A stretch of DNA of 62,961 bases, the filler included. It is 5 parts of 5 records of this genome, joined end to end, with 100 filler letters (N's around TTAATTAATTAA, not from the genome) between each part and the next. Parts side by side here need not be neighbours in the genome. Positions count along the whole stretch, not along the records: positions 56,150 to 62,961 come from SRR31156797_6579; 4 more parts are not named here. One strand, given 5' to 3'. The translations under genes were made by a program, and so were the position numbers. Below the pieces are notes generated by a model. It worked only from the letters and a program-made list of their open reading frames with translations. It was not told where the DNA came from and did not search any database. Positions 1 to 62,961 of this stretch are shown here, in pieces. Within the stretch, counting starts at the first letter, position 1. Each line of letters starts with the position of its first letter.

Positions 1-601
1 CAAAAATATTTTTGTGTGTCTGTACTTCGGGAGTAACATGCAGGGTCAATTGTTCGCCGTTACGATCTACACCAACATTCAGACTCTTACCTTCAGCGGC
101 TCGGATGGCATCAACCATTTGTGACCAGGACTTGATGGATTCGGCTTCAATGCTAATAACCAGATCATCTTTTTGAAATCCGGCCACGGCAGCAGGGCTG
201 TCAGGCAACACTCCACCTACCAAAGGCAGGATGACGGCCTGTCCCTGGGCCATTGCCAGAAACCAGTAGATGATAAAAGCCAGCAGAAAGTTGAAGAATG
301 GACCTGCTGCTACAACGCAGAGACGTTGCCATGCAGGCCTATTGGAAAAGAGCTCTTCGTCGGCGAAATTAGTTTCTTCCTCTCCTTGCTCTCCGGCCAG
401 CGCAACATATCCACCCAAAGGGATGGCAGCGAGCTTGTAGTCGGTTTTACCCGAAGTGAATCCGGCAATTTTAGGCCCGAATCCGAGGGAAAAGGCTTTC
501 ACCCCCATGCCGAACATGCGGGCAATAGTAAAGTGACCAAGTTCGTGAAAGAATATCAGTCCGCCGAGAACCAGAACGATGGCGATGACGCTTGTAATCA
601 T
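1..601 (-). CDS. rseP: RIP metalloprotease RseP, 5' part only (runs off the window start)
   Basis: Manual translation from ATG at 601 gives MITSVIAIVLVLGGLIFFHELGHF (HExxH motif); GAGGA RBS; canonical position after dxr. Not in the ORF track. Confidence 0.93.
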   Translation of the reverse strand, partial: MITSVIAIVLVLGGLIFFHELGHFTIARMFGMGVKAFSLGFGPKIAGFTSGKTDYKLAAIPLGGYVALAGEQGEEETNFADEELFSNRPAWQRLCVVAAGPFFNFLLAFIIYWFLAMAQGQAVILPLVGGVLPDSPAAVAGFQKDDLVISIEAESIKSWSQMVDAIRAAEGKSLNVGVDRNGEQLTLHVTPEVQTHKNIF

Positions 602-667
602 AGTTTCCTCATAGGCCGTATGTTTTGGTTACGGCTTGGATCAGTATAAGCACTCTTGAAAATTTGG

Positions 668-1876
668 CTAGAGGCTGGCGTGAGCTTCCTTACGGATGAC
701 GTGGTCCAAAGCAAGGACGGCATCAGGCGTGGAAACGTCCACCGATTTATGTCGGCCCAGAGCTGATTCGATCAGAGACGGAATGTCAAGGAATTGTATT
801 TTCCCTTCGAGGAAAGCAGCCACAGCAATTTCGTTGGCTGCGTTGAGCACGATGGGATGGCTGGGGCTGGCATCAAATGCCTCGCGAGCAAGTCGCAGGC
901 AGGGGAATGCTTCAAGATCGGGTTCATTGAATGTCAGGCTTCCGACCTGTGCAAGGTTGAGTTGAGGAACATCTACGGTTACGCGATGCGGAAAACAAAG
1001 GCAGTGGGCGATAGGTATTTGCATGTCAGGTGTGCCAATGTGCGCCAACTGCGAACCATCTACATATTCCACCAGCGAGTGGATAATGGATTGAGGGTGG
1101 ACGACGACATCAACATCGGACGGCGGTACCCCGTAGAGATGACAAGCCTCGATCAGTTCCAGTCCCTTATTCATGAGCGTCGCGGAATCAATGGATATCT
1201 TTGCACCCATGTCCCAGTTGGGGTGGTTCAAAGCTTGTTCGCGGGTGACTGTTTCAAGGAACGTCCTGTCTTTTCCGTAAAAAGGACCGCCAGATGCCGT
1301 CAGAATAAGGCGTTTAAGTTCCTGTTCACAATTTTTGCTATGCCCCATTAGCCCTTGGAACAAGGCGTTATGTTCTGAGTCTACGGGAAGAATTGTTGCC
1401 CCGGAGGCGTGGCATGCATCGCGAATAATATGACCGCCGAGAACAAGGGATTCCTTGTTGGCCAGACCGATCATCTTGCCAGCTTGGGCTGCGGCCAGCG
1501 TCGGCTCGAAACCGGCGGCTCCGACAATGCTGGACAGAACAAGATCGATTTCTTCAATTCGGGCGAGTTCAACGTACGCCTTGGGGCCGACAAGTATTTT
1601 CGGGGTGTAACCGGTGGGTAGATTCGCGCTGAAGTCCTTAAGCGCCGTATCATTGAGTACCGCTGCGTATTTCGGACGAAATTCGGCACAAAGTTGTGCC
1701 AGCTTCGTTCCGTTGCGTCCACCGGCCAAAGCCGTGACTGTGAACATCTCCGGGTGTTTTCGTATGACCTTGAGGGCAGAATCCCCAATGGAACCAGTCG
1801 CACCAAGGATGCTTATGGACCGAGGAAAATCCGGTAAGGGTGCCGTTTCAGGCCAGAAAGAAATATAGGATTTCAC
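668..1876 (-). CDS. dxr: 1-deoxy-D-xylulose 5-phosphate reductoisomerase
   Basis: ILGATGSIG, LANKESLV, PVDSEH, LTASGGPF and HPNWDMGAKISIDSATLMNKGLE motifs. Confidence 0.98.
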   Translation of the reverse strand: MKSYISFWPETAPLPDFPRSISILGATGSIGDSALKVIRKHPEMFTVTALAGGRNGTKLAQLCAEFRPKYAAVLNDTALKDFSANLPTGYTPKILVGPKAYVELARIEEIDLVLSSIVGAAGFEPTLAAAQAGKMIGLANKESLVLGGHIIRDACHASGATILPVDSEHNALFQGLMGHSKNCEQELKRLILTASGGPFYGKDRTFLETVTREQALNHPNWDMGAKISIDSATLMNKGLELIEACHLYGVPPSDVDVVVHPQSIIHSLVEYVDGSQLAHIGTPDMQIPIAHCLCFPHRVTVDVPQLNLAQVGSLTFNEPDLEAFPCLRLAREAFDASPSHPIVLNAANEIAVAAFLEGKIQFLDIPSLIESALGRHKSVDVSTPDAVLALDHVIRKEAHASL

Positions 1877-1895
1877 GAGAGTCCTCGTTGGACCT

Positions 1896-2699
1896 TTATT
1901 GGAAGAAAGGGTGGAACATGGCGATTAATCCATAAGTGGGGATTGCCAACAAGAGGCTGTCCACACGGTCGAGCAGGCCGCCATGACCTGGAAGAATGAC
2001 ACCGGAATCTTTGATGTCGAGTGTCCGTTTTAGAGCAGACTCGAAGAAATCGCCGAACTGGGCTGCGATGTTTAAGGCTATACCGAGGAGTATCCATTGC
2101 CACCAGTGGGCAGAGCCAAAACTCATTCCATACGTTGTTATGGCGATGGTACAGGCGGCAAGTCCGGCAAGCGATCCAATCCATGATTTTTTGGGGCTGA
2201 CACGAGGCCATATTTTTTTCTTTCCCCACATGGTGCCGGCGTAAAAGGCTGCAGTGTCAGATATAGTTGCCGCTCCGAGTACCAGAATAATTTCAACTGG
2301 CTGCATGGTCAGGACAAAATGAAAATTCAGAGGAATATATATCAACCCGGCCAAAAAAATAGCGGCATGGCGGTATGAAGCTGTCACGTCTTTGTTGTAC
2401 CTGAGGAGAAAAACAAACCCTGAGGCCCAGAATGCAATGAGCAAAACCGCGGCCGGATAACTTGTGTTTCCGGTAGTGAATGCGCCCAGCAACAAGAAGG
2501 TGAACGCTGCTCCAAGGGATTTGAAGGCAGTCATGGATTGAACTGGGCGGAACATGGAGTAGAACTCCCACAGGGTCAGGACGCAAAACAGGGCGAGTAC
2601 TGTGAACAGAACCCAACCCTGAAAGATAAGGGCCATGGCCGGAAGGATGGCCAGCCCGATGCTTGTGGCAATTCGTTGTTTGTGTGGGGAGATATCCAT
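1896..2699 (-). CDS. cdsA: Phosphatidate cytidylyltransferase
   Basis: Multi-TM protein; SPKKSWIG and GDFFESALKR...IKDSG.ILPGHGGLLDRVD signature. Start could be 2711 (TTG). Confidence 0.96.
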   Translation of the reverse strand: MDISPHKQRIATSIGLAILPAMALIFQGWVLFTVLALFCVLTLWEFYSMFRPVQSMTAFKSLGAAFTFLLLGAFTTGNTSYPAAVLLIAFWASGFVFLLRYNKDVTASYRHAAIFLAGLIYIPLNFHFVLTMQPVEIILVLGAATISDTAAFYAGTMWGKKKIWPRVSPKKSWIGSLAGLAACTIAITTYGMSFGSAHWWQWILLGIALNIAAQFGDFFESALKRTLDIKDSGVILPGHGGLLDRVDSLLLAIPTYGLIAMFHPFFQ

Positions 2700-2816
2700 A
2701 AATGATTTCAATGGTTACATGTGTTGCCGCGTTGAATGCGAGTTCTGCTTATCTACGCTATTTGAAAGACGGGGGCAATAAGTCAAGTAAAACAATCATT
2801 GATACTCTAAAATGAA

Positions 2817-3533
2817 CTATTGGTCGGCGAGTTGTTCCGATGTTTTGCCAAAACGGCGTTGTCGGTGATTCAGCTCATTAATGGCTTTGTCCAATTCATC
2901 CGGGGTAAAATCCGGCCAGTAAATGTCTGTAAAGTAAAGTTCCGAATAGGCACACTGGAACAAAAGATAATTGGACAGCCGGAGTTCGCCGCTGGTGCGT
3001 ATAATTAAATCAGGATCAGGTTGGCCCGCAGTCCATAATTCATCGGCAAAACCTTCTTCGGTAATGGCGTCGGGAGATACTCCTTTAGAGACCATTGCGC
3101 GTGTTGCTCGAAGGATATCTTCTCTTCCTGAATAATTCAGGGCAAGATTCAAGGTTATGTTCGTACAGTTTTTGGTCTGGCGTATGACGTGCTTAAGCAG
3201 TTGACGTACTGTTAATGGCATATCGTCAAGTTCACCCAGTACCTTGAGTCGAATTCCCTGTTCTTTGAGGCTCTTTTCTTCTTTGGTCAGGAAAGAAGTC
3301 AACAGTTCGAACAGGGTCTTGATCTCGGCTTTCGGGCGCGACCAATTTTCTTTGGAAAAGGTGTAGAGCGTGAGGTGCTTCACGCCAAGCTCTCGGCAAC
3401 GGGTGACCACGGCGCGAACTGCCTCGGTTCCGGCTTTATGACCGTCGGTCCGATTCAGTCCGCGCTGTTTGGCCCACCTGCCATTGCCATCCATAATGAT
3501 GGCTATATGAGCGGGAATATGTACGTTATTCAA
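2817..3533 (-). CDS. uppS: Undecaprenyl diphosphate synthase
   Basis: HIAIIMDGNGRWAK, FSKENWSRP, PDLIIRTSGE.RLSNYL motifs. Confidence 0.98.
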   Translation of the reverse strand: MNNVHIPAHIAIIMDGNGRWAKQRGLNRTDGHKAGTEAVRAVVTRCRELGVKHLTLYTFSKENWSRPKAEIKTLFELLTSFLTKEEKSLKEQGIRLKVLGELDDMPLTVRQLLKHVIRQTKNCTNITLNLALNYSGREDILRATRAMVSKGVSPDAITEEGFADELWTAGQPDPDLIIRTSGELRLSNYLLFQCAYSELYFTDIYWPDFTPDELDKAINELNHRQRRFGKTSEQLADQ

Positions 3534-3545
3534 GTGAATGTCCTA

Positions 3546-4100
3546 CTAGATCTCAAGGATTTCCTTTTCTTTTCCAGCAAGGACTTCATCAGTCTGTTTG
3601 ACGAAATCATCCGTCATTTTCTGGACATTGGTTTCGCCGTTCTTTTTGTCGTCTTCGCTGATGTCTTTGTCTTTTTCCATCTTCTTGAGCACGTCGTTCA
3701 TGTCACGACGCACATTGCGGATGGCGATCTTGGCATCTTCCGAATATTTTTTGGCGACTTTGACCAGTTCTTTGCGGCGCTCCTCGGTCAGGGGCGGAAT
3801 GCTGATACGGATGATTTTTCCGTCGTTGATCGGATTGAGGCCGAGGTCAGAACTTTGAATGGCTTTTTCAACCGCCCCGAATGCTCCCTTGTCCCAAGGC
3901 TGAATGGTGATGGTCTTGGAGTCGGGGACGGACACTGAGGAAAGCTGGTTGATGGGCGTGGGGGTGCCGTAGTAATCTACGACAATCCCGTCTACCAGAG
4001 CTGTGGTTGCACGGCCTGTGCGCAGCTTGCTGAATTCTTTGTCAAGGGCTGCTATGGCCCCGGCCATCCTTTTTTTCCCATCGTCTAGTACGGATTGCAT
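3546..4100 (-). CDS. frr: Ribosome recycling factor
   Basis: [29 protein letters not shown]; synteny. Confidence 0.98.
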
Positions 4101-4101
4101 C

Positions 4102-4821
4102 TTAGTCTCCTTGGACAGTCGTTCCTATGTTTTCGCCGTTGGCGGCCCTGCGGATGTTGCCTTCAGTATGCAGATTGAAGACAATGATCGGCAGGTCGTT
4201 ATCGCGAGCCATGGAAATGGCGGTGGAGTCCATGACGCCGAGCCGCTTTTCCAGGGTCTCCATGTACGAGACTGTTTCATACTTGACTGCGTCATCAAAT
4301 TGGGCAGGGTCTTTGTCGTACACGCCGTCCACTTTGGTGGCTTTGAAAATGGCGTCGCACTTGAGTTCAAGAGCGCGCAAAGCAGCTGCAGAATCAGTGG
4401 TGAAGTAGGGGTTGCCGGTTCCGGCTGCACAGATGACCACGCGGCCTTTGTCCATGTGCCGGAGTGCGCGTCTGCGAATATACGGCTCGGCTACGTCCGC
4501 CATGGAGAGGGCGGTCATGACACGGGTGTCGCAACCGTTCTTTTCCAGAGCGTCCTGTACGGCCAGAGCGTTCATAATCGTGGCGAGCATTCCCATGTAA
4601 TCACCCTGAGCGCGGTCCATGCCCTTGGCACTGGCTGCCATACCGCGGAAGATGTTTCCACCGCCGATGACGAGTGCGATCTGGAGCCCTGTGGATGCCA
4701 CTTCGGCAATTTCCTTGGCAAACTGACCGATGGCCTCCGGCTGAATACCGAATTGTTGATCCCCGGCCAGAGCTTCGCCACTGAGTTTCAGAAGAATTCG
4801 CGAGTACCGCGCTTTTTCCAT
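4102..4821 (-). CDS. pyrH: UMP kinase
   Basis: [34 protein letters not shown]. Confidence 0.98.
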
Positions 4822-4890
4822 TGTTACCTCTTCATGTATGGAAAGTTCATAAAATAGTCTCGCCCAAAGGCGATAGCATGTTTTTCAGAC

Positions 4891-4920
4891 AAAAAAAACG
4901 GGCCGTGCGGCCCGTTTTCA
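4891..4920 (-). terminator. Intrinsic terminator after tsf
   Basis: AAAACGGGCCG-(TG)-CGGCCCGTTTT hairpin followed by a T8 tract on the minus strand. Confidence 0.85.
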
Positions 4921-4937
4921 TTTTTTTAGAGCATCAA

Positions 4938-5747
4938 CTACTCGGCCTTTTCTCCAAGGGCGAGTCGCTGGAAGCTGGCGACGGTGGCGTCACCAAGGAT
5001 CTGCTTGATGGTCTGCTTGTCGTCCTTGATGAAGGCCTGCTCTACGAGGCAGACTTCTTTGTAGAACTTGTTCAGACGACCAGTGACGATCTTTTCGGCG
5101 ATGTTTTCGGGCTTGCCTTCGTCCATGGCCTGCTTCAGGTAGAGAGCTTTTTCCTTTTCCAGGACATCCTGAGGAAGCTCATCAGAAGTCTTGCAGGCAG
5201 GGTTCATGGCGGCTACGTGCATGGCAATGTCTTTGGCCATGTCTGCATCGTCAGTACCGGTCAGCTCGACGACAGCGGCGAGCTTGTTGTTGGAGTGCAG
5301 GTAGATGCCCAGCACGCCTTCGGTGGTGATTTTGGCAAAACGGCCAACACCCATGTTCTCGCCAAGTTTGGCGATGAGGTCGGTAACGTCAGCCACTTCA
5401 GCGGGCAGATCGTCTGCTGCGCCAGTGGTCACATCCAGACCAGCGATTTTTTCGGACAGCGCTGTTGCGAAGGACTTGAAGTCGTCGCCTTTGGCAACGA
5501 AGTCTGTTTCACAGAGCAGTTCGGCGATGACGGCAGTTTTGCCATCTTCAGAGATATAAGGAGTAACCAGACCTTCGGAAGTGGCACGTCCAGCCTTCTT
5601 GGCGGCTTTGGACAGACCCTTCTCGCGAAGGTACATGACTGCTTTTTCTTCGTCGCCACCGGACTCAACCAGGGCTTTTTTGCAATCCATCATGCCTGCG
5701 CCGGTCTTTTCGCGCAGTCCTTTAACTTGTGCAGCAGTGATAGCCAT
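4938..5747 (-). CDS. tsf: Elongation factor Ts
   Basis: LREKTGAGMMDCKKAL, ELLCETDFVA, DIAMHVAA. Confidence 0.98.
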   Translation of the reverse strand: MAITAAQVKGLREKTGAGMMDCKKALVESGGDEEKAVMYLREKGLSKAAKKAGRATSEGLVTPYISEDGKTAVIAELLCETDFVAKGDDFKSFATALSEKIAGLDVTTGAADDLPAEVADVTDLIAKLGENMGVGRFAKITTEGVLGIYLHSNNKLAAVVELTGTDDADMAKDIAMHVAAMNPACKTSDELPQDVLEKEKALYLKQAMDEGKPENIAEKIVTGRLNKFYKEVCLVEQAFIKDDKQTIKQILGDATVASFQRLALGEKAE

Positions 5748-5749
5748 TA

Positions 5750-6625
5750 TTATTTCTCCTCCGCAGGAGCCTCAGCAGGGGCTTCGGCCTTCTCTTCGGT
5801 TTTAGCTTCTTTCTTAGGAGCAGCTTTCTTCTTTTTTTCTACCTTGGGGCCATCTTTCTTGGCTTCTTCCTTGGGAGCCTCGGCGGCTTTGGCAGCCTTG
5901 GCAGCTTTGGCTTCAGCTTCAGCTTTTGCAGTGTAATCCTTCTGCATGGCTGCGCCTTCGAGACAGGCATCGGCCATGTGAGTGGCAAACAGCTTGATAG
6001 CACGGATAGCGTCGTCGTTACCGGGGATGATGTAATCAACCATGTCGGGATCGCAGTTGGAGTCGACAACGGCTACAACGGGGATACCGAGCTTGCGGCA
6101 TTCCTGAATGGCGATCTGTTCGCGCTTGGGATCGATGACGAAAGCAGCACGGGGAGCTTCGTTCAGGTCCTTGATACCACCCAGAGCCAGGTTCAGCTTT
6201 TTGACCTCACGGTTCATGCCTACTGCTTCTTTCTTGGTGTAGCGGGAGATGGAACCGTCTTCGAACATTTGCTCAAGGTTCTTGAGGCGATCGATGGAAC
6301 GTTTGATGGTCTGGAAGTTGGTCAGGGTGCCGCCCATCCAGCGATGGGTGACGAAGAACATGCCGGCACGTTCGGCTTCCGCCTTGACGGATTCCTGAGC
6401 CTGACGCTTGGTGCCGATGAACAGCACTTTGCCGCCTTTGGCAACGGTGTCGACGATGAAGTCATGAGCGGTAGCAAACATTTTGACGGTCTGCTGCAGG
6501 TCCATGATGTGAATGCCGTTACGGGCGCCGAAGATGTAAGGGCGCATTTTGGGGTTCCAACGGCGGGTCTGGTGGCCGAAGTGGACGCCGGTCTCCAGCA
6601 TCTGCTTCATAGTTACGTAAGCCAT
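5750..6625 (-). CDS. rpsB: 30S ribosomal protein S2
   Basis: [25 protein letters not shown]; Ala/Glu/Lys-rich C-terminal tail. Confidence 0.99.
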
Positions 6626-6629
6626 GATA

Positions 6630-6716
6630 ATCTCCTGGGTTTTTCGTCCATCCTGCAGTCCATTAAGGAGTCCGTGACATCACGGACCACCCGGAGTTAT
6701 GGGCAGGATGTGTGAA
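6630..6716 (-). promoter_or_regulatory. Structured rpsB 5' leader (S2 autoregulatory, t44-like RNA)
   Basis: Outer stem CATCCTGC/GCAGGATG (6649-6656 / 6703-6710) encloses hairpin GTCCGTG/CACGGAC; CACAC and GGGTG motifs on the minus strand directly upstream of the rpsB RBS. Confidence 0.6.
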
Positions 6717-6795
6717 TTTGAAGTCGGGGGTATTTAGCCCAATATATTATGGTTGGCAAGAGGAAAATGCACAATACAATTAAATGGTATGGCGA

Positions 6796-7908
6796 TTATT
6801 CTCCAAATGCCTGCGCCATCAAACGGTTGCCCAATCCTCCAAAATCCTTTGGGGCGTACCCGAAGACTTCGTTCCAGACTTCGGTGGATTCCATGCAGAA
6901 GTAAAGTTGTTTGTCCATGCCGTGTTTACGCAGGCGGTCGACCATGAAGGTGAACTGTTCAACGCGTAGAGGACGAAGTAGCCGCGCTTTGCCGTCAAGA
7001 CCGGGGATGAATTCATTATAGATATATGTTGTGTCTGGGAATTTGTCCGCAATGATCGGGTTGAGCTGTGGCATGCACCGGAATGAACCAAGAGACATGT
7101 ATGCAATATTTTCGGGACGCACATAATCAAAGATCATGTCGATGATTTCGGCGTAGCCTTCGCGCCAGCCGGGATAGTGGATGATCGGGTCGAAATGGAG
7201 ACAGACCTTGAATCCGGCTTCGGAACAGGTACGGGCCGCTTCAAGGCGTTCTTTCAGCGTGGAAACGTCGAATTCTTCATGTTCATTGATAAATGGCGCG
7301 TTGAGTGACCATGCCGGAAGAACGCGATCTGTCCGAGAGGTTGCTTCCATCCATGTCAAATCCACGACTTTGGATTTCAATTCCAGCACGACGTTGTCGT
7401 AATCCTGGAGAAATCCGATGAGATTCTTGGAATAGCCGGTCAGGTGCTCCAAGGCCAAAGAGTCAGTAAATTCGCCGGTACCCACACGGTAACGGGTGTT
7501 CGGGTCTGCTCCGAAGGCGTTGCCTAATTCGTTGAACAGGGCCTCTTGATTAGCCCAGATTTTTAATACGCGATCCTGAAAGTATGCCTGCAAAATACAG
7601 TATGAGCAGGCCATGGGACAGTTCTCGCCGATGTGAATGATACGATAACCACAGCAGTGATAGGCGCGTGTTCCGGGGCAGAATCTGAGGAATTTACCCT
7701 TGTATTCTTTGAGATATAACGCCTGAGTGTCGCCTTCATCAAATTCAACACGATCTTGTTCCGGCGGAACGACTGTCCACGGAATGTTTGCCTGATCGGT
7801 TCCGGTCAATTTGTCGCGTACTCGATTCGCGATGGGTGAATCCTGCATGGATTCATCAACGAACACATGGCCGATTTTCCGAAGGTGGGAGGGGAGTTGT
7901 TTAATCAT
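6796..7908 (-). CDS. Spore photoproduct lyase (SplB)-like radical SAM protein
   Basis: CxxxCxxC (CPMACSYC) followed by LQAYF, plus GEFTDSL, LELKSK, WSLN, HFDPII and YFCMES, typical of SPL-like proteins. Confidence 0.85.
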   Translation of the reverse strand: MIKQLPSHLRKIGHVFVDESMQDSPIANRVRDKLTGTDQANIPWTVVPPEQDRVEFDEGDTQALYLKEYKGKFLRFCPGTRAYHCCGYRIIHIGENCPMACSYCILQAYFQDRVLKIWANQEALFNELGNAFGADPNTRYRVGTGEFTDSLALEHLTGYSKNLIGFLQDYDNVVLELKSKVVDLTWMEATSRTDRVLPAWSLNAPFINEHEEFDVSTLKERLEAARTCSEAGFKVCLHFDPIIHYPGWREGYAEIIDMIFDYVRPENIAYMSLGSFRCMPQLNPIIADKFPDTTYIYNEFIPGLDGKARLLRPLRVEQFTFMVDRLRKHGMDKQLYFCMESTEVWNEVFGYAPKDFGGLGNRLMAQAFGE

Positions 7909-8863
7909 TGCCACTTCCCAGCTTCCAAAGTTTTTCCCATGCAGGGGCGTTCGCGAGGTCCGTCATTTCTGCAACTGCCCGTTTGAGCTGTTCAGTGTCC
8001 TTGATTTGGACAGTCAATTCAGCTCCTCCGGTTTCGAAATTGTTGGGCTGAACCATACGCCAGCGGGTTCCGGCTGTAATTTCTCCGGCGGCGGTTGTAA
8101 ACCGTTCTTGAAGTTTGGTCAGCTCAGGATAGCGGGCCAGTCGGGCCGCATTGGTAAGGCGTGCAATGGAGTCCTTAGGAGAAAGTCCCTGCGAAAGGAT
8201 TTTGACTATGCCTGCGGTGTGCATGATTTCCTGTACGGATTGATCGTTCATCTTGGCGGTTTCGAAAAGCCAGTTCAGGATGTTGACGGCATTGGAGCGA
8301 GACCATGAAAATCCGGTGAACAGCGGCTCTATGGCCTGACGATCTTCATCGGTCATACGAGAAAGAGGCGTGGCTGAAGCCAGAGGAGTATTGCCTTTTT
8401 TGAGCAGATTGCGCCATGTTTGATCCATAGAGAGCCAGCCTGTCAGGAGCTTGGCGTCTTTGGATTTTGGCTTTACGCCAAGACGGGGCAGAATGTTCGA
8501 CTTAAGTTTTTTTTCGTCCATGAGTGGGGCGAAAAATTCAAGAGCCTTGAGGCGCATGCCGTCGTCCATGGGGCGTTGCAGGTTGTCGGTCAGATAGAGC
8601 AACCCTTTATCAACCTCATTCATATCTTCAACCATCCGGGCAAGAACCGGGCGACCAAGGTTGTGAAGAACGCTCAGGCGTGCGTTTCCTGCGACAAGAT
8701 TCAGACCGTTTTTTGATTCATGAACCAGCACCGGAGCGGATTGGCCAAATTCTTCGATAGAGTCTGCCAGTAATTGGTCCGGGTTGTCGGCCCAGAACAG
8801 ATGTGTGCCTGAATTGTTTATGCTGTCGGCATGGGCTGTGAATATTTCGTTGGATATATGCAA
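7901..8863 (-). CDS. ParB/Srx N-terminal domain-like protein
   Basis: LADSIEEFGQSAPVLV...LVAGNARL resembles the ParB N-terminal LxxSIxxxGxxxP...GxxR pattern; overlaps the radical SAM start. Confidence 0.65.
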   Translation of the reverse strand: MHISNEIFTAHADSINNSGTHLFWADNPDQLLADSIEEFGQSAPVLVHESKNGLNLVAGNARLSVLHNLGRPVLARMVEDMNEVDKGLLYLTDNLQRPMDDGMRLKALEFFAPLMDEKKLKSNILPRLGVKPKSKDAKLLTGWLSMDQTWRNLLKKGNTPLASATPLSRMTDEDRQAIEPLFTGFSWSRSNAVNILNWLFETAKMNDQSVQEIMHTAGIVKILSQGLSPKDSIARLTNAARLARYPELTKLQERFTTAAGEITAGTRWRMVQPNNFETGGAELTVQIKDTEQLKRAVAEMTDLANAPAWEKLWKLGSGND

Positions 8864-9128
8864 AATCCACTCCTGAAAGTTTCTGTCTAAAATGAGGTAA
8901 CTGGTTGCAATTACGTTTGATCTGTGTTGAAATCACAAGCGTCTATCAAAAATATTCAACAATTATTGATGGATATGTCGTTGATGCTCATAGCGTAGTA
9001 ACTTGACAAGCTCGTGTTGGTCTTCCTATAGGACTAAACCTGTGAAAAACCAAGTGCTGTGATTCTCACGGGAGCCAAAGGCTTCCGAGACAATAGGGAT
9101 AACCTGAAAAAAGTACGTGGAGTGAAGT

Positions 9129-11189
9129 ATGCCTGATTTGAAAACTCAAAGAACTTATGCACTCGTCGGTCATGGCGGTAGCGGGAAAACTTCCGTCGCC
9201 GAGATGTTGCTTTTCAATGCCGGAGTTGTAAACCGCCTCGGCAAGGTCGAAGACGGAAATACCGTTCTCGATTACGAACCCGAGGAAATCAAGCGTCGAG
9301 GTTCTGTGCAGCCTGGTTTCGCCAGCTATAAGTGGAAAAAGAACGATCATTTTCTCATCGACACTCCCGGTGATTCCAACTTCGCAGGTGATCTTTCCTA
9401 CAGCCTGACCGCTGCTGATGGTGTGGTCATGGTTATTGATGCCGTTGATGGCGTGAAACCGCTGACTCGCAAAATTTGGGCTCAGGTTCAGGAGAAGGGG
9501 CTGCCTTCCATGATCGTCATTAATAAGATGGATCGTGATCGGGCCGAATTCGATACGGCATTCAACGGTATTTCCGAAGCTCTTGGTGCTCGTCCTGCAT
9601 TGTTGTACTATCCCATTGGCTCCAAAGAAGATTTTAAGGGCGTAGTGGACATGATGTCCGGCAAGGCCCTGATGTTTGGCGCAGATGGCGCAATCGATGA
9701 AGGTGATATCCCCGGCGATATCGCTGACGAAGTCGAAATGTTGCGTGAAACCATGATTGAGAACATCGCAGAAAGCGATGAAGATCTCATGGAGAAATAT
9801 TTTGAAGACGGAGAATTGTCTCCCGAAGATATCACCAAGGGGTTACAGGGCGGCGTTGCTTCTGGCGAACTCGTCCCCGTGGTTGTTTCCGCTGCTTTGA
9901 ATTGTCAGGGTGGTCAGATGATTCTGGATACAGTACAGAGTCTGTTGCCCGGTCCTTTGACTCATCCCGTTTGGGAAGGCGAAGAAGACGAACGAGCCAG
10001 TTCTCCGGATGAACCGCTTGCTTGTTTCGTATTCAAGACACAGGCTGATCCTTTTGCCGGCCAGCTTACTGTAGTTCGCGTTTTGTCCGGTGAACTTAAG
10101 TCTGATTCCCATTTGCTCAACGCCTCCAATGGTGAAAAAGAGCGTGTGGGGCAGTTGTTGGTCATGAACGGCAAGGAACAGGCTCAGGTAAAGAATCCCA
10201 TGGGTCCCGGTTCAATTGCTGTACTGGCAAAGCTCAAGAATACGCATACTGGTGACACCTTGGTTGAAAAAGATGAGTTCAAGCTGATCAAGCCTGAAAT
10301 CGCTCCTCAACTGATCACCTTCGCTTTGGCTCCGGCCGAGAAGGGTGACGAAGATAAGGTTTACTCTGCGGTTGCCAAGCTGCTTGAAGAAGATATCACC
10401 TTGACTTTGGCTCGTGACGAAGAGTCTGGCGACATTCTGTTGTCAGGCATGGGACAGAATCATATTGAAATCTCGGTTGAGAAAGCCAGACGTCGTTACA
10501 AAGCTGATATCGTACTGAAAACACCCAAGGTTCCGTACCGTGAAACTTTCAAGACCGGTGCCAAGGAAGTGCAGGGTCGTCATAAGAAACAGTCCGGTGG
10601 TCGTGGCCAGTTTGGTGACTGCTGGATCAATGTGACTCCCAAGGTTTCTGGTGCGGGGTATGAGTTTGAAGACAAGATTGTCGGTGGTTCCATCCCCCGT
10701 CAGTTTATTCCTGCTGTTGACAAGGGCGTTCAGGAAGTTGCCGCACGTGGAGTTTTGGCTGGTTACCCGGTCATTGATTTCCAGGTGACGTTGTATGACG
10801 GCAGTTACCATAACGTTGACTCCTCGGAGATGGCATTTAAGGTGGCTGGTTCCATTGCTTTCAAAAAAGCCTGCGAAAAGGCCAAGATGGCCTTGTTGGA
10901 ACCGGTCATGCTTGTGACCGTGGCCGTACCTGATTCATTTATGGGTGACGTTATTGGCGACCTTTCCTCTCGTCGAGGCAAGGTGCTGGGGTCTGATTCT
11001 CAGGCAGGCCTGACTGAGGTTAAAGCACATGTGCCTATGGCTGAAATGCTCAAGTACGCCCCGGACTTGAATTCCATGACCGGTGGACAGGGTACCTTCT
11101 TCATGGAATTCGCTTCCTATGAAGAATGCCCGCCTCAGGAAACCGAGAAGGTCATTGCCGCCAATAAAAAGGCGGATGACGCAGATTAG
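9129..11189 (+). CDS. fusA: Elongation factor G paralog (EF-G II type)
   Basis: GHGGSGKT, DTPG, NKMD, GMGQNHIEI, KKQSGGRGQFG, GSYHNVDSSE; lies outside the str operon; divergent switch motifs. Confidence 0.93.
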   Translation: MPDLKTQRTYALVGHGGSGKTSVAEMLLFNAGVVNRLGKVEDGNTVLDYEPEEIKRRGSVQPGFASYKWKKNDHFLIDTPGDSNFAGDLSYSLTAADGVVMVIDAVDGVKPLTRKIWAQVQEKGLPSMIVINKMDRDRAEFDTAFNGISEALGARPALLYYPIGSKEDFKGVVDMMSGKALMFGADGAIDEGDIPGDIADEVEMLRETMIENIAESDEDLMEKYFEDGELSPEDITKGLQGGVASGELVPVVVSAALNCQGGQMILDTVQSLLPGPLTHPVWEGEEDERASSPDEPLACFVFKTQADPFAGQLTVVRVLSGELKSDSHLLNASNGEKERVGQLLVMNGKEQAQVKNPMGPGSIAVLAKLKNTHTGDTLVEKDEFKLIKPEIAPQLITFALAPAEKGDEDKVYSAVAKLLEEDITLTLARDEESGDILLSGMGQNHIEISVEKARRRYKADIVLKTPKVPYRETFKTGAKEVQGRHKKQSGGRGQFGDCWINVTPKVSGAGYEFEDKIVGGSIPRQFIPAVDKGVQEVAARGVLAGYPVIDFQVTLYDGSYHNVDSSEMAFKVAGSIAFKKACEKAKMALLEPVMLVTVAVPDSFMGDVIGDLSSRRGKVLGSDSQAGLTEVKAHVPMAEMLKYAPDLNSMTGGQGTFFMEFASYEECPPQETEKVIAANKKADDAD

Positions 11190-11212
11190 GTCTGAACCAA
11201 ATGACAACGAAT

Positions 11213-11245
11213 GGGCGGTAGGGGAACCTGCCGCCCTTTTTCTTT
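11213..11245 (+). terminator. Intrinsic terminator after the EF-G paralog
   Basis: GGGCGGTAGG-GGAA-CCTGCCGCCC followed by TTTTTCTTT. Confidence 0.85.
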
Positions 11246-11304
11246 CACTTGTTTGATGGGGCAAATTGGTTTACTCACTTGTGAGTTAAACAATAAGGAA
11301 AGCC

Positions 11305-12027
11305 ATGTTTCGACGTATATTTTTCGTTCTCAATTTGTGGATTGTAACTGTCTATTATAGCTGGAAGTCAATGAAAGTTGATGCTGTGAATGCTCCTCCT
11401 GAGGAGTTGGATCGGTGGGGGTTGGCCTGGGGGCGTGCCGCTGTCAATCTGTCCGGTATCAAGATTGAAGCTGATATGGGTGAAGTAGACCCAACAGGCC
11501 ATTACGTTTTCATCTGTAATCATCAATCAAATCTCGATATCCCAGTGTTGTTTGATGTCCTCAAAGGCAATCGTATTCGTTTTGTTGCCAAGAAAAGCCT
11601 TTTTGAAATTCCCATTTATGGTAAGGCATTGGCTCATGCTGGACACATCTGCGTTGATCGCGAAAATCGTCGTGCAGCCATGAAGTCCTTGAACGAGGCC
11701 GTGGAGACAGCCAAAAATGGCGTTTCTCCGGTAATATTTCCGGAAGGGACACGGAACCTGCATCTTGAAGAGCTTATGGAATTCAAGATTGGCGGCATAA
11801 TTATCGCCCTCAAATCCGGTCTGCCCGTGGTGCCTATTGTTATGACCAATACGGGGCTTGTCATGGGTAAAGGGCAAATGGTTATTGACAATCGGCCTGT
11901 GGTTCGGGTGAAGGCTCTGCCTGTCATCGACCCGTCTGAATACACCATCAAGGATCGTGAAAAGTTCAAGGACGATCTGCGCGCGAAGATGAGCGCGGCA
12001 TACAAGGAACTGTTGGCGCAAGGATAG
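11305..12027 (+). CDS. plsC: 1-acyl-sn-glycerol-3-phosphate acyltransferase
   Basis: NHQSNLD (HX4D), FVAKKSL, IFPEGTR. Confidence 0.92.
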   Translation: MFRRIFFVLNLWIVTVYYSWKSMKVDAVNAPPEELDRWGLAWGRAAVNLSGIKIEADMGEVDPTGHYVFICNHQSNLDIPVLFDVLKGNRIRFVAKKSLFEIPIYGKALAHAGHICVDRENRRAAMKSLNEAVETAKNGVSPVIFPEGTRNLHLEELMEFKIGGIIIALKSGLPVVPIVMTNTGLVMGKGQMVIDNRPVVRVKALPVIDPSEYTIKDREKFKDDLRAKMSAAYKELLAQG

Positions 12028-12030
12028 ATT

Positions 12031-13707
12031 ATGGGAGACGTACCGACTACCACACCTGCACCCGCTCTGAGTTTATATCCTCTTGGGGGGCTTGGTGAAA
12101 TTGGCATGAACTGCATGCTATATAGGACGCAATCATCCATGGTTATGGTAGATTGTGGCCTTATGTTTCCCGAAGATTATCATTTTGGCGTAGACGTGGT
12201 TATTCCTTGTTTCGACTACGTGCTCAAGAATAAACGTATTTTGCATGGTATCGTGTTGACTCATGGCCATGAGGATCACATCGGCGCACTGCCATGGTTA
12301 CTTCAGAACGTGGACGTGCCTGTTTACGGTTCCGAATTTACTCTTGGTCTGGTCGAGAATAAACTCAAGGAACATGATCTGGATCGTTGGGCAGACCTTC
12401 GGCCTGTCAGACCATATGATCGAGTTCTGTTGGGTGACTTCCGTTTCAATTTTATTCCGGTCTGTCATTCCATTATCGAAGGATTTGGGCTGGGCATTGA
12501 GACGCCTGTAGGGCGAGTGGTCCATACCGGTGATTTCAAGATCGACCGGAATCCTTTAGGTGGGCATGCGACAGACTTGGCGGCATTTCGTAAGTTTTCC
12601 GAAGATGGCGTTCTTCTTATGCTGTCAGACTCCACCAACGTGGAGACCGAAGGATTTGCCCTGACAGAGCGTGAGATTAAGGTTTCGTTGCGCGAAATTT
12701 TTTCCAAGGCCAAAGGGCGCATTCTTGTTTCGCTTTTTTCCAGCCATATTCAACGAATGCAGGAAGTTTTTGATCTGGCAGACGCAGAGGGCCGCAAGGT
12801 GGCTGTCTCTGGCAAGTCATTGCATCGTAATATCGAATTGGCGCGAGATCTGGGATATCTGAAGGTTCCTAAACGGACACTTATAGATTTGGATCGTCTT
12901 GATGAGTACGGCGATTCTGAACTTGTATTGCTCGTTACCGGGTCGCAGGGGGAACCGCTGGCCGCACTTTCCCGTATGGCCATGGGGGAACATCGTCAGT
13001 TGTCTGTGAAGCCTGATGATCTTGTGGTTCTTTCTTCTCGATTTATCCCGGGCAATGTCAAGGCGATCAATCGGGTTATCAATAATTTGTACCGACTTGG
13101 AGCCGAGGTCCTGTATGAGAAGATGCACGGCATCCATGCATCTGGCCATGCGCATGCCGGTGAGTTGACCCTTATGCTGGAGACTGTACGGCCTGAATAC
13201 TTTATCCCTGTGCATGGCGAATACCGTCATTTGGTCAAACATCGTCGGTTGGCCGTGGAATGCGGCGTGACGGATGAGAAGTCCATGGTCGTGGAAAACG
13301 GCCAGCCTTTGACGTTTTTTGAAGATGGTTCAATGGTCTTTGAGCCTCGGATATCAGCCGAGAAAATTTTGGTGGACGGCAAGGGCGTTGGCGACGTGGG
13401 ACAAAGTGTACTCAAGGAGCGTCAACTTCTGGCCGGAGAAGGCATGGTCATCGTGGTGATGGTGGTGGATGAAGCCACCGGTGAAATTTCCATGGGGCCG
13501 GATATTATGAGTAAGGGCTTCGTGTTTGAGCAGCAGTATATGCATCTTCTTGAGGACGCCAAATGCATCATCTTTGATGTGCATGAAAATATTGCTCCGG
13601 GCGATACAGCCAAGCTCAAGGAACGTATCCGTTCCGCCCTGCGTCGTTTCTTCAGAAAGGTTCTGGGTCGTGATCCAGTCGTGGTGCCGTTGGTCATTTC
13701 CATATAG
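12031..13707 (+). CDS. rnj: Ribonuclease J
   Basis: PLGGLGEIGMN, THGHEDHIG, HTGDFK, TGSQGEP, HASGHA, PVHGEYRH. Confidence 0.97.
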   Translation: MGDVPTTTPAPALSLYPLGGLGEIGMNCMLYRTQSSMVMVDCGLMFPEDYHFGVDVVIPCFDYVLKNKRILHGIVLTHGHEDHIGALPWLLQNVDVPVYGSEFTLGLVENKLKEHDLDRWADLRPVRPYDRVLLGDFRFNFIPVCHSIIEGFGLGIETPVGRVVHTGDFKIDRNPLGGHATDLAAFRKFSEDGVLLMLSDSTNVETEGFALTEREIKVSLREIFSKAKGRILVSLFSSHIQRMQEVFDLADAEGRKVAVSGKSLHRNIELARDLGYLKVPKRTLIDLDRLDEYGDSELVLLVTGSQGEPLAALSRMAMGEHRQLSVKPDDLVVLSSRFIPGNVKAINRVINNLYRLGAEVLYEKMHGIHASGHAHAGELTLMLETVRPEYFIPVHGEYRHLVKHRRLAVECGVTDEKSMVVENGQPLTFFEDGSMVFEPRISAEKILVDGKGVGDVGQSVLKERQLLAGEGMVIVVMVVDEATGEISMGPDIMSKGFVFEQQYMHLLEDAKCIIFDVHENIAPGDTAKLKERIRSALRRFFRKVLGRDPVVVPLVISI

Positions 13708-13785
13708 GTGTCTGGACTTTAAGCCTATGTTGCGCTAGTTATTCCGACACGATGAGAAAAATCTTTTTTTGTGAGGATAAATGAA

Positions 13786-14256
13786 ATGAAGAAAATCATG
13801 TGTGCATTGATGGTGGTAACTATGACGTTCATGCTGGCTGCGTGTGGAGCGCAGAAGAATGATCTCGATGCCGGGTATGCCCTTATCAAGAAAGGCGATT
13901 GTGCTGGTGCCGAGATGTATCTGGATTCGACCATAGCCGCCCCGGATCACCTTATGGATTTGGCGTATGCCTATTTCCTCAAGGGGCAGTGCGCGGAAAA
14001 AGCCGGTGATGCTGCAACAGCATATGAAAATTTTTATGCATCCAAGGTCGTGACCTGTTATGCTGTGAGTGAAGAAACTCATGTCAATTTGAATACATAC
14101 GGACGTAGTGAGTTTTGCGAACGAATCATTCCGGCCCGATTGGCAAAGCTGGAACCGGAAGTTGGCGATAAAGCCAAGATCGAAGGCATTGTGGACAAGG
14201 TGGACGGGATTTTGACGACTCGCTATCTACAACGATTTCAGAAACGACTTAATTAG
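13786..14256 (+). CDS. Hypothetical lipoprotein with TPR-like helices
   Basis: Signal peptide with LAAC lipobox; AYAYFLKGQCAEKAGD is TPR-like. Confidence 0.7.
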   Translation: MKKIMCALMVVTMTFMLAACGAQKNDLDAGYALIKKGDCAGAEMYLDSTIAAPDHLMDLAYAYFLKGQCAEKAGDAATAYENFYASKVVTCYAVSEETHVNLNTYGRSEFCERIIPARLAKLEPEVGDKAKIEGIVDKVDGILTTRYLQRFQKRLN

Positions 14257-14263
14257 CTATCAT

Positions 14264-14296
14264 GAACGCCTCGGACTTTCCGGGGCGTTTTTCTTT
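14264..14296 (+). terminator. Intrinsic terminator
   Basis: AACGCCTCGGA-CTT-TCCGGGGCGTT followed by a T tract. Confidence 0.75.
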
Positions 14297-14316
14297 GTGA
14301 ACGGTGAACACAGGGA

Positions 14317-14790
14317 GTGACTATGCCATTGAAGGATTACACCGAAATTGTTGAACGGCTTCAGCAGACATTGGGCAAGGGGTTTACGGAAGAACCGTGG
14401 ATGCTGAATATGCCGGGCAAGTCCATTGCCTGTAAAATCGATCAACATTATTACCTCGCAGTCATGCCCGCTTTTCTTGAAACCTTGGGCCGACAGGGTG
14501 GCATGTTCCCGGACCAGGTCCTTGAAGCGCTCGTCAAAACCGGAAATCTTGTCACCAAAGCCCCAGACCGCAATCCGCTTTTGCCTTTAACTGTGTCTTG
14601 GGGTGGTAGAGGCGTTACCATCAAAGGGGCATTCGTTGACGCAGATTTTATCGATCGTGCTGTCAAAACCTACGGTGGTTATTCCTCCATCCTGACCGTT
14701 TCCGATCTTAAAATAAGTGAAGAAGACAAACCGCGCATTGAGGAATTTTTCACTGACAAAACAGCACCACAAGCCCTTGCCTATTATTAA
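14317..14790 (+). CDS. Hypothetical protein
   Basis: 157-aa ORF with GGGAG RBS, flanked by terminators; no motif recognised. Confidence 0.75.
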   Translation: MTMPLKDYTEIVERLQQTLGKGFTEEPWMLNMPGKSIACKIDQHYYLAVMPAFLETLGRQGGMFPDQVLEALVKTGNLVTKAPDRNPLLPLTVSWGGRGVTIKGAFVDADFIDRAVKTYGGYSSILTVSDLKISEEDKPRIEEFFTDKTAPQALAYY

Positions 14791-14818
14791 CGACATTTTG
14801 AACGCTACCTTCGATTCA

Positions 14819-14875
14819 AAAAACGAAAAATTCCCCAACATCACAGCGTGCGTTGGGGGAGTTTTTCGTTTTTTG
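14819..14875. terminator. Bidirectional terminator between convergent genes
   Basis: AAAAACGAAAAATTCCCCAAC...GTTGGGGGAGTTTTTCGTTTTT inverted repeat. Confidence 0.75.
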
Positions 14876-14936
14876 ATTCCTATGGAATTCAGGTCCAGAA
14901 CAAAGTCTTGGTCTTCCCGAAAAGGGCTCGCGAGGT

Positions 14937-16253
14937 TTATACGTCGCTGAACTGTTTCTCCAGCATGATAGCTAAAATGGTTTTGTCGGTTTGGATCATG
15001 CCGTCCACGGCCAATGTGCCTACGTTGCGCATGGTGTCCTCGGGCGACTGACCTATGATACCATCCGTGTGGTGCACGTTGACACCTTGGAGTGAGAATA
15101 ATGCGGCTTGGACAGCGGTGCCGGCGGCCGTGGCGAGTTTGAGTGCACACCCGGTTTTGGCTCCGTCACAGATGATGCCTGCCAAGTCTTCAAGGAGATT
15201 TTTGATAGCCCCGGCAATATGCTTAGCATCTCCGCCGAGAAGGAAGGTGATGCCAGCGGTCGCTCCGGCCCCTGCGGCTACTGAACAGCCGCAGATGGCG
15301 GACAATCGGCCAGTATGTGCTTTGACGTAGGCCGTGACGATATGAGACAGGGCTATGGCTTCCAGTACTGATTTGGTCTCGATATCGTCCACATAATCCT
15401 TGATGGCCCATATGGGCAGAATGGCAGTCAGGCCGTGATTGCCGGACCCCGCAGAACTCATGGCGGGCAAGGGGGCACCGGACATGCGGGCGTCAGCGGC
15501 CCCGGAAGCGAGAATTCGTGCAGCCAGCATCATGTCTTTTTTGATGAGTCCCTGACGCACAAGACGTTCCAGAGTCTTGCCTACACCGAGACCAAGACCA
15601 TACTTGAGGCCTTGTTCGGCCAGACGCATGTTGACGTCCACGCCTTCCTGAAGAAAAGTGTAATCGTCATCATCCAGCTGATCGGTTAAAGCAATGAGGT
15701 CATTGAGAGAGAGGCCCTTGAGCCATTTTTCCATGGCGGCCACGGGCGACGGAGTGCCTTCGGGACGAACTTCGATGAGTGGGCTTTCAACAGGATTGCC
15801 ATTGAGGGTTAACGACGTGATATTGTCGTGCAATCCTTCAATAACGGATTCGGCAACGTCGCTGCCGGATATCGCTTTGGTGCGAATAAGTAACCCCTGC
15901 TGATCTTTGAGCAGGGTGACGGTTACCTTGTTGTCGGCAATGGCTTTTTTTGCACCGGCCACAAATTCGTCGTTGATCGGTTGTAGCACTTCCAAACGCA
16001 AAGCAGGGTTGCCGCCGACAGCACCGAGAGCCGCTGCCATATCCAGGCCGGAAAGACCTTTGGCTCCCGGGATTAAAACGGCCAGACCGTTTTTATATAC
16101 ATTGGGGTCCACGGCGATTTCGAGGGAATCAAAATCCTTGGACGGAAGCAGGGACATGGCAGAAGCCGCACCAAGAGCAATGGCGACCGGCTCGGTACAG
16201 CCAAGGGCTGGCGCGACTTGAATGCTGAGAACGTCTTTAACCGTGAATTTCAT
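14937..16253 (-). CDS. cyuA: L-cysteine desulfidase-like protein (YhaM/CyuA/CdsB, serine dehydratase alpha family)
   Basis: PALGCTEP, NVYKNG, GSGNHG, GRLSAICGC, ICDGAK.GCALK motifs. Confidence 0.85.
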   Translation of the reverse strand: MKFTVKDVLSIQVAPALGCTEPVAIALGAASAMSLLPSKDFDSLEIAVDPNVYKNGLAVLIPGAKGLSGLDMAAALGAVGGNPALRLEVLQPINDEFVAGAKKAIADNKVTVTLLKDQQGLLIRTKAISGSDVAESVIEGLHDNITSLTLNGNPVESPLIEVRPEGTPSPVAAMEKWLKGLSLNDLIALTDQLDDDDYTFLQEGVDVNMRLAEQGLKYGLGLGVGKTLERLVRQGLIKKDMMLAARILASGAADARMSGAPLPAMSSAGSGNHGLTAILPIWAIKDYVDDIETKSVLEAIALSHIVTAYVKAHTGRLSAICGCSVAAGAGATAGITFLLGGDAKHIAGAIKNLLEDLAGIICDGAKTGCALKLATAAGTAVQAALFSLQGVNVHHTDGIIGQSPEDTMRNVGTLAVDGMIQTDKTILAIMLEKQFSDV

Positions 16254-16258
16254 GACTT

Positions 16259-16780
16259 CTACTTTTTTACAGTGCTTTTGGGACAGGTGTCGCTCATGTA
16301 GCAGACTTCACATCCACCTGCATATGGGTATGGAGTGAGGACAGCATATTTGCGATTGACCGTGCCTTCATCATTCCAGGTCAGACCAAGCTCCTTGAAT
16401 GCGCCGAGAACGCCTTCGCCCGGACGGGGCAACGGAGCACATTTGCCAGTCTGTAATTCGGGGATGAATCCTTGAGCGGAACTCATGACCATGGTGATAG
16501 CCAGTGCATGAAAGAGCAGGCCGTGAGTGGGGGAGTCCTGCCAGATTCCTTCGATGTTATCTTCCACAGCTTCGTCGAGAAAGATAAGAATGAATTTGCC
16601 TTCCCCTTCGGAGTTGGACAATTCGTACGCTTTGAGGCTCTCTGTGGCCCATTTGTCCCAGAAGGTCTCGAAGTCTTCAAGGATATCGCCTTCAATGCGG
16701 GTTTCTCCAGCCACTTCCATGAAATACATCATGTCGAATTCCGGCTGTGGGGTCAGGGGCGTTATGTCGAATTTGGGCAT
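16259..16780 (-). CDS. Hypothetical protein, possibly related to stand-alone methionine synthase activation-domain proteins; C-terminal CxxCx5C
   Basis: 173 aa; LGLTWNDEGTVNRKYAV followed by GCEVCYMSDTCP; 5 nt upstream of the desulfidase gene. Confidence 0.55.
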   Translation of the reverse strand: MPKFDITPLTPQPEFDMMYFMEVAGETRIEGDILEDFETFWDKWATESLKAYELSNSEGEGKFILIFLDEAVEDNIEGIWQDSPTHGLLFHALAITMVMSSAQGFIPELQTGKCAPLPRPGEGVLGAFKELGLTWNDEGTVNRKYAVLTPYPYAGGCEVCYMSDTCPKSTVKK

Positions 16781-16968
16781 GTATCTTTCTCCTGAAAGGG
16801 TGTCAGTGTTGCGAGGAGGCTCTGATTACCTCTTTTCTTGATTCCTCTCAAGTTTTACGACTATGCGTTGCACTTGGGAGGCAAGTCAGGTTATATATCA
16901 ATCAACTTGAAGTATATACGGCGCATGCTTTGTCAACACCTCATGATAACGCGAACACTGGAGACTTA

Positions 16969-18720
16969 ATGCCTGCAGAACGAGGTGAACCGCTCTTTCA
17001 GAAATTGAAAAGACCGAATATCAGGTATCTTCTTCTCGCCATACTTATTGGCGTGCTCGCCGGGTACGGCGCAGTCCTTTTTAAGTTTGTCCTCAAATTC
17101 ATGCAATGGGTGTTTTATCAGGACACCAATGACTTCATGACCTTTGCGAAGACCATTCCTGTTTGGGTGAAAATTGTCATGCCTGCCGCTGGTGGCCTCG
17201 TCGTCGGGCTTGTCGTCACTAATTTTGCCGCAGAAGCAAAGGGGCATGGTGTCCCTGAAGTTATGCAGGCCATTGCTCTTCGAGGTGGGCGGATTCGAAA
17301 ACGGGTCGCAGCGGCCAAGATATTTGCTTCAGCCGTGACCATTGGTTCAGGTGGTTCCGTGGGCCGAGAAGGTCCCATGGTGCAGATCGGTGCATCCATT
17401 GGGTCTTCCATAGGTCAGATGTTCAAGACACCCAGTGTGCATATGAAAACAATGGTTGGGTGTGGTGCGGCAGCAGGTATCGCAGCAACCTTCAACGCGC
17501 CCATTGCTGGTGTGTTGTTCGCTCTTGAGATTATCATTGGCGATTTCGGGGTCATGCAGTTTTCTCCGGTGGTTTTGTCGTCGGTCACAGCCACAGCCAT
17601 CTCCAGATATTATTTTGGTGATTTCCCTCATTTTGATATCCCTGAATATTCTATTGTCACTTTGTGGGAATATTTGTTTTATCCCGTGCTCGGTGTTGTT
17701 TCGGGGCTTGTCGGTTTGTCGTTTACCAAAATCTTATATTGGTTCGAGGATGGATTTGACGCCATATCCATTCCCGAATGGATCAAACCCGCTATCGGTG
17801 GAGCATTGCTCGGCGGTGTTTTTGCCGTATTTCCGCAGGTTTTTGGAGTGGGATATGGGGCCATGAATATGGCTCTGGTCAATCAGATGGAATTTCAACT
17901 GCTGTTTGTGTTGATTTTCGTGAAGATATTGGCCTCATCAATCACATTGGGGTCCGGCGGGTCGGGTGGTATTTTCGCTCCTTCATTGTTTCTTGGGTGT
18001 ATGACCGGCGGGGCCTTTGGATTTGTGGTTCATTTCCTGTTTCCTGCACATACGGCCATGCCCGGCGCGTACGCTCTTGTTGCCATGGGCGGCGTTGTGG
18101 CGGGAACAACCTATGCGCCTATTACCGCTATTTTGATTATTTTTGAAATGACCTCGGATTATTCGATTATCCTCCCACTTATGCTGACCTGCATTACGGC
18201 CACAGTCATGAATTCCACCATTGAGCGCGCATCTATTTATACGACCAAATTGCTTCGGCGTGGTATTGATATCGAGGCTGGTCGAGAAAGGCACCTTCTC
18301 GATCATATAGTGGTGAAAGAGGTCATGACACACGAGTTCGTGACTATTCCGGCGTCGGCCCCCCTGTCCCAGATTATTTGGACTTTCAAGACCGAGAACG
18401 CACCCTATTTGCACGTTGTGGATGGAGAAGGGCGATTGACTGGTATTATTTCGTTTCGCGACATTCGGACGGTCCTGAATGAAGAGGGGCTGCTTGAATT
18501 GATTATCGCCCATGATCTAGCCACTCGTGATTTGGTCACTGTGACCACAGACGATACATTGCAGGAAGCCTTGGATAAGATCACGGACAGAGGGGTGTCC
18601 CAGGTGCCTGTGTTGACGTCGGGCCGGGAGCAGAAATTGGCCGGAACATTGACGGAATCCGCGATTAACGGGGCCTATAATTCAGCCATTGTCAAAGCGG
18701 AACTTGCCGGGGGACGGTGA
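16969..18720 (+). CDS. CLC-family chloride channel/antiporter with C-terminal CBS pair
   Basis: GHGVPE, GSVGREGP, GGIFAP motifs; two CBS domains. Start placed at MPAERG after GGAG. Confidence 0.95.
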   Translation: MPAERGEPLFQKLKRPNIRYLLLAILIGVLAGYGAVLFKFVLKFMQWVFYQDTNDFMTFAKTIPVWVKIVMPAAGGLVVGLVVTNFAAEAKGHGVPEVMQAIALRGGRIRKRVAAAKIFASAVTIGSGGSVGREGPMVQIGASIGSSIGQMFKTPSVHMKTMVGCGAAAGIAATFNAPIAGVLFALEIIIGDFGVMQFSPVVLSSVTATAISRYYFGDFPHFDIPEYSIVTLWEYLFYPVLGVVSGLVGLSFTKILYWFEDGFDAISIPEWIKPAIGGALLGGVFAVFPQVFGVGYGAMNMALVNQMEFQLLFVLIFVKILASSITLGSGGSGGIFAPSLFLGCMTGGAFGFVVHFLFPAHTAMPGAYALVAMGGVVAGTTYAPITAILIIFEMTSDYSIILPLMLTCITATVMNSTIERASIYTTKLLRRGIDIEAGRERHLLDHIVVKEVMTHEFVTIPASAPLSQIIWTFKTENAPYLHVVDGEGRLTGIISFRDIRTVLNEEGLLELIIAHDLATRDLVTVTTDDTLQEALDKITDRGVSQVPVLTSGREQKLAGTLTESAINGAYNSAIVKAELAGGR

Positions 18721-18799
18721 TTCGGTTTTCGTTGAGGGGCGAAAGGGTTTGTGCTAAATCCCGCTCATCGGCCGTGCTGGTCGAAATGAATTTTGAGGA

Positions 18800-19330
18800 A
18801 TGACGAATATGAGTGAGATAAGGATATCCGTGACCCTGTCTTTGGATGAGAAGCATCCCGAGGATGGGTATCTCGACTTTAACCTGTCCGTGGACGGGCA
18901 GTATTTGCATGAGGTCGGCGTCTATGTCGATCCTGTAAATCTAGTCACCTCATCTGCCGTGTCTGGTGAATTTTTTATTTATACCTGTGATTGTGGTAAT
19001 CCTGCCTGCCAAGGAATTAATGAGGGCGTCAATGTTTCTCATACCCCGGAAACAGTTGTGTGGCGGCTCAAAAATCCTATCTCATGGCCTCCCGATGAAC
19101 CCAGACCGGAATGGGCGCACGATGTGGAGTTCGTCTTCCCGAAAGAGATGTATCTCCAACAGATATCCATTGCGTTGGATCATGCAAAACGGTTGGCACG
19201 TGGCTTTAATCTTTCCGGCAAACTTTGGGTTGGTCCTGACCTGACTATTGAAGCGTTAATGGCTTTGGAAGTGCCTCAGCAGGAGAGTGGATTCTTTGCC
19301 ATTGAGCCGGAAGGTCGCGCCGTTCACTAA
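18800..19330 (+). CDS. Hypothetical protein with CxCx4C motif
   Basis: YTCDCGNPACQG; GAGGA RBS. Confidence 0.7.
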   Translation: MTNMSEIRISVTLSLDEKHPEDGYLDFNLSVDGQYLHEVGVYVDPVNLVTSSAVSGEFFIYTCDCGNPACQGINEGVNVSHTPETVVWRLKNPISWPPDEPRPEWAHDVEFVFPKEMYLQQISIALDHAKRLARGFNLSGKLWVGPDLTIEALMALEVPQQESGFFAIEPEGRAVH

Positions 19331-19597
19331 AGATTTGCCTTCGGTCTAAAATTTCACTATAGTTTTCATACTTGCTCAGGCTGCTTTTCCGGAACCCCGG
19401 AGGAGCAGATATGTCTGTTTATATCCCCAATCAGAGTCGTTCAGTTCGTGCTCGCTTTTTGCGTGCGCCGCCTTTTTGCGTGGTGCTGCGGGGGGCGCGG
19501 CATTGACCGTTGACAGTGTTCAGGGCTTGGGTCGTTTTTGCGATCCGCGGGAGGAGTGCCTGGTTTCGCAGAATCTTTTACGAAACAGGTTACACCT

Positions 19598-20146
19598 ATG
19601 TTGTATGTTCCAATCAAAATCTATCCCAATCGGCGGAGTGTCAGAGGATGCATCACGTGTGCAGCCCTGTGGCTGGGACTGGCTTTGGCCGGATTCCATT
19701 TCATTAACATTATTGATGCGAAAGTGGCGGTGTATTCTCTTTGTATGGTGGGATTCGCGGTGTGCATAATCAATGGGATTGCCGTGATGACGCACCAGCC
19801 CATGATCAAGATACTTGATGATCGTTTTTCGGTGTATACGCCTTTTGGCTACGCCATGATTCGGTTTGGCGAGGTCTTGAGCTTTAAACGAGGGCGGGTG
19901 CCTTTTATGGGAACGTTGCGCGTGGAAATCAATAAATCCGCGCGCGCTAAATTTCCTTCGGCGCTCGGCAAAATCTTGTATTCCGTGGTGGGGTTGCGTT
20001 TTACCAATACGGTGTCCATACCGGGGTTCATGCTCGGGGCAAATCCGGAGTCTGTTGTCCAGATGTTGGAGAAGCGACGGTTGGCCGCAATTCGATTGGA
20101 AGCCATCGGTGATTATGATCCCACGGCGTTAACATCGGTTGTCTGA
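19598..20146 (+). CDS. Hypothetical membrane protein (two TM helices plus a soluble domain)
   Basis: Two hydrophobic segments followed by a beta-rich region; start uncertain. Confidence 0.65.
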   Translation: MLYVPIKIYPNRRSVRGCITCAALWLGLALAGFHFINIIDAKVAVYSLCMVGFAVCIINGIAVMTHQPMIKILDDRFSVYTPFGYAMIRFGEVLSFKRGRVPFMGTLRVEINKSARAKFPSALGKILYSVVGLRFTNTVSIPGFMLGANPESVVQMLEKRRLAAIRLEAIGDYDPTALTSVV

Positions 20147-20154
20147 TGAGAATG

Positions 20155-20199
20155 AAAAACCGGGAAACCCTTTGTTATAGGGCTTCCCGGTTTTGTTTT
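20155..20199. terminator. Bidirectional terminator
   Basis: AAAACCGGGAA-ACCCT...AGGGC-TTCCCGGTTTT between convergent genes. Confidence 0.8.
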
Positions 20200-20215
20200 G
20201 GTGTTGTGGATTGTT

Positions 20216-20662
20216 CTAGATTTCAATCTTGACAATGACTTTGTGCAGCATGCCGTCAGAAATCGTGGGCAGGTGTGCATCTTCCGGGAAAAAGATGGCA
20301 AACATGCCGGGTGTGACATCAGCACAGACCGTGGGAGCATCCTCGTAAAAGGCCAGATCTTTGGCATCATCGGATTCAGCGGTTTTCGGGCCAAGGTCTT
20401 TACGAGCCTTCCAGCCCATGGTGTCCACGCCTTCAACCACGTATTGAATGTCGATGTGGGTGTCATGCGTTTCGATGGCGGCCTCATCAGCCTTGCGCCC
20501 GGGGCCTTTAGCAACCCATGCGTAGGAGGCGTCGCCGTCGATGTCATGACGTCCTTCTGGCAGTGAAGCCAGATCTTCCCGGCGCAACAGGGCAAATGCC
20601 GCTGCAAAGGCCGGATGAAGGTTGGCGTAGAGGTCCGCATTTTCCAGTGTATCCAGAATCAT
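20216..20662 (-). CDS. YhcH/YjgK/YiaL (NanQ/TabA-like) cupin protein
   Basis: MILDTL, ETHDTHIDIQY, FAIFFPEDAHLP, KVIVKI. Confidence 0.9.
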   Translation of the reverse strand: MILDTLENADLYANLHPAFAAAFALLRREDLASLPEGRHDIDGDASYAWVAKGPGRKADEAAIETHDTHIDIQYVVEGVDTMGWKARKDLGPKTAESDDAKDLAFYEDAPTVCADVTPGMFAIFFPEDAHLPTISDGMLHKVIVKIEI

Positions 20663-22023
20663 TGTATATCCTTTCGTTCTGCCTTGAGAGCCATGAGCAG
20701 CGCTTCGTCCAGAGATGGATGTGAGAAGATGATGGAATGTATGTCTTCGGCAGTCCAGCCTTGCTGGACGATCATGGTTGCCGCCGTGGTCAGTCGGGAG
20801 ACTTCGTGACCGACAGCGGTGATGCCGACAACTTTTCCGCCTGACCAGACGATTTTGACGAACCCTTGGGTGAAGGCGTGAGCCTGTGCCATGGGATTGG
20901 CAGCCAACTGCGCCCGAGAGGTCTGGCAGGTGTCGAAATCGGTCAGGAAGGCCTCGTTCTCCATGGCACCTACACGCATGGCTTCGGGGGCGCCGTACAA
21001 GACACTCGGCACCGGGCCGGATGCGTAGGGCGTGTCGATTTTGCCAGCAGCATGTGCGGCGACATAATGCGCCTGATGTGCCGCTGCGTGGGCCAATTGA
21101 ATCTGACCGTTGGCATCACCTATGGCGTAGATGTTTGGCGCGGCAATGAAGTGCTCGTCCACCTGAATTTGGTTAAACTGCAACTTAATGCCCGCTTCTT
21201 CAAGGCCGATACCTTGCGTGACGGGACCACGTCCTACTGCGACCAAGGCCTTGTCAGCCGTGATCTGTTCTCCGGATTCCAAGGTCAGTAAAGCCTTGCC
21301 GTCCACGGAGCGCACGCCGGAAACACGTTTTCCCAGCAGGATGTCCCATTTCCACCGTTTGAAGGTGGATCGTAGTGCCTTTGAAACTTCCGGGTCTTCC
21401 AACGGAGCAACGCGATCCATGGCATCCACCACGGTGATTTTCGCGCCAAATCGGTGGGCGACCTGAGCCATTTCCAACCCGATGAAGCCAGCGCCAACCA
21501 CGATGAGAGATTCGGGCATGGTATCCATGGAAAGGAACATGTCCGAGTCCAGTACGCAGTCGTTATCCGGTTCAAGGCCCGGAAAGAAGATGGGCTTTGA
21601 ACCGGTTGCGACAACCAGTTTCTTGTATTCAATTTTTTGCTCGCCATCAGCTGTCGCGACAGAAATGACGCCTTCGCCGGACAGCGAACCAAGTCCTTCG
21701 ACAAGGTCAATGCCGAGCTTTTTGAGCTGCATGCCCATGGCCTTTCGCGTGCCAGTTAGGTGCTTTTGCACTCGGCCCTGCAACGCGGCGAAGTCGATAT
21801 TTACTTCGCCGGTCGCAATTTTCATCTTGGCCTGATTATGCAGTTCCTCGATGGCAGAAGTCGCGCCGAGCCAGAGCTTGGTCGGGATGCATCCCCGGTT
21901 CAGGCAGGTGCCTCCCAGGAAATCCTTTTCCACCAGCGCGACCGAAAGGCCGAGACCGGCGGCTTCAACGGCGCAGTCAAACCCTCCGGGGCCTGAGCCG
22001 ATTACCACGAGATCATAAGTCAT
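20659..22023 (-). CDS. lpdA: Dihydrolipoamide dehydrogenase (glycine cleavage L protein)
   Basis: GSGPGG, GGTCLNRGCIPTK redox disulfide, GAGFIGLE, HPSLDE; within the gcv operon. Confidence 0.93.
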   Translation of the reverse strand: MTYDLVVIGSGPGGFDCAVEAAGLGLSVALVEKDFLGGTCLNRGCIPTKLWLGATSAIEELHNQAKMKIATGEVNIDFAALQGRVQKHLTGTRKAMGMQLKKLGIDLVEGLGSLSGEGVISVATADGEQKIEYKKLVVATGSKPIFFPGLEPDNDCVLDSDMFLSMDTMPESLIVVGAGFIGLEMAQVAHRFGAKITVVDAMDRVAPLEDPEVSKALRSTFKRWKWDILLGKRVSGVRSVDGKALLTLESGEQITADKALVAVGRGPVTQGIGLEEAGIKLQFNQIQVDEHFIAAPNIYAIGDANGQIQLAHAAAHQAHYVAAHAAGKIDTPYASGPVPSVLYGAPEAMRVGAMENEAFLTDFDTCQTSRAQLAANPMAQAHAFTQGFVKIVWSGGKVVGITAVGHEVSRLTTAATMIVQQGWTAEDIHSIIFSHPSLDEALLMALKAERKDIQ

Positions 22024-23455
22024 CAGTAAGCTCCATGGCTCGTGCGGCCGTGGTTTCATCCAGTCGGGTCACGGGCAGGGTCACGGGTGCGGAGGTCAAG
22101 GCCTCGGGGTTGGTGTCTACCAGTTCAGCCAACTCGATAAGATCGTCGATGAACCCGTCAAGTGTTGCCTTGTTCTCGGTTTCAGTCGGTTCGATCATGA
22201 TTGCTTCCGGCACGATAAGCGGGAAGTATATGGTCGGTGCGTGATGTCCTTTGTCGAGCAGCCCCTTGGCGAAGTCCAGAGCGCGTACGCCTTTCTTAGC
22301 CTGTGGGGATGCGCTGGCAACGAATTCATGCATGCAGATACGGTCGTAAGGGACCTCAAAGTGGTCGGCCAGACGTTTGCGCATGTAGTTTGCGGCCAGC
22401 ACTGCGTTTTCAGAGGCACGGGTCAGACCGACACCGCCAAGGCGCAGGATATAGGCATATGCCTTCAGATATACGCCGAAGTTGCCGTAGAACGGGGCGA
22501 CGTAGCCGATGGATTTAGGGTAATTGTAATCAAGGAAGAACTGGCCGTCCTCCTGCTTCGCCACGCGGGAAATGGGCAGGAAGGGAACCAGTCGTTCAGA
22601 GACGCCGACCGGACCGGAACCGGGACCGCCGCCGCCGTGCGGGGTGGCCATGGTCTTGTGCAGGTTCCAGTGAACAATGTCGAAACCAACGTCGCCCACG
22701 CGCATTTTGCCCATGATGGCGTTGAGGTTTGCTCCATCGTAGTAGAGGAGTGCGTCCACCTTCCTGAGCATCTTGACGATCTCGGGCAGGTGTTTTTCGA
22801 AAAGGCCCAAAGTGTTGGGGCAGGTCATCATCATGCCGGCCACTTCGTCATCCAGCACCGCGGCCAGAGCTTCGGGGTCAACGATGCCGTCCTTGGATTC
22901 GATGGAGACGATTTCGTAACCAGCAATAGCTGCGGAGGCAGGGTTGGTTCCGTGGGCAGAGTCGGGGATGATGATTTTTGTTTTCTTGTTACCCTTGTCC
23001 CTGTGATAGGCGGCCATGAGCATGACACCGGTCAATTCACCGTGGGCGCCGGCCATGGGGTGCATGGTGTAGGCGGCCATGCCGGTGATTTCAGCCAGCA
23101 TATGCTCGGTTTCGTACATGACTTCAAGGGCTCCCTGACAGAGTCCTCCTGCGCCTTGTAATTGAGGCAGAACCGGATGCAGGCGGGTGAATCCGGGCAT
23201 GGCAGCGACCACTTCCGTGAATTTGGGATTGTACTTCATGGTACATGACCCCAAGGGGTAGAAGTTTCCGTCCACGCCGTAGTTGCGTTGGGAGAGCTTG
23301 GTGAAATGGCGGACCACGTCTAACTCACTGGCAGAGGGTAGACCTATGTCGCCATCACGCAACAGTTCAGAGGGAATGTATGCTTCTTCGGCAATACCTT
23401 CGCAGGGCCAGCACCCTTCACGTCCGGCTACGGATTTTTCGAATATGGTCTTCAT
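22013..23455 (-). CDS. gcvPB: Glycine dehydrogenase subunit 2
   Basis: YPLGSCTMKYNP, PDSAHGTNPASA, NLHKTMATPHGGGGPG. Confidence 0.97.
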   Translation of the reverse strand: MKTIFEKSVAGREGCWPCEGIAEEAYIPSELLRDGDIGLPSASELDVVRHFTKLSQRNYGVDGNFYPLGSCTMKYNPKFTEVVAAMPGFTRLHPVLPQLQGAGGLCQGALEVMYETEHMLAEITGMAAYTMHPMAGAHGELTGVMLMAAYHRDKGNKKTKIIIPDSAHGTNPASAAIAGYEIVSIESKDGIVDPEALAAVLDDEVAGMMMTCPNTLGLFEKHLPEIVKMLRKVDALLYYDGANLNAIMGKMRVGDVGFDIVHWNLHKTMATPHGGGGPGSGPVGVSERLVPFLPISRVAKQEDGQFFLDYNYPKSIGYVAPFYGNFGVYLKAYAYILRLGGVGLTRASENAVLAANYMRKRLADHFEVPYDRICMHEFVASASPQAKKGVRALDFAKGLLDKGHHAPTIYFPLIVPEAIMIEPTETENKATLDGFIDDLIELAELVDTNPEALTSAPVTLPVTRLDETTAARAMELTDDL

Positions 23456-24786
23456 TTGAGTGCTCCCTTGAGCATTTCGGCAAAGATGCCAATCTGTTCT
23501 TCACTGGTTTTTTCGGTACATGCTACCAGCAGTCCGTTTTCCAGACCATCGTAGTAGCGACCCAACGGGAAGCCGGGGACAAAGCCGCGGGCTGTTAGTT
23601 TGGCGATGGCATCAAAAGCGTTTGTGGGCAGGGAAATGGCAAATTCATTACCGAAAGGTCCCTGCGTGAGCATGCTGACACCGTCGATGGCAGTGAGACG
23701 TTCTGCGCAGATGTGGGCGCGTTCGATAGAAACCCGTGCCGCCCGTTTCATGCCCAATTCTCCCAGAGCGCACATGTGCACTAATGCGCGCAGGGCGCAC
23801 AAGGATTGGTTGGAGCAGATGTTGGATGTGGCTTTCTGGCGGCGAATGTGTTGTTCGCGAGCCTGAAGGGTCAGCACGTAACCGGTGCGACCTTCGGAGT
23901 CCTTAGTACGGCCGACCATGCGGCCAGGCAGTTGGCGGACCATTTTCTTGGTGCAGGTCATGATGCCGAGGTACGGGCCACCGAAAGAGAGCGGTAAGCC
24001 AAGGGATTGGCCTTCGGCAACAGCGATGTCTGCACCCATTTCACCGGGTGTTTTCAGCAGAGTCTGGAGTACCGGGTAGGTGGAAATGATGGACACAGCC
24101 TTTTTGCTTTTGGCCGCTGCGCACAGTTCCGTAAAGTCGTTGATGGAGCCGAAGAAGTTCGGATTCTGTACCAGTAGGGCCGCGGTGTCGTCGTCAATGG
24201 CGCTCTTTAGTCCTTCGATGTCGGTCATACCATTTTTGTGTGGCACGGTGACCAGTTTGACATCAAGGTTGGTCGTGTATGAGTCGAGCATGACCCTGTA
24301 GATGGGGTTCAATGCTTCGGATACCACGATTTTGCGCCGTTTGGTTTTACGCACAGCCATCATCAGGGCTTCGTAGAGCGCGGTGCCGCCGTCATAGACG
24401 GATGCGTTGGCGTACTCCATACCGAGCAGTCGGGTGACGGCAGTCTGGTATTCGAAGATCGCCTGAAGCGTACCCTGTGATGCTTCGGGCTGGTACGGCG
24501 TGTACGCGGTATAGAATTCACCACGCATGGTCAGCGCGTCCACTGCCGCCGGGATGTAATGGTCGTAGAAACCGGCACCCAAAAAGCTCACTCTGTCGGT
24601 GGCATTTTTAGCGGCCATGGCTTCAAGCTTGGAGAGGACCTCCATTTCGCTCAACCCTTCGGGCAGATCAAAGCTCTTGGGGCGCATGTCTTCCGTTATC
24701 TCGGCAAAGAGATCGTCAACGGAATTCACGCCGATAGTGGCGAGCATCTCCCGGACTTCATCTTCAGTATGAGGAACATACGGCAT
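23452..24786 (-). CDS. gcvPA: Glycine dehydrogenase subunit 1
   Basis: TAYTPYQPEASQGTLQ, REQHIRRQKATSNICSNQ. Confidence 0.97.
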   Translation of the reverse strand: MPYVPHTEDEVREMLATIGVNSVDDLFAEITEDMRPKSFDLPEGLSEMEVLSKLEAMAAKNATDRVSFLGAGFYDHYIPAAVDALTMRGEFYTAYTPYQPEASQGTLQAIFEYQTAVTRLLGMEYANASVYDGGTALYEALMMAVRKTKRRKIVVSEALNPIYRVMLDSYTTNLDVKLVTVPHKNGMTDIEGLKSAIDDDTAALLVQNPNFFGSINDFTELCAAAKSKKAVSIISTYPVLQTLLKTPGEMGADIAVAEGQSLGLPLSFGGPYLGIMTCTKKMVRQLPGRMVGRTKDSEGRTGYVLTLQAREQHIRRQKATSNICSNQSLCALRALVHMCALGELGMKRAARVSIERAHICAERLTAIDGVSMLTQGPFGNEFAISLPTNAFDAIAKLTARGFVPGFPLGRYYDGLENGLLVACTEKTSEEQIGIFAEMLKGALK

Positions 24787-24819
24787 AGTATTACCTACTG
24801 GTGTAATAAATGGTGATAA

Positions 24820-24851
24820 AGAAGAAGGCCGAGGCGTGTGCCCCGGCCTTG
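24820..24851 (-). terminator. Internal hairpin or weak terminator between gcvH and gcvPA
   Basis: AAGGCCGGGGC...GCCTCGGCCTT followed by CTTCTTT on the minus strand. Confidence 0.6.
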
Positions 24852-24861
24852 AAAGTTCCCG

Positions 24862-25242
24862 TTAGTGGGCTTCGGATTCGACAACCGAGGTATAAGCCTC
24901 GGCGTCCAGCAACCCCTCAGGGTCGCCTTTTATTTTAAACTTGAGCAGCCAGCCTTCGCCGTACGGCTCTTCATTGACCTTTTCGGGGGCGTCTTCGAGT
25001 GCTTCGTTGACTTCAACGACTTCACCGGTCACCGGGGCGTAGATTTCGCTGGCGGCCTTGACGGATTCGACAGAACCCATTTCAGAACCAGCTTCAAAGG
25101 TGTCGCCGACTTCGGGCAGTTCGACAAAAGTCAGGTCGCCCAACTGTTCCTGGGCAAAGTGAGAGATGCCAACAGTGGCGATTTCGCCTTCAACCATGAC
25201 CCATTCATGGGATTTGGCGTACAAAAGATCGGTGGGAATCAT
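24862..25242 (-). CDS. gcvH: Glycine cleavage system H protein
   Basis: [19 protein letters not shown] lipoyl-lysine motif; start MIPTDL after a GAAAGGAG RBS. Confidence 0.97.
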
Positions 25243-25419
25243 ATCGTGCTCCTTTCTGGAAAAGTGGCTTTGCAGCATTTTTAGATGGCTGTCCTTACCA
25301 TGGGATTCATACTTTGGAAATTGTAAAAAAAATGACGCTTTCGCCATTATTATTCTTTGTTACCGTTCAAGAACTCTAAATCGCCAAAAAGCTGACGTTT
25401 TTAGTCGTTTTTTATTTTT

Positions 25420-25986
25420 TTACTTAACAAGTGAGTGTGCTAGAATTTGTGCCTTTTCAGGCGTTTTATTCGGTAAATCTGCAGGGATAAGGCAGCCTCC
25501 TACATATAATGCGCCTGTGTTGTCAGCTAAAAGGAAATCGGCAAATCGGTCAAAAGCTGTGAAAAGGCCTTCGGCATTATTTTCAAAAGAATCTGCACCT
25601 GTTGCCAGTAATCCGATACGTTTCCCGTGTAAAAGTGATGTGTGACCCGGTTTGAAGCACCGCGTTACAAAGGCGTTGCTTCGATCAATGAGAGCCTTGA
25701 TTTGTGCCGAGAATCCCCAAAAGTAGATTGGGGTGGTGAAAAGGATGACATCTGCCTCAACCATTTTTTTCATTACTTCATTGGCATCATCATGCTGCAC
25801 GCACGCTGTTTTATGGGAGTAAGCCATACACTTGAGACACCCGAGACACCCTTTGATATTTTTGTCATGGAGTGTGATTCGTTCGACGGTGTGCTTTAGC
25901 GAGTGCAATTCTTTTTCCACCAGCGTGAGGACTGTCGCTGTATTTCCTTCTTTTCGTGCACTTCCAAGGAGGGTGAGTACCTTCAT
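25420..25986 (-). CDS. Flavodoxin family protein (iron-sulfur flavoprotein / NADPH-dependent FMN reductase-like)
   Basis: GSARKEGNT, CLGCLKC...CVQHDD, TPIYFW, KALIDR; AT-richer than the flanking genes. Confidence 0.88.
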   Translation of the reverse strand: MKVLTLLGSARKEGNTATVLTLVEKELHSLKHTVERITLHDKNIKGCLGCLKCMAYSHKTACVQHDDANEVMKKMVEADVILFTTPIYFWGFSAQIKALIDRSNAFVTRCFKPGHTSLLHGKRIGLLATGADSFENNAEGLFTAFDRFADFLLADNTGALYVGGCLIPADLPNKTPEKAQILAHSLVK

Positions 25987-26165
25987 TCTTTATCCTTCAT
26001 ACATGTGTTTTTTCGTGACCATGTCTTAATTCCATACACACTCTGTATGCATTGTGAAACAGAAAAGCGCAGCAGAATATACCACTATTTTTTATAAAAA
26101 GGCGTGAATGGTGTTACTAATTCTGTTGACGATGCCACTGAGTGGTTGTAACTTGTCTTTTGCAT

Positions 26166-26861
26166 ATGAGTACAAACAAGAGCATCACTTCGTTGAATGA
26201 ACAATTCACTCTCCCTGATCCAGGTTCCCGTGTTGACGTGGAAGTGGAGGGGATTCTTTGGCATCTTGATCGTGCCGCTGATCTGGAAGCCCTGTGGGAC
26301 CAGATGGATGAGGCCGATCTCGGCGATGACGAACGATTGCCGTATTGGGCCGAAGTGTGGCCCGCCAGTGTTCTGCTTGGGCGACACATCCAGCGCAATG
26401 CGGATCGTTTGCGTGGCAAGGCATGTCTTGATCTCGGTTGCGGCCTCGGTCTGACCGGTATGATCGCCAGTTCCATCGGCGCCAAGGTGGTTGCATTTGA
26501 CTACGAATGGCCTGCGGTCTGTTTTGCTCGTCATAACGCCGAGTTGAATAACGTTCCACAACCTCTTTGGATGGTCATGGATTGGCGGCAGCTTGCCGTG
26601 CAACCAGTGTCCTTTGACTTCATCTGGGGTGGCGACGTTCTTTATGAAAAACGATTTTTTGAGCCATTGATTCAACTTTTCCACCACGCGCTCAAACCCG
26701 GCGGAAAAATATGGATCGGCGAGCCGGTGCGCACGGTCTCGCGTCCCGTTTGGGATGAATTGCGAGAACGGGGCTTTGCGCCGAGAAAGCTGACAGTGGA
26801 AAAAGTGGCCCTGTGCGGCCAAAACCCGACAGTGAATCTGTGGGAAATTACGATCCCATAG
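26166..26861 (+). CDS. Class I SAM-dependent methyltransferase (lysine methyltransferase / Methyltransf_16-like)
   Basis: LPYWAEVWPAS, LDLGCGLG, GGDVLYE. Confidence 0.88.
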   Translation: MSTNKSITSLNEQFTLPDPGSRVDVEVEGILWHLDRAADLEALWDQMDEADLGDDERLPYWAEVWPASVLLGRHIQRNADRLRGKACLDLGCGLGLTGMIASSIGAKVVAFDYEWPAVCFARHNAELNNVPQPLWMVMDWRQLAVQPVSFDFIWGGDVLYEKRFFEPLIQLFHHALKPGGKIWIGEPVRTVSRPVWDELRERGFAPRKLTVEKVALCGQNPTVNLWEITIP

Positions 26862-26870
26862 GAGGGAGCT

Positions 26871-27689
26871 ATGGCTTTTACTATTCGTGATGCCATGCGA
26901 CAATTTTCGGATGAGAATAAGGGGCAAATTTTTTCAGCGGGCGGGATTATCGATGCGGTTCTTTTGCTCTTTGAAAAGAGGAATAAAGTTCGATCAAGAA
27001 AATCTGTAATACCTTCTGATTATTCTATAAACATGATTAATCTTGGTGCGGATTATAACGTTTTCTTTTTTGAACAGGTAGATGATGGCTATAGAATTAT
27101 CAGTCCAGAAGACCATTCGGGATCGGTGATTTGGAATCCCGATGATATCGATGGGCAGTTTGTTGTAGCACATTGGAAAAATGGTGTTCTTGAGAAGGAT
27201 GATACCTTTTGGGAGGAAGGGATCCCAAGGGCTGATGAAATAAAAACCAAGTTAGAAGTCTTCCTTATGAGTCAAGAATATCAAGACGTACTAAAGCGGA
27301 AAGGTAACAGAGCAAAATCGCAAATTGATGAGGGAAAGATTATTTGGTCAGCCGAAGAGGGACACACTGTTAACCTCAGTGTAACATCGTATTATAGGAA
27401 TCCGTCTATACGAAAGAAGTGTCTTGAGCATTATGGTCATAGCTGTTTTGTTTGTGGTTTTAATTTTCAGGAACAGTTTGGTGAATTGGGTAATCAATAT
27501 GTTCATGTGCATCATTTGAATCCTTTATCAAATAAAAACAAAGTTCATGTTCCTGATCCCGAAAAGGATCTCATTCCACTTTGTCCTAATTGTCATGCTA
27601 TGGCGCATGCTTTGTTTCGAAGAGACAGGGATATATTGGATAAAGATGAACTCAAAGAGCAATTAAACAGTGCTCGATTGAATAAATAA
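26871..27689 (+). CDS. HNH endonuclease (McrA-like) with an uncharacterised N-terminal domain
   Basis: CFVCGFNF...VHVHHLNPL...LIPLCPNCHAMAH; markedly AT-rich. Confidence 0.88.
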   Translation: MAFTIRDAMRQFSDENKGQIFSAGGIIDAVLLLFEKRNKVRSRKSVIPSDYSINMINLGADYNVFFFEQVDDGYRIISPEDHSGSVIWNPDDIDGQFVVAHWKNGVLEKDDTFWEEGIPRADEIKTKLEVFLMSQEYQDVLKRKGNRAKSQIDEGKIIWSAEEGHTVNLSVTSYYRNPSIRKKCLEHYGHSCFVCGFNFQEQFGELGNQYVHVHHLNPLSNKNKVHVPDPEKDLIPLCPNCHAMAHALFRRDRDILDKDELKEQLNSARLNK

Positions 27690-27721
27690 TTTTTTTGTAT
27701 TGAATTATATCGGAGGAAATC

Positions 27722-28141
27722 ATGGGCAAGACAATACGATTTGGCGTTTCGCTTGATTCGGATTTACTGGACAAGTTTGATAGCCATTGCGAGGAGCGGA
27801 GTTATCAGACGCGGTCCGAGGCCATTCGTGACCTTATCCGTAACACGTTGGTGCAGCGGGAGTGGGAACAGGCAGAGGGTGATCTCGCCGGGACATTGAC
27901 TCTGGTCTACGATCATCATAAATCCGGGCTGTCCCAGCGATTGACCGAGATTCAGCATGATCATCACGATGTCATTCAGTCCTGTCTGCATGTTCATCTG
28001 GATCATCACAACTGCCTTGAGGTTATAATTCTCAAGGGTGATGCTGATATCATCAAGCCTTTGGGGCAGAAGTTGATTTCCACCAAGGGCGTCAAGCACG
28101 GCAATCTCGCGCTGACAACTACCGGCAAGGATTTGATCTAA
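27722..28141 (+). CDS. nikR: Nickel-responsive regulator NikR
   Basis: RFGVSL and [13 protein letters not shown] domain; YDHH and [11 protein letters not shown] nickel site. Confidence 0.97.
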
Positions 28142-28196
28142 ATATTTAATTTCCCCTCTTACAAAAGAGTGGAACAGAACATTCCCCCTCTCCACC

Positions 28197-28250
28197 CCGC
28201 GAAGCGGCACCAAAAAGTTTTGGAAAGGAGATGGTCTGGGGGTCTGGGGG
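28197..28250. repeat. Intergenic REP-like repeat, copy 1
   Basis: CGCGAAGCGGCACCAAAAAGTTT matches CGCGAAGCGACAC-AAAAAGTTT at the contig end (29995-30016). Confidence 0.6.
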
Positions 28251-28260
28251 CATTATCTTT

Positions 28261-29037
28261 ATGGAAGACGTTCAGAAGCAGCAGGCCAAAATCGCCATGC
28301 CCATTGATCGGGTGGGCGTCAAAGGTTTGCGTCAGCCCATTATTGTCCGGGACCGGGAATCCGGCATACAGCACACTGTAGCCGACGTTTCATTGTCCGT
28401 GGACCTGCCTGCCGAATTCAAAGGTACTCATATGAGTCGTTTTGTCGAGGCGTTGGAACATTGGTCCGGCGATCTCGACTATACCTCCTTTCGGACTCTG
28501 CTCGATGATATCGTGGTGCGGCTTCAGGCTCGAAGCGCGCATGTTCGATTTGTGTTTCCTTATTTTTTGCGCCGTAAATCACCCAAGAGTGGGGCATCCT
28601 GCTTGATGGATTATACCTGTCGTGTGGATGGCTACCTCAAGGACGGTAAGTTGCGGTTTACATTGGGCGCGGATGTACCTGTGATGACTGTCTGTCCATG
28701 TTCGCTGGCGATTTCTGACCAAGGAGCACACTCCCAACGCGCCGAGATTCGTATTCGCACTCGCTTTCACGGATTTTTATGGTTGGAAGATCTCATTGAG
28801 ATTGGCGAATCAGCCGGGTCCAGCCCTGTTTATTCCCTGCTCAAACGCGAGGATGAAAAGTACGTCACCGAATCATCTTTTGCCAATCCGACTTTTGTTG
28901 AGGACGTGGTCCGTGCGGTGGGCAAAGGGCTTGCCGATCACCCGCAGGTTGATTGGTATACGGCTGAAGTGGAGAGTTTTGAATCCATTCACAATCATTC
29001 GGCCTTTGCTGCCTTGAAAAGTCAGGATGTTGAATAA
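28261..29037 (+). CDS. folE2: GTP cyclohydrolase IB
   Basis: MEDVQ...[35 protein letters not shown]. Confidence 0.97.
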
Positions 29038-29056
29038 ATACAATGATGAGGATTGA

Positions 29057-29434
29057 ATGATGAAACGTTTTTCTCTCATTTGGTTAGCTCTGATCCTGAG
29101 TCTGGCTTGTGTCCCCAATGTGTCTGCTTCGGAGCCAGCCCCCGCCTATGTGCACATGGTTGTCGTGTCCGCAACATTGTCGGATGGTTCCAGTTCAGAG
29201 GATGCCGTGCTTGCCTTTGAGAAGGCTGTCATCGAGATGGCCGGAGGCTTTACAAAGCTTGGTTCATCAAGTGGAGGCATATTGAAAGGTGATACCGTGG
29301 AGCATCAGCAGAACGTTACTTTCATGGTCGCAGGTCAAAAAAATTTGAGTAAAGAGTTGAAGACATTGACTTTGAAGTTGTTTGGTGGTGATGGCGGTTT
29401 TATCTTGGCCTGGCCGGGAACCATGACTTACTAG
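29057..29434 (+). CDS. Hypothetical exported protein
   Basis: N-terminal signal peptide; GAGGA RBS. Confidence 0.7.
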   Translation: MMKRFSLIWLALILSLACVPNVSASEPAPAYVHMVVVSATLSDGSSSEDAVLAFEKAVIEMAGGFTKLGSSSGGILKGDTVEHQQNVTFMVAGQKNLSKELKTLTLKLFGGDGGFILAWPGTMTY

Positions 29435-29510
29435 CCATATTTGCAGAGTCCTGTAAAAGGGCGTATATTTGTGATGGTTGCTTCCCCTGACTGCAAGGGA
29501 GTTTTTATAC

Positions 29511-29837
29511 ATGTCCGACGCCAATATTTCGGCCTTGTCCGCTCTGGGAACCGTTCAGGAAGTCTCGGCTAATAATATTGCCAATGTGAGTACCGAAGGC
29601 TTCAAGTCTAGTTCTGTTGCACTCGAAACCGGCCCGGAAGGGCAGGGTGTACACGTTGCGGCGATTCAGGAATCCACCAACGCCGGGCCTATGATCGAAG
29701 GTATGGAAATGTCCAATACGGATATCGGGACCGAGATGGTGGACATGATAAAGACATCCCATGCCTTTTCTGCCAATACCGCCGTTGTTCGTGCCTCTGA
29801 AGAAATGACCGGTCATCTTCTCAATATGATTGCCTGA
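29511..29837 (+). CDS. Short flagellar basal-body rod-like protein (FlgC/FlgE-type N- and C-terminal motifs)
   Basis: ANNIANVSTEGFK and EMSNTDIGTEMVDMI...FSAN motifs; no flagellar operon nearby. Confidence 0.85.
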   Translation: MSDANISALSALGTVQEVSANNIANVSTEGFKSSSVALETGPEGQGVHVAAIQESTNAGPMIEGMEMSNTDIGTEMVDMIKTSHAFSANTAVVRASEEMTGHLLNMIA

Positions 29838-29902
29838 TCTAAGCTTTGCTATAGTGGGTAAAGCAGGGTGGAAACGCCTTCAGCGGGATAATCGGATGAT
29901 TT

Positions 29903-30019
29903 TGTCTCCGACGGCTTAAGGCCGGGGGCCTTAAGAATCCTCTGTCGCCTTCGGCGAAGTTGTTTATAAAAAAATCATTGTTTACGCCTCCCCTCGCGAA
30001 GCGACACAAAAAGTTTAGG
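29903..30019. repeat. REP-like palindromic repeat cluster at the contig end
   Basis: CTTAAGGCC-GG-GGCCTTAAG-type and TCGCC-TTC-GGCGA hairpins plus repeat copy 2; the assembly breaks inside it. Confidence 0.6.
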
Positions 30020-30119
30020 NNNNNNNNNNNNNNNNNNNNNNNNNNNNNNNNNNNNNNNNNNNNTTAATTAATTAANNNNNNNNNNNNNNNNNNNNNNNNN
30101 NNNNNNNNNNNNNNNNNNN
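30020..30119. other. Artificial contig spacer
   Basis: N44-TTAATTAATTAA-N44; six-frame stop linker. Confidence 0.99.
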
Positions 30120-32250
30120 CAAGAACCCTTGCAGAAATCTCCCTGATTTGCCAATCATCATCCTTTAAGGCTTCAATTAGTGTTGATACTGCCTCTTCAC
30201 ATTTTTTGCCATTAATTGCAAGTATTATAAAATCTTGAATTGCTTTTTTTCTATCAAAATCAAAGTTACTCATGGATTTTTCCTGAACTTTTTGAAAAAT
30301 AATACTCTGCATTTGTTTGCTGATCATGCTGGCACTACGAACAGCAAGTGAAAGTTCCTCAGAGGAAATTAATTCACTTACAAACTCATCTGTTTTCATT
30401 TCATTTTCAAACATCTCAGAAGCGAAAACAACAGTCTCCTCCCATTTAGGGTGATGAAAAGCGGGAGTAATATCTTCACCAGCTTCAAAAAGCTCTTTTA
30501 GTTTCTTTGCAGCATAATATTCCTGAAAAGATTGATGGATGCCAAAAGTGACAATGTTGTTTTTTTCTGTTAAAATGCCAAGATTGCAAAGGTCTCTGAG
30601 AATCGTAAGGCCTGAGAACTCTTCGTATCCTTCAATTTTTGCATATTTATATGCAATTTTGATAACGTTTGCTTTATCACCATAAACATTATTTTCAGTC
30701 TGGAATGCAAAAAATATTCCTGAAAGGGCTTTGTCAAGTTGTTCTTTTTCTGCTTTAATTTTAACTCTTCTTTCTGTACTTTTTGTATTGTGCTCAAAAA
30801 GGTCTTCTATGAAAAGCTTATAAATCTCTGCTTTTGTTGAAGGTATCTCTTTGTTTGCCACATATCGAGACTCTGCAACAAGGACAAACATTTTTAGCAT
30901 CATTGGATTTCTGAGGTTTGTTCCTCTTTTTAGATATTCAAAGACAGTTCTCTCTATCATTGATTGAATACGCTGGTCTTGAAGTACATTTTTTATGAAA
31001 CATTTTATTTTATCATCATCAAGGGGTCTTATTTCGGCCTTTTTCTTATCGATGTTTGTGCCAATGTCCAGTTTATTATAAAATCCCGGTCTGGATGTAA
31101 TAATAAATTTTGATTTTTTGTTTAAAAGAATAAACTCTGATATTTTGACATATGGATCATAGTTGTCCTGTATCGTAAGCAAATCCAGTCCATCTATCAG
31201 GAATAATGGTTTTTTATGCTCAATAATTTTTTCAAGGATGCTTTGATTTAGTTCTGAGTAAATATTTAACTTCGCAATTATATAATCTTTAAAATCATGC
31301 TTTCCAGAAGCAGAACATGTGTTCAAATCAACATATATAGGTATGAGCTCTTCCTCTCCCGCTAAATATTTCTTGGCATATTCAGCAGCAATCCATCGAA
31401 GCGTTGTCGTTTTCCCGGAGCCAGAAGGTCCATGAATGATGAATATGTTTTCTTTATTAACAAGTTCTGTGGCTTCAATTTCTTCTTCTTCAGAAATCAG
31501 ATTATCTAACTTTTTGATTTGTTCTTTTTTGAGGACAGAAACTTCGGTATAGACATCTACAATATCAAAAATGTCATTTTCAAGGATACTTTCGAGATAG
31601 ATTTTGATTTCTTGTTCTAAATTTGGTAGGAGCTTAAGCTCATTGTTCTTTGATTTAGATTCTTTCAACGCATTGATTTGTCGAGTCAGCATTGAGTATT
31701 CAGGACTAGGATTTTTTTGTAGCACTTGCATGTACCCACAGTCAATAACATCAAACAGAATATCTGCAAATTGCTGCGCTTTTGTATCATAAAAGCCGGT
31801 GTATTCAGTAAAATTAGCAATGAACTCATTTCGTATTTCTTCGAAGTTTTTATTTTCAGTTTTTGGATGATATGTGTATAATTGATTAAAAAGTTCTTCA
31901 GCTATAGGAAATAAATCCTCCTTTAGACGTTTATCAAAATACTTACCTAATTCAGGAGGCATATCCGGCCATTTTCCCTTGCATTTTTCTTCAATTATAG
32001 GCTCAAAATCAATATCATTTACTATTTCCTGAGGATATGCATCTCTAAAAACCGCTTTAGTAAGCATGCTTAAAGCTTTACGACTTGCAGAAAATCCCTT
32101 ATCTATAGCAAATCCTTCGTCAATACACATAAAGAAAACCGTCCTTGTTTTACTGCCAGCCTCATAAACAATTCTTTTTTGTACCAACATATCCTGATAC
32201 ATTTTCTCTTCAACAAGAATATTTGATTTGCGAGCAGACATTCCCCCCAA
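30120..32250 (-). CDS. NACHT (STAND) NTPase with C-terminal HEAT repeats, truncated by the contig end
   Basis: GPSGSGKTT Walker A, LFLIDGLD Walker B, IITSRP, NPMML, HQSFQEYYAA; LIEALKDDDWQIREISARVL HEAT repeat. True start may be further downstream. Confidence 0.9.
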
Positions 32251-32481
32251 AATTAAACGTCTTTTTAGGATTTATCAGTAGTTATATTCCATCGACATAA
32301 AATAATTGGTGTAAAACATATTTAAAGATTGTCGATTGTTTCTGTTTAACTTCTAAAAATTATCTTCAACAAACTTGAACATGAAAATATTTGCAAACAT
32401 ATGCCTTTTGCAAACACGCATCATACAATATATATAAGCTTGAAGCATACTGTTTTTAATGAATACTTACAAGGCATCAAC

Positions 32482-32661
32482 ATGACATGGATTGCAACCG
32501 TAGAAATTGAAGACGATAATCTGTTTGCAAGATGCGAACACAATCACCCTAATCTTATCCGCCTTCCTGATAAAAGAAAATCATACTATTGCAAAACATG
32601 CAGTGCTTTGCTTGTTGTCAATCCTAACTATTCTGAACTCATAGAGAACGACTATATGTAA
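32482..32661 (+). CDS. Small zinc-ribbon-like protein (59 aa)
   Basis: CEHNH...YYCKTC; TATATAAG box upstream (about 32429-32438). Confidence 0.55.
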   Translation: MTWIATVEIEDDNLFARCEHNHPNLIRLPDKRKSYYCKTCSALLVVNPNYSELIENDYM

Positions 32662-32685
32662 GTTCTTCTCCTCTGGAAAGTGTAT

Positions 32686-32698
32686 TAAACTTATATAG
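32686..32698 (+). promoter_or_regulatory. Archaeal TATA-like promoter of the portal operon
   Basis: TAAAC-TTATATAG about 24-30 nt upstream of ATG 32722, a spacing consistent with a leaderless transcript. Confidence 0.5.
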
Positions 32699-32721
32699 CT
32701 GCAGCATTCTGATTTCACTGC

Positions 32722-32877
32722 ATGAGTGATACCTGTTCTACATGCACATTTTTCAAACCAACGACAATTACATATGGTTTTTGCAGACGCGGGTCTCCAG
32801 TTGCGAAGGTTGGTTTTCCAGTAGTTCCCTCTGATGAGTGGTGTGGCCAACATGAACCGAGGAGCAGTAAATCATGA
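32722..32877 (+). CDS. 51-aa four-cysteine protein (CxxC...C...WC, HiPIP-like ligand pattern); not in the ORF track
   Basis: Manual translation MSDTCSTCTFFKPTTITYGFCRRGSPVAKVGFPVVPSDEWCGQHEPRSSKS; ATGA overlap with the next gene. Confidence 0.75.
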   Translation: MSDTCSTCTFFKPTTITYGFCRRGSPVAKVGFPVVPSDEWCGQHEPRSSKS

Positions 32878-33071
32878 TAGAATCATATGCAACTGAAGCA
32901 GCTACTTTTCTGATAGGAATTGGTGCAGGCATAGTAATAAGGGCAAAGCTTTGGTGGAAGAACAAGACCGCAGAAGAGAGGAAATCCTTCGTCTACGAGA
33001 TTCTGCAGTCACTGGAAGATGGTAAGATCACCGCTGCAGAAGCAAAGGCTCTGATTAAAAATCACCTGTGA
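32874..33071 (+). CDS. Small viral membrane protein (one TM helix)
   Basis: Hydrophobic TFLIGIGAGIVI segment; GAGGAG RBS; translationally coupled to the upstream ORF. Confidence 0.7.
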   Translation: MIESYATEAATFLIGIGAGIVIRAKLWWKNKTAEERKSFVYEILQSLEDGKITAAEAKALIKNHL

Positions 33072-33078
33072 GGTATCT

Positions 33079-34305
33079 ATGGTCCGTCTGAATGCCACAA
33101 TCAATGGTCCAGATACTAAGCCCATTACTCTCATGGCCTCTGCAGGTGTGAAAAGAACAGACACATCTACCAAGTTTGGAGGATACCAGAAATTTGATAC
33201 CGATAACCGGTTCAAGTATTATCAGCAACTTTCTACCTGCACACCACATGTTTCCACATCTTTGAACAAACTGGCACTTTCCCTGGTAAAAGGCATGCAG
33301 TTTGATGGAACTGGTTCTAAGATCGTTAAAGATTTTGAGCGATGGTCCACTAAGGTCAATTTCCTTGAGCAGGTGCAGACACTTGCCAGACTTCTTTGCA
33401 GGGACGGAACATATGTGGCACTACCCAACGGGAATGCAGAAAATTTCTCCCTGATACCCCTGCTCATGCAGAACACAACTATCCTTCCGGAAGACTTCAA
33501 TGTTGGCGAAATGAATCCGAAGGAGATCCTAACTCCTCCAACCGAGTCCGTTGTTATCAACGAAAGCGACAAGGCTAAAAGAAAGGTTTTGAAGAGCAAT
33601 GATGTGATCTATGGTTCCTACAATGCATGGGATACTGTTCAGAAGGATCCTCTTAAGCGAGATACATATGGCATTTACGGGGCTTCCATGATGGAACCTA
33701 TTGAGCTTAGTATCCGAAACTTGCTGAACATCAACCACGGATACGTTTCTTTTGTTAAGAAATACGGCAATGGAAGGTATCTTATCGACTTCAAGCTCCT
33801 GGAGAAACTGGTAGAGCAGGAGATTGTCAGCATTGAAGATGCACAGAATGTCATAGACGCCTGGCTTGACGAGCACAAGTACCTCTCAGAGAACGAAGAT
33901 ATTGCTGCAGTGGGTCTGGATGTTATTCCTGTTGATGCAAAGGGCTCCCTGGACGTCATGTCATTCAAGAAATCACTGGAAACAGATATCCAGATAGGTC
34001 TGTTGCAGTCTCCACTCAGTATGGGAGATACAAAAGGATCTACCTATGCTGCTGGATATGTCTCCGAAGAAGACCGTATGGTTGTTTTGGAAGGTCTGCA
34101 GCATATTGTCCGGAACATCGCTAACAGTGCTATCAATATGCGTCTTGGGCTCATGAACAAAAAAGAAGATTCTGTGTGGATAGAGTTCGAGGAACTTAGC
34201 CGACCACAGCTGGAATCCCGTGATGTGATAGAGTGGTACAATAGTGGAGTTCTTACAAAAGAACAGCTTCTCAAATGGGGCGGATTCCCTGTGGAAGGAG
34301 AATGA
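33079..34305 (+). CDS. Viral portal protein
   Basis: 408 aa; first large gene before MuF, protease and capsid; LLCRDGTY, YGIYGASMMEP, PLSMGDTKGSTYA, VWIEFEEL fit a portal layout; GAGGT RBS. Confidence 0.78.
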   Translation: MVRLNATINGPDTKPITLMASAGVKRTDTSTKFGGYQKFDTDNRFKYYQQLSTCTPHVSTSLNKLALSLVKGMQFDGTGSKIVKDFERWSTKVNFLEQVQTLARLLCRDGTYVALPNGNAENFSLIPLLMQNTTILPEDFNVGEMNPKEILTPPTESVVINESDKAKRKVLKSNDVIYGSYNAWDTVQKDPLKRDTYGIYGASMMEPIELSIRNLLNINHGYVSFVKKYGNGRYLIDFKLLEKLVEQEIVSIEDAQNVIDAWLDEHKYLSENEDIAAVGLDVIPVDAKGSLDVMSFKKSLETDIQIGLLQSPLSMGDTKGSTYAAGYVSEEDRMVVLEGLQHIVRNIANSAINMRLGLMNKKEDSVWIEFEELSRPQLESRDVIEWYNSGVLTKEQLLKWGGFPVEGE

Positions 34306-34314
34306 GCAGGTGAT

Positions 34315-35202
34315 ATGACGTCACTGCTGAAATCTCCAGAATTGGTTCGGGTCGAGAAGCGGCTCATCTTGCTTTTTGAACGCACCTTGAAGAGAGCATT
34401 CGGATTAAATACCGTGGACTATAAGCGAGAACTTTTCCGCAATGTCCACAGAGAATTTGGCTCCAAGACCTACGTGAATCAACTGGACAATATCATCACT
34501 AAGATCATCAAACAATCTTTACTGTACGCCGATAAACAACTTAAGGAGATTTCTGCGGCTGCAATCGAAGATTCATACGTACTAACAGAAGAAGCTGTGA
34601 GGATATCCACAGAGCTGGCAGATAATGTTGTAGAATCTATCGTCCAGATGCTCAAAGATGAAGCAATCTATACCACACATCCCAACCAACTGGCCAAAAG
34701 GCTAACAGAACTCTGGGAAGGAGAGCGATACAAGGCAGTTAGATTTGCCAGGACCTTCACTGCAGATGTCGCTACAAACACAACTGTGTACCGGTATCGT
34801 CAGCGTGGAGTTGAATATGTTGAATTCGATGCTGAACTTGATGACAGGACAAGTAATCAGTGCAGGTCCTTACATGGGACAGTGTTCGACACATCAAAGG
34901 GTTCCGTGGACCTGTATCGCCCTCCGCTACATCACAGCTGTCGGAGTGGTCTAAAACCTGTGCTGATTACTCAAAAAATAGATCCAGATGCAGAATTTGA
35001 GAACCGTGACTTTCTTCATCAGATTGATCAGAACGGTGGTTTCCTTAAGGAATTGGGCGATAAGAAGATTGTGGAGAAAGCCTTTGAAAACATTGACCGG
35101 TTCAATGAGAAATATCGCATATCGCAATTCATCTTGGACAAGGATATTGAAAAGAGGCTAATGATGGAGGATAGTTTGAAGATCCTCATACCCTTCATTT
35201 AA
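34315..35202 (+). CDS. Minor head protein, MuF/SPP1 gp7 family
   Basis: AVRFARTF, DDRTSNQCRSLHG, PPLHHSCRS signature. Confidence 0.92.
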   Translation: MTSLLKSPELVRVEKRLILLFERTLKRAFGLNTVDYKRELFRNVHREFGSKTYVNQLDNIITKIIKQSLLYADKQLKEISAAAIEDSYVLTEEAVRISTELADNVVESIVQMLKDEAIYTTHPNQLAKRLTELWEGERYKAVRFARTFTADVATNTTVYRYRQRGVEYVEFDAELDDRTSNQCRSLHGTVFDTSKGSVDLYRPPLHHSCRSGLKPVLITQKIDPDAEFENRDFLHQIDQNGGFLKELGDKKIVEKAFENIDRFNEKYRISQFILDKDIEKRLMMEDSLKILIPFI

Positions 35203-35354
35203 ACGTAGTACCAATGATTGTTTGTGATTTTCTTTTCATTAACGTCAATAAGGGTACATGTACTAAATAGCCCAAAAATGTAAAGGCTAAATATTATATT
35301 GTTTATCATGTAGATAGGACAAATTTTTGAAATCAAGGAACTGTGGTTGGATAT

Positions 35355-37103
35355 ATGGCAGACATTGAGGTCAAACGAGGCTATGAAGTCCTGCCTGACA
35401 GCAGTGTCAGATTTGGGATAAGGGTAATCAACAATAGCTCTGCTGCTATTTTAGATGTAGAGGTAATTCTCGATTATCCTGAGTCTCTTTTTAATTTGCA
35501 GGATGGAAGGATTCAAAAACTTCAAAATATCCCGGCTTCGAAGGAACGTACTGCAAAATTCATACTGAAACCACTGGGTTGCGTTCATAAAGAATACATC
35601 GATGCCACTGTCAAATATAACGACCCTGAACATTATAAAAAGCATCTTCTCAGCATGCGCCGTAAGGAAATACATTGTGTCTGTCCTTTCCTGCATGCAA
35701 AGTCTATGGGTACAGCTCAGTTTCTGGAACTTTCTTTGGAAGGATATTCGGCAGAAGCCGGCCTGAACTTTGAGGGTGTGAGTGTGGATCAGGCACTGTC
35801 GTTCCTGATGCAGACCTGTACCAATCGCCTGTACAAGGTGGAGGAGCGCTCTGTGGAGGGTGGAAAGATATTGTATCTTTCAAGCGAGTCCCAAGGTGAG
35901 AAGGCCTACTACCTGTTAACCGTCCTGATAAAAGAAGATAAAGGTCTGACACAGGTAATGCTGCGGGCGGTATCTGATAAAACGCATGGTTTGCAGGGTT
36001 TCCTCAATGAGATCGTCTCTGAACTAAAACATCTTGTGAGCACCGTAAAGTCCGCAAGGGAGATTGGTGTCATCAAACATGAAAGGGTCATCAACATCAT
36101 CGATTCTGTTGTTCAGCGCAGCAACTTTTCTGTGGATAGAAGTTTAGGTTCTGTGAATGTGCATGACAGCGTTGTGCAGAGAAGTGAAATAGAATCCTCT
36201 TCAGCAAAGGTCAATATTCAGGATAGTGTGATGCAGCGCACTACGATAAGGGCGGATAATGAAAGGAAAAGGGAAGAGGAAAGACTCAGAAGAGAGCGTG
36301 AAGAAGCCGAAAAGAAGTCTGCTTCTTCTATCAAGAACTCCATCGGCATGGAGTTCGTGTTCATCCCGGCAGGAGAGTTTATGATGGGTTCAGATAAGGG
36401 CGAAGAGGAGGTATATCATTTAATGGAAGGGCCTGTCCACGAAGTAAGAATCGAAAAAGCCTACTACCTAGGAAAGTATCCTGTGACTCAGAAAGAATGG
36501 GTTGCTGTGATGGGTACTAATCCTTCCAGATTCAAAGGTGATAATAATCCGGTAGAACGAGTTTCATGGAACGATGCACAGGAGTTTGTTAAAAAGCTGA
36601 ACGCAAAGGAAGGCATGAATAGGTACCGTTTGCCATCAGAAGCTGAATGGGAATATGCTTGTAGGGCGGACACAACAACAAGATATACATTTGGAGATAT
36701 TAGTAAGTCTGGTTTTGGTATATATGCTTGGTATGATGGGAATTCATATGGTGAAACTCATCCTATAGGTCAAAAGAAGCCAAATCCTTGGGGGTTGTAT
36801 GACATGTATGGGAATGTTTGTGAATGGTGTCAGGACAGGTGGCATTCAGATTATGACGGTGCTCCTAGTGATGGTAGTGCCTGGGAAAATCCTGTAAAAT
36901 CAAAACCTGGAAAAAAGAATGTATTTCTTTCCAAGCTTTTTGGTTCTAATGAAAAAAAGGTTGATTTTGGCTCGTCCCGGGTCCTACGTGGAGGTGGGTG
37001 GAGCAGCAACGCCAAGCGCTGTCGATCAGCATTTCGCATCCGCAGCAACTACCCAGACCGCAGGCGTGATGACTACGGTTTCCGTCTACTCTGGGAAATG
37101 TAA
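35355..37103 (+). CDS. Multidomain protein with C-terminal FGE-sulfatase/SUMF1 (CLec-fold) domain; DGR-target-like
   Basis: NSIGMEFVFIPAGEFMMGS, KYPVTQ, PVERVSW, RLPSEAEWEYACRA, PNPWGLYDMYGNVCEWCQD, RVLRGGGW...GFRL. Confidence 0.92.
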   Translation: MADIEVKRGYEVLPDSSVRFGIRVINNSSAAILDVEVILDYPESLFNLQDGRIQKLQNIPASKERTAKFILKPLGCVHKEYIDATVKYNDPEHYKKHLLSMRRKEIHCVCPFLHAKSMGTAQFLELSLEGYSAEAGLNFEGVSVDQALSFLMQTCTNRLYKVEERSVEGGKILYLSSESQGEKAYYLLTVLIKEDKGLTQVMLRAVSDKTHGLQGFLNEIVSELKHLVSTVKSAREIGVIKHERVINIIDSVVQRSNFSVDRSLGSVNVHDSVVQRSEIESSSAKVNIQDSVMQRTTIRADNERKREEERLRREREEAEKKSASSIKNSIGMEFVFIPAGEFMMGSDKGEEEVYHLMEGPVHEVRIEKAYYLGKYPVTQKEWVAVMGTNPSRFKGDNNPVERVSWNDAQEFVKKLNAKEGMNRYRLPSEAEWEYACRADTTTRYTFGDISKSGFGIYAWYDGNSYGETHPIGQKKPNPWGLYDMYGNVCEWCQDRWHSDYDGAPSDGSAWENPVKSKPGKKNVFLSKLFGSNEKKVDFGSSRVLRGGGWSSNAKRCRSAFRIRSNYPDRRRDDYGFRLLWEM

Positions 37104-37207
37104 TTACTTACTGCTTTACCACTTTACAACTTTATGCGGCCCAGCCCGAGCATGTGCATGCACAAGCCGCACGGCAAGGTGCACAAGAAGCGCCAGAAAT
37201 TTGTATA

Positions 37208-37219
37208 ATCTTTTTATAC
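37208..37219 (+). promoter_or_regulatory. Archaeal TATA-like promoter for the protease-capsid genes
   Basis: CTTTTTATAC about 26-34 nt upstream of ATG 37245; no RBS evident before that ATG. Confidence 0.45.
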
Positions 37220-37244
37220 CCGTTGTATTTGTACTTTAACGCCG

Positions 37245-38231
37245 ATGGCTATAACTATTGAAGGTACTGCATTTCCACTCGGCGAGATAAACAAAAACGG
37301 ATGGGGTATTCCATTTTCTGAAGCAGAGAATGCCATCTCTTCTCTCAAAGGTTCTGTGCTTCGGATTTGCCCACGGGATGCTCCACACGAATGTGACTTT
37401 TCTGAGGATCCCAATGCTGAGATCGGCAGGATTGTCGATGCCTGGCGGGAAGGATCTGAGATCAAAGCAAGAGCAGCAGTAACCGATTCAGTGGCAGAGA
37501 GAAAGATTCAGGATGGGACTTGGGAAAACGCCTGGAGTGTCTATTCTCTGGCAGATTCTATCGACGATAACTGGGCCAGTGGAGTCCAGTCCAGATCCTT
37601 AACTCTTGTCCAGAATCCTGCGTGGGAGCAGGCAACCTGGAACATAACAGCTGCCGAGGAAGGAAAGGTAGCGGTACGTAACATTCATCAATTCAAAATC
37701 ATCGCATCAGGTGATCCTGTGACAGATAACAAAGACAATTCTAACACCGGTGGAGATCCTTCACCGGATGAAAAGCTTGCTGAGCTTGAAAAGGACAATG
37801 CAGCCAAAGATAAAGGCATCGAGGATTTGAAAGCTGCTAAAACAGAACTTGAAACGAAGGTAGATGACCTCGAAAAAGTGGTGGCTTCCTATGAAAAGGA
37901 TAAGGCTGTATCCGTCCCCCTGGAAAAGGTGCAGGAACTGGTGGCAAGCAAAGCGGACGAGATTGCCACTGCCAAGATCGTAGCATACAAGGAAGAGCAG
38001 AGGAGAGCCAATGCAATGGATAGTCTCACTGCTGCCAGGAAGAATCTGAACCTCGAGACAAAAACAGAAGATTACCAGCATCTGACAGCATCGGATATTG
38101 AGAGACTTGCAGATGATCTGGGAAGTATAAAGCTCGGAGCAACGGCTGAGAATGTCAAATATCCTAGCTCAACAGGCATGGGTACCGTAGGTAGATGGGA
38201 CAGCACCAAGAATGAATGGGTGGTGGAATAA
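37245..38231 (+). CDS. Prohead protease / scaffold fusion
   Basis: N-terminal domain INKNGW...IGRIVDAW...WSVYS...LTLVQNPAW; C-terminal coiled coil; position before the decoration and capsid genes. Confidence 0.75.
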   Translation: MAITIEGTAFPLGEINKNGWGIPFSEAENAISSLKGSVLRICPRDAPHECDFSEDPNAEIGRIVDAWREGSEIKARAAVTDSVAERKIQDGTWENAWSVYSLADSIDDNWASGVQSRSLTLVQNPAWEQATWNITAAEEGKVAVRNIHQFKIIASGDPVTDNKDNSNTGGDPSPDEKLAELEKDNAAKDKGIEDLKAAKTELETKVDDLEKVVASYEKDKAVSVPLEKVQELVASKADEIATAKIVAYKEEQRRANAMDSLTAARKNLNLETKTEDYQHLTASDIERLADDLGSIKLGATAENVKYPSSTGMGTVGRWDSTKNEWVVE

Positions 38232-38686
38232 TGGCATACTCAGGTGTTGTGAAACCGGCAAACAAAATAGTAGCCGGTGGTAAGCCTCTAGAACAGGAAC
38301 TTAAGATCGAAACTGCCACGAACATGTACCCTGGTCGACTGGTCAAGAAAGGTACCAACGATGACGATATGGTAGTTAACACCGCAGCCGGAGCGACACT
38401 GGGTTGGCTTGGGTATGAGCAGACAAATCCTGCATTTATGCCCACAGATGTGGATACCATCTACGCACAGGATGACATGGCCGCTGTTCTCTATGGAGGC
38501 GGTTTCCTGATCGTTGGCAGACTTGCATCGGGCCAGAACGTAACCAAAAGTGCACGTCTTAAGGCAGCTGCAAATGGAGAACTTGCAGCAGGTATTGTTG
38601 GAACAGACGAGATCGTGGCAATCGCTGAGGAATCAGTGGATGCAACATCCGCAGCTGCAGATATCGTGGTACTGAGTCTCATATGA
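38231..38686 (+). CDS. Capsid decoration/cement protein
   Basis: About 150 aa, Gly/Ala-rich (PGRLVKKG, LKAAANGEL, IVAIAEE); lies between scaffold and capsid genes; TAATG coupling. Confidence 0.7.
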   Translation: MAYSGVVKPANKIVAGGKPLEQELKIETATNMYPGRLVKKGTNDDDMVVNTAAGATLGWLGYEQTNPAFMPTDVDTIYAQDDMAAVLYGGGFLIVGRLASGQNVTKSARLKAAANGELAAGIVGTDEIVAIAEESVDATSAAADIVVLSLI

Positions 38687-38695
38687 GGTGATAAA

Positions 38696-39562
38696 ATGAC
38701 AAACGCACTCGCAACATTCTCAAAAGAAATAGACTCCTCTCTCGTCCCTGCTCTCAGGAACGCACTCATCGGAAGGAAACTGGTACATGTGACCCCGGAG
38801 AAAGGATTCGGTATAACTTCCGTTGACTGGGGTAGGATCACTGATGTCAGTGACGGATACGTATCCTATGGTTTCCGTGATGGGAATGAAGATAAAGTCG
38901 AAGTCTCCCTGACCAACTCAAAGATACCTGTTTACTGGAAGGACTACACAGTTGACAGGCGTATTTATGAGAGCTGGCTTAGAAGCGGCATCGATGTTGA
39001 TAAAGCATCTTCTATCTCTGCAGCGTACAAGGCAGCAAAGGCGGAAAATGCGGCTATTATGATGGGTGTCAGCAATGACGGCACAAATTATGATATGAAT
39101 GGACTTTACCAGGGAGCTGGCAACGATTATGCCGTAAGCAAGGACTTTGGGACCTATGGTAATGCCACAGATGCCCTGGCAGGTGTCTATGAACTCATGG
39201 ACGATGATGGCATTCCTGTTGACAGTCTTTCATTCAACTGGGTACTTGCAACCACACAGCGCAGGCAGCTAATGGCCAGCCGCAGTGCAAACGGTATCAA
39301 GGAAATGCCAGACATTCTGGATATGCTCAATGGCGGTCAGGTATTCGGTACCAACACACTGGTTGCAGGTACAGGACTTGTCAGTCCCACAGAGAACGTC
39401 GGAGAACCTTATGTTGACTTCTACATGACGTCAGATTTCAAGACAGAGCATGGAGTGGATTCAAAGCACCCTGATACCGGTGATCTAAACGGTCGTGTCT
39501 ACAGTGCCGGAATCCTGAGGATCAAACAGAACGTGGCTATCTGCAAGACCAGTGCAATCTGA
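38696..39562 (+). CDS. Major capsid protein, HK97 fold, encapsulin/Linocin M18-like
   Basis: LIGRKLV, PVYWKDYTVDRRIYE, IDVD..S..SAAYKAAKAENAAIMMG, NGLY match the family-1 encapsulin/capsid pattern; GAGGTGA RBS. Confidence 0.88.
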   Translation: MTNALATFSKEIDSSLVPALRNALIGRKLVHVTPEKGFGITSVDWGRITDVSDGYVSYGFRDGNEDKVEVSLTNSKIPVYWKDYTVDRRIYESWLRSGIDVDKASSISAAYKAAKAENAAIMMGVSNDGTNYDMNGLYQGAGNDYAVSKDFGTYGNATDALAGVYELMDDDGIPVDSLSFNWVLATTQRRQLMASRSANGIKEMPDILDMLNGGQVFGTNTLVAGTGLVSPTENVGEPYVDFYMTSDFKTEHGVDSKHPDTGDLNGRVYSAGILRIKQNVAICKTSAI

Positions 39563-39571
39563 GGTGAGAAC

Positions 39572-39748
39572 ATGGTCAAGGTAAAGGTCAACGTGAAAAA
39601 TCTTGCTATCGATATCGATGGTAAGGAGATGAAGTTCAGGCAGGGAGATGTGTTCGAAATCCCTGCAGAGAGAGCTGAAACAATGGGTAATACCCTTATG
39701 ATGCTCGAAGAAGAAACGACCCCGAAGAGAAAAGCAACCGGAAAGTGA
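39572..39748 (+). CDS. 58-aa post-capsid accessory protein; not in the ORF track
   Basis: MVKVKVNVKNLAIDIDGKEMKFRQGDVFEIPAERAETMG...PKRKATGK; GAGGTGAG RBS. Confidence 0.75.
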   Translation: MVKVKVNVKNLAIDIDGKEMKFRQGDVFEIPAERAETMGNTLMMLEEETTPKRKATGK

Positions 39749-39754
39749 ACCTAG

Positions 39755-40082
39755 ATGCTATGCTCGGTGTCAGAAGTAAAAACGATCGTATCTCCGGAAT
39801 CTGTAACGGATGATGATATACTTGCCATCATTACCCACACATCGGCAGAGATATCTCTTGAGACCGGTGCGAGTACGGAGAGTACGGAACCTGCACTGAA
39901 CATAGCCTGCATACATCTCTCAGCTGCAACCGTTCTGGAACGAATGAAGTATACCGGTGAACTTGCAAAACAAGTCAAACTGGGTTCAGAGCAGCAGTCT
40001 AACGATGTTGATGCTGATATACAGATGCATCGCGAGAAGGCCACTTCATACATAAAGAGATACAAACACCGGGCTTTCTCGA
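39755..40082 (+). CDS. Probable head-tail adaptor/connector, truncated
   Basis: MLCSVSEVK...DDDILAII helical adaptor-like N terminus; position after the capsid gene. Confidence 0.65.
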
Positions 40083-40182
40083 NNNNNNNNNNNNNNNNNN
40101 NNNNNNNNNNNNNNNNNNNNNNNNNNTTAATTAATTAANNNNNNNNNNNNNNNNNNNNNNNNNNNNNNNNNNNNNNNNNNNN
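40083..40182. other. Artificial contig spacer
   Basis: N44-TTAATTAATTAA-N44. Confidence 0.99.
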
Positions 40183-40731
40183 AGCCCCCAGATTGTTCAC
40201 CGCACCCAAAAATCGGTCCGTGGCGCCCACACCCACCGGCACAAGGGTGGATCCCAGACGTTCGATGGCCTCCCCATAAGAAGCGGCGATAAAGAAGGTG
40301 CCGATGGGCAGTGGAACCACATGTTCAGGCCGCATTCCACACACCCACATGGCCCGCATGGCCGCTTCAGCCCAAACATCCCTGTCATGACCGGACAAAC
40401 CGATGTAGGTGGGATTCCCCGTGGTCCCACTGGTGGAATAAACCCGTATCACTTTCTCCATCCCGACACAAGCGTGTTTTCCCAGCGGTGGTGCAACGCG
40501 CAGGCTTTCACGGATTTCATGTTTTTCCGTAAAGGGAAGCTTTCCGAGATCATCAAGTCCTTTAACATCTTCCCGTTTCAATCCTGCAGCTTCAAATTTT
40601 TCCCGGTAAAATGGAGAGTTACCCCAGACATACGCCAACTGTTTCAGCAGATTTTCCTCCTGGACTTTTTGGAAATCCCCGGCATTCAGGGTTTCCATCC
40701 CTTCATTCCAATAGCGTTTGCCTTCCGTCAT
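40183..40731 (-). CDS. Phenylacetate-CoA ligase family protein, N-terminal part
   Basis: SPFYREKF, LPFTEK, YSTSGTTGNP AMP-binding loop. Confidence 0.88.
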
Positions 40732-40957
40732 TTCATATCCTCCCGGCACACAAAATTTAAGAACCGACCATACCCGACCAGTCTAGCCCACAATGCACCC
40801 CTTGCACAACGGGGAATTTGATAAAAGGTTCCGAAACCATTGTTGCATGATACGCTCCAATACTGAAAATGCTTTTTTTGTTGATTTTTACTTCCCATCG
40901 AATACCATAAGCGCACATTAAAATCTTTCTTCAACCAATAGGACCGGATTTCTCGCC

Positions 40958-42418
40958 ATGAAGGATTTCACCCTCACCACCACTCTGTTCTTCGCAGCCC
41001 ACTGGCTTATCGTCATCGGGCTTTCCATCCGTGTCATCATGCGAAGACGGCCCGTGGGCGTATCCCTGGCATGGCTCGCCGTCATTTTCAGCGTCCCTTT
41101 TGTGGGCGCCGTTTTCTATTTTTTTATCGGTGAAAGCCGGATCGGCGATCAGTACCTCGCCCGCGCGGCCAAGATTCATGATTTATACCGAAGCTGGCAG
41201 ATAACGCTTCAAAAACGGGCCAACCGGGAAAAACCGCCCGTGGGGCACAGGGAAATGAAGGCCATCCAGATCCACGCCAAAACCGTGGCGGGATTTCCCA
41301 CCATGAGCGGCAATCAAATGCATCTCATGGATCATTTTGAGTCCATTTTCGAAACCATCATTGAAGATGTGGATCGGGCGGAAAGTACCTGCCACCTGGA
41401 GTTTTATATCTGGACCTTGGGCGGAAAAGCCGATGAAGTGGCGGAAGCATTGATCCGGGCCGTCAAACGCGGCGTGATCTGCCGGGTACTTTTGGATGCC
41501 GTCGGCAGCAAAGACTTTCTCAGAAGCGAACTGGCCCAACGCCTTCGGGATTCCGGCATTCATGTTGTGGCTTCCCTTCCCGTGGGTCCCCTCCGCATGC
41601 TCATGACCCGGGCGGATCTACGCAATCATCGAAAAATCGTTGTGATTGATGGAAAAATCGCCTACACCGGAAGCCAGAATCTGGTGGATCCCCGCTATTT
41701 CAAGCAGGACGAGGGGGTGGGCCAATGGATTGACGCCATGGTTCGAATGGAAGGCCCCAGCGTGGAAGCACTTGCCGGCACCTTTATCGAGGACTGGGAA
41801 CTGGATACGGGCGAAGGGCTCAAAGCCCTCGAAGAAACGAGCGATATCCGCTCCATTTCCAACAAAGGCTCAACGCCGGTACAGGTGGTCCCTTCGGGAC
41901 CTGCCATTAGACCGGAAATCATCCATCAACTGCTGCTCACCACCATCTACGGGGCACAAAAAAAACTGCTGCTGACCACACCCTATTTCATACCCGATGA
42001 ATCGCTTATGACAGCCCTTATTTCCGCGGCCCACCGCCAGGTGGACGTCACCATCGTGGTACCCGCCCAGGTGGACTCCAGACTTGTTCATTACGCCAGC
42101 CGGTCTCTGTTTGATGACCTCATGAGCGCCGGCGTCACCATTGCGGCCTTCAACGGGGGGTTGCTCCATACCAAATCCATCACCGTGGACGACGAGATCT
42201 GCGTGTTCGGAACGGTCAACCTTGACATGCGCAGCCTCTGGCTTAACTTTGAAATCTCTCTTTTCATATACGACCTGGAATTTACCGAACAGGTACGGAA
42301 CATGCAGATGAATTACATCAATAATTCCAAAATACTCAATCTGGCTGAGTGGCGGCAGCGTTCGCTGCTTCAGAAATTCACGGAAAATGCGGCTCAACTT
42401 GTGGGGCCTCTCCTATAA
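40958..42418 (+). CDS. cls: Cardiolipin synthase
   Basis: Two N-terminal TM helices; two HKD motifs (RNHRKIVVID, LHTKSITVD); RSLWLNFE. Confidence 0.96.
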   Translation: MKDFTLTTTLFFAAHWLIVIGLSIRVIMRRRPVGVSLAWLAVIFSVPFVGAVFYFFIGESRIGDQYLARAAKIHDLYRSWQITLQKRANREKPPVGHREMKAIQIHAKTVAGFPTMSGNQMHLMDHFESIFETIIEDVDRAESTCHLEFYIWTLGGKADEVAEALIRAVKRGVICRVLLDAVGSKDFLRSELAQRLRDSGIHVVASLPVGPLRMLMTRADLRNHRKIVVIDGKIAYTGSQNLVDPRYFKQDEGVGQWIDAMVRMEGPSVEALAGTFIEDWELDTGEGLKALEETSDIRSISNKGSTPVQVVPSGPAIRPEIIHQLLLTTIYGAQKKLLLTTPYFIPDESLMTALISAAHRQVDVTIVVPAQVDSRLVHYASRSLFDDLMSAGVTIAAFNGGLLHTKSITVDDEICVFGTVNLDMRSLWLNFEISLFIYDLEFTEQVRNMQMNYINNSKILNLAEWRQRSLLQKFTENAAQLVGPLL

Positions 42419-42464
42419 GGGGCTTAAAGCTAAAAAGGGTTTAACTTAAAAAAGGAGGGAAAAA

Positions 42465-43133
42465 TTGGGGAAGAAAAAAAGTATTCTCGAAAAAGGGGCG
42501 CTCATTCAAAGAGACGGTGAAACCTATGCAATCGTGCCGGACATCAAAGGGGGCCTTTGCACACCGGAAGTCTTGCGAAAAATCGCCGATATTTCTGAAA
42601 AATATTCCCTGGCAGCCATCAAACTGACCAGCGCCGCCAGAATCGCACTCGTCGGCATCAAAGAAGAAGACATCGACGCCATTTGGGAAGATCTGGGCAT
42701 GAAAACCGCAAACCCCGTCGGGTTGTGCGTCCGCAGTGTAAAACTCTGCCCCGGCACCACCTTCTGCACACTGGGACAGCAGGACGCAGTCAGCATCGGC
42801 ATCAAACTGGACGAGATGTATTGCGGGATGCAACTGCCGAGCAAGTTTAAAATGGGGGTTTCCGGTTGCCGGAATAGCTGTGCCGAGTCCTATATCAAGG
42901 ATTTAGGGTTGATCGGCGGCAAAAAGGGATGGAAAATTGTGGTGGGCGGAAACGCCGCATCCAAACCCGCACTTGCACAACCTGTGGCGGATGAACTGAC
43001 GGATGACGAAGCCTTTGCCGTCATCGACAAGATCATGAACTGGTATAAAGATTTTCCCAAAAGGTGGCGACTGACCAAGGTCATTGAAGATATGGGGATT
43101 GAACAGTTCAAAAAAGAGGTCGGCATTTCGTAA
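42465..43133 (+). CDS. Stand-alone nitrite/sulfite reductase 4Fe-4S domain protein
   Basis: LIQRDGETYAIVP, CPGTTFC, KFKMGVSGCRNSCAE ligand pattern. Confidence 0.88.
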   Translation: MGKKKSILEKGALIQRDGETYAIVPDIKGGLCTPEVLRKIADISEKYSLAAIKLTSAARIALVGIKEEDIDAIWEDLGMKTANPVGLCVRSVKLCPGTTFCTLGQQDAVSIGIKLDEMYCGMQLPSKFKMGVSGCRNSCAESYIKDLGLIGGKKGWKIVVGGNAASKPALAQPVADELTDDEAFAVIDKIMNWYKDFPKRWRLTKVIEDMGIEQFKKEVGIS

Positions 43134-43141
43134 AAAACAGT

Positions 43142-43172
43142 GCGGGGTACGCCATGGTACCCCGCGGTTTTC
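43142..43172 (+). terminator. Intrinsic terminator
   Basis: GCGGGGTAC-GCCATG-GTACCCCGC followed by GGTTTT. Confidence 0.7.
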
Positions 43173-43197
43173 CTCAACCACTTAAAGGGAAATCCCA

Positions 43198-44793
43198 TTG
43201 GGAAAAAAGTCTCGCCAAACCATACATCATAACCTCATGCATGTTCTGGCTTGCCTGTTTTCGCTCCTGCTTGCAGCCGGGGCAACCCAGGGGTTAAACC
43301 TTGGGCCTCAAACGGCAACAGCTGCCGGCATCACCTATTATGTGGACGTTAACGGAAATGATGCAAACAACGGCTCTCAGGCGGAACCATGGAAAACCAT
43401 CAACCACTCAGTGGACACGGTCGTGGCTGGGGATACGGTACTGATCAATCCGGGAACCTATGGGGTGTCTCAACAGATCAGCATCACCACCTCGGGCACC
43501 GCTTCAAATCCCATCACATTTAAAGGTAACGGCGCAGGCGTGGTGGTCGATTTGAGGCCATATGACGGCAGAAACGGTCTGGAAATCTATTTTGCCGATT
43601 ATATCGTCATTGACAACCTGACGGTTTATGCGTCCACGGTTTCCGGTAGCCGGGGGATCCGGTTAACCCATGCCGAGGGTTGCACCATCAGCAACAATAC
43701 GGTTTCCGGTGCAAACCATGCCAACCTTTTCTGCTCCCTGAGCGACCATGTCACCTTTTCAAACAATGAGGCTTACAACGGCGCCATCGGCATTTACGTT
43801 GCGGACAGCTCTGATTATCCCACCATCAAAGGGAATCGGCTTTATAACAATACGGCCATCGGACTTCACATGAACGGGGATATCAGTTCAGGGGGCGACG
43901 GCACCATCTCTTACGCCATGGTGGACGGCAACCGGATTTACAATAATGATGCCACCGGGATCAACCTGGACGGCGTCACCCGGTCCACCTTTCAAAACAA
44001 CCTGGTTTATGGAAACAAATTGAGAGGTATCGCTTTTTTTAAAGGGGACGGGGCCGTCCCTTCAAACGACAATGAAGCCTTCCAGAATACCATTATCACA
44101 CCGGCCGGTGCCTACTACGGTATCGGTCTCAACTACGGTGCCAACCGGAACGGTTTCTACAACAACATTATTCTGACGGAAGGATCCGTGCCCAGTTTTT
44201 CTTCCACCGGCAGCACCGGTGAGCTGGAAATCACTTCAAATTACAATCTCTTGCCGGATCAGGGCCTGGTGGCCGAAACCGGCAACGGTCAATTTACCCT
44301 CAGTGAATGGCAATCCCTGGGGTATGATGCCCAATCGGCCACGGGAACCATCAGCCAAACCTTCCAAAACCCTGCCGGAGATAATTATCAATTAAAAGCG
44401 GGAAGTCCGGCCATTGATGCGGGCACACCCGCCCATTCCTGCACACCGGACATCGTGGGCAACGCCAGGCCCGCCGGAACAGCACCGGATATGGGTGCCT
44501 ATGAATATGGATCCGAAATCGTTATCTACATTTCACCCGATGGCCTGTGCGAAAACCTCACACCCTGCTATTCTCGAATCCAGGAGGGCCTTGACCGGGA
44601 GGGGGGAACCGCTTATACCCTGCGGGTGGAACAGGGGATCTATGATGAGGACCTGGTCTTAAACGGTGACAAGCGCATCAACCTGTATGGGGGATGGGAT
44701 AAGACCTTTACATCCCGAACCGGAACTTCCAGCGCCAAATCCCTGAAAATCATAAACGGGACCATTTCCGGCTGGAACCTGGCGATTCAATAG
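43198..44793 (+). CDS. Exported right-handed parallel beta-helix protein
   Basis: Signal peptide; YYVDVNGND.NNGS..PWKTI; Asn-rich PbH1 repeats; GSPAIDAG...PDMGAYE; additional C-terminal domain. Confidence 0.88.
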   Translation: MGKKSRQTIHHNLMHVLACLFSLLLAAGATQGLNLGPQTATAAGITYYVDVNGNDANNGSQAEPWKTINHSVDTVVAGDTVLINPGTYGVSQQISITTSGTASNPITFKGNGAGVVVDLRPYDGRNGLEIYFADYIVIDNLTVYASTVSGSRGIRLTHAEGCTISNNTVSGANHANLFCSLSDHVTFSNNEAYNGAIGIYVADSSDYPTIKGNRLYNNTAIGLHMNGDISSGGDGTISYAMVDGNRIYNNDATGINLDGVTRSTFQNNLVYGNKLRGIAFFKGDGAVPSNDNEAFQNTIITPAGAYYGIGLNYGANRNGFYNNIILTEGSVPSFSSTGSTGELEITSNYNLLPDQGLVAETGNGQFTLSEWQSLGYDAQSATGTISQTFQNPAGDNYQLKAGSPAIDAGTPAHSCTPDIVGNARPAGTAPDMGAYEYGSEIVIYISPDGLCENLTPCYSRIQEGLDREGGTAYTLRVEQGIYDEDLVLNGDKRINLYGGWDKTFTSRTGTSSAKSLKIINGTISGWNLAIQ

Positions 44794-44800
44794 GACGGCC

Positions 44801-44950
44801 TCACTTTCCCATTTCTCTCATCTTGCAATCGAAGATCATTCTGGCATTAGCGTCCGTAAAAACAGTTTGCGCCTCTTCAAAAGATATTTTGTGTTTTTCG
44901 TGATTTTCAGCTGCCTTATTTTCATCTCAAAGGAACGATATTGCTTTCAT
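44801..44950 (-). pseudogene. brnT: BrnT-family toxin pseudogene
   Basis: Manual translation MKAISFL*DENKAAENHEKHKISFEEAQTVFTDANARMIFD; the conserved W of FxWDxxK is now TGA and the C-terminal half is missing. Confidence 0.8.
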
Positions 44951-44956
44951 AATGAC

Positions 44957-44976
44957 AATGCAATTATAATTGCATT
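44957..44976. promoter_or_regulatory. Perfect 20-bp palindrome, probable TA operator
   Basis: AATGCAATTATAATTGCATT, 6 nt upstream of the brnT start codon. Confidence 0.65.
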
Positions 44977-44997
44977 ATGGGGCAAGTGTTTTTTTGG

Positions 44998-45123
44998 GCA
45001 GAACGTTAAGCTGAGTGGCGCGCCAATGCGCCTGCCCGACATTAAAAGTACGTTTGACTCAAACGGCGCTATTGAAATAAGGCCGTGCGGGTTCCCGGTC
45101 GGTAGTTGAACGCCTTGCTCTAC
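44998..45123 (+). mobile_element. Degenerate integron attC-like site
   Basis: GCAGAAC-GTTAA-GCTGAGT...GTTGAAC-GCCTT-GCTCTAC; 126 bp; terminal 7-mers complementary at 5 of 7 positions; core GTT changed to GCT. Confidence 0.5.
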
Positions 45124-45338
45124 CTTTCTCTTCCTTCTCTGATAATATCTACTATTTCTTTTGTCGTGACTTCTGCTTTAATAGATGGGACGTCTAGGGG
45201 TGAAGTCGTGATTGCTTCTGGAACCAAAGCGAAAGTTCGGCCGTCTTTCCTACGGATTATCACTTTTCCTGAACTTTCTGCCTGCTTAAGGATAATTGCG
45301 AGCTTTTGTCTGGCTTCTGAGTATGTATAAACCTGCAT
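45120..45338 (-). CDS. Phd/YefM family antitoxin
   Basis: MQVYTYSEARQKLAIILKQAE...VIIRRKDG. Confidence 0.88.
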   Translation of the reverse strand: MQVYTYSEARQKLAIILKQAESSGKVIIRRKDGRTFALVPEAITTSPLDVPSIKAEVTTKEIVDIIREGRER

Positions 45339-45339
45339 T

Positions 45340-45732
45340 TTAGACCTCCATTGTTTCGACGTTGACAATTTGTGCTGATGCTTTGAGCTTTTTGTCCAAC
45401 GTCAGTAGCGGAGCTTTATGTCTGATAGCACAATCCAAAAAATAAGCATCGTATGCATACATTTTGGTTTGTTTGGACAATTTTAACGCCTTAACAAAGT
45501 CTGGTTCAATATACCGTAAAAGAATACTGTTAAATATTGATAATCCCTTTTGAGCCTCCTCAATCGTCAATCTGTTTCGTTTGAACATTGCCGAAAAAGC
45601 GTTACCTATTTCCCAGGGAATAGATCCAGGCCCAATAAGAGTATTTCCTTTTGTAATTTCAATAATTTTTTCTCTTTCAGGTTCACCAACGATCACAGCA
45701 ATTAATGCCGACGTGTCGATAACGATATCCAT
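45340..45732 (-). CDS. vapC: VapC-family PIN-domain toxin
   Basis: IVIDTSALIAV, EIGNA, YAYDAYFL, LLTLDKKL. Confidence 0.92.
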   Translation of the reverse strand: MDIVIDTSALIAVIVGEPEREKIIEITKGNTLIGPGSIPWEIGNAFSAMFKRNRLTIEEAQKGLSIFNSILLRYIEPDFVKALKLSKQTKMYAYDAYFLDCAIRHKAPLLTLDKKLKASAQIVNVETMEV

Positions 45733-45758
45733 ATTTGCCCCCAGCGATTCGGCTATCA

Positions 45759-45793
45759 TGTACAATTGTACAACAGTTGTACGATTTGTCAAG
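45759..45793 (-). promoter_or_regulatory. Sigma70 promoter with overlapping operator palindromes for vapC-phd
   Basis: Minus strand TTGACA-N16-TACAAT; palindromes TGTACAATTGTACA (45759-45772) and GTACAAC-A-GTTGTAC (45768-45782). Confidence 0.8.
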
Positions 45794-45910
45794 CATAAAG
45801 AATCCAAAAAACAATTTAATGTAATGTTCCCCGAATCACTTTTGAAAGACATTGATGAATACAGGGGCAAACATGGTTTGAAAAGGTCGGGTCATCGCGG
45901 ATTAGCGTGA
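45791..45910 (+). pseudogene. Possible remnant of a ribbon-helix-helix domain (HicB C-terminal / CopG-like)
   Basis: KKQFNVMFPESLLKDIDEYRGKHGLKRSG fits the RHH pattern; no proper start. Confidence 0.45.
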
Positions 45911-45918
45911 ATTTATCA

Positions 45919-46018
45919 NNNNNNNNNNNNNNNNNNNNNNNNNNNNNNNNNNNNNNNNNNNNTTAATTAATTAANNNNNNNNNNNNNNNNNNNNNNNNNN
46001 NNNNNNNNNNNNNNNNNN
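45919..46018. other. Artificial contig spacer
   Basis: N44-TTAATTAATTAA-N44. Confidence 0.99.
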
Positions 46019-46050
46019 TTTACAAAAAGGGTTTAAGCCGCCGGAGGCAA
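46019..46050. repeat. REP-like repeat at the contig start
   Basis: AAAAGGGTTTAAG-CCGCCGGAGGCA; shares both motifs with the element at the other end of this contig. Confidence 0.65.
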
Positions 46051-46056
46051 TAAAAT

Positions 46057-46719
46057 ATGTCAAAAGAAAAAATAGAAGTAGGCGTTATCGGTCTTGGTAA
46101 ATTCGGTCTGGAGCTGGCCTTGAACCTGCGCAAGCTGGGCCATAATGTTGTGGGTGTTGATACCAGCGAAGAACGGGTCAAGGCAGCCAAACCTTACCTC
46201 GCACAAGTATTTCAGGCCGACGGTACTGATCCCCAGACACTGGAACAACTCAGCTTTCAGGATTTTAATTATGTGGTGGTCTCCACCGGAGATTCACTGG
46301 AAGCAAGTGTTCTGGTGGTCCTCAACCTGCAGGAAATCGGGGTTAACAAAATCTGGGTCAAAGCCATCAGCGTGGCCCATAAAAAAGTGCTCAGCAGAAT
46401 GGGCGTGGATTATGTTGTTTTCCCGGAACATTTTGCAGCAAAACAGCTGGCTCATAAACTATCCACCCCGGGCATGATCGAATATCTGTCCATGGGTAAT
46501 GATATTCTGATCAAAGAACGCCAAGCCGCAGACTGGGCCGGAAAGACCCTCATAGACCTCGACCTGACCAATAATTATCAGGTACAGGTCATCGCTATCC
46601 GCAAAAATGGATCAGAAGAACTGAACTTCGTGCCCAAGGCCAGTAAACCTCTGGGCGAAAATGATGTGCTGATTATGATCGGAGCGCGGGAAAACCTGCT
46701 CAAACTGCCGGATAATTAA
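46057..46719 (+). CDS. ktrA: TrkA/KtrA potassium uptake RCK protein
   Basis: GLGKFG Rossmann motif; TrkA_N and TrkA_C domains. Confidence 0.9.
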   Translation: MSKEKIEVGVIGLGKFGLELALNLRKLGHNVVGVDTSEERVKAAKPYLAQVFQADGTDPQTLEQLSFQDFNYVVVSTGDSLEASVLVVLNLQEIGVNKIWVKAISVAHKKVLSRMGVDYVVFPEHFAAKQLAHKLSTPGMIEYLSMGNDILIKERQAADWAGKTLIDLDLTNNYQVQVIAIRKNGSEELNFVPKASKPLGENDVLIMIGARENLLKLPDN

Positions 46720-47696
46720 AGATCGTCCACATTATAAAGATTCTTTTCGATTTCCTTCATCTGCATGTCCTCCTCTTCAAGAGCGATCATGCGATCCCGG
46801 ATTTCATGGGTCTTTTCAATGGCATCATCAAGCTCCACACCGGCGGCAACCTGCATTTTGCGTAACAGATTCAGAATATCGCTGCGCAGAGTCTTACCTT
46901 TATCCCCTGCTCCCATTTCACGAAGCATGCTCTCATCTTCTTCGGTTTTCTTGATCAAATGGTGACAGAACTTCTGGGCTTCCTGAACACCACGGTTCTT
47001 TTCAAGACACATGGTCAGATAGCGAAAGCAATTCTCCCAATCTCCTGCTTCGTAATGGGTTCGGGCGATGTTGAAGAAAAGATTTTCATCGGCACTGTCG
47101 AGATCGACTCCCCGATTATAATACTGCAAGGCCTCGCGGTACATGCCGTTCTTACGCATGGAAATACCGAAATCATTAAACATATGCTTGTGCTCAGTCT
47201 GAAAGGCAGACTTGAGTTGCAGGACTTTTGCAAACACTTCCTGCGCACGTTCCACATCTCCTTTTTCAAGATAGGTCAGGCCGAGACCGAAAGTTGCGCG
47301 GACATTTTCTTCATCCACAGCCAAGGCATCGGCGTACTCCATCTCCGCACTGTAGAACTCCCCCTGCTCTCGATGAGCCTCGCCCCTGCTCAATCTTCCA
47401 TCCTGCTGCTCCATAGCCGGACGGACATGCTGCTGGAAATAATCCAGTTCAAGAGTATAATGGGCGGCAAACTCCCCGCTGCTGACGACCTCGGGGTCAC
47501 CGGAAGGAACACTGTTTTCATTCAAAAGCAGCAATTCGAAACTTTCGTCGTCCAGCTTGCTGGCCAACCAGTATTTCTTGCCTTTTATTTTATGCGAATC
47601 TGAACGCAAAGAGACCACCGTAATAAATTCGGTTTCCTCTTCGGTTACCTGATCGTCAGGAGGAGTATAATTAAATAATGAGGATTCACTACTCAT
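46716..47696 (-). CDS. Tetratricopeptide repeat protein
   Basis: ENVRATFGLGLTYL, HKHMFNDFGISMRK, DENLFFNIAR TPR motifs. Confidence 0.88.
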   Translation of the reverse strand: MSSESSLFNYTPPDDQVTEEETEFITVVSLRSDSHKIKGKKYWLASKLDDESFELLLLNENSVPSGDPEVVSSGEFAAHYTLELDYFQQHVRPAMEQQDGRLSRGEAHREQGEFYSAEMEYADALAVDEENVRATFGLGLTYLEKGDVERAQEVFAKVLQLKSAFQTEHKHMFNDFGISMRKNGMYREALQYYNRGVDLDSADENLFFNIARTHYEAGDWENCFRYLTMCLEKNRGVQEAQKFCHHLIKKTEEDESMLREMGAGDKGKTLRSDILNLLRKMQVAAGVELDDAIEKTHEIRDRMIALEEEDMQMKEIEKNLYNVDDL

Positions 47697-47875
47697 GGAG
47701 TAAGCCTCCGGAGACCCCTATAAAACAGGATCGGGCTTGAAATTGTTGCAGACCCCTCATCTACACCAGCTTAATCGGCATTTAATCCATTTCCATTTAG
47801 AGTTCCAGCATCTAAAGAAAAATGAAGCTTTCTGTATCTGGAACTTCACAAAGAAATTCGCTAGGCTTCAGTCCG

Positions 47876-48679
47876 ATGAATAAATACCGTCCAATATTAA
47901 TATTATTTACCGCCATCTTTATACTGCACTTTTTCGGGCTAAAAAGCTACGCCCGAGAAAAAACAGGCGCTCCGCTCATCAAATGCAAACTGCTCAACCA
48001 GTTCCCGCACGATGATACGGCTTTCACGCAGGGTTTTTTATATCACGACGGCTACTTATACGAAAGCACCGGCAAGCGTGGGAGTTCTTCCCTGCGTAAG
48101 GTGGAGCTGAAAAGCGGCATCGTACGCACTATAGCCAAAAACGATAATGATGTTTTCAGTGAAGGAATATGTTACTGGAACAACAGATTTTACCAACTTA
48201 CATGGCGGTCCGGTAAATGTTTCATATATGACTCCACTTCCCTTGCCCGCAAAGGATTCTTCAAATACAAAGGGCAGGGATGGGGACTGACCACTGACGG
48301 ACAATTCATCTATCAGAGCAACGGCTCGTCAGTGATCACTTTCAGGGACCCGTATGATTTCGCACGCATCAAAAGGTTGCGGATCACAGACGGTATTGCC
48401 AACATCCATCGCCTTAATGAACTTGAATATATAAACGGCCTGATTTTCAGCAATATCTGGAAAAAAGACCGCATTGCTATCATTGATCCCGAGAAAGGCA
48501 AAGTCAAATTCTGGTTGGATGTATCCTCTTTGCGCCCTCTTGCCGGAGAAAAGGCCGAAGCCGCTAACGGCATAGCCTGGGATGCTGCCGGGAAAAGACT
48601 CTTCGTGACCGGAAAATTCTGGAATAAGGTTTTTGAAATTGAACTACCCACACTTGAAAATCAGCCCTCTTCACACTGA
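47876..48679 (+). CDS. Glutaminyl-peptide cyclotransferase (type I, beta-propeller)
   Basis: PHD..AFTQG, YESTG, FSEG, QLTW, GWGLT, LNELE, NGIAWD, VTGKFW; signal peptide. Confidence 0.93.
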   Translation: MNKYRPILILFTAIFILHFFGLKSYAREKTGAPLIKCKLLNQFPHDDTAFTQGFLYHDGYLYESTGKRGSSSLRKVELKSGIVRTIAKNDNDVFSEGICYWNNRFYQLTWRSGKCFIYDSTSLARKGFFKYKGQGWGLTTDGQFIYQSNGSSVITFRDPYDFARIKRLRITDGIANIHRLNELEYINGLIFSNIWKKDRIAIIDPEKGKVKFWLDVSSLRPLAGEKAEAANGIAWDAAGKRLFVTGKFWNKVFEIELPTLENQPSSH

Positions 48680-48683
48680 TCAG

Positions 48684-51600
48684 ATGACAATTTCACTGGG
48701 CATTTGCGCCGGAGCTTCCTCAGTCAGCATACTCCTGACCGGAAACGATAACGGCAGGATTGAAATACTCAAATCAATTTCACTAAACCACGAAGGCAAT
48801 CCCGCGCAGACTGTAATCAATGCTTTGCGGGAGCTGGACTTACCCGAAGGTATCCCCGCAGCAGTCACCGGGCGCAAATTCCGCCACCTGCTGGACCTGC
48901 CGACCATCTCTGAACCGCAGGCTCTTGAAACAGCACTGGCTAAGCAAAATTTCGTTAAAGATGGCTATCGCACCGTGCTCAGCGCAGGCGGGGAAACCTT
49001 CATGGCCTACCTGCTGGATAGCAACGGCAAAGTGGAAACCGTGCACACCGGGAATAAATGCGCTTCCGGTACCGGAGAATTTCTGGTCCAGCAACTGGGC
49101 CGCATGGGTCTGACTTTAGAAGATATGTCGGCCATGGAAATGAGTGAACCGCACAAAGTTTCCGGTCGATGCTCGGTTTTCTGCAAGAGCGACTGCACCC
49201 ACGCCCTCAACAAAGGGATTGAAAAAGAAGCGGTGGTAGCAGGACTGGCCCGCATGATGGCAGGGAAGTGCATAGAACTGTTACGCAAGTTACCCGCTGA
49301 AAAAGTCGCCCTGATCGGTAATTGTTCACAGAATAAATTTATGGTCAACGAGCTGCGCAGAGAAATACCGGACTTACTCCTGCCTCAGCACGGCAACACT
49401 TTCGAAGCTCTCGGCGCAGCAATCTGGGCTGCTGAAAACGGCAGAGTACTTCCCGAAGACTGCAACACCATTATCCACAAAGGTGACACCGCATTCACTT
49501 TTCTGCAGCCACTGAAAAACTTCACAGATTCCGTTAAATTTCACGAAAGTACCAAGGCAGAATTCACCCCCGGAAACAGGCTGTCCTTGGGTCTTGATGT
49601 AGGTTCGACCACCACCAAAGGCGTGCTTCTTGATCTGGATCGAAACGAGATCGTGGCATCCTGCTATCTGCGCACGGATGGCGACCCCATCGGAGCCTCT
49701 CGCCGGGTTTATAGCGATCTGGCAGCTCAGGTCCCCGCCGGAACCAAAACCAAAGTTCTGGGGGTGACCGGATCGGGCCGCAACATTGCCGGACTGCATG
49801 CGGGAACGGACGGAATCATCAATGAGATTACCGCCCACGCTACTGCCGCTGTACATTATGATCCTGATGTAGACACAATTTTCGAAATAGGCGGGCAGGA
49901 TGCCAAATACACATGGCTGAAGAACTCGGTCCCCTGTGACTATGCCATGAATGAGGCTTGTAGTGCCGGGACCGGATCATTCCTCGAAGAAAGTGCCAAA
50001 GAGACATTAGGCATTGATGTAACTGACATTGCCGAAGTAGCATTCAAAGGAGCAAATCCACCCAATTTTAACGACCAGTGTGCGGCCTTCATCGGCTCGG
50101 ACCTCAAACTTGCAGCGCAGGAAGGTGTTCCGCTTGAAGATATGGTTGCCGGACTGGTCTACTCCATCTGCATCAACTACTCCAACCGGGTCAAAGGCAA
50201 CCGTACTGTAGGACAGAAAATTTTCATGCAGGGCGGGGTCTGCTACAACAAAGCCGTCCCCACAGCCATGGCCGCACTGACTGGGCAGCAAATTATCGTC
50301 CCACCCCATCCGGGACTAACCGGAGCCTTCGGAGTCGCCCTCGAAGCAGCTAAGCGAGCCGAACAAGGGACCATCGCCAAGGGAAGCTTCGATCCTGCGG
50401 AACTCGCCAGACGCGAAGTGACTTACAAGTCACCCTTCACCTGCAACGGAGCCGGACGGAATTGCGATCTCGGCTGCACCATTGCCCGCATTGAAGTTGA
50501 GGGCAAAACCTTTCCTTTCGGCGGCATCTGCAACCGCTTTGATAATTCCAAGGTCGCCAAGGGCACTAAGCCCGGAGAAGACCTTGTGCTCTGGCGGGAG
50601 AAACGGGTTTTCCGCGATTTAACTGAACCAGAGAAAGGCCAGCCGGTCATAGGCATGAATCGTTCCCTGCTCATGAATACGTGGTTCCCGCTCTTCAATA
50701 CATTTTTCAAAAAAATGGGTTTCGGGGTCCGCCTGCCTGATCAGGTTGATCCTGACTCCATTGAACAGAAAGGCGCTCCCTTCTGCCATCCGGTAGAGTT
50801 GGCCCACGGCGGGATGGGCGAACTACTTAAGCTTGAGACCGATCATATTTTCCTGCCCCATCTGCGCTCCATGCCGCTTAAGAGCGGTGACCGTTCCTGT
50901 ACCTGTGTGCTGGTTCAAGGCGAACCGTACTACCTTAAATCAGCCTTCCCGGAACTGGAAGAACGATCCTTACTGACCCCGGTCATTCACATGCAGGACG
51001 GAGAAGAACAATTACGCAAGGCTCTGCTTCATACCGCAGCCAAACTGCAAATAGGTGTACAGCTGGCTCTGGATGCCCTTGAAACAGCCCTTGCCGAGCA
51101 GGAACAATTCTTTGCCGACCTGCGTCTTAAAGGTGAAGAATTTATGGCCGGACTAAATGAAAACGATCAACAGTCCATGGTGCTTTTCGGCAGGCCCTAC
51201 AACGCCTTCAGTTCATGGGCCAATAAATCTATTCCCGCAAAATTCGCCACCCGCGGAGTTGAAATTATCCCCTGCGACATGCTCCCGCGCAGCGAGAAGT
51301 GCGGTAACGAGCTGAACATGTACTGGGCCACCGGAGAACAGATAATGGACGCTGCCAAGCTGGTGGCAGCCCATCCCAAACTTTTCGGCACTTACATCAC
51401 CAATTTTTCCTGCGGGCCGGACTCCTTTCTGCTCGGTCATTTCCGCAAGGTCATGGGCCGCAAGCCCTCGCTGACCCTTGAATTGGACAGCCATACTGCT
51501 GATGCCGGAATCGAAACCCGCATCGAAGCCTTCCTCGATATTGTGGATGGTTTCAGCCGTTTTGAAGAGCCACAGAAATCCATTGCCAACCCTTTCTGTG

Positions 51601-52889
51601 CAGCGCGCTGCGAAGTGCGTGACGGAATTACCGGGATTACCGATTCAAAAGACAAATGGCATGCGGTGAATGATCCAAAAGTAACCCTGATCATCCCCAG
51701 CCTTGGCGAAATCAGCACTGATTTTCTGGCCGCTTCCATGCAACGCGATAACATCCGCTATAAAGTGCTATCCCATGCCAACGAAGCCGCCCTGAAAATG
51801 GGCCGCAACAATTCTTCCTGCAAGGAATGTCTGCCCTTGCAACTAACTGCCGGAGCCTTGCTGGAACATCTGAAAAAACGAGACGAGAACGAAATATCCC
51901 TCTTCCTGATGCCTAAGGCCAAAGGGCCGTGCCGCTTCGGACAATATTCTGTGTTCATGAACGATCTCATCGAACGGCTCGAAATCCCGAATATTGCCAT
52001 CTTCGCACCCAGTTCCACAGACGGGTACGGAGGCCTCAGCACTAGTGTAACGCTGGGCATGTGGCAGGGCATTGTCACCGGCTCCATTCTTGAGGATATA
52101 CACGCCACTATTTGTACTGCAGCCAAAAACAAAGACGCGGCCCTGAAACTTTTCTGGCTAGTGCGCCAAGAATTGCTTGATGCCATGGCAAGCTGGAAAG
52201 AATTTTCCAAAGCCCTGCGCAAAGCCGCGCTCGACCTTTCCTCCATCAAACTGGCAAAGCCAGTACAGGAGTATCCGGTTATATCCCTGCTGGGTGAAAT
52301 TTACGTACGCCATGATCCATTGGCTAGACGCAACCTGCCGGAAAGACTTACTGAACAGGGATTTATTGTCCGCGTGGCCCCGGTGCTGGAATGGATGAAA
52401 TACACAGACTGGCTGAACCGCAACAGCATTGAAGGCAAGGCCGGGATCAAAACCCTGATCACCCAAGGTGTGAAATCATATTTTGAACGTCGAATCCGCC
52501 ATATTCTTACAGACAGCGGCCTGCTCTTCTATCCCGGACCGAATGTGCGCGAAGTGGTCAGCCACGGCAAGCCGCACATTTCTGAACAGCTCACCGGAGA
52601 AGCAATCCTGACAGTAGGAACATCCCTGCATGAAATCATGTCCCCATCCTGCGGGGTAATCTCCATCGGTCCTTTCGGATGCATGCCTTCGCGGGTAGCT
52701 GAAGCAGTTCTCAGCGAAAAATTCCGGGCCGGATCAGCCGGAAAAAAGGCAACCTCTGTACTTGCAGAAGACTCACGCTTACCCTTCCTTGCCATTGAAA
52801 CAGACGGCAATCCATTTCCGCAGCTGATCGAAGCGCGACTGGAAGCATTCTGCTTGCAGGCCAGACGACTCCATGAACGGATGTGTTAG
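48684..52889 (+). CDS. CoA-substrate-specific enzyme activase fusion (two BadF/BadG/BcrA/BcrD ATPase domains plus DUF2229 / dehydratase-like domains)
   Basis: NKCASGTG, RCSVFCKSD, GLDVGSTTTK, EIGGQDAK, NEACSAGTG, NFSCGPD, GPFGCMP. Confidence 0.92.
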   Translation: MTISLGICAGASSVSILLTGNDNGRIEILKSISLNHEGNPAQTVINALRELDLPEGIPAAVTGRKFRHLLDLPTISEPQALETALAKQNFVKDGYRTVLSAGGETFMAYLLDSNGKVETVHTGNKCASGTGEFLVQQLGRMGLTLEDMSAMEMSEPHKVSGRCSVFCKSDCTHALNKGIEKEAVVAGLARMMAGKCIELLRKLPAEKVALIGNCSQNKFMVNELRREIPDLLLPQHGNTFEALGAAIWAAENGRVLPEDCNTIIHKGDTAFTFLQPLKNFTDSVKFHESTKAEFTPGNRLSLGLDVGSTTTKGVLLDLDRNEIVASCYLRTDGDPIGASRRVYSDLAAQVPAGTKTKVLGVTGSGRNIAGLHAGTDGIINEITAHATAAVHYDPDVDTIFEIGGQDAKYTWLKNSVPCDYAMNEACSAGTGSFLEESAKETLGIDVTDIAEVAFKGANPPNFNDQCAAFIGSDLKLAAQEGVPLEDMVAGLVYSICINYSNRVKGNRTVGQKIFMQGGVCYNKAVPTAMAALTGQQIIVPPHPGLTGAFGVALEAAKRAEQGTIAKGSFDPAELARREVTYKSPFTCNGAGRNCDLGCTIARIEVEGKTFPFGGICNRFDNSKVAKGTKPGEDLVLWREKRVFRDLTEPEKGQPVIGMNRSLLMNTWFPLFNTFFKKMGFGVRLPDQVDPDSIEQKGAPFCHPVELAHGGMGELLKLETDHIFLPHLRSMPLKSGDRSCTCVLVQGEPYYLKSAFPELEERSLLTPVIHMQDGEEQLRKALLHTAAKLQIGVQLALDALETALAEQEQFFADLRLKGEEFMAGLNENDQQSMVLFGRPYNAFSSWANKSIPAKFATRGVEIIPCDMLPRSEKCGNELNMYWATGEQIMDAAKLVAAHPKLFGTYITNFSCGPDSFLLGHFRKVMGRKPSLTLELDSHTADAGIETRIEAFLDIVDGFSRFEEPQKSIANPFCAARCEVRDGITGITDSKDKWHAVNDPKVTLIIPSLGEISTDFLAASMQRDNIRYKVLSHANEAALKMGRNNSSCKECLPLQLTAGALLEHLKKRDENEISLFLMPKAKGPCRFGQYSVFMNDLIERLEIPNIAIFAPSSTDGYGGLSTSVTLGMWQGIVTGSILEDIHATICTAAKNKDAALKLFWLVRQELLDAMASWKEFSKALRKAALDLSSIKLAKPVQEYPVISLLGEIYVRHDPLARRNLPERLTEQGFIVRVAPVLEWMKYTDWLNRNSIEGKAGIKTLITQGVKSYFERRIRHILTDSGLLFYPGPNVREVVSHGKPHISEQLTGEAILTVGTSLHEIMSPSCGVISIGPFGCMPSRVAEAVLSEKFRAGSAGKKATSVLAEDSRLPFLAIETDGNPFPQLIEARLEAFCLQARRLHERMC

Positions 52890-53003
52890 ACTGCCGATTT
52901 TAAAATTAACACTAGCTTAGTTCTTCTTGATATAGCACAAGCTATCATGGTACCACCTCTCAGGATAAATTTAAGCGGAAACGCTTGTCGGGGGAGGAAA
53001 ACG

Positions 53004-55238
53004 TTGAATAGAAGAATTGTCGGCTTGAGCCTGTTAATCCTGCTTGTTACAATATGTGGGTGCAGGACGGTAAGGTCCATAAAAACGGATATCAAAGAAA
53101 CTGTAATTTCCTCCCAACCTGAGGATAAATTTTCTCAAGCACTGGACCGGAACAAGTTTTCAGAGGCTGAAAAAATATGGCTTGATAATCAGGATTATTT
53201 CCTTGAAAACCCGAAAGCCATGGATAAGATAACCAAAGCAGCCTCATATCTCAAAAAGCGCTACCGCCCGAAAATTTCTGCCGCCACCACCAATCTCCTT
53301 TCCATCCACTGGCCCGCAAAGTCCGCAAAGTGGACCCTGATCCGCCTTAAGCTGGACAATGGCCGTGATTTAATCGCCGAAATTGACTCCAGCATCATCC
53401 TGAATGACCTAGACCAGCTTCCCCCCGGCCTTGAGAAGCTGAAAAAGAAATTTCGCGAAAAAGAATCAAAAATTAACGCTGACGCACAGGCCCAGTTCAA
53501 AAAGTATCCACTTCAGACCGGACCAAACTTCTTTTCCATCTACCCCGTCAAACTGGACGAAGCTAAATTCTTAAAATCGCAGGCCGCCCTGCTGGAACAG
53601 ACTGTAGCTTCCGCTATCGGGAACGGTGTGCCGCATATGATAAAGGAATACGGCGATGTCATCCCGGCTAAGACCATGCGTAATCTCGAAGGCCAATATT
53701 TCCGGGATCTGCTCAAAAAAGAAGCAAAGGGTAAAAAACCTTCCTTCCGTACAGTGATCAAAACCATGAAGGAAGCCAAGCGCCTCGGCTTCCCCGTAAC
53801 CGAAGTACCGGACTGCAAAATCGCCTTTGTGCGCGTGACCAGTAAAACTCTACTGAAAGAGCACGGTATTGAATTCGGTTTAGGATTTGATGTGGACCTG
53901 CCCATGGAAACCGAAACACTGGCAAAGACCCACATGTTCAACTCCAAGACCGCCAAAGATGCAGATGTGGTCATCCTCATCAACGAAGTCGTATCCAGAA
54001 TTGACCGCAAGACTTTTCGGCCTACAGCATATAGCAGTAAGCACGTTATCGGATATGAGGAAGGATACAACCATGCCTACGATCAGGCCCAGTTGCGTTT
54101 AGAGCAATTAAAATTGAAACGCCAAGAACTTAACGAGCGCAACAACTCCCATATTCTGGGCTTGTTCGGGGCCAGTGACATAACCTCCGCTGCGCAGATG
54201 GCAGCACAGGAGGAACGGAAATACAATGAAGCTGTCGCTAATGCCACCAACATCCCGCGTATGATTGATAAGCCTGTCTACAAAAACTACCACTTCAGTG
54301 TCGTGCCGCTGCGGACAACGAAAATTGCCTCAGTGCAATACGTGATTATCGACCGCAAATCACACACCTATTTCACAGACTTCTTTGATATTGTTCAGGA
54401 AAAAAACTTCAAAATAGCTTACGGCATAAAACTGGATGACCCGGACCGTGAAACCCATGGAATTCGATTCAATACGGAAAAACAATTGCGTGAATGGGAA
54501 AGGCAACCTGTTGCGGTCCAACTGTCCGATATGCTCAACTATTATCTGGATCGCAAAGAAAAAGACAAAAGATATCACAACATGGCCCGGATTCAAAAAA
54601 TAATCATGAACAATCGTAATATGGCAGTGGCGGAATTCTACAGCGATAAATACGAATCCGATACCGGTAATGACCCACGCTATGATTCCACAGTCATAGT
54701 CCAGAGCCCTGACCGGAGAGGCAGAGGAAGCGGTTTTTTTGTTACCGACAACATAATCCTCACCAACTACCATGTAGTGGAAGCAAGTGAGTTTGTGGAA
54801 ATAAGTCTCCACAATAAGATTGAAGCCTTCGGTAAAGTCATGGCCTATGACCTATATCGGGATCTTGCATTAGTTAAAATCAATGTCCACGGTAAACCGG
54901 TTCGTTTCTACACCAATAACAGCCTTCCGGCTGGGGTAACCCTTGAAGCTATCGGACACCCCAAAAGATTTCCTTTTACCATAACCAGAGGAGTCTTCAG
55001 CGCATACAGAAAAAGAAAAAGTAAATACCTGCCCTCACGCCGCATGGTACGCTACATTCAAACTGACGCAGCCATTAACTCGGGTAATTCCGGTGGCCCA
55101 TTATTTTATAAGAATAAAGTTGTAGGCGTTAACACATGGAAAAGAATTGATCCGGGAGTCGACAACCTCGCATTCGCAGTACACTACGCTGAAATAATAG
55201 AATTTCTAGAACAATACGGCATTAAATACCGCAAATAA
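53004..55238 (+). CDS. Lipoprotein with C-terminal trypsin-like (S1C) serine protease domain
   Basis: Lipobox-like ICGC; ILTNYHVV, DLALVK, GNSGGPL catalytic triad; TTG start after GGAGG. Confidence 0.88.
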   Translation: MNRRIVGLSLLILLVTICGCRTVRSIKTDIKETVISSQPEDKFSQALDRNKFSEAEKIWLDNQDYFLENPKAMDKITKAASYLKKRYRPKISAATTNLLSIHWPAKSAKWTLIRLKLDNGRDLIAEIDSSIILNDLDQLPPGLEKLKKKFREKESKINADAQAQFKKYPLQTGPNFFSIYPVKLDEAKFLKSQAALLEQTVASAIGNGVPHMIKEYGDVIPAKTMRNLEGQYFRDLLKKEAKGKKPSFRTVIKTMKEAKRLGFPVTEVPDCKIAFVRVTSKTLLKEHGIEFGLGFDVDLPMETETLAKTHMFNSKTAKDADVVILINEVVSRIDRKTFRPTAYSSKHVIGYEEGYNHAYDQAQLRLEQLKLKRQELNERNNSHILGLFGASDITSAAQMAAQEERKYNEAVANATNIPRMIDKPVYKNYHFSVVPLRTTKIASVQYVIIDRKSHTYFTDFFDIVQEKNFKIAYGIKLDDPDRETHGIRFNTEKQLREWERQPVAVQLSDMLNYYLDRKEKDKRYHNMARIQKIIMNNRNMAVAEFYSDKYESDTGNDPRYDSTVIVQSPDRRGRGSGFFVTDNIILTNYHVVEASEFVEISLHNKIEAFGKVMAYDLYRDLALVKINVHGKPVRFYTNNSLPAGVTLEAIGHPKRFPFTITRGVFSAYRKRKSKYLPSRRMVRYIQTDAAINSGNSGGPLFYKNKVVGVNTWKRIDPGVDNLAFAVHYAEIIEFLEQYGIKYRK

Positions 55239-55249
55239 GGAGCCTGGAA

Positions 55250-55990
55250 TTGAAAAAAAGCATTTTCATCTTAATAACAGTGGCAACGATCATGGCTCTG
55301 TTACTCATGACCGGGTGCCGCAGCAAGCAGCGCATGGGCATGGTCCGCGACCAGAAAACAGGACTGCTTTACGGCTCCATGACCAGCGGCAACTTTATGA
55401 TCGACCCTTCCCAGTTCGATACCCCGGTATTAAAATTAACCATCCGCAATACTTCCGGGGACCCGGCAATAAACCTTAAAGCCCTGCGCAAAACCATAGA
55501 AAGCGCATATATAGATAAGGGCTACAAGGTAGTCAAAACAGGAAAATATTCCATGCACTTAGACATAAATCTGCGTTATTCCGGACAGATTTCACAGAAT
55601 ATGGTTGATGAAATCAGACTTTGGGGTGGAACAGGCGGAGCATACATGGGGGCAAGCTTGGGACAGAACCTCGATTCCATGGTGCTTGGCTCCGCATCCG
55701 GTGCGGCCATCGGGGCCATCATCGGCCAATATACTACGCAGGATACCTACATCATGGTCGCGGATGTAATCCTCGGAGTCGTGGATAAGTATGCCAAAAA
55801 GCGTAAAGCTATTGTCCAGTTTGATGACACTCAAATCAAATGGGAGGACGAGGATGATGGCTATACTGCCTACCGCTCCCGCGAACGCATCAAAGCGGCG
55901 GTCTATGCCGGAGGAGACAACACGCCGCAGAGCAAAATCGTACGCGGAGTTACGCTGAGATTTAAGAATATTTTACAGGATATTATCTAA
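55250..55990 (+). CDS. TraT-like outer-membrane lipoprotein
   Basis: MTGC lipobox; IRNTSGD, KGYKVV, glycine zipper, TYIMVADV. Confidence 0.72.
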   Translation: MKKSIFILITVATIMALLLMTGCRSKQRMGMVRDQKTGLLYGSMTSGNFMIDPSQFDTPVLKLTIRNTSGDPAINLKALRKTIESAYIDKGYKVVKTGKYSMHLDINLRYSGQISQNMVDEIRLWGGTGGAYMGASLGQNLDSMVLGSASGAAIGAIIGQYTTQDTYIMVADVILGVVDKYAKKRKAIVQFDDTQIKWEDEDDGYTAYRSRERIKAAVYAGGDNTPQSKIVRGVTLRFKNILQDII

Positions 55991-55993
55991 AAC

Positions 55994-56049
55994 ATGCCTC
56001 CGGGGTCCCGGCCGGGGTCCTTAAACCCTTTTGGGAAAAGGGTTTAAGA
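55994..56049. repeat. REP-like palindromic repeat at the contig end
   Basis: TGCCTCCGG...CTTAAACCCTTTT-GGG-AAAAGGGTTTAAG (13-bp stem). Confidence 0.7.
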
Positions 56050-56149
56050 NNNNNNNNNNNNNNNNNNNNNNNNNNNNNNNNNNNNNNNNNNNNTTAATTA
56101 ATTAANNNNNNNNNNNNNNNNNNNNNNNNNNNNNNNNNNNNNNNNNNNN
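56050..56149. other. Artificial contig spacer
   Basis: N44-TTAATTAATTAA-N44. Confidence 0.99.
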
Positions 56150-56172
56150 ATTGACCCAATAATTGGGTCAAT
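56150..56172. repeat. Perfect inverted repeat at the contig start
   Basis: ATTGACCCAA-TAA-TTGGGTCAAT. Confidence 0.55.
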
Positions 56173-56252
56173 CTTAATTATTCATATCCTTGAATTAAAA
56201 TTTAAATTTTCTTATTTTCGGACAATAACAATAAACTCAATAGGTGAATTAT

Positions 56253-56831
56253 ATGAAGAACACTATCACATATCCCGAAGCAACAATAATATTTAATACC
56301 TACTTAAAGACCGAATACCTTCGTTTACACTGCAGAGAGACTGAAGTCATCATGAGGGCACTAGCCCGTCACTTAGGTCAAGATGAAGATTTTTGGGGCA
56401 TTACCGGACTTTTACACGATCTGGACTTGGATGAGATCGGTGATGATATGAGCAAGCATGGAACTCATACGGTTGAATTACTGAAAAAAGAGGGTTATGA
56501 CATACCCGAAATGTTTGATGCTATTAAATCGCATGTTCAAGGTATTGAAGGACTACCCTATAAACGTGAAACCGATTTTCAATTTATTCTTTCCGGTGCG
56601 GAAAATATTACAGGCTTGATCAGCGCATACGTTATTCTACGTCCGGAGAAAAAAATTGAGGGTGTAAAAGTAAAATCCATTAAGAAAAAATTCAAGTCAC
56701 CGGCGTTTGCAGCAAAAGTAAGTCGTGAATTTATTCAAGATGCCGCTGATCACGCGGGCTTGGAATTGGGTGAGTTCATTGCTTTATCGATCGAAGCGAT
56801 GTCCGGCATCGCTGAAGAGATCGGCATGTAA
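56253..56831 (+). CDS. HD/HDIG domain hydrolase
   Basis: LHC.E.E..MRALA, GLLHDLD, HG, AIKSH, KKKFK...FAAKVSRE. Confidence 0.88.
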   Translation: MKNTITYPEATIIFNTYLKTEYLRLHCRETEVIMRALARHLGQDEDFWGITGLLHDLDLDEIGDDMSKHGTHTVELLKKEGYDIPEMFDAIKSHVQGIEGLPYKRETDFQFILSGAENITGLISAYVILRPEKKIEGVKVKSIKKKFKSPAFAAKVSREFIQDAADHAGLELGEFIALSIEAMSGIAEEIGM

Positions 56832-56833
56832 AA

Positions 56834-59800
56834 TCAGGATCTTTTTTCTATTACGTTTTCAATGATCTCCATAAGAGATTTGACATTGATCGGTTTTGAC
56901 AAATGTCCATCCAAAGCATCCGTTAGTTCTTTATTCCTAATAAAATCAAGTGTATTGTCACTGATACCAACAATAGGTATCATGTTCTCTTTCTTTATCT
57001 CCTTGACCATATCGCAGGTAAAACCAAGCATATCAGTATCAACAAGTAACATATCCGGATCATATTTCTTCAAATAAGCCAGAATATCTCCAGTGTTCGT
57101 TGCTCTTATAAGTTGATATTTTCCTTTCAGCACAACATCAAGTAAAACATAAGAACTTTCATCATCCTCTGCGATCAATAAAGTATAGGGATTCTCGGCT
57201 ACACCATCTATAATTTCATTTGCAGAGGGTTCAATCTCAGCTATATCTATCTTAGCTTTCTTGTATTTGATCGTAAAAAAAGCTGTGCTTCCTTGTCCGG
57301 GTGTAGAATCCATCCATATCCGCCCGCCCATTTTCTCGATCACGGCTTGTGAGATCGATAATCCAAGTCCGGTACCGCTTGAAAAGGGATCAACCTGTAT
57401 GAAGCGTTCAAAGACTTTCTCGAGCATATCTTTTTCAATACCAATGCCGGTGTCCTTGACATAGAACTCAATTTCATCCCGTTTGATCATGTATCCTAGC
57501 TCAATACGCCCTTCATTTGTGAATTTTATGGCGTTCGATAGCAAATTCATTAAAATTTGCTTTAAACGCATTTGATCCAGCTGAACATTGCTGGCTTGAA
57601 CATCGGCAAGTTCAAGCACAACAGTTGGAGGCAGATTGATCTTAACCTGATCTATAAGGTTTTCACATAGAGATAATAAATTACATGATTCAACATGCAT
57701 GACCAGCGAATCGGTTTCTATCCGTGAGATCTCAAGTATATCATTGATCAGTTTAAGTAAAAGATCATTATTTTCGTTAATAAATGAAAGATACTTTCGT
57801 TTATCTTCCAGACTTAAGTTCTCACGCCCCAGTAAATTTGAAAATCCGACAATACCATTTAAAGGTGTTCTGATCTCATGCGATATATTTGAGATGAATG
57901 CTGACTTCAATTGATCGGACTCTTCAGCTTTCTCCTTTGCTTTGATCAACTCCTCTTCCTGGCGTTTACGATCTTCGATATTCATCATGAACCCGTCGAT
58001 CGCCAGACCTTTTCCATTCTCATCGCGCGAGGAGATAACACCTCGAACTTCAACCCAGGTATCTTTGCCGGAAAACGACATTCTCAATTCGGATAAGATC
58101 GTATCACGTACACCCAGAATAGCTTCATTAACTTCTCCAATAAATGCATTTGCATCTTCAGGGTGTACCGAATTCAAATAATAATTGGAGTCTTTGGGAT
58201 CCTCTTCCAATGTCGATGGATCAATATCCAGAGCCAACCAGAAATTATCGTCTTTGTTTAGGATATTATTAACAAGATCCCATTCCCAGTACGAGTTGCG
58301 GCTATTCTGAAGAGTTTCATTCAATCTGGCTTTACTGACCCTTATCTCTTCTTCATGTTGCTTTCTAAGAGTGATATCATTGATGATCGAATAAATAAAT
58401 GTTTTGTCATTCTCTTTAAGAATACTCAAAATAACTTGAGCATAAAATGTACTTCGATCATTCTTGAACATTTCCATCTCAAAAGGAGCTTTCAGAAGAT
58501 TATCCAGATTCGCTTTCAGCTCATTAAAATTGTTAAAATATTTGTTTAATGGATAGTTTAGAAACTTTGCTTTAGGCACTTCAAAAAGGTTCAATGCCTT
58601 GTCGTTAAAAGCGATAACATTACTGCTCTCCAATTCAAAGATCACGATAGCGGAGTTGGATTGTTCGAATAATATGTTGTATCTATTTGCCAATTGTTTG
58701 GTTTTCTCAGTCATTTCGGTTCGCTGAGCTTCAAAATTGCGATATCTGAAGTGATAAAGCAGCAAAAGCCAGAACATTACGAACATAAGAATGATCAAAC
58801 CTAATGTTAAAAAGAAGAAAGTTCTATACTGGCTATACACTGTCTGAGGTTTATTTACGATCGTGGATCCCTTGGGAAGATCCCATTGTTTAATATTCCA
58901 TCTATTCAGCTCTTCCCAATTAAAACGATACGTATTCTTATCACTGACTCTGTCCAGATCTTCCAATAATTCACCAAACAGCAATTGGATACCAAGTTCT
59001 GCTGCCAGTTTTCCCTGTGTAAAGGGACTGGTAACAAATCCACCCAGAAAGGCATTTGAAACACCTAGATCCATAACGGTTAAAATAGGTGAATTACACA
59101 CTTCAGCATATCGCGGATAGTATTTTGCCGGATCCCAATATCTACCCTCACCATCAACCTGCCAGATCGAGAAGATAACAAATGTGTTTTCGGGCAAACT
59201 TGCAAGCGATTGCATTAATTCGGTCGTACTCATTCCGCTATAACCGTTCAGCCAGATAAGATCCTGATCCTTCAAGTCCATGTTTTTTACAGTTTTCTTG
59301 GCGGAATAATAATGTGCTGCTCCCGTTCTTGATCTATCTGAAACAATTGCTATATGCTCGGTATTTGGAAACAACTCTAAACCAAATTCAATATTTTCTT
59401 TGAATGGCAGATATTCTTCTACTCCAATAAACATGCTACAAGTGTCAGCATGACGGGCAATATCATCACTCACACCGCAATAAACGATCGGCATTTGATG
59501 ATATTTATGCCCAATTGCAGACAATGAATAGATCGCATTGTCATCTGATACAATGATCAGATCAAGATAATCCTTGGGATATGCATCGAGTCGTTGTTCT
59601 AAAAATCCTTTCCAGGATTGCCTATCCAATATGCGTTTTGTATCCATATTCTGAATATGGATCTGGACATTCAGGTCACGCTCTTCAAAGGTCTCCAGCA
59701 CACCTTTTGTAATAGCATCTGTCCAGGGATGGCCCTGATGATAAGAATTGAGGATCAAAATATTCTTGCTATAATTAAGGTCCAGTGCTTCTATATTGAC

Positions 59801-59902
59801 ATTTACTGCATTATCAACAGCAAATGAAAGCAGAGGTAAATTAACGAGAACCATCAGATAAATCAAAAGCCACAAAAACCTAATGTTCTTGATCCTACTC
59901 AT
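56834..59902 (-). CDS. Hybrid sensor histidine kinase (ABC substrate-binding-like sensor, TM, two PAS, HisKA, HATPase, receiver)
   Basis: ILILNSYHQG sensor domain; SHEIRTPLNG, NLLSNAIKF, DTGIGI, GTGLGL; C-terminal LLIAEDD receiver. Start uncertain (59902-59959). Confidence 0.93.
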   Translation of the reverse strand: MSRIKNIRFLWLLIYLMVLVNLPLLSFAVDNAVNVNIEALDLNYSKNILILNSYHQGHPWTDAITKGVLETFEERDLNVQIHIQNMDTKRILDRQSWKGFLEQRLDAYPKDYLDLIIVSDDNAIYSLSAIGHKYHQMPIVYCGVSDDIARHADTCSMFIGVEEYLPFKENIEFGLELFPNTEHIAIVSDRSRTGAAHYYSAKKTVKNMDLKDQDLIWLNGYSGMSTTELMQSLASLPENTFVIFSIWQVDGEGRYWDPAKYYPRYAEVCNSPILTVMDLGVSNAFLGGFVTSPFTQGKLAAELGIQLLFGELLEDLDRVSDKNTYRFNWEELNRWNIKQWDLPKGSTIVNKPQTVYSQYRTFFFLTLGLIILMFVMFWLLLLYHFRYRNFEAQRTEMTEKTKQLANRYNILFEQSNSAIVIFELESSNVIAFNDKALNLFEVPKAKFLNYPLNKYFNNFNELKANLDNLLKAPFEMEMFKNDRSTFYAQVILSILKENDKTFIYSIINDITLRKQHEEEIRVSKARLNETLQNSRNSYWEWDLVNNILNKDDNFWLALDIDPSTLEEDPKDSNYYLNSVHPEDANAFIGEVNEAILGVRDTILSELRMSFSGKDTWVEVRGVISSRDENGKGLAIDGFMMNIEDRKRQEEELIKAKEKAEESDQLKSAFISNISHEIRTPLNGIVGFSNLLGRENLSLEDKRKYLSFINENNDLLLKLINDILEISRIETDSLVMHVESCNLLSLCENLIDQVKINLPPTVVLELADVQASNVQLDQMRLKQILMNLLSNAIKFTNEGRIELGYMIKRDEIEFYVKDTGIGIEKDMLEKVFERFIQVDPFSSGTGLGLSISQAVIEKMGGRIWMDSTPGQGSTAFFTIKYKKAKIDIAEIEPSANEIIDGVAENPYTLLIAEDDESSYVLLDVVLKGKYQLIRATNTGDILAYLKKYDPDMLLVDTDMLGFTCDMVKEIKKENMIPIVGISDNTLDFIRNKELTDALDGHLSKPINVKSLMEIIENVIEKRS

Positions 59903-60032
59903 GTATACATCATGGCATTTCATCATATTCTCCTGATATAAACAGGACCTCTCGTGCAATTAATTATTAATATTAATTATAAACTAAATTACATATAAAA
60001 GACAGACTTTTTTAGATCACTGAAACAATATG

Positions 60033-61304
60033 CTACATTTGTATGAGACGTTCTTCCAGGCTGGCCCTATATGCTTTAAGATCAATCTTTTTCCTGGCTA
60101 CCCCGGTGCGAACGGCCGCTTCAGCAACGGCATATGATTCCCAAACAAATACGCGGGGATCAAATGGCTTGGGGATCACGTAATCTTTCCCAAATTCAAA
60201 GTGCTGTCCACCGTAAGCTTTTTCAACTTCCGGTATACACGATTCTTTGGCAAGATCTGCCAGAGCTTTGGTCGCAGCAACCTTCATCTCTTCGTTGATC
60301 GCTGATGCATGCACATCCAATGCACCTCTAAAAATGAAGGGGAATCCCAGCACATTATTCACTTGATTGGGATAATCAGAGCGTCCGGTCCCCGCAAGAG
60401 CATCGGGCCGTACTTTAATGATCTCTTCATATGGGATCTCGGGGGTGGGATTTGCCATGGGGAATAAAATAGGCTTATCTGCCATGGTTTTGATCATTTC
60501 GGAAGTGACCAAACCACCAACCGACAAACCAATAAAGATATCAGCATTTTCAAAGGCTTCAGCCAATGTTGCTTTATCAGTCTCGTTAACGAACTGTCTT
60601 TTTGTTTCGTCAAGTTCATCATATCGCGCTTTATTCAGGATCCCTTTTCTGTCACACATGTAAATATTTTTATGTTTCGCACCCAGTTGTTCATAATGTT
60701 TTGCACATGATATTGCGGCAGCACCGGCACCGGAGATCACGATCTTGCATTCTCCAAGTTCTTTGCCTTGAATTTCACAGGCATTTACCACGGCAGCACC
60801 GGAAATAATGGCAGTTCCATGTTGGTCGTCATGAAAAACCGGAATATTCATTTCTTTGATCAGTGTTTCTTCAATATAAAAGCACTCAGGGGCTTTGATA
60901 TCTTCAAGGTTAATACCACCAAAGGTTGGTTCCATAGCTTTTACTACCTTGATGATCTCGTCAGGATCCTTCGTATCTATTTCAATATCATAAACATCCA
61001 CATCGGCAAAACGTTTGAAAAGAACACCTTTTCCCTCCATAACCGGTTTTCCGGCAGCTGCACCGATATCACCCAGGCCAAGAACTGCCGTTCCGTTCGA
61101 AATAACAGCCACAAGATTGCCCTTATTAGTGTATTTATATACGTCTTGAGGATTCTTCTCAATCTCCAGACAGGGCTCAGCCACACCCGGTGTATATGCC
61201 AGGCTTAATTCTTCTTGAGTTTCACATTTTTTAGTAGCTTTAACTGTCAATTTCCCCGCAATGGGTTCCGCATGATATGCCAGTGCCTGTTTTTTGGTGA
61301 TCAT
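60033..61304 (-). CDS. maeB: NAD(P)-dependent malic enzyme (no PTA domain)
   Basis: [48 protein letters not shown]. Confidence 0.93.
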
Positions 61305-61503
61305 TTTATCTCCGAATGATTTTGTTTCCCTCTAACGCTGGAAAATAATATAAATGATTTTTTTATAAAAGAATTAATCTGTTGAAATGTTGATGCGTGA
61401 TGCGTTGATATTAAGGAACAAATTGTAAAATAGTGATATTGAATAAATGTTTCATTTTTGGCAATTATGCTTTACTTTATGTTAAACAATAATCGGAGCA
61501 GCT

Positions 61504-61677
61504 ATGAAAAAGATCATCAAGTTTTGGGATATCTTACTTGTAGCCTTACTTGGGATCCTGGGCAGCAGTTGCAAGATCAATGAACCGCCTCCCGCTGAAT
61601 ACGGTCCCGAACCTGAGTACGGAGTATATTACTCGACTCAGATCGATATAGAACTTCTTGAAGAGAACGATCGCTAA
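61504..61677 (+). CDS. Radical SAM-associated mini-lipoprotein precursor A (57 aa, two EYG motifs); not in the ORF track
   Basis: Manual translation MKKIIKFWDILLVALLGILGSSCKINEPPPAEYGPEPEYGVYYSTQIDIELLEENDR; GGAG RBS; paralog of the next ORF. Confidence 0.88.
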   Translation: MKKIIKFWDILLVALLGILGSSCKINEPPPAEYGPEPEYGVYYSTQIDIELLEENDR

Positions 61678-61697
61678 AACCTACAGGAAAGATAACA

Positions 61698-61883
61698 ATG
61701 AAGAAGGTAATCAAGATCTGGGATATTATGTTGATCGCTATCATGGGTGTTTTTGGAGCGGGTTGTATCTTAGATCCACCGGCACCCGAATACGGAGTGG
61801 AACCAATGTATGGCGTCCCTGCCGCCGTTCAAGATGCGGATGAAGATAATCAGAAAGAAGCACCCGTAGAATTCACTAAATAA
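61698..61883 (+). CDS. Radical SAM-associated mini-lipoprotein precursor B (61 aa, EYG and MYG motifs)
   Basis: MKKVIKIWDIMLIAIMGVFGAGCILDPPAPEYGVEPMYGVPAA...; lipobox-like Cys23. Confidence 0.88.
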   Translation: MKKVIKIWDIMLIAIMGVFGAGCILDPPAPEYGVEPMYGVPAAVQDADEDNQKEAPVEFTK

Positions 61884-61905
61884 TCCTTATTGATCACATT
61901 TCCAT

Positions 61906-62961
61906 ATGAAGCTAAATAAAAAACTCTTTTTTAATGCTTTTCGCCTATACCGGCATAATCAAGCCCGTCTGCATCAGTTGAATTATTTGTTTTGGGAATG
62001 CACTTTGAAGTGCAATCTGGATTGTGCCCACTGCGGTAGCGATTGCTCTAAAGAAAGCCTGGTCCCCGATATGCCTCTTGATGATTTTTTGAATGTCCTT
62101 GATCGTATCAAAGATGAGTATGATCCGGGTAAGGTCATGGTGGTTCTTACCGGTGGTGAACCCACACTTCGTCCCGACTTGGAACTGGCAGGTAAAGAAT
62201 TCAATAAACGCGGTTTCCCTTGGGGTATGGTTTCCAATGGTTATGCTTTGAACGAAGAGAAATTCAAGGCTTTAAGAATAGCCGGACTTGCCTCTCTGAC
62301 AATTTCATTGGATGGATTGGAAGAAAGCCATGACTGGTTCAGAGGCCGCCAAGGATCATATGAACGTGCATTGAATGCAATCAATATTGCTGCAAAAACC
62401 GACATGACCTTTGACGTAGTAACATGCGTTCATCAACGAAATATCAATGAACTGCCAGCGATCAGAGATATGCTGATAGAAAAAGGTATTAAAAAGTGGC
62501 GCATCTTTATCATCTTCCCAAAGGGGCGTGCAAAAGATAATCCCGACTTGATCCTCAGCGATGAGCAATTCCGTTACATTTATGATTTCATCGTTGAAAT
62601 GCGCAAAGCGGATCAAATAAAAGCCTCTGCCGGCTGTGAAGGTTTTCTTGGAGATTATGAACTTGAAGCCCGCAACTATCCTTTCTTTTGCCGGGCCGGT
62701 ATTCAGATCGGCTCCGTTTTGGCAGATGGCTCCATTTCCGCTTGTCCCAGCTTAAGAGCCGACTATATCCAGGGCAATATTTATCAGGATGATTTTCTGG
62801 ATGTCTGGAACAGCAAATTCCAGGTCATGCGAAAGCGAAAATGGACTAAGACCGGCAAGTGCAAGACATGCAAGGTTTATAAGTATTGTGAAGGTAATGG
62901 CCTGCATTTGAGGGATGAGAAGACAGGCGAGTTGCTTTTGTGTCATTATGAAAAACTGCAG
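61906..62961 (+). CDS. Radical SAM/SPASM peptide maturase (TIGR04133-like, splicease-related); stop codon lies beyond the window; not in the ORF track
   Basis: Manual translation, 352 open codons: FWECTLKCNLDCAHCGSDC, TGGEP, ISLDG, CEGFLG, CRAGI...DGSISACPS, CKTCKVYKYCEGNG...CH (SPASM). Confidence 0.92.
   Translation, partial: MKLNKKLFFNAFRLYRHNQARLHQLNYLFWECTLKCNLDCAHCGSDCSKESLVPDMPLDDFLNVLDRIKDEYDPGKVMVVLTGGEPTLRPDLELAGKEFNKRGFPWGMVSNGYALNEEKFKALRIAGLASLTISLDGLEESHDWFRGRQGSYERALNAINIAAKTDMTFDVVTCVHQRNINELPAIRDMLIEKGIKKWRIFIIFPKGRAKDNPDLILSDEQFRYIYDFIVEMRKADQIKASAGCEGFLGDYELEARNYPFFCRAGIQIGSVLADGSISACPSLRADYIQGNIYQDDFLDVWNSKFQVMRKRKWTKTGKCKTCKVYKYCEGNGLHLRDEKTGELLLCHYEKLQ

Follow-up and report, generated by a model that had tools for sequence, protein, structure and literature searches.

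Two tandem mini-lipopeptide genes with paired Tyr-Gly sites adjoin a TIGR04133 radical SAM/SPASM enzyme gene

We identified a tight unit of three genes, which encodes two small predicted lipopeptides, each with two Tyr-Gly sites, and a radical SAM/SPASM enzyme of the TIGR04133 family. At a little short of even confidence, we read this unit as a compact two-precursor, one-enzyme, domain-less form of the TIGR04133 'radical SAM with lipoprotein' system. The window, by which we mean the whole stretch of 62,961 nt that was analysed, consists of five joined contigs, and the unit lies on the last of these, a 6.8-kb contig (SRR31156797_6579). ORF A (precursor A, 57 aa; 61504..61677), ORF B (precursor B, 61 aa; 61698..61883) and the enzyme gene (352 codons; 61906..62961) all lie on the plus strand and are separated by gaps of 20 and 22 nt, as seen in the ORF layout. 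The lipobox ORFs were recorded on the same strand at distances of 22 and 216 nt upstream of the enzyme gene, and no terminator-like site was found between ORF A, ORF B and the enzyme gene. Upstream of ORF A, the plus-strand intergenic region at 61305..61503, presumed to hold the promoter, separates the unit from a divergent malic enzyme gene (60033..61304, minus strand); one sigma-70-like site was found in this region (61405-61434), a count not above that in shuffled sequence. The malic enzyme gene, which matches the Pfam families malic and Malic_M, serves as a synteny marker outside the system. The same neighbour was found by Pfam scan at the related loci L010 and L012, and at L006 and L096 it was recognised by ORF translation only, with no family scan.

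The features from which the earlier note had proposed this unit, namely two paralogous lipobox ORFs with paired Tyr-Gly motifs and acidic tails, followed by the SPASM gene, are all seen in the sequence. Both ORFs start with MKK, continue with a hydrophobic stretch that leads to Cys23 (codon at 61570-61572 in ORF A), and match the strict version of the lipoprotein signal-peptide pattern with the Cys at residue 23; this is a sequence pattern modelled on the PROSITE rule, rather than a dedicated predictor. Export and lipidation of both peptides are therefore predicted, and a cut at Cys23 would give mature lengths of 34 (A) and 38 (B) residues. A Pro-rich spacer is present in both peptides, and the two Tyr-Gly sites lie six residues apart in each: the core of A, PPPAEYGPEPEYG (61585-61623), carries them at residues 33-34 and 39-40 in the contexts AEYG and PEYG, and the core of B, PPAPEYGVEPMYG (61776-61814), at residues 32-33 and 38-39 in the contexts PEYG and PMYG. 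Counted along the mature peptide, the first Tyr-Gly is at residue 10 of A and residue 9 of B, compared with a family median of 9 residues after the Cys, and the tail past the last Tyr-Gly has a net charge of -4 in both A and B. Given a background of 0.218 Tyr-Gly per 100 residues (132,603 residues of long ORFs from related loci), about 0.08 would be expected in either mature peptide (34 or 38 residues); because two were observed in each, the motif is above chance in A and B.

Counterparts of the two ORFs occupy the corresponding position in L006, L010, L012, L015 and L096, with the core kept and the tails variable. Relatives of ORF A type are L096 2542-2706 and P0007. The L096 counterpart of ORF B is identical from Cys23 to Val40 save for one residue, with a divergent signal peptide and tail, and in an alignment of eight sequences the invariant positions are K2, C23, P28, E31, Y32, G33, P36, Y38 and G39. 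What is conserved among the relatives is only the lipoprotein-type signal peptide and the paired x-Tyr-Gly sites. A Pfam scan of ORF A and ORF B matched no family, and a cluster search of the Protein Atlas returned unnamed small-protein clusters only (scores 0.90-0.91). Among the sequencing runs listed as containing the stretch there is no RNA run, and a single DNA run that may be the source sample.

The assignment of the enzyme to TIGR04133 was borne out by a model score of 536.1 bits (cut-off 425), with residues 4-352 aligned on positions 2-350 of 350, so that by its sequence the enzyme is a clear member of this family. Pfam matches to Radical_SAM (86.3 bits) and SPASM (38 bits) were also obtained, and Cys36, Cys40 and Cys43 form a CX3CX2C motif that is invariant in 47 sequences. 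The 3' end of the gene is open at the end of the stretch; because the 89% identical copy in L096 (356 aa) ends four residues later, the window enzyme is short by about four codons and the stop. In the SPASM motif CX2CX5CX3C, the fourth Cys is replaced by Gly or Ser in four aligned TIGR04133 rows, whereas it is Cys in six others; the window enzyme has Gly at this position (residue 332), in contrast to the Cys of spliceases, GDL enzymes, AhbD and MftC. Cys47 and Cys174 are peculiar to TIGR04133, which also has a Cys244 in common with two of the other aligned rows. TIGR04133 enzymes are also without the C-terminal extension that is found in spliceases. The AlphaFold2 model of the enzyme (mean pLDDT 93.4) places a family-specific N-terminal helix at residues 3-22 and has no RRE domain.

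The pairing of enzyme and small lipoprotein is recurrent. Related enzyme copies with 600 nt or more of upstream DNA number 153, and 135 of these have upstream on the same strand a frame in which a signal-like stretch is followed by Tyr-Gly, compared with 7 of 153 on the opposite strand. The earlier note had named a lack of conservation of the motif at homologous loci as an outcome that would count against its proposal; these 135 loci, together with the invariance of the motif in the eight relatives, point the other way. In addition, Tyr-Gly is present in 144 of the 158 distinct lipobox ORFs that adjoin the enzyme gene. In the genome loci its density is 1.22 per 100 residues versus the 0.218 of the background, and the first Tyr-Gly is at most 15 residues from the Cys in 82 out of 97 ORFs. 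Across 160 sites, the residue before Tyr-Gly is variable (E 69, L 21, M 17, K 13), as is the one right after Gly (V 39, T 37, C 17, S 11, A 11), and Pro stands two residues past Gly in 95. A partner was found in 43 of 81 sources by a strict lipobox heuristic and for 62 of 85 enzyme copies by a relaxed one. When the 23 misses were inspected by eye, 19 proved to have an overlooked Tyr-Gly protein and three had too little upstream DNA, and L081 was the sole case with no upstream Tyr-Gly protein. We are confident, short of certainty, that A and B are substrates of the TIGR04133 enzyme, which very probably rewrites the Tyr-Gly sites of the mini-lipopeptides before export.

The earlier note had described the usual partners of TIGR04133 enzymes as TIGR04134 lipoproteins of greater length that carry a folded domain, and the substrates here as reduced by comparison. 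Both statements hold. All nine long partners tested pass the TIGR04134 model (75-134 bits), and seven of eight long relatives have sub-threshold Pfam matches to CarboxypepD_reg, whereas none of the 11 short forms passes TIGR04134. ORF A reaches 14.8 bits against the cut-off of 39.8, over residues 4-38 only (signal peptide and tether), and ORF B has no match to this model. On these sequence grounds, A and B are domain-less TIGR04134 partners that keep the signal peptide, the lipobox Cys and the x-Tyr-Gly tether. The suggestion that such a reduction is special to this organism was, however, too strong, as the mini-lipopeptide subtype is widespread: a profile of the mini-peptides matched 60 clusters of predicted proteins, all 60 with Tyr-Gly and 36 with a pair spaced exactly six residues. 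Furthermore, in an enzyme tree of 143 rows, the window enzyme falls in a clade of six copies, five of which have mini-forms only; the sixth, L006, has a mini-form that the heuristic had overlooked. In genome G001, which matches only the first contig of the stretch, no TIGR04133 protein over the cut-off was found (best 128.7 bits), and none was found at E <= 1e-60 in 401 genomes of its phylum, two results that reveal little about the organism carrying the unit; the malic enzyme locus of G001 is 67% identical and not syntenic. A control search recovered a TIGR04133 gene in Bacteroides thetaiotaomicron.

What the enzyme does to the Tyr-Gly sites is a separate question. Our leading reading, which we hold tentatively and with less than even confidence, is splicease-type excision of tyramine (C8H9NO, -135.06 Da per site). 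Spliceases are favoured, by BLAST and tree, as the nearest other peptide-modifying family. The best tblastn match among plasmids outside TIGR04133 is a Nostoc TIGR04103 enzyme (152 bits), which is itself a true member of the splicease model TIGR04103 (L086, 853 bits). The splicease phylogeny that had been proposed as a check gave a divided answer: in the maximum-likelihood tree, TIGR04133 joins the splicease/GDL group as sister with support of 92/90, but the AU test, on a tree with one true TIGR04103 row, kept the alternative of a clade of TIGR04133 with AhbC/AhbD (p 0.242). Spliceotide targets are defined in published reports as XYG with variable X (PMC11414181, PMC11626197, PMC10533398), and a splicease link is favoured because the residue before Tyr-Gly varies here in the same manner. 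The same reports describe helper-free two-component spliceases and two-site precursors (PMC11414181, PMC11626197, PMC10533398); the DYG site of RcsA is given there as left unspliced, so that not every XYG is spliced. Pro two residues after Gly is also seen in the PlpA splice tags and in the Nostoc Nif11 precursor beside the TIGR04103 enzyme. On the other hand, the link is weakened because close splicease kin do not always have Tyr-Gly targets: of three Aureibacter DUF1843 peptides beside a GDL-type enzyme, two have no Tyr-Gly and the third has one, near its N-terminus. In the literature searched, outside of which lies the main 2022 splicease survey, we found no published test of TIGR04133 chemistry and no mention of TIGR04133, and the sole mention of TIGR04134 is a slip for a T9SS domain. 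The same searches returned nothing on a radical SAM enzyme with a lipoprotein and tyramine in Bacteroid- lineages, and for SPASM RiPPs with lipoproteins in these lineages the one work relevant by title concerns graspetide loci.

It might equally be asked whether the same pairing and the same Tyr-Gly target serve another radical chemistry, such as crosslinking (C-C or C-O; cyclophane or ether type) between a neighbouring residue and the ring or beta-carbon of the Tyr, beta-hydroxylation or epimerisation. This is a serious contender, to which we give slightly less weight than to tyramine excision. The enzyme fails TIGR04103 by a wide distance (148 bits, cut-off 725; TIGR04053 gives 149 bits and heme b synthase 147 bits), its auxiliary-cluster cysteines are unlike those of spliceases, and the solved structures closest to its model in fold are those of crosslinking or oxidising SPASM maturases, namely SkfB, SuiB, anSME, CteB and PqqE. 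Moreover, the AU test leaves the sister group undecided, and Pro two past Gly together with a six-residue period could equally frame a small ring. However, the variable residue right after Gly does not fit easily with crosslinking to one particular acceptor side chain, and both BLAST and the maximum-likelihood tree favour the splicease group. To our knowledge, there is no other radical SAM peptide class with an invariant Tyr-Gly after a variable residue.

The small lipoproteins might instead not be substrates, the enzyme acting on some other molecule, for example a cofactor, with the lipoproteins as partners, carriers or co-regulated products. The equality of the enzyme's AhbD, NirJ and TIGR04053 HMM scores with those on peptide maturase models would agree with such a role, as would the AhbC/AhbD sister placement that the AU test retained. 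We nevertheless consider it unlikely, since at more than 100 loci in several phyla nothing but the signal peptide and the Tyr-Gly tether is kept in the neighbour, whose domain comes and goes, since several tandem copies that diverge fast are a typical feature of precursors, and since the enzyme has no other conserved neighbour, the genes downstream of it differing between L010 and L012. That ORF A, ORF B or both are chance or decayed frames rather than expressed genes would suit their shortness, the lack of a Pfam family and the single weak, sub-threshold NCBIfam match (ORF A), but is highly improbable in view of the counterparts with kept cores and free tails at five loci, the 60 matched clusters of predicted proteins and the tight gene spacing with no terminator.

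A sequence of events can be proposed. The cytoplasmic enzyme would bind each precursor ahead of Sec export, and the handle probably consists of the P-x-x-E-Y-G core together with the signal peptide, whose N-terminal K-x-(W/F)-(D/N) is unusually conserved. SAM would be cleaved to a 5'-deoxyadenosyl radical, which would attack the Tyr of each x-Tyr-Gly site; the peptide would then leave the cytoplasm, receive its lipid at Cys23 and be cleaved by signal peptidase II, and the end products would be acidic-tailed envelope lipopeptides, about 34 and 38 residues long. In this scheme the signal peptide may act as a leader. Its profile aligned on the Cys is blurred, and in 95 of 144 ORFs an aromatic and then a polar residue occur 12-22 residues ahead of the Cys, a count without a proper control. 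The fuller proposal, that TIGR04133 enzymes are deep-branching, Sec-coupled spliceases whose signal peptide doubles as leader and whose products are doubly warheaded lipopeptides, is conceivable but rather doubtful.

Ketoamide electrophiles are a known protease-inhibitor group. If the enzyme splices Tyr-Gly, such electrophiles would be carried on lipid-anchored envelope peptides, and A and B, with two alpha-keto-beta-amino acid warheads each, six residues apart, would represent a lipidated class of spliceotides. Spliceotides would then widen from secreted peptides to lipoproteins, and the 13-residue cores would be very short natural substrates for protein engineering. TIGR04133 enzymes are common among anaerobes of gut, rumen and sediment, and by this means members of the FCB group (Bacteroidota, Fibrobacterota, Fidelibacterota) could display tethered protease inhibitors or reactive handles. 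Even if the chemistry differs, the enzyme would be carrying out a new reaction at an invariant Tyr-Gly motif. The mini-forms of the window are the simplest test objects, with two genes, two sites and a predicted mass change.

Among known systems, the solved SPASM maturases SkfB (6efn), SuiB (5v1q-t), anSME (4k36-39), CteB (5why) and PqqE (6c8v) share the overall fold of the model (Foldseek E 2e-14 to 3e-12; TM 0.61-0.72 normalised to the query), but identity is 17-21%, the TIGR04133 N-terminal helix takes the place of the RRE, and none of these enzymes targets Tyr-Gly. The GDL-motif maturases (TIGR03913) form with the spliceases a larger clade that is sister to TIGR04133 on the tree, and they too have tandem small precursor genes upstream; in contrast to A and B, their precursors are helical DUF1843 peptides with no signal peptide and mostly no Tyr-Gly, and the enzymes, at 474-516 aa, have a long C-terminal extension.

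A close counterpart is the TIGR04133/TIGR04134 pair itself, defined computationally as hypothetical equivalogs in NCBIfam, to which the enzyme belongs. As here, the partner lies directly upstream and has a lipoprotein signal peptide, with x-Tyr-Gly at the median distance given above. Unlike the TIGR04134 partners, A and B are without the ~110-residue beta-sandwich-like (CarboxypepD_reg-like) domain that makes up most of the model, and have two sites six residues apart and an acidic tail. The spliceotide systems PlpXY/PcpXY (type I, cyanobacteria), RhaX, RcsX and RasX likewise have a radical SAM/SPASM enzyme next to its precursors, with X-Tyr-Gly of variable X, often followed by x-Pro, at one or more sites per precursor, and the two-component types need no helper protein, as in the present unit. 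The window enzyme differs from spliceases in failing their model and in being without both the fourth SPASM Cys and the C-terminal extension. The leader of spliceotide precursors is cytoplasmic (Nif11, NHLP or another type) and has a GG cleavage site (Nif11 and GG in the Nostoc precursor), whereas A and B have a Sec/lipoprotein signal peptide, and their product, unlike spliceotides, would be predicted to stay anchored in the membrane.

The last contig of the window carries a three-gene unit on the plus strand, in which two small ORFs, A (61504-61677; 57 aa, lipobox Cys23, sites AEYG and PEYG) and B (61698-61883; 61 aa, lipobox Cys23, sites PEYG and PMYG), directly precede a radical SAM/SPASM frame (61906-62961) that starts 22 nt past ORF B and runs for 352 codons to the window end. 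The two ORFs are identical in 28 of 65 columns of a pairwise alignment and, judging from their sequences, are paralogues. Each opens with MKK-x-I-K-x-W-D and a hydrophobic stretch leading to Cys23, which matches a lipoprotein pattern modelled on the PROSITE rule, and continues with a Pro-rich spacer, two Tyr-Gly sites spaced six residues and a tail of net charge -4. This agrees with the earlier note, whose layout, Cys23, Pro-rich spacer, YG pairs, acidic tails and 22-nt gap were all recovered when the sequence was re-read. No terminator-like sites were found between ORF A, ORF B and the enzyme gene, and promoter-like sites at the unit were no commoner than in shuffled sequence. The closest relative of the enzyme, 89% identical and with synteny kept, lies on the metagenome contig L096; this copy is 356 aa long and ends four residues beyond the last codon of the window enzyme, and the window gene is therefore nearly complete.

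Four N44-TTAATTAATTAA-N44 spacers (30020-30119, 40083-40182, 45919-46018 and 56050-56149) divide the window into five contigs (1-30019, 30120-40082, 40183-45918, 46019-56049 and 56150-62961). Contig 1 and the complete genome G001 share 97-99% identity; the last 150 bases of this contig (29870-30019) have about ten G001 matches at 72-93% identity, a dispersed repeat that probably caused the assembly break there. Window positions 40001-59000 have no real match in G001, and the malic enzyme gene on the last contig, a 6.8-kb piece that also holds a hybrid histidine kinase gene, ORFs A and B and the truncated enzyme gene, shares only 67% identity with its G001 counterpart. This contrast with contig 1 may reflect an assembly that mixes organisms, or contigs specific to the strain. 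A profile search of G001 gave nothing over the TIGR04133 cut-off (best 128.7 bits), and none of 401 genomes of its phylum matched the enzyme at E <= 1e-60; these absences carry little weight here because G001 matches contig 1 and the last contig may come from another organism. Within the genome collection, the enzyme has its closest kin at loci L006 (80% identity), L015 (71%), L010 (71%) and L012 (70%). L006, L012 and L015 are MAG contigs labelled Candidatus Neomarinimicrobiota, a name that NCBI now places under Fidelibacterota in the FCB group, and L010 is labelled only "uncultured bacterium". The malic enzyme neighbour recurs in L010 and L012 (Pfam) and, on reading ORF translations, in L006.

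The assignment of the enzyme to TIGR04133, suggested in the earlier note, is borne out by a profile scan (536.1 bits over the whole model; cut-off 425). The next-best models are far lower and tied (TIGR04053, 149; TIGR04103, the splicease family, 148; heme b synthase, 147 bits), and the Pfam domains are Radical_SAM and SPASM. The AlphaFold2 model (mean pLDDT 93.4) shows a family-specific helix at the N-terminus (residues 3-22) and lacks an RRE domain; its best matches among solved structures are the SPASM peptide maturases SkfB, SuiB, anSME, CteB and PqqE (query-normalised TM 0.61-0.72). By sequence, the closest solved relatives are BlsE and SkfB (57-65 bits). An alignment of 47 family members keeps Cys36/40/43 and nine other Cys without exception. 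The fourth Cys of the SPASM motif CX2CX5CX3C (residue 332) is Gly or Ser in all four aligned TIGR04133 rows and Cys in all six others; the four rows have Cys47 and Cys174 of their own, and Cys244 in common with two non-TIGR04133 rows. This altered Cys set suggests that an auxiliary cluster in TIGR04133 is ligated unlike in other SPASM enzymes.

The Tyr-Gly motif is tied to these enzymes. In a genome set of 80 loci plus the window (85 enzyme copies), a relaxed lipobox heuristic applied to adjacent upstream ORFs found a candidate for 62 copies, 60 of them with Tyr-Gly. By eye, the 23 misses comprised 19 copies with a Tyr-Gly-bearing, exported-looking ORF, three without upstream DNA and one (L081) with nothing; two of the 19 rescued partners lie downstream of the enzyme, and some have an ordinary signal peptide and a seeming T9SS sorting tail. 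A metagenome set of 80 loci yielded such an ORF for 54 of 82 copies, all with Tyr-Gly. Conservation of the motif at homologous loci, on which the earlier note had staked its reading, extends over both sets to 144 of 158 distinct adjacent lipobox ORFs, a count that, like the others by locus, is descriptive, as the collections share some contigs and related copies do not count as independent; both sites are invariant in eight mini-forms, partner peptides without a folded domain. A neutral test looked through the 1.3 kb upstream for any frame on the enzyme's strand in which a basic residue, a hydrophobic stretch and Tyr-Gly fall within 45 residues; 135 of 153 copies were positive, whereas the opposite strand gave 7 of 153 (14 of 167 copies, with less than 600 nt of upstream DNA, were excluded). 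In genome loci, Tyr-Gly density in partners is 1.22 per 100 residues versus 0.218 in long background ORFs, and 82 of 97 ORFs have their first Tyr-Gly at most 15 residues from the Cys. The site consensus is (P/A/V)-(E/L/M/K)-Y-G-(V/T/C/S/A)-P-x-A-(D/T/E)-(Y/F); 95 of 160 sites have a Pro two positions past Gly. No other gene conserved beside the enzyme was found; downstream genes differ between loci, with convergent YaiO/TPR in L010 and oxidoreductases in L012.

At the Paludibacteraceae-type loci L021, L037, L038, L039, L047, L060 and L062, the partner is upstream, ~265 aa long and carries Tyr-Gly; by eye, it has a non-lipobox signal peptide and a C-terminus resembling a T9SS sorting domain, in which case the partners of the enzyme would not be confined to lipoproteins. 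A T9SS review (PMC11611037, Introduction) gives TIGR04134 as a type B C-terminal domain model; in NCBIfam it is a radical SAM-associated lipoprotein, and the citation looks like a slip.

Ordinary TIGR04133 partners are lipoproteins of ~150 aa, and the earlier note's statement that they are usually longer and carry a folded domain is supported: all nine long partners tested pass TIGR04134 (75-134 bits), and seven of eight scanned against Pfam show sub-threshold CarboxypepD_reg matches. None of 11 short partners tested passes; TIGR04134 gives 14.8 bits over the first 38 residues of ORF A and nothing on ORF B, and the peptides thus equate to the signal peptide and tether of a TIGR04134 protein, minus its domain. 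The view of A and B as reduced partners holds in this respect, but not as a local oddity, since mini-forms are widespread. Mini and long forms occur side by side within single loci (L011, L022, L024 and L030), and the state changed at least 12 times over a tree of 143 distinct enzymes. There the window enzyme belongs to a clade of six with good support (SH-aLRT 99), five with mini-forms only and the sixth, L006, with a mini-form that the heuristic overlooked because its standard start codon is missing. This B-type precursor (L006, 613-795) lacks ATG, GTG and TTG where it should start, and the frame there reads I-I-K-K-L-I-K-I-W-D, which suggests either a rare start codon or a sequencing error. 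L096 has three mini-forms in tandem (2282-2975), two A-type and one B-type. The first of these has D-Y-N instead of D-Y-G as its second site and an extra E-Y-G 20 residues further along; paralogues thus gain and lose sites. A profile built from the eight aligned mini-forms, in which K2, C23, P28, E31, Y32, G33, P36, Y38 and G39 are invariant, gave 60 matches at E <= 0.001 among 1.84 billion representative proteins, 14 of them at E <= 1e-10. Fifty-seven are at most 110 aa long, and in 44 of these the tail past the last site is net negative; all 60 contain Tyr-Gly, a count partly built in since the profile contains the motif, 51 have at least two, and 36 have a pair spaced exactly 6. Domain-less paired-site lipopeptides fall outside every NCBIfam and Pfam model scanned.

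The analysis establishes the gene order, the family membership, the conservation of the motif and its link with the enzyme. Beyond this we speculate, by analogy with spliceases, that tyramine is excised at both sites of each peptide, our leading reading, though one we rate below an even chance. Going by what is established for radical SAM maturases and for the export of lipoproteins, the enzyme, being cytoplasmic, would have to act on the peptides before Sec export; excision would leave a ketoamide residue in place of Glu32 and Glu38 of A and of Glu31 and Met37 of B, each with a mass change of -135.06 Da, and the modified peptide would then receive its lipid at Cys23 and be processed by signal peptidase II. 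The main rival, a different radical reaction on the same Tyr, is nearly as likely. Spliceases have a C-terminal extension and keep the fourth SPASM Cys, whereas TIGR04133 enzymes lack the extension and their aligned rows have Gly or Ser there; on the other side, an x-Y-G-x-P shape is common to a Nostoc Nif11 precursor, PlpA splice tags and TIGR04133 partners. A reading in which the enzyme does not act on the lipoproteins is improbable. That A and B are not genes is barely credible beside the residues they share with other mini-forms.

The enzyme-lipoprotein pairing is already catalogued in NCBIfam. No paper on the chemistry of the TIGR04133 family was found in the literature searched, a search that the survey of Scott et al. 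2022 lay outside. According to a review, that survey searched beside every SPASM enzyme for neighbours rich in Tyr-Gly, found them in 189 genera and confirmed 27 pairs. It may already include the TIGR04133 clade, so that its text and supplements matter directly for how new the system described here is.

Passages in PMC11002830, PMC11626197, PMC10533398, PMC9811515 and PMC11414181 describe two-component spliceases without a helper protein, and two-site precursors as possible. With the enzyme as query, a plasmid collection returned, after three TIGR04133 genes, enzymes from Nostoc (TIGR04103; 152 bits), Agathobacter (150) and Aureibacter (GDL-like; 149); the Nostoc one reaches 853 bits on the TIGR04103 model, and the core at the end of its Nif11 precursor reads L-Y-G-L-P-P. 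In a maximum-likelihood tree of 29 rows (16 TIGR04133, four splicease/GDL and nine others including AhbD, AhbC, MftC and a ScmF-like enzyme), TIGR04133 (support 100/100) groups with splicease/GDL at 92/90, with a single true TIGR04103 sequence in the tree. This grouping favours a splicease affinity without securing it: an AU test does not reject TIGR04133 with AhbC/AhbD as a clade (p 0.242), and in either direction the HMM scores give a tie with heme enzymes. On Aureibacter and Azospirillum plasmids (L087, 3153-5356; L089, 787-2937), GDL-type enzymes (TIGR03913) are preceded by two to three tandem DUF1843 peptide genes, which looks like a precursor-enzyme system near spliceases. The DUF1843 precursors of these GDL relatives are mostly without Tyr-Gly, which speaks against the splicease link of TIGR04133.
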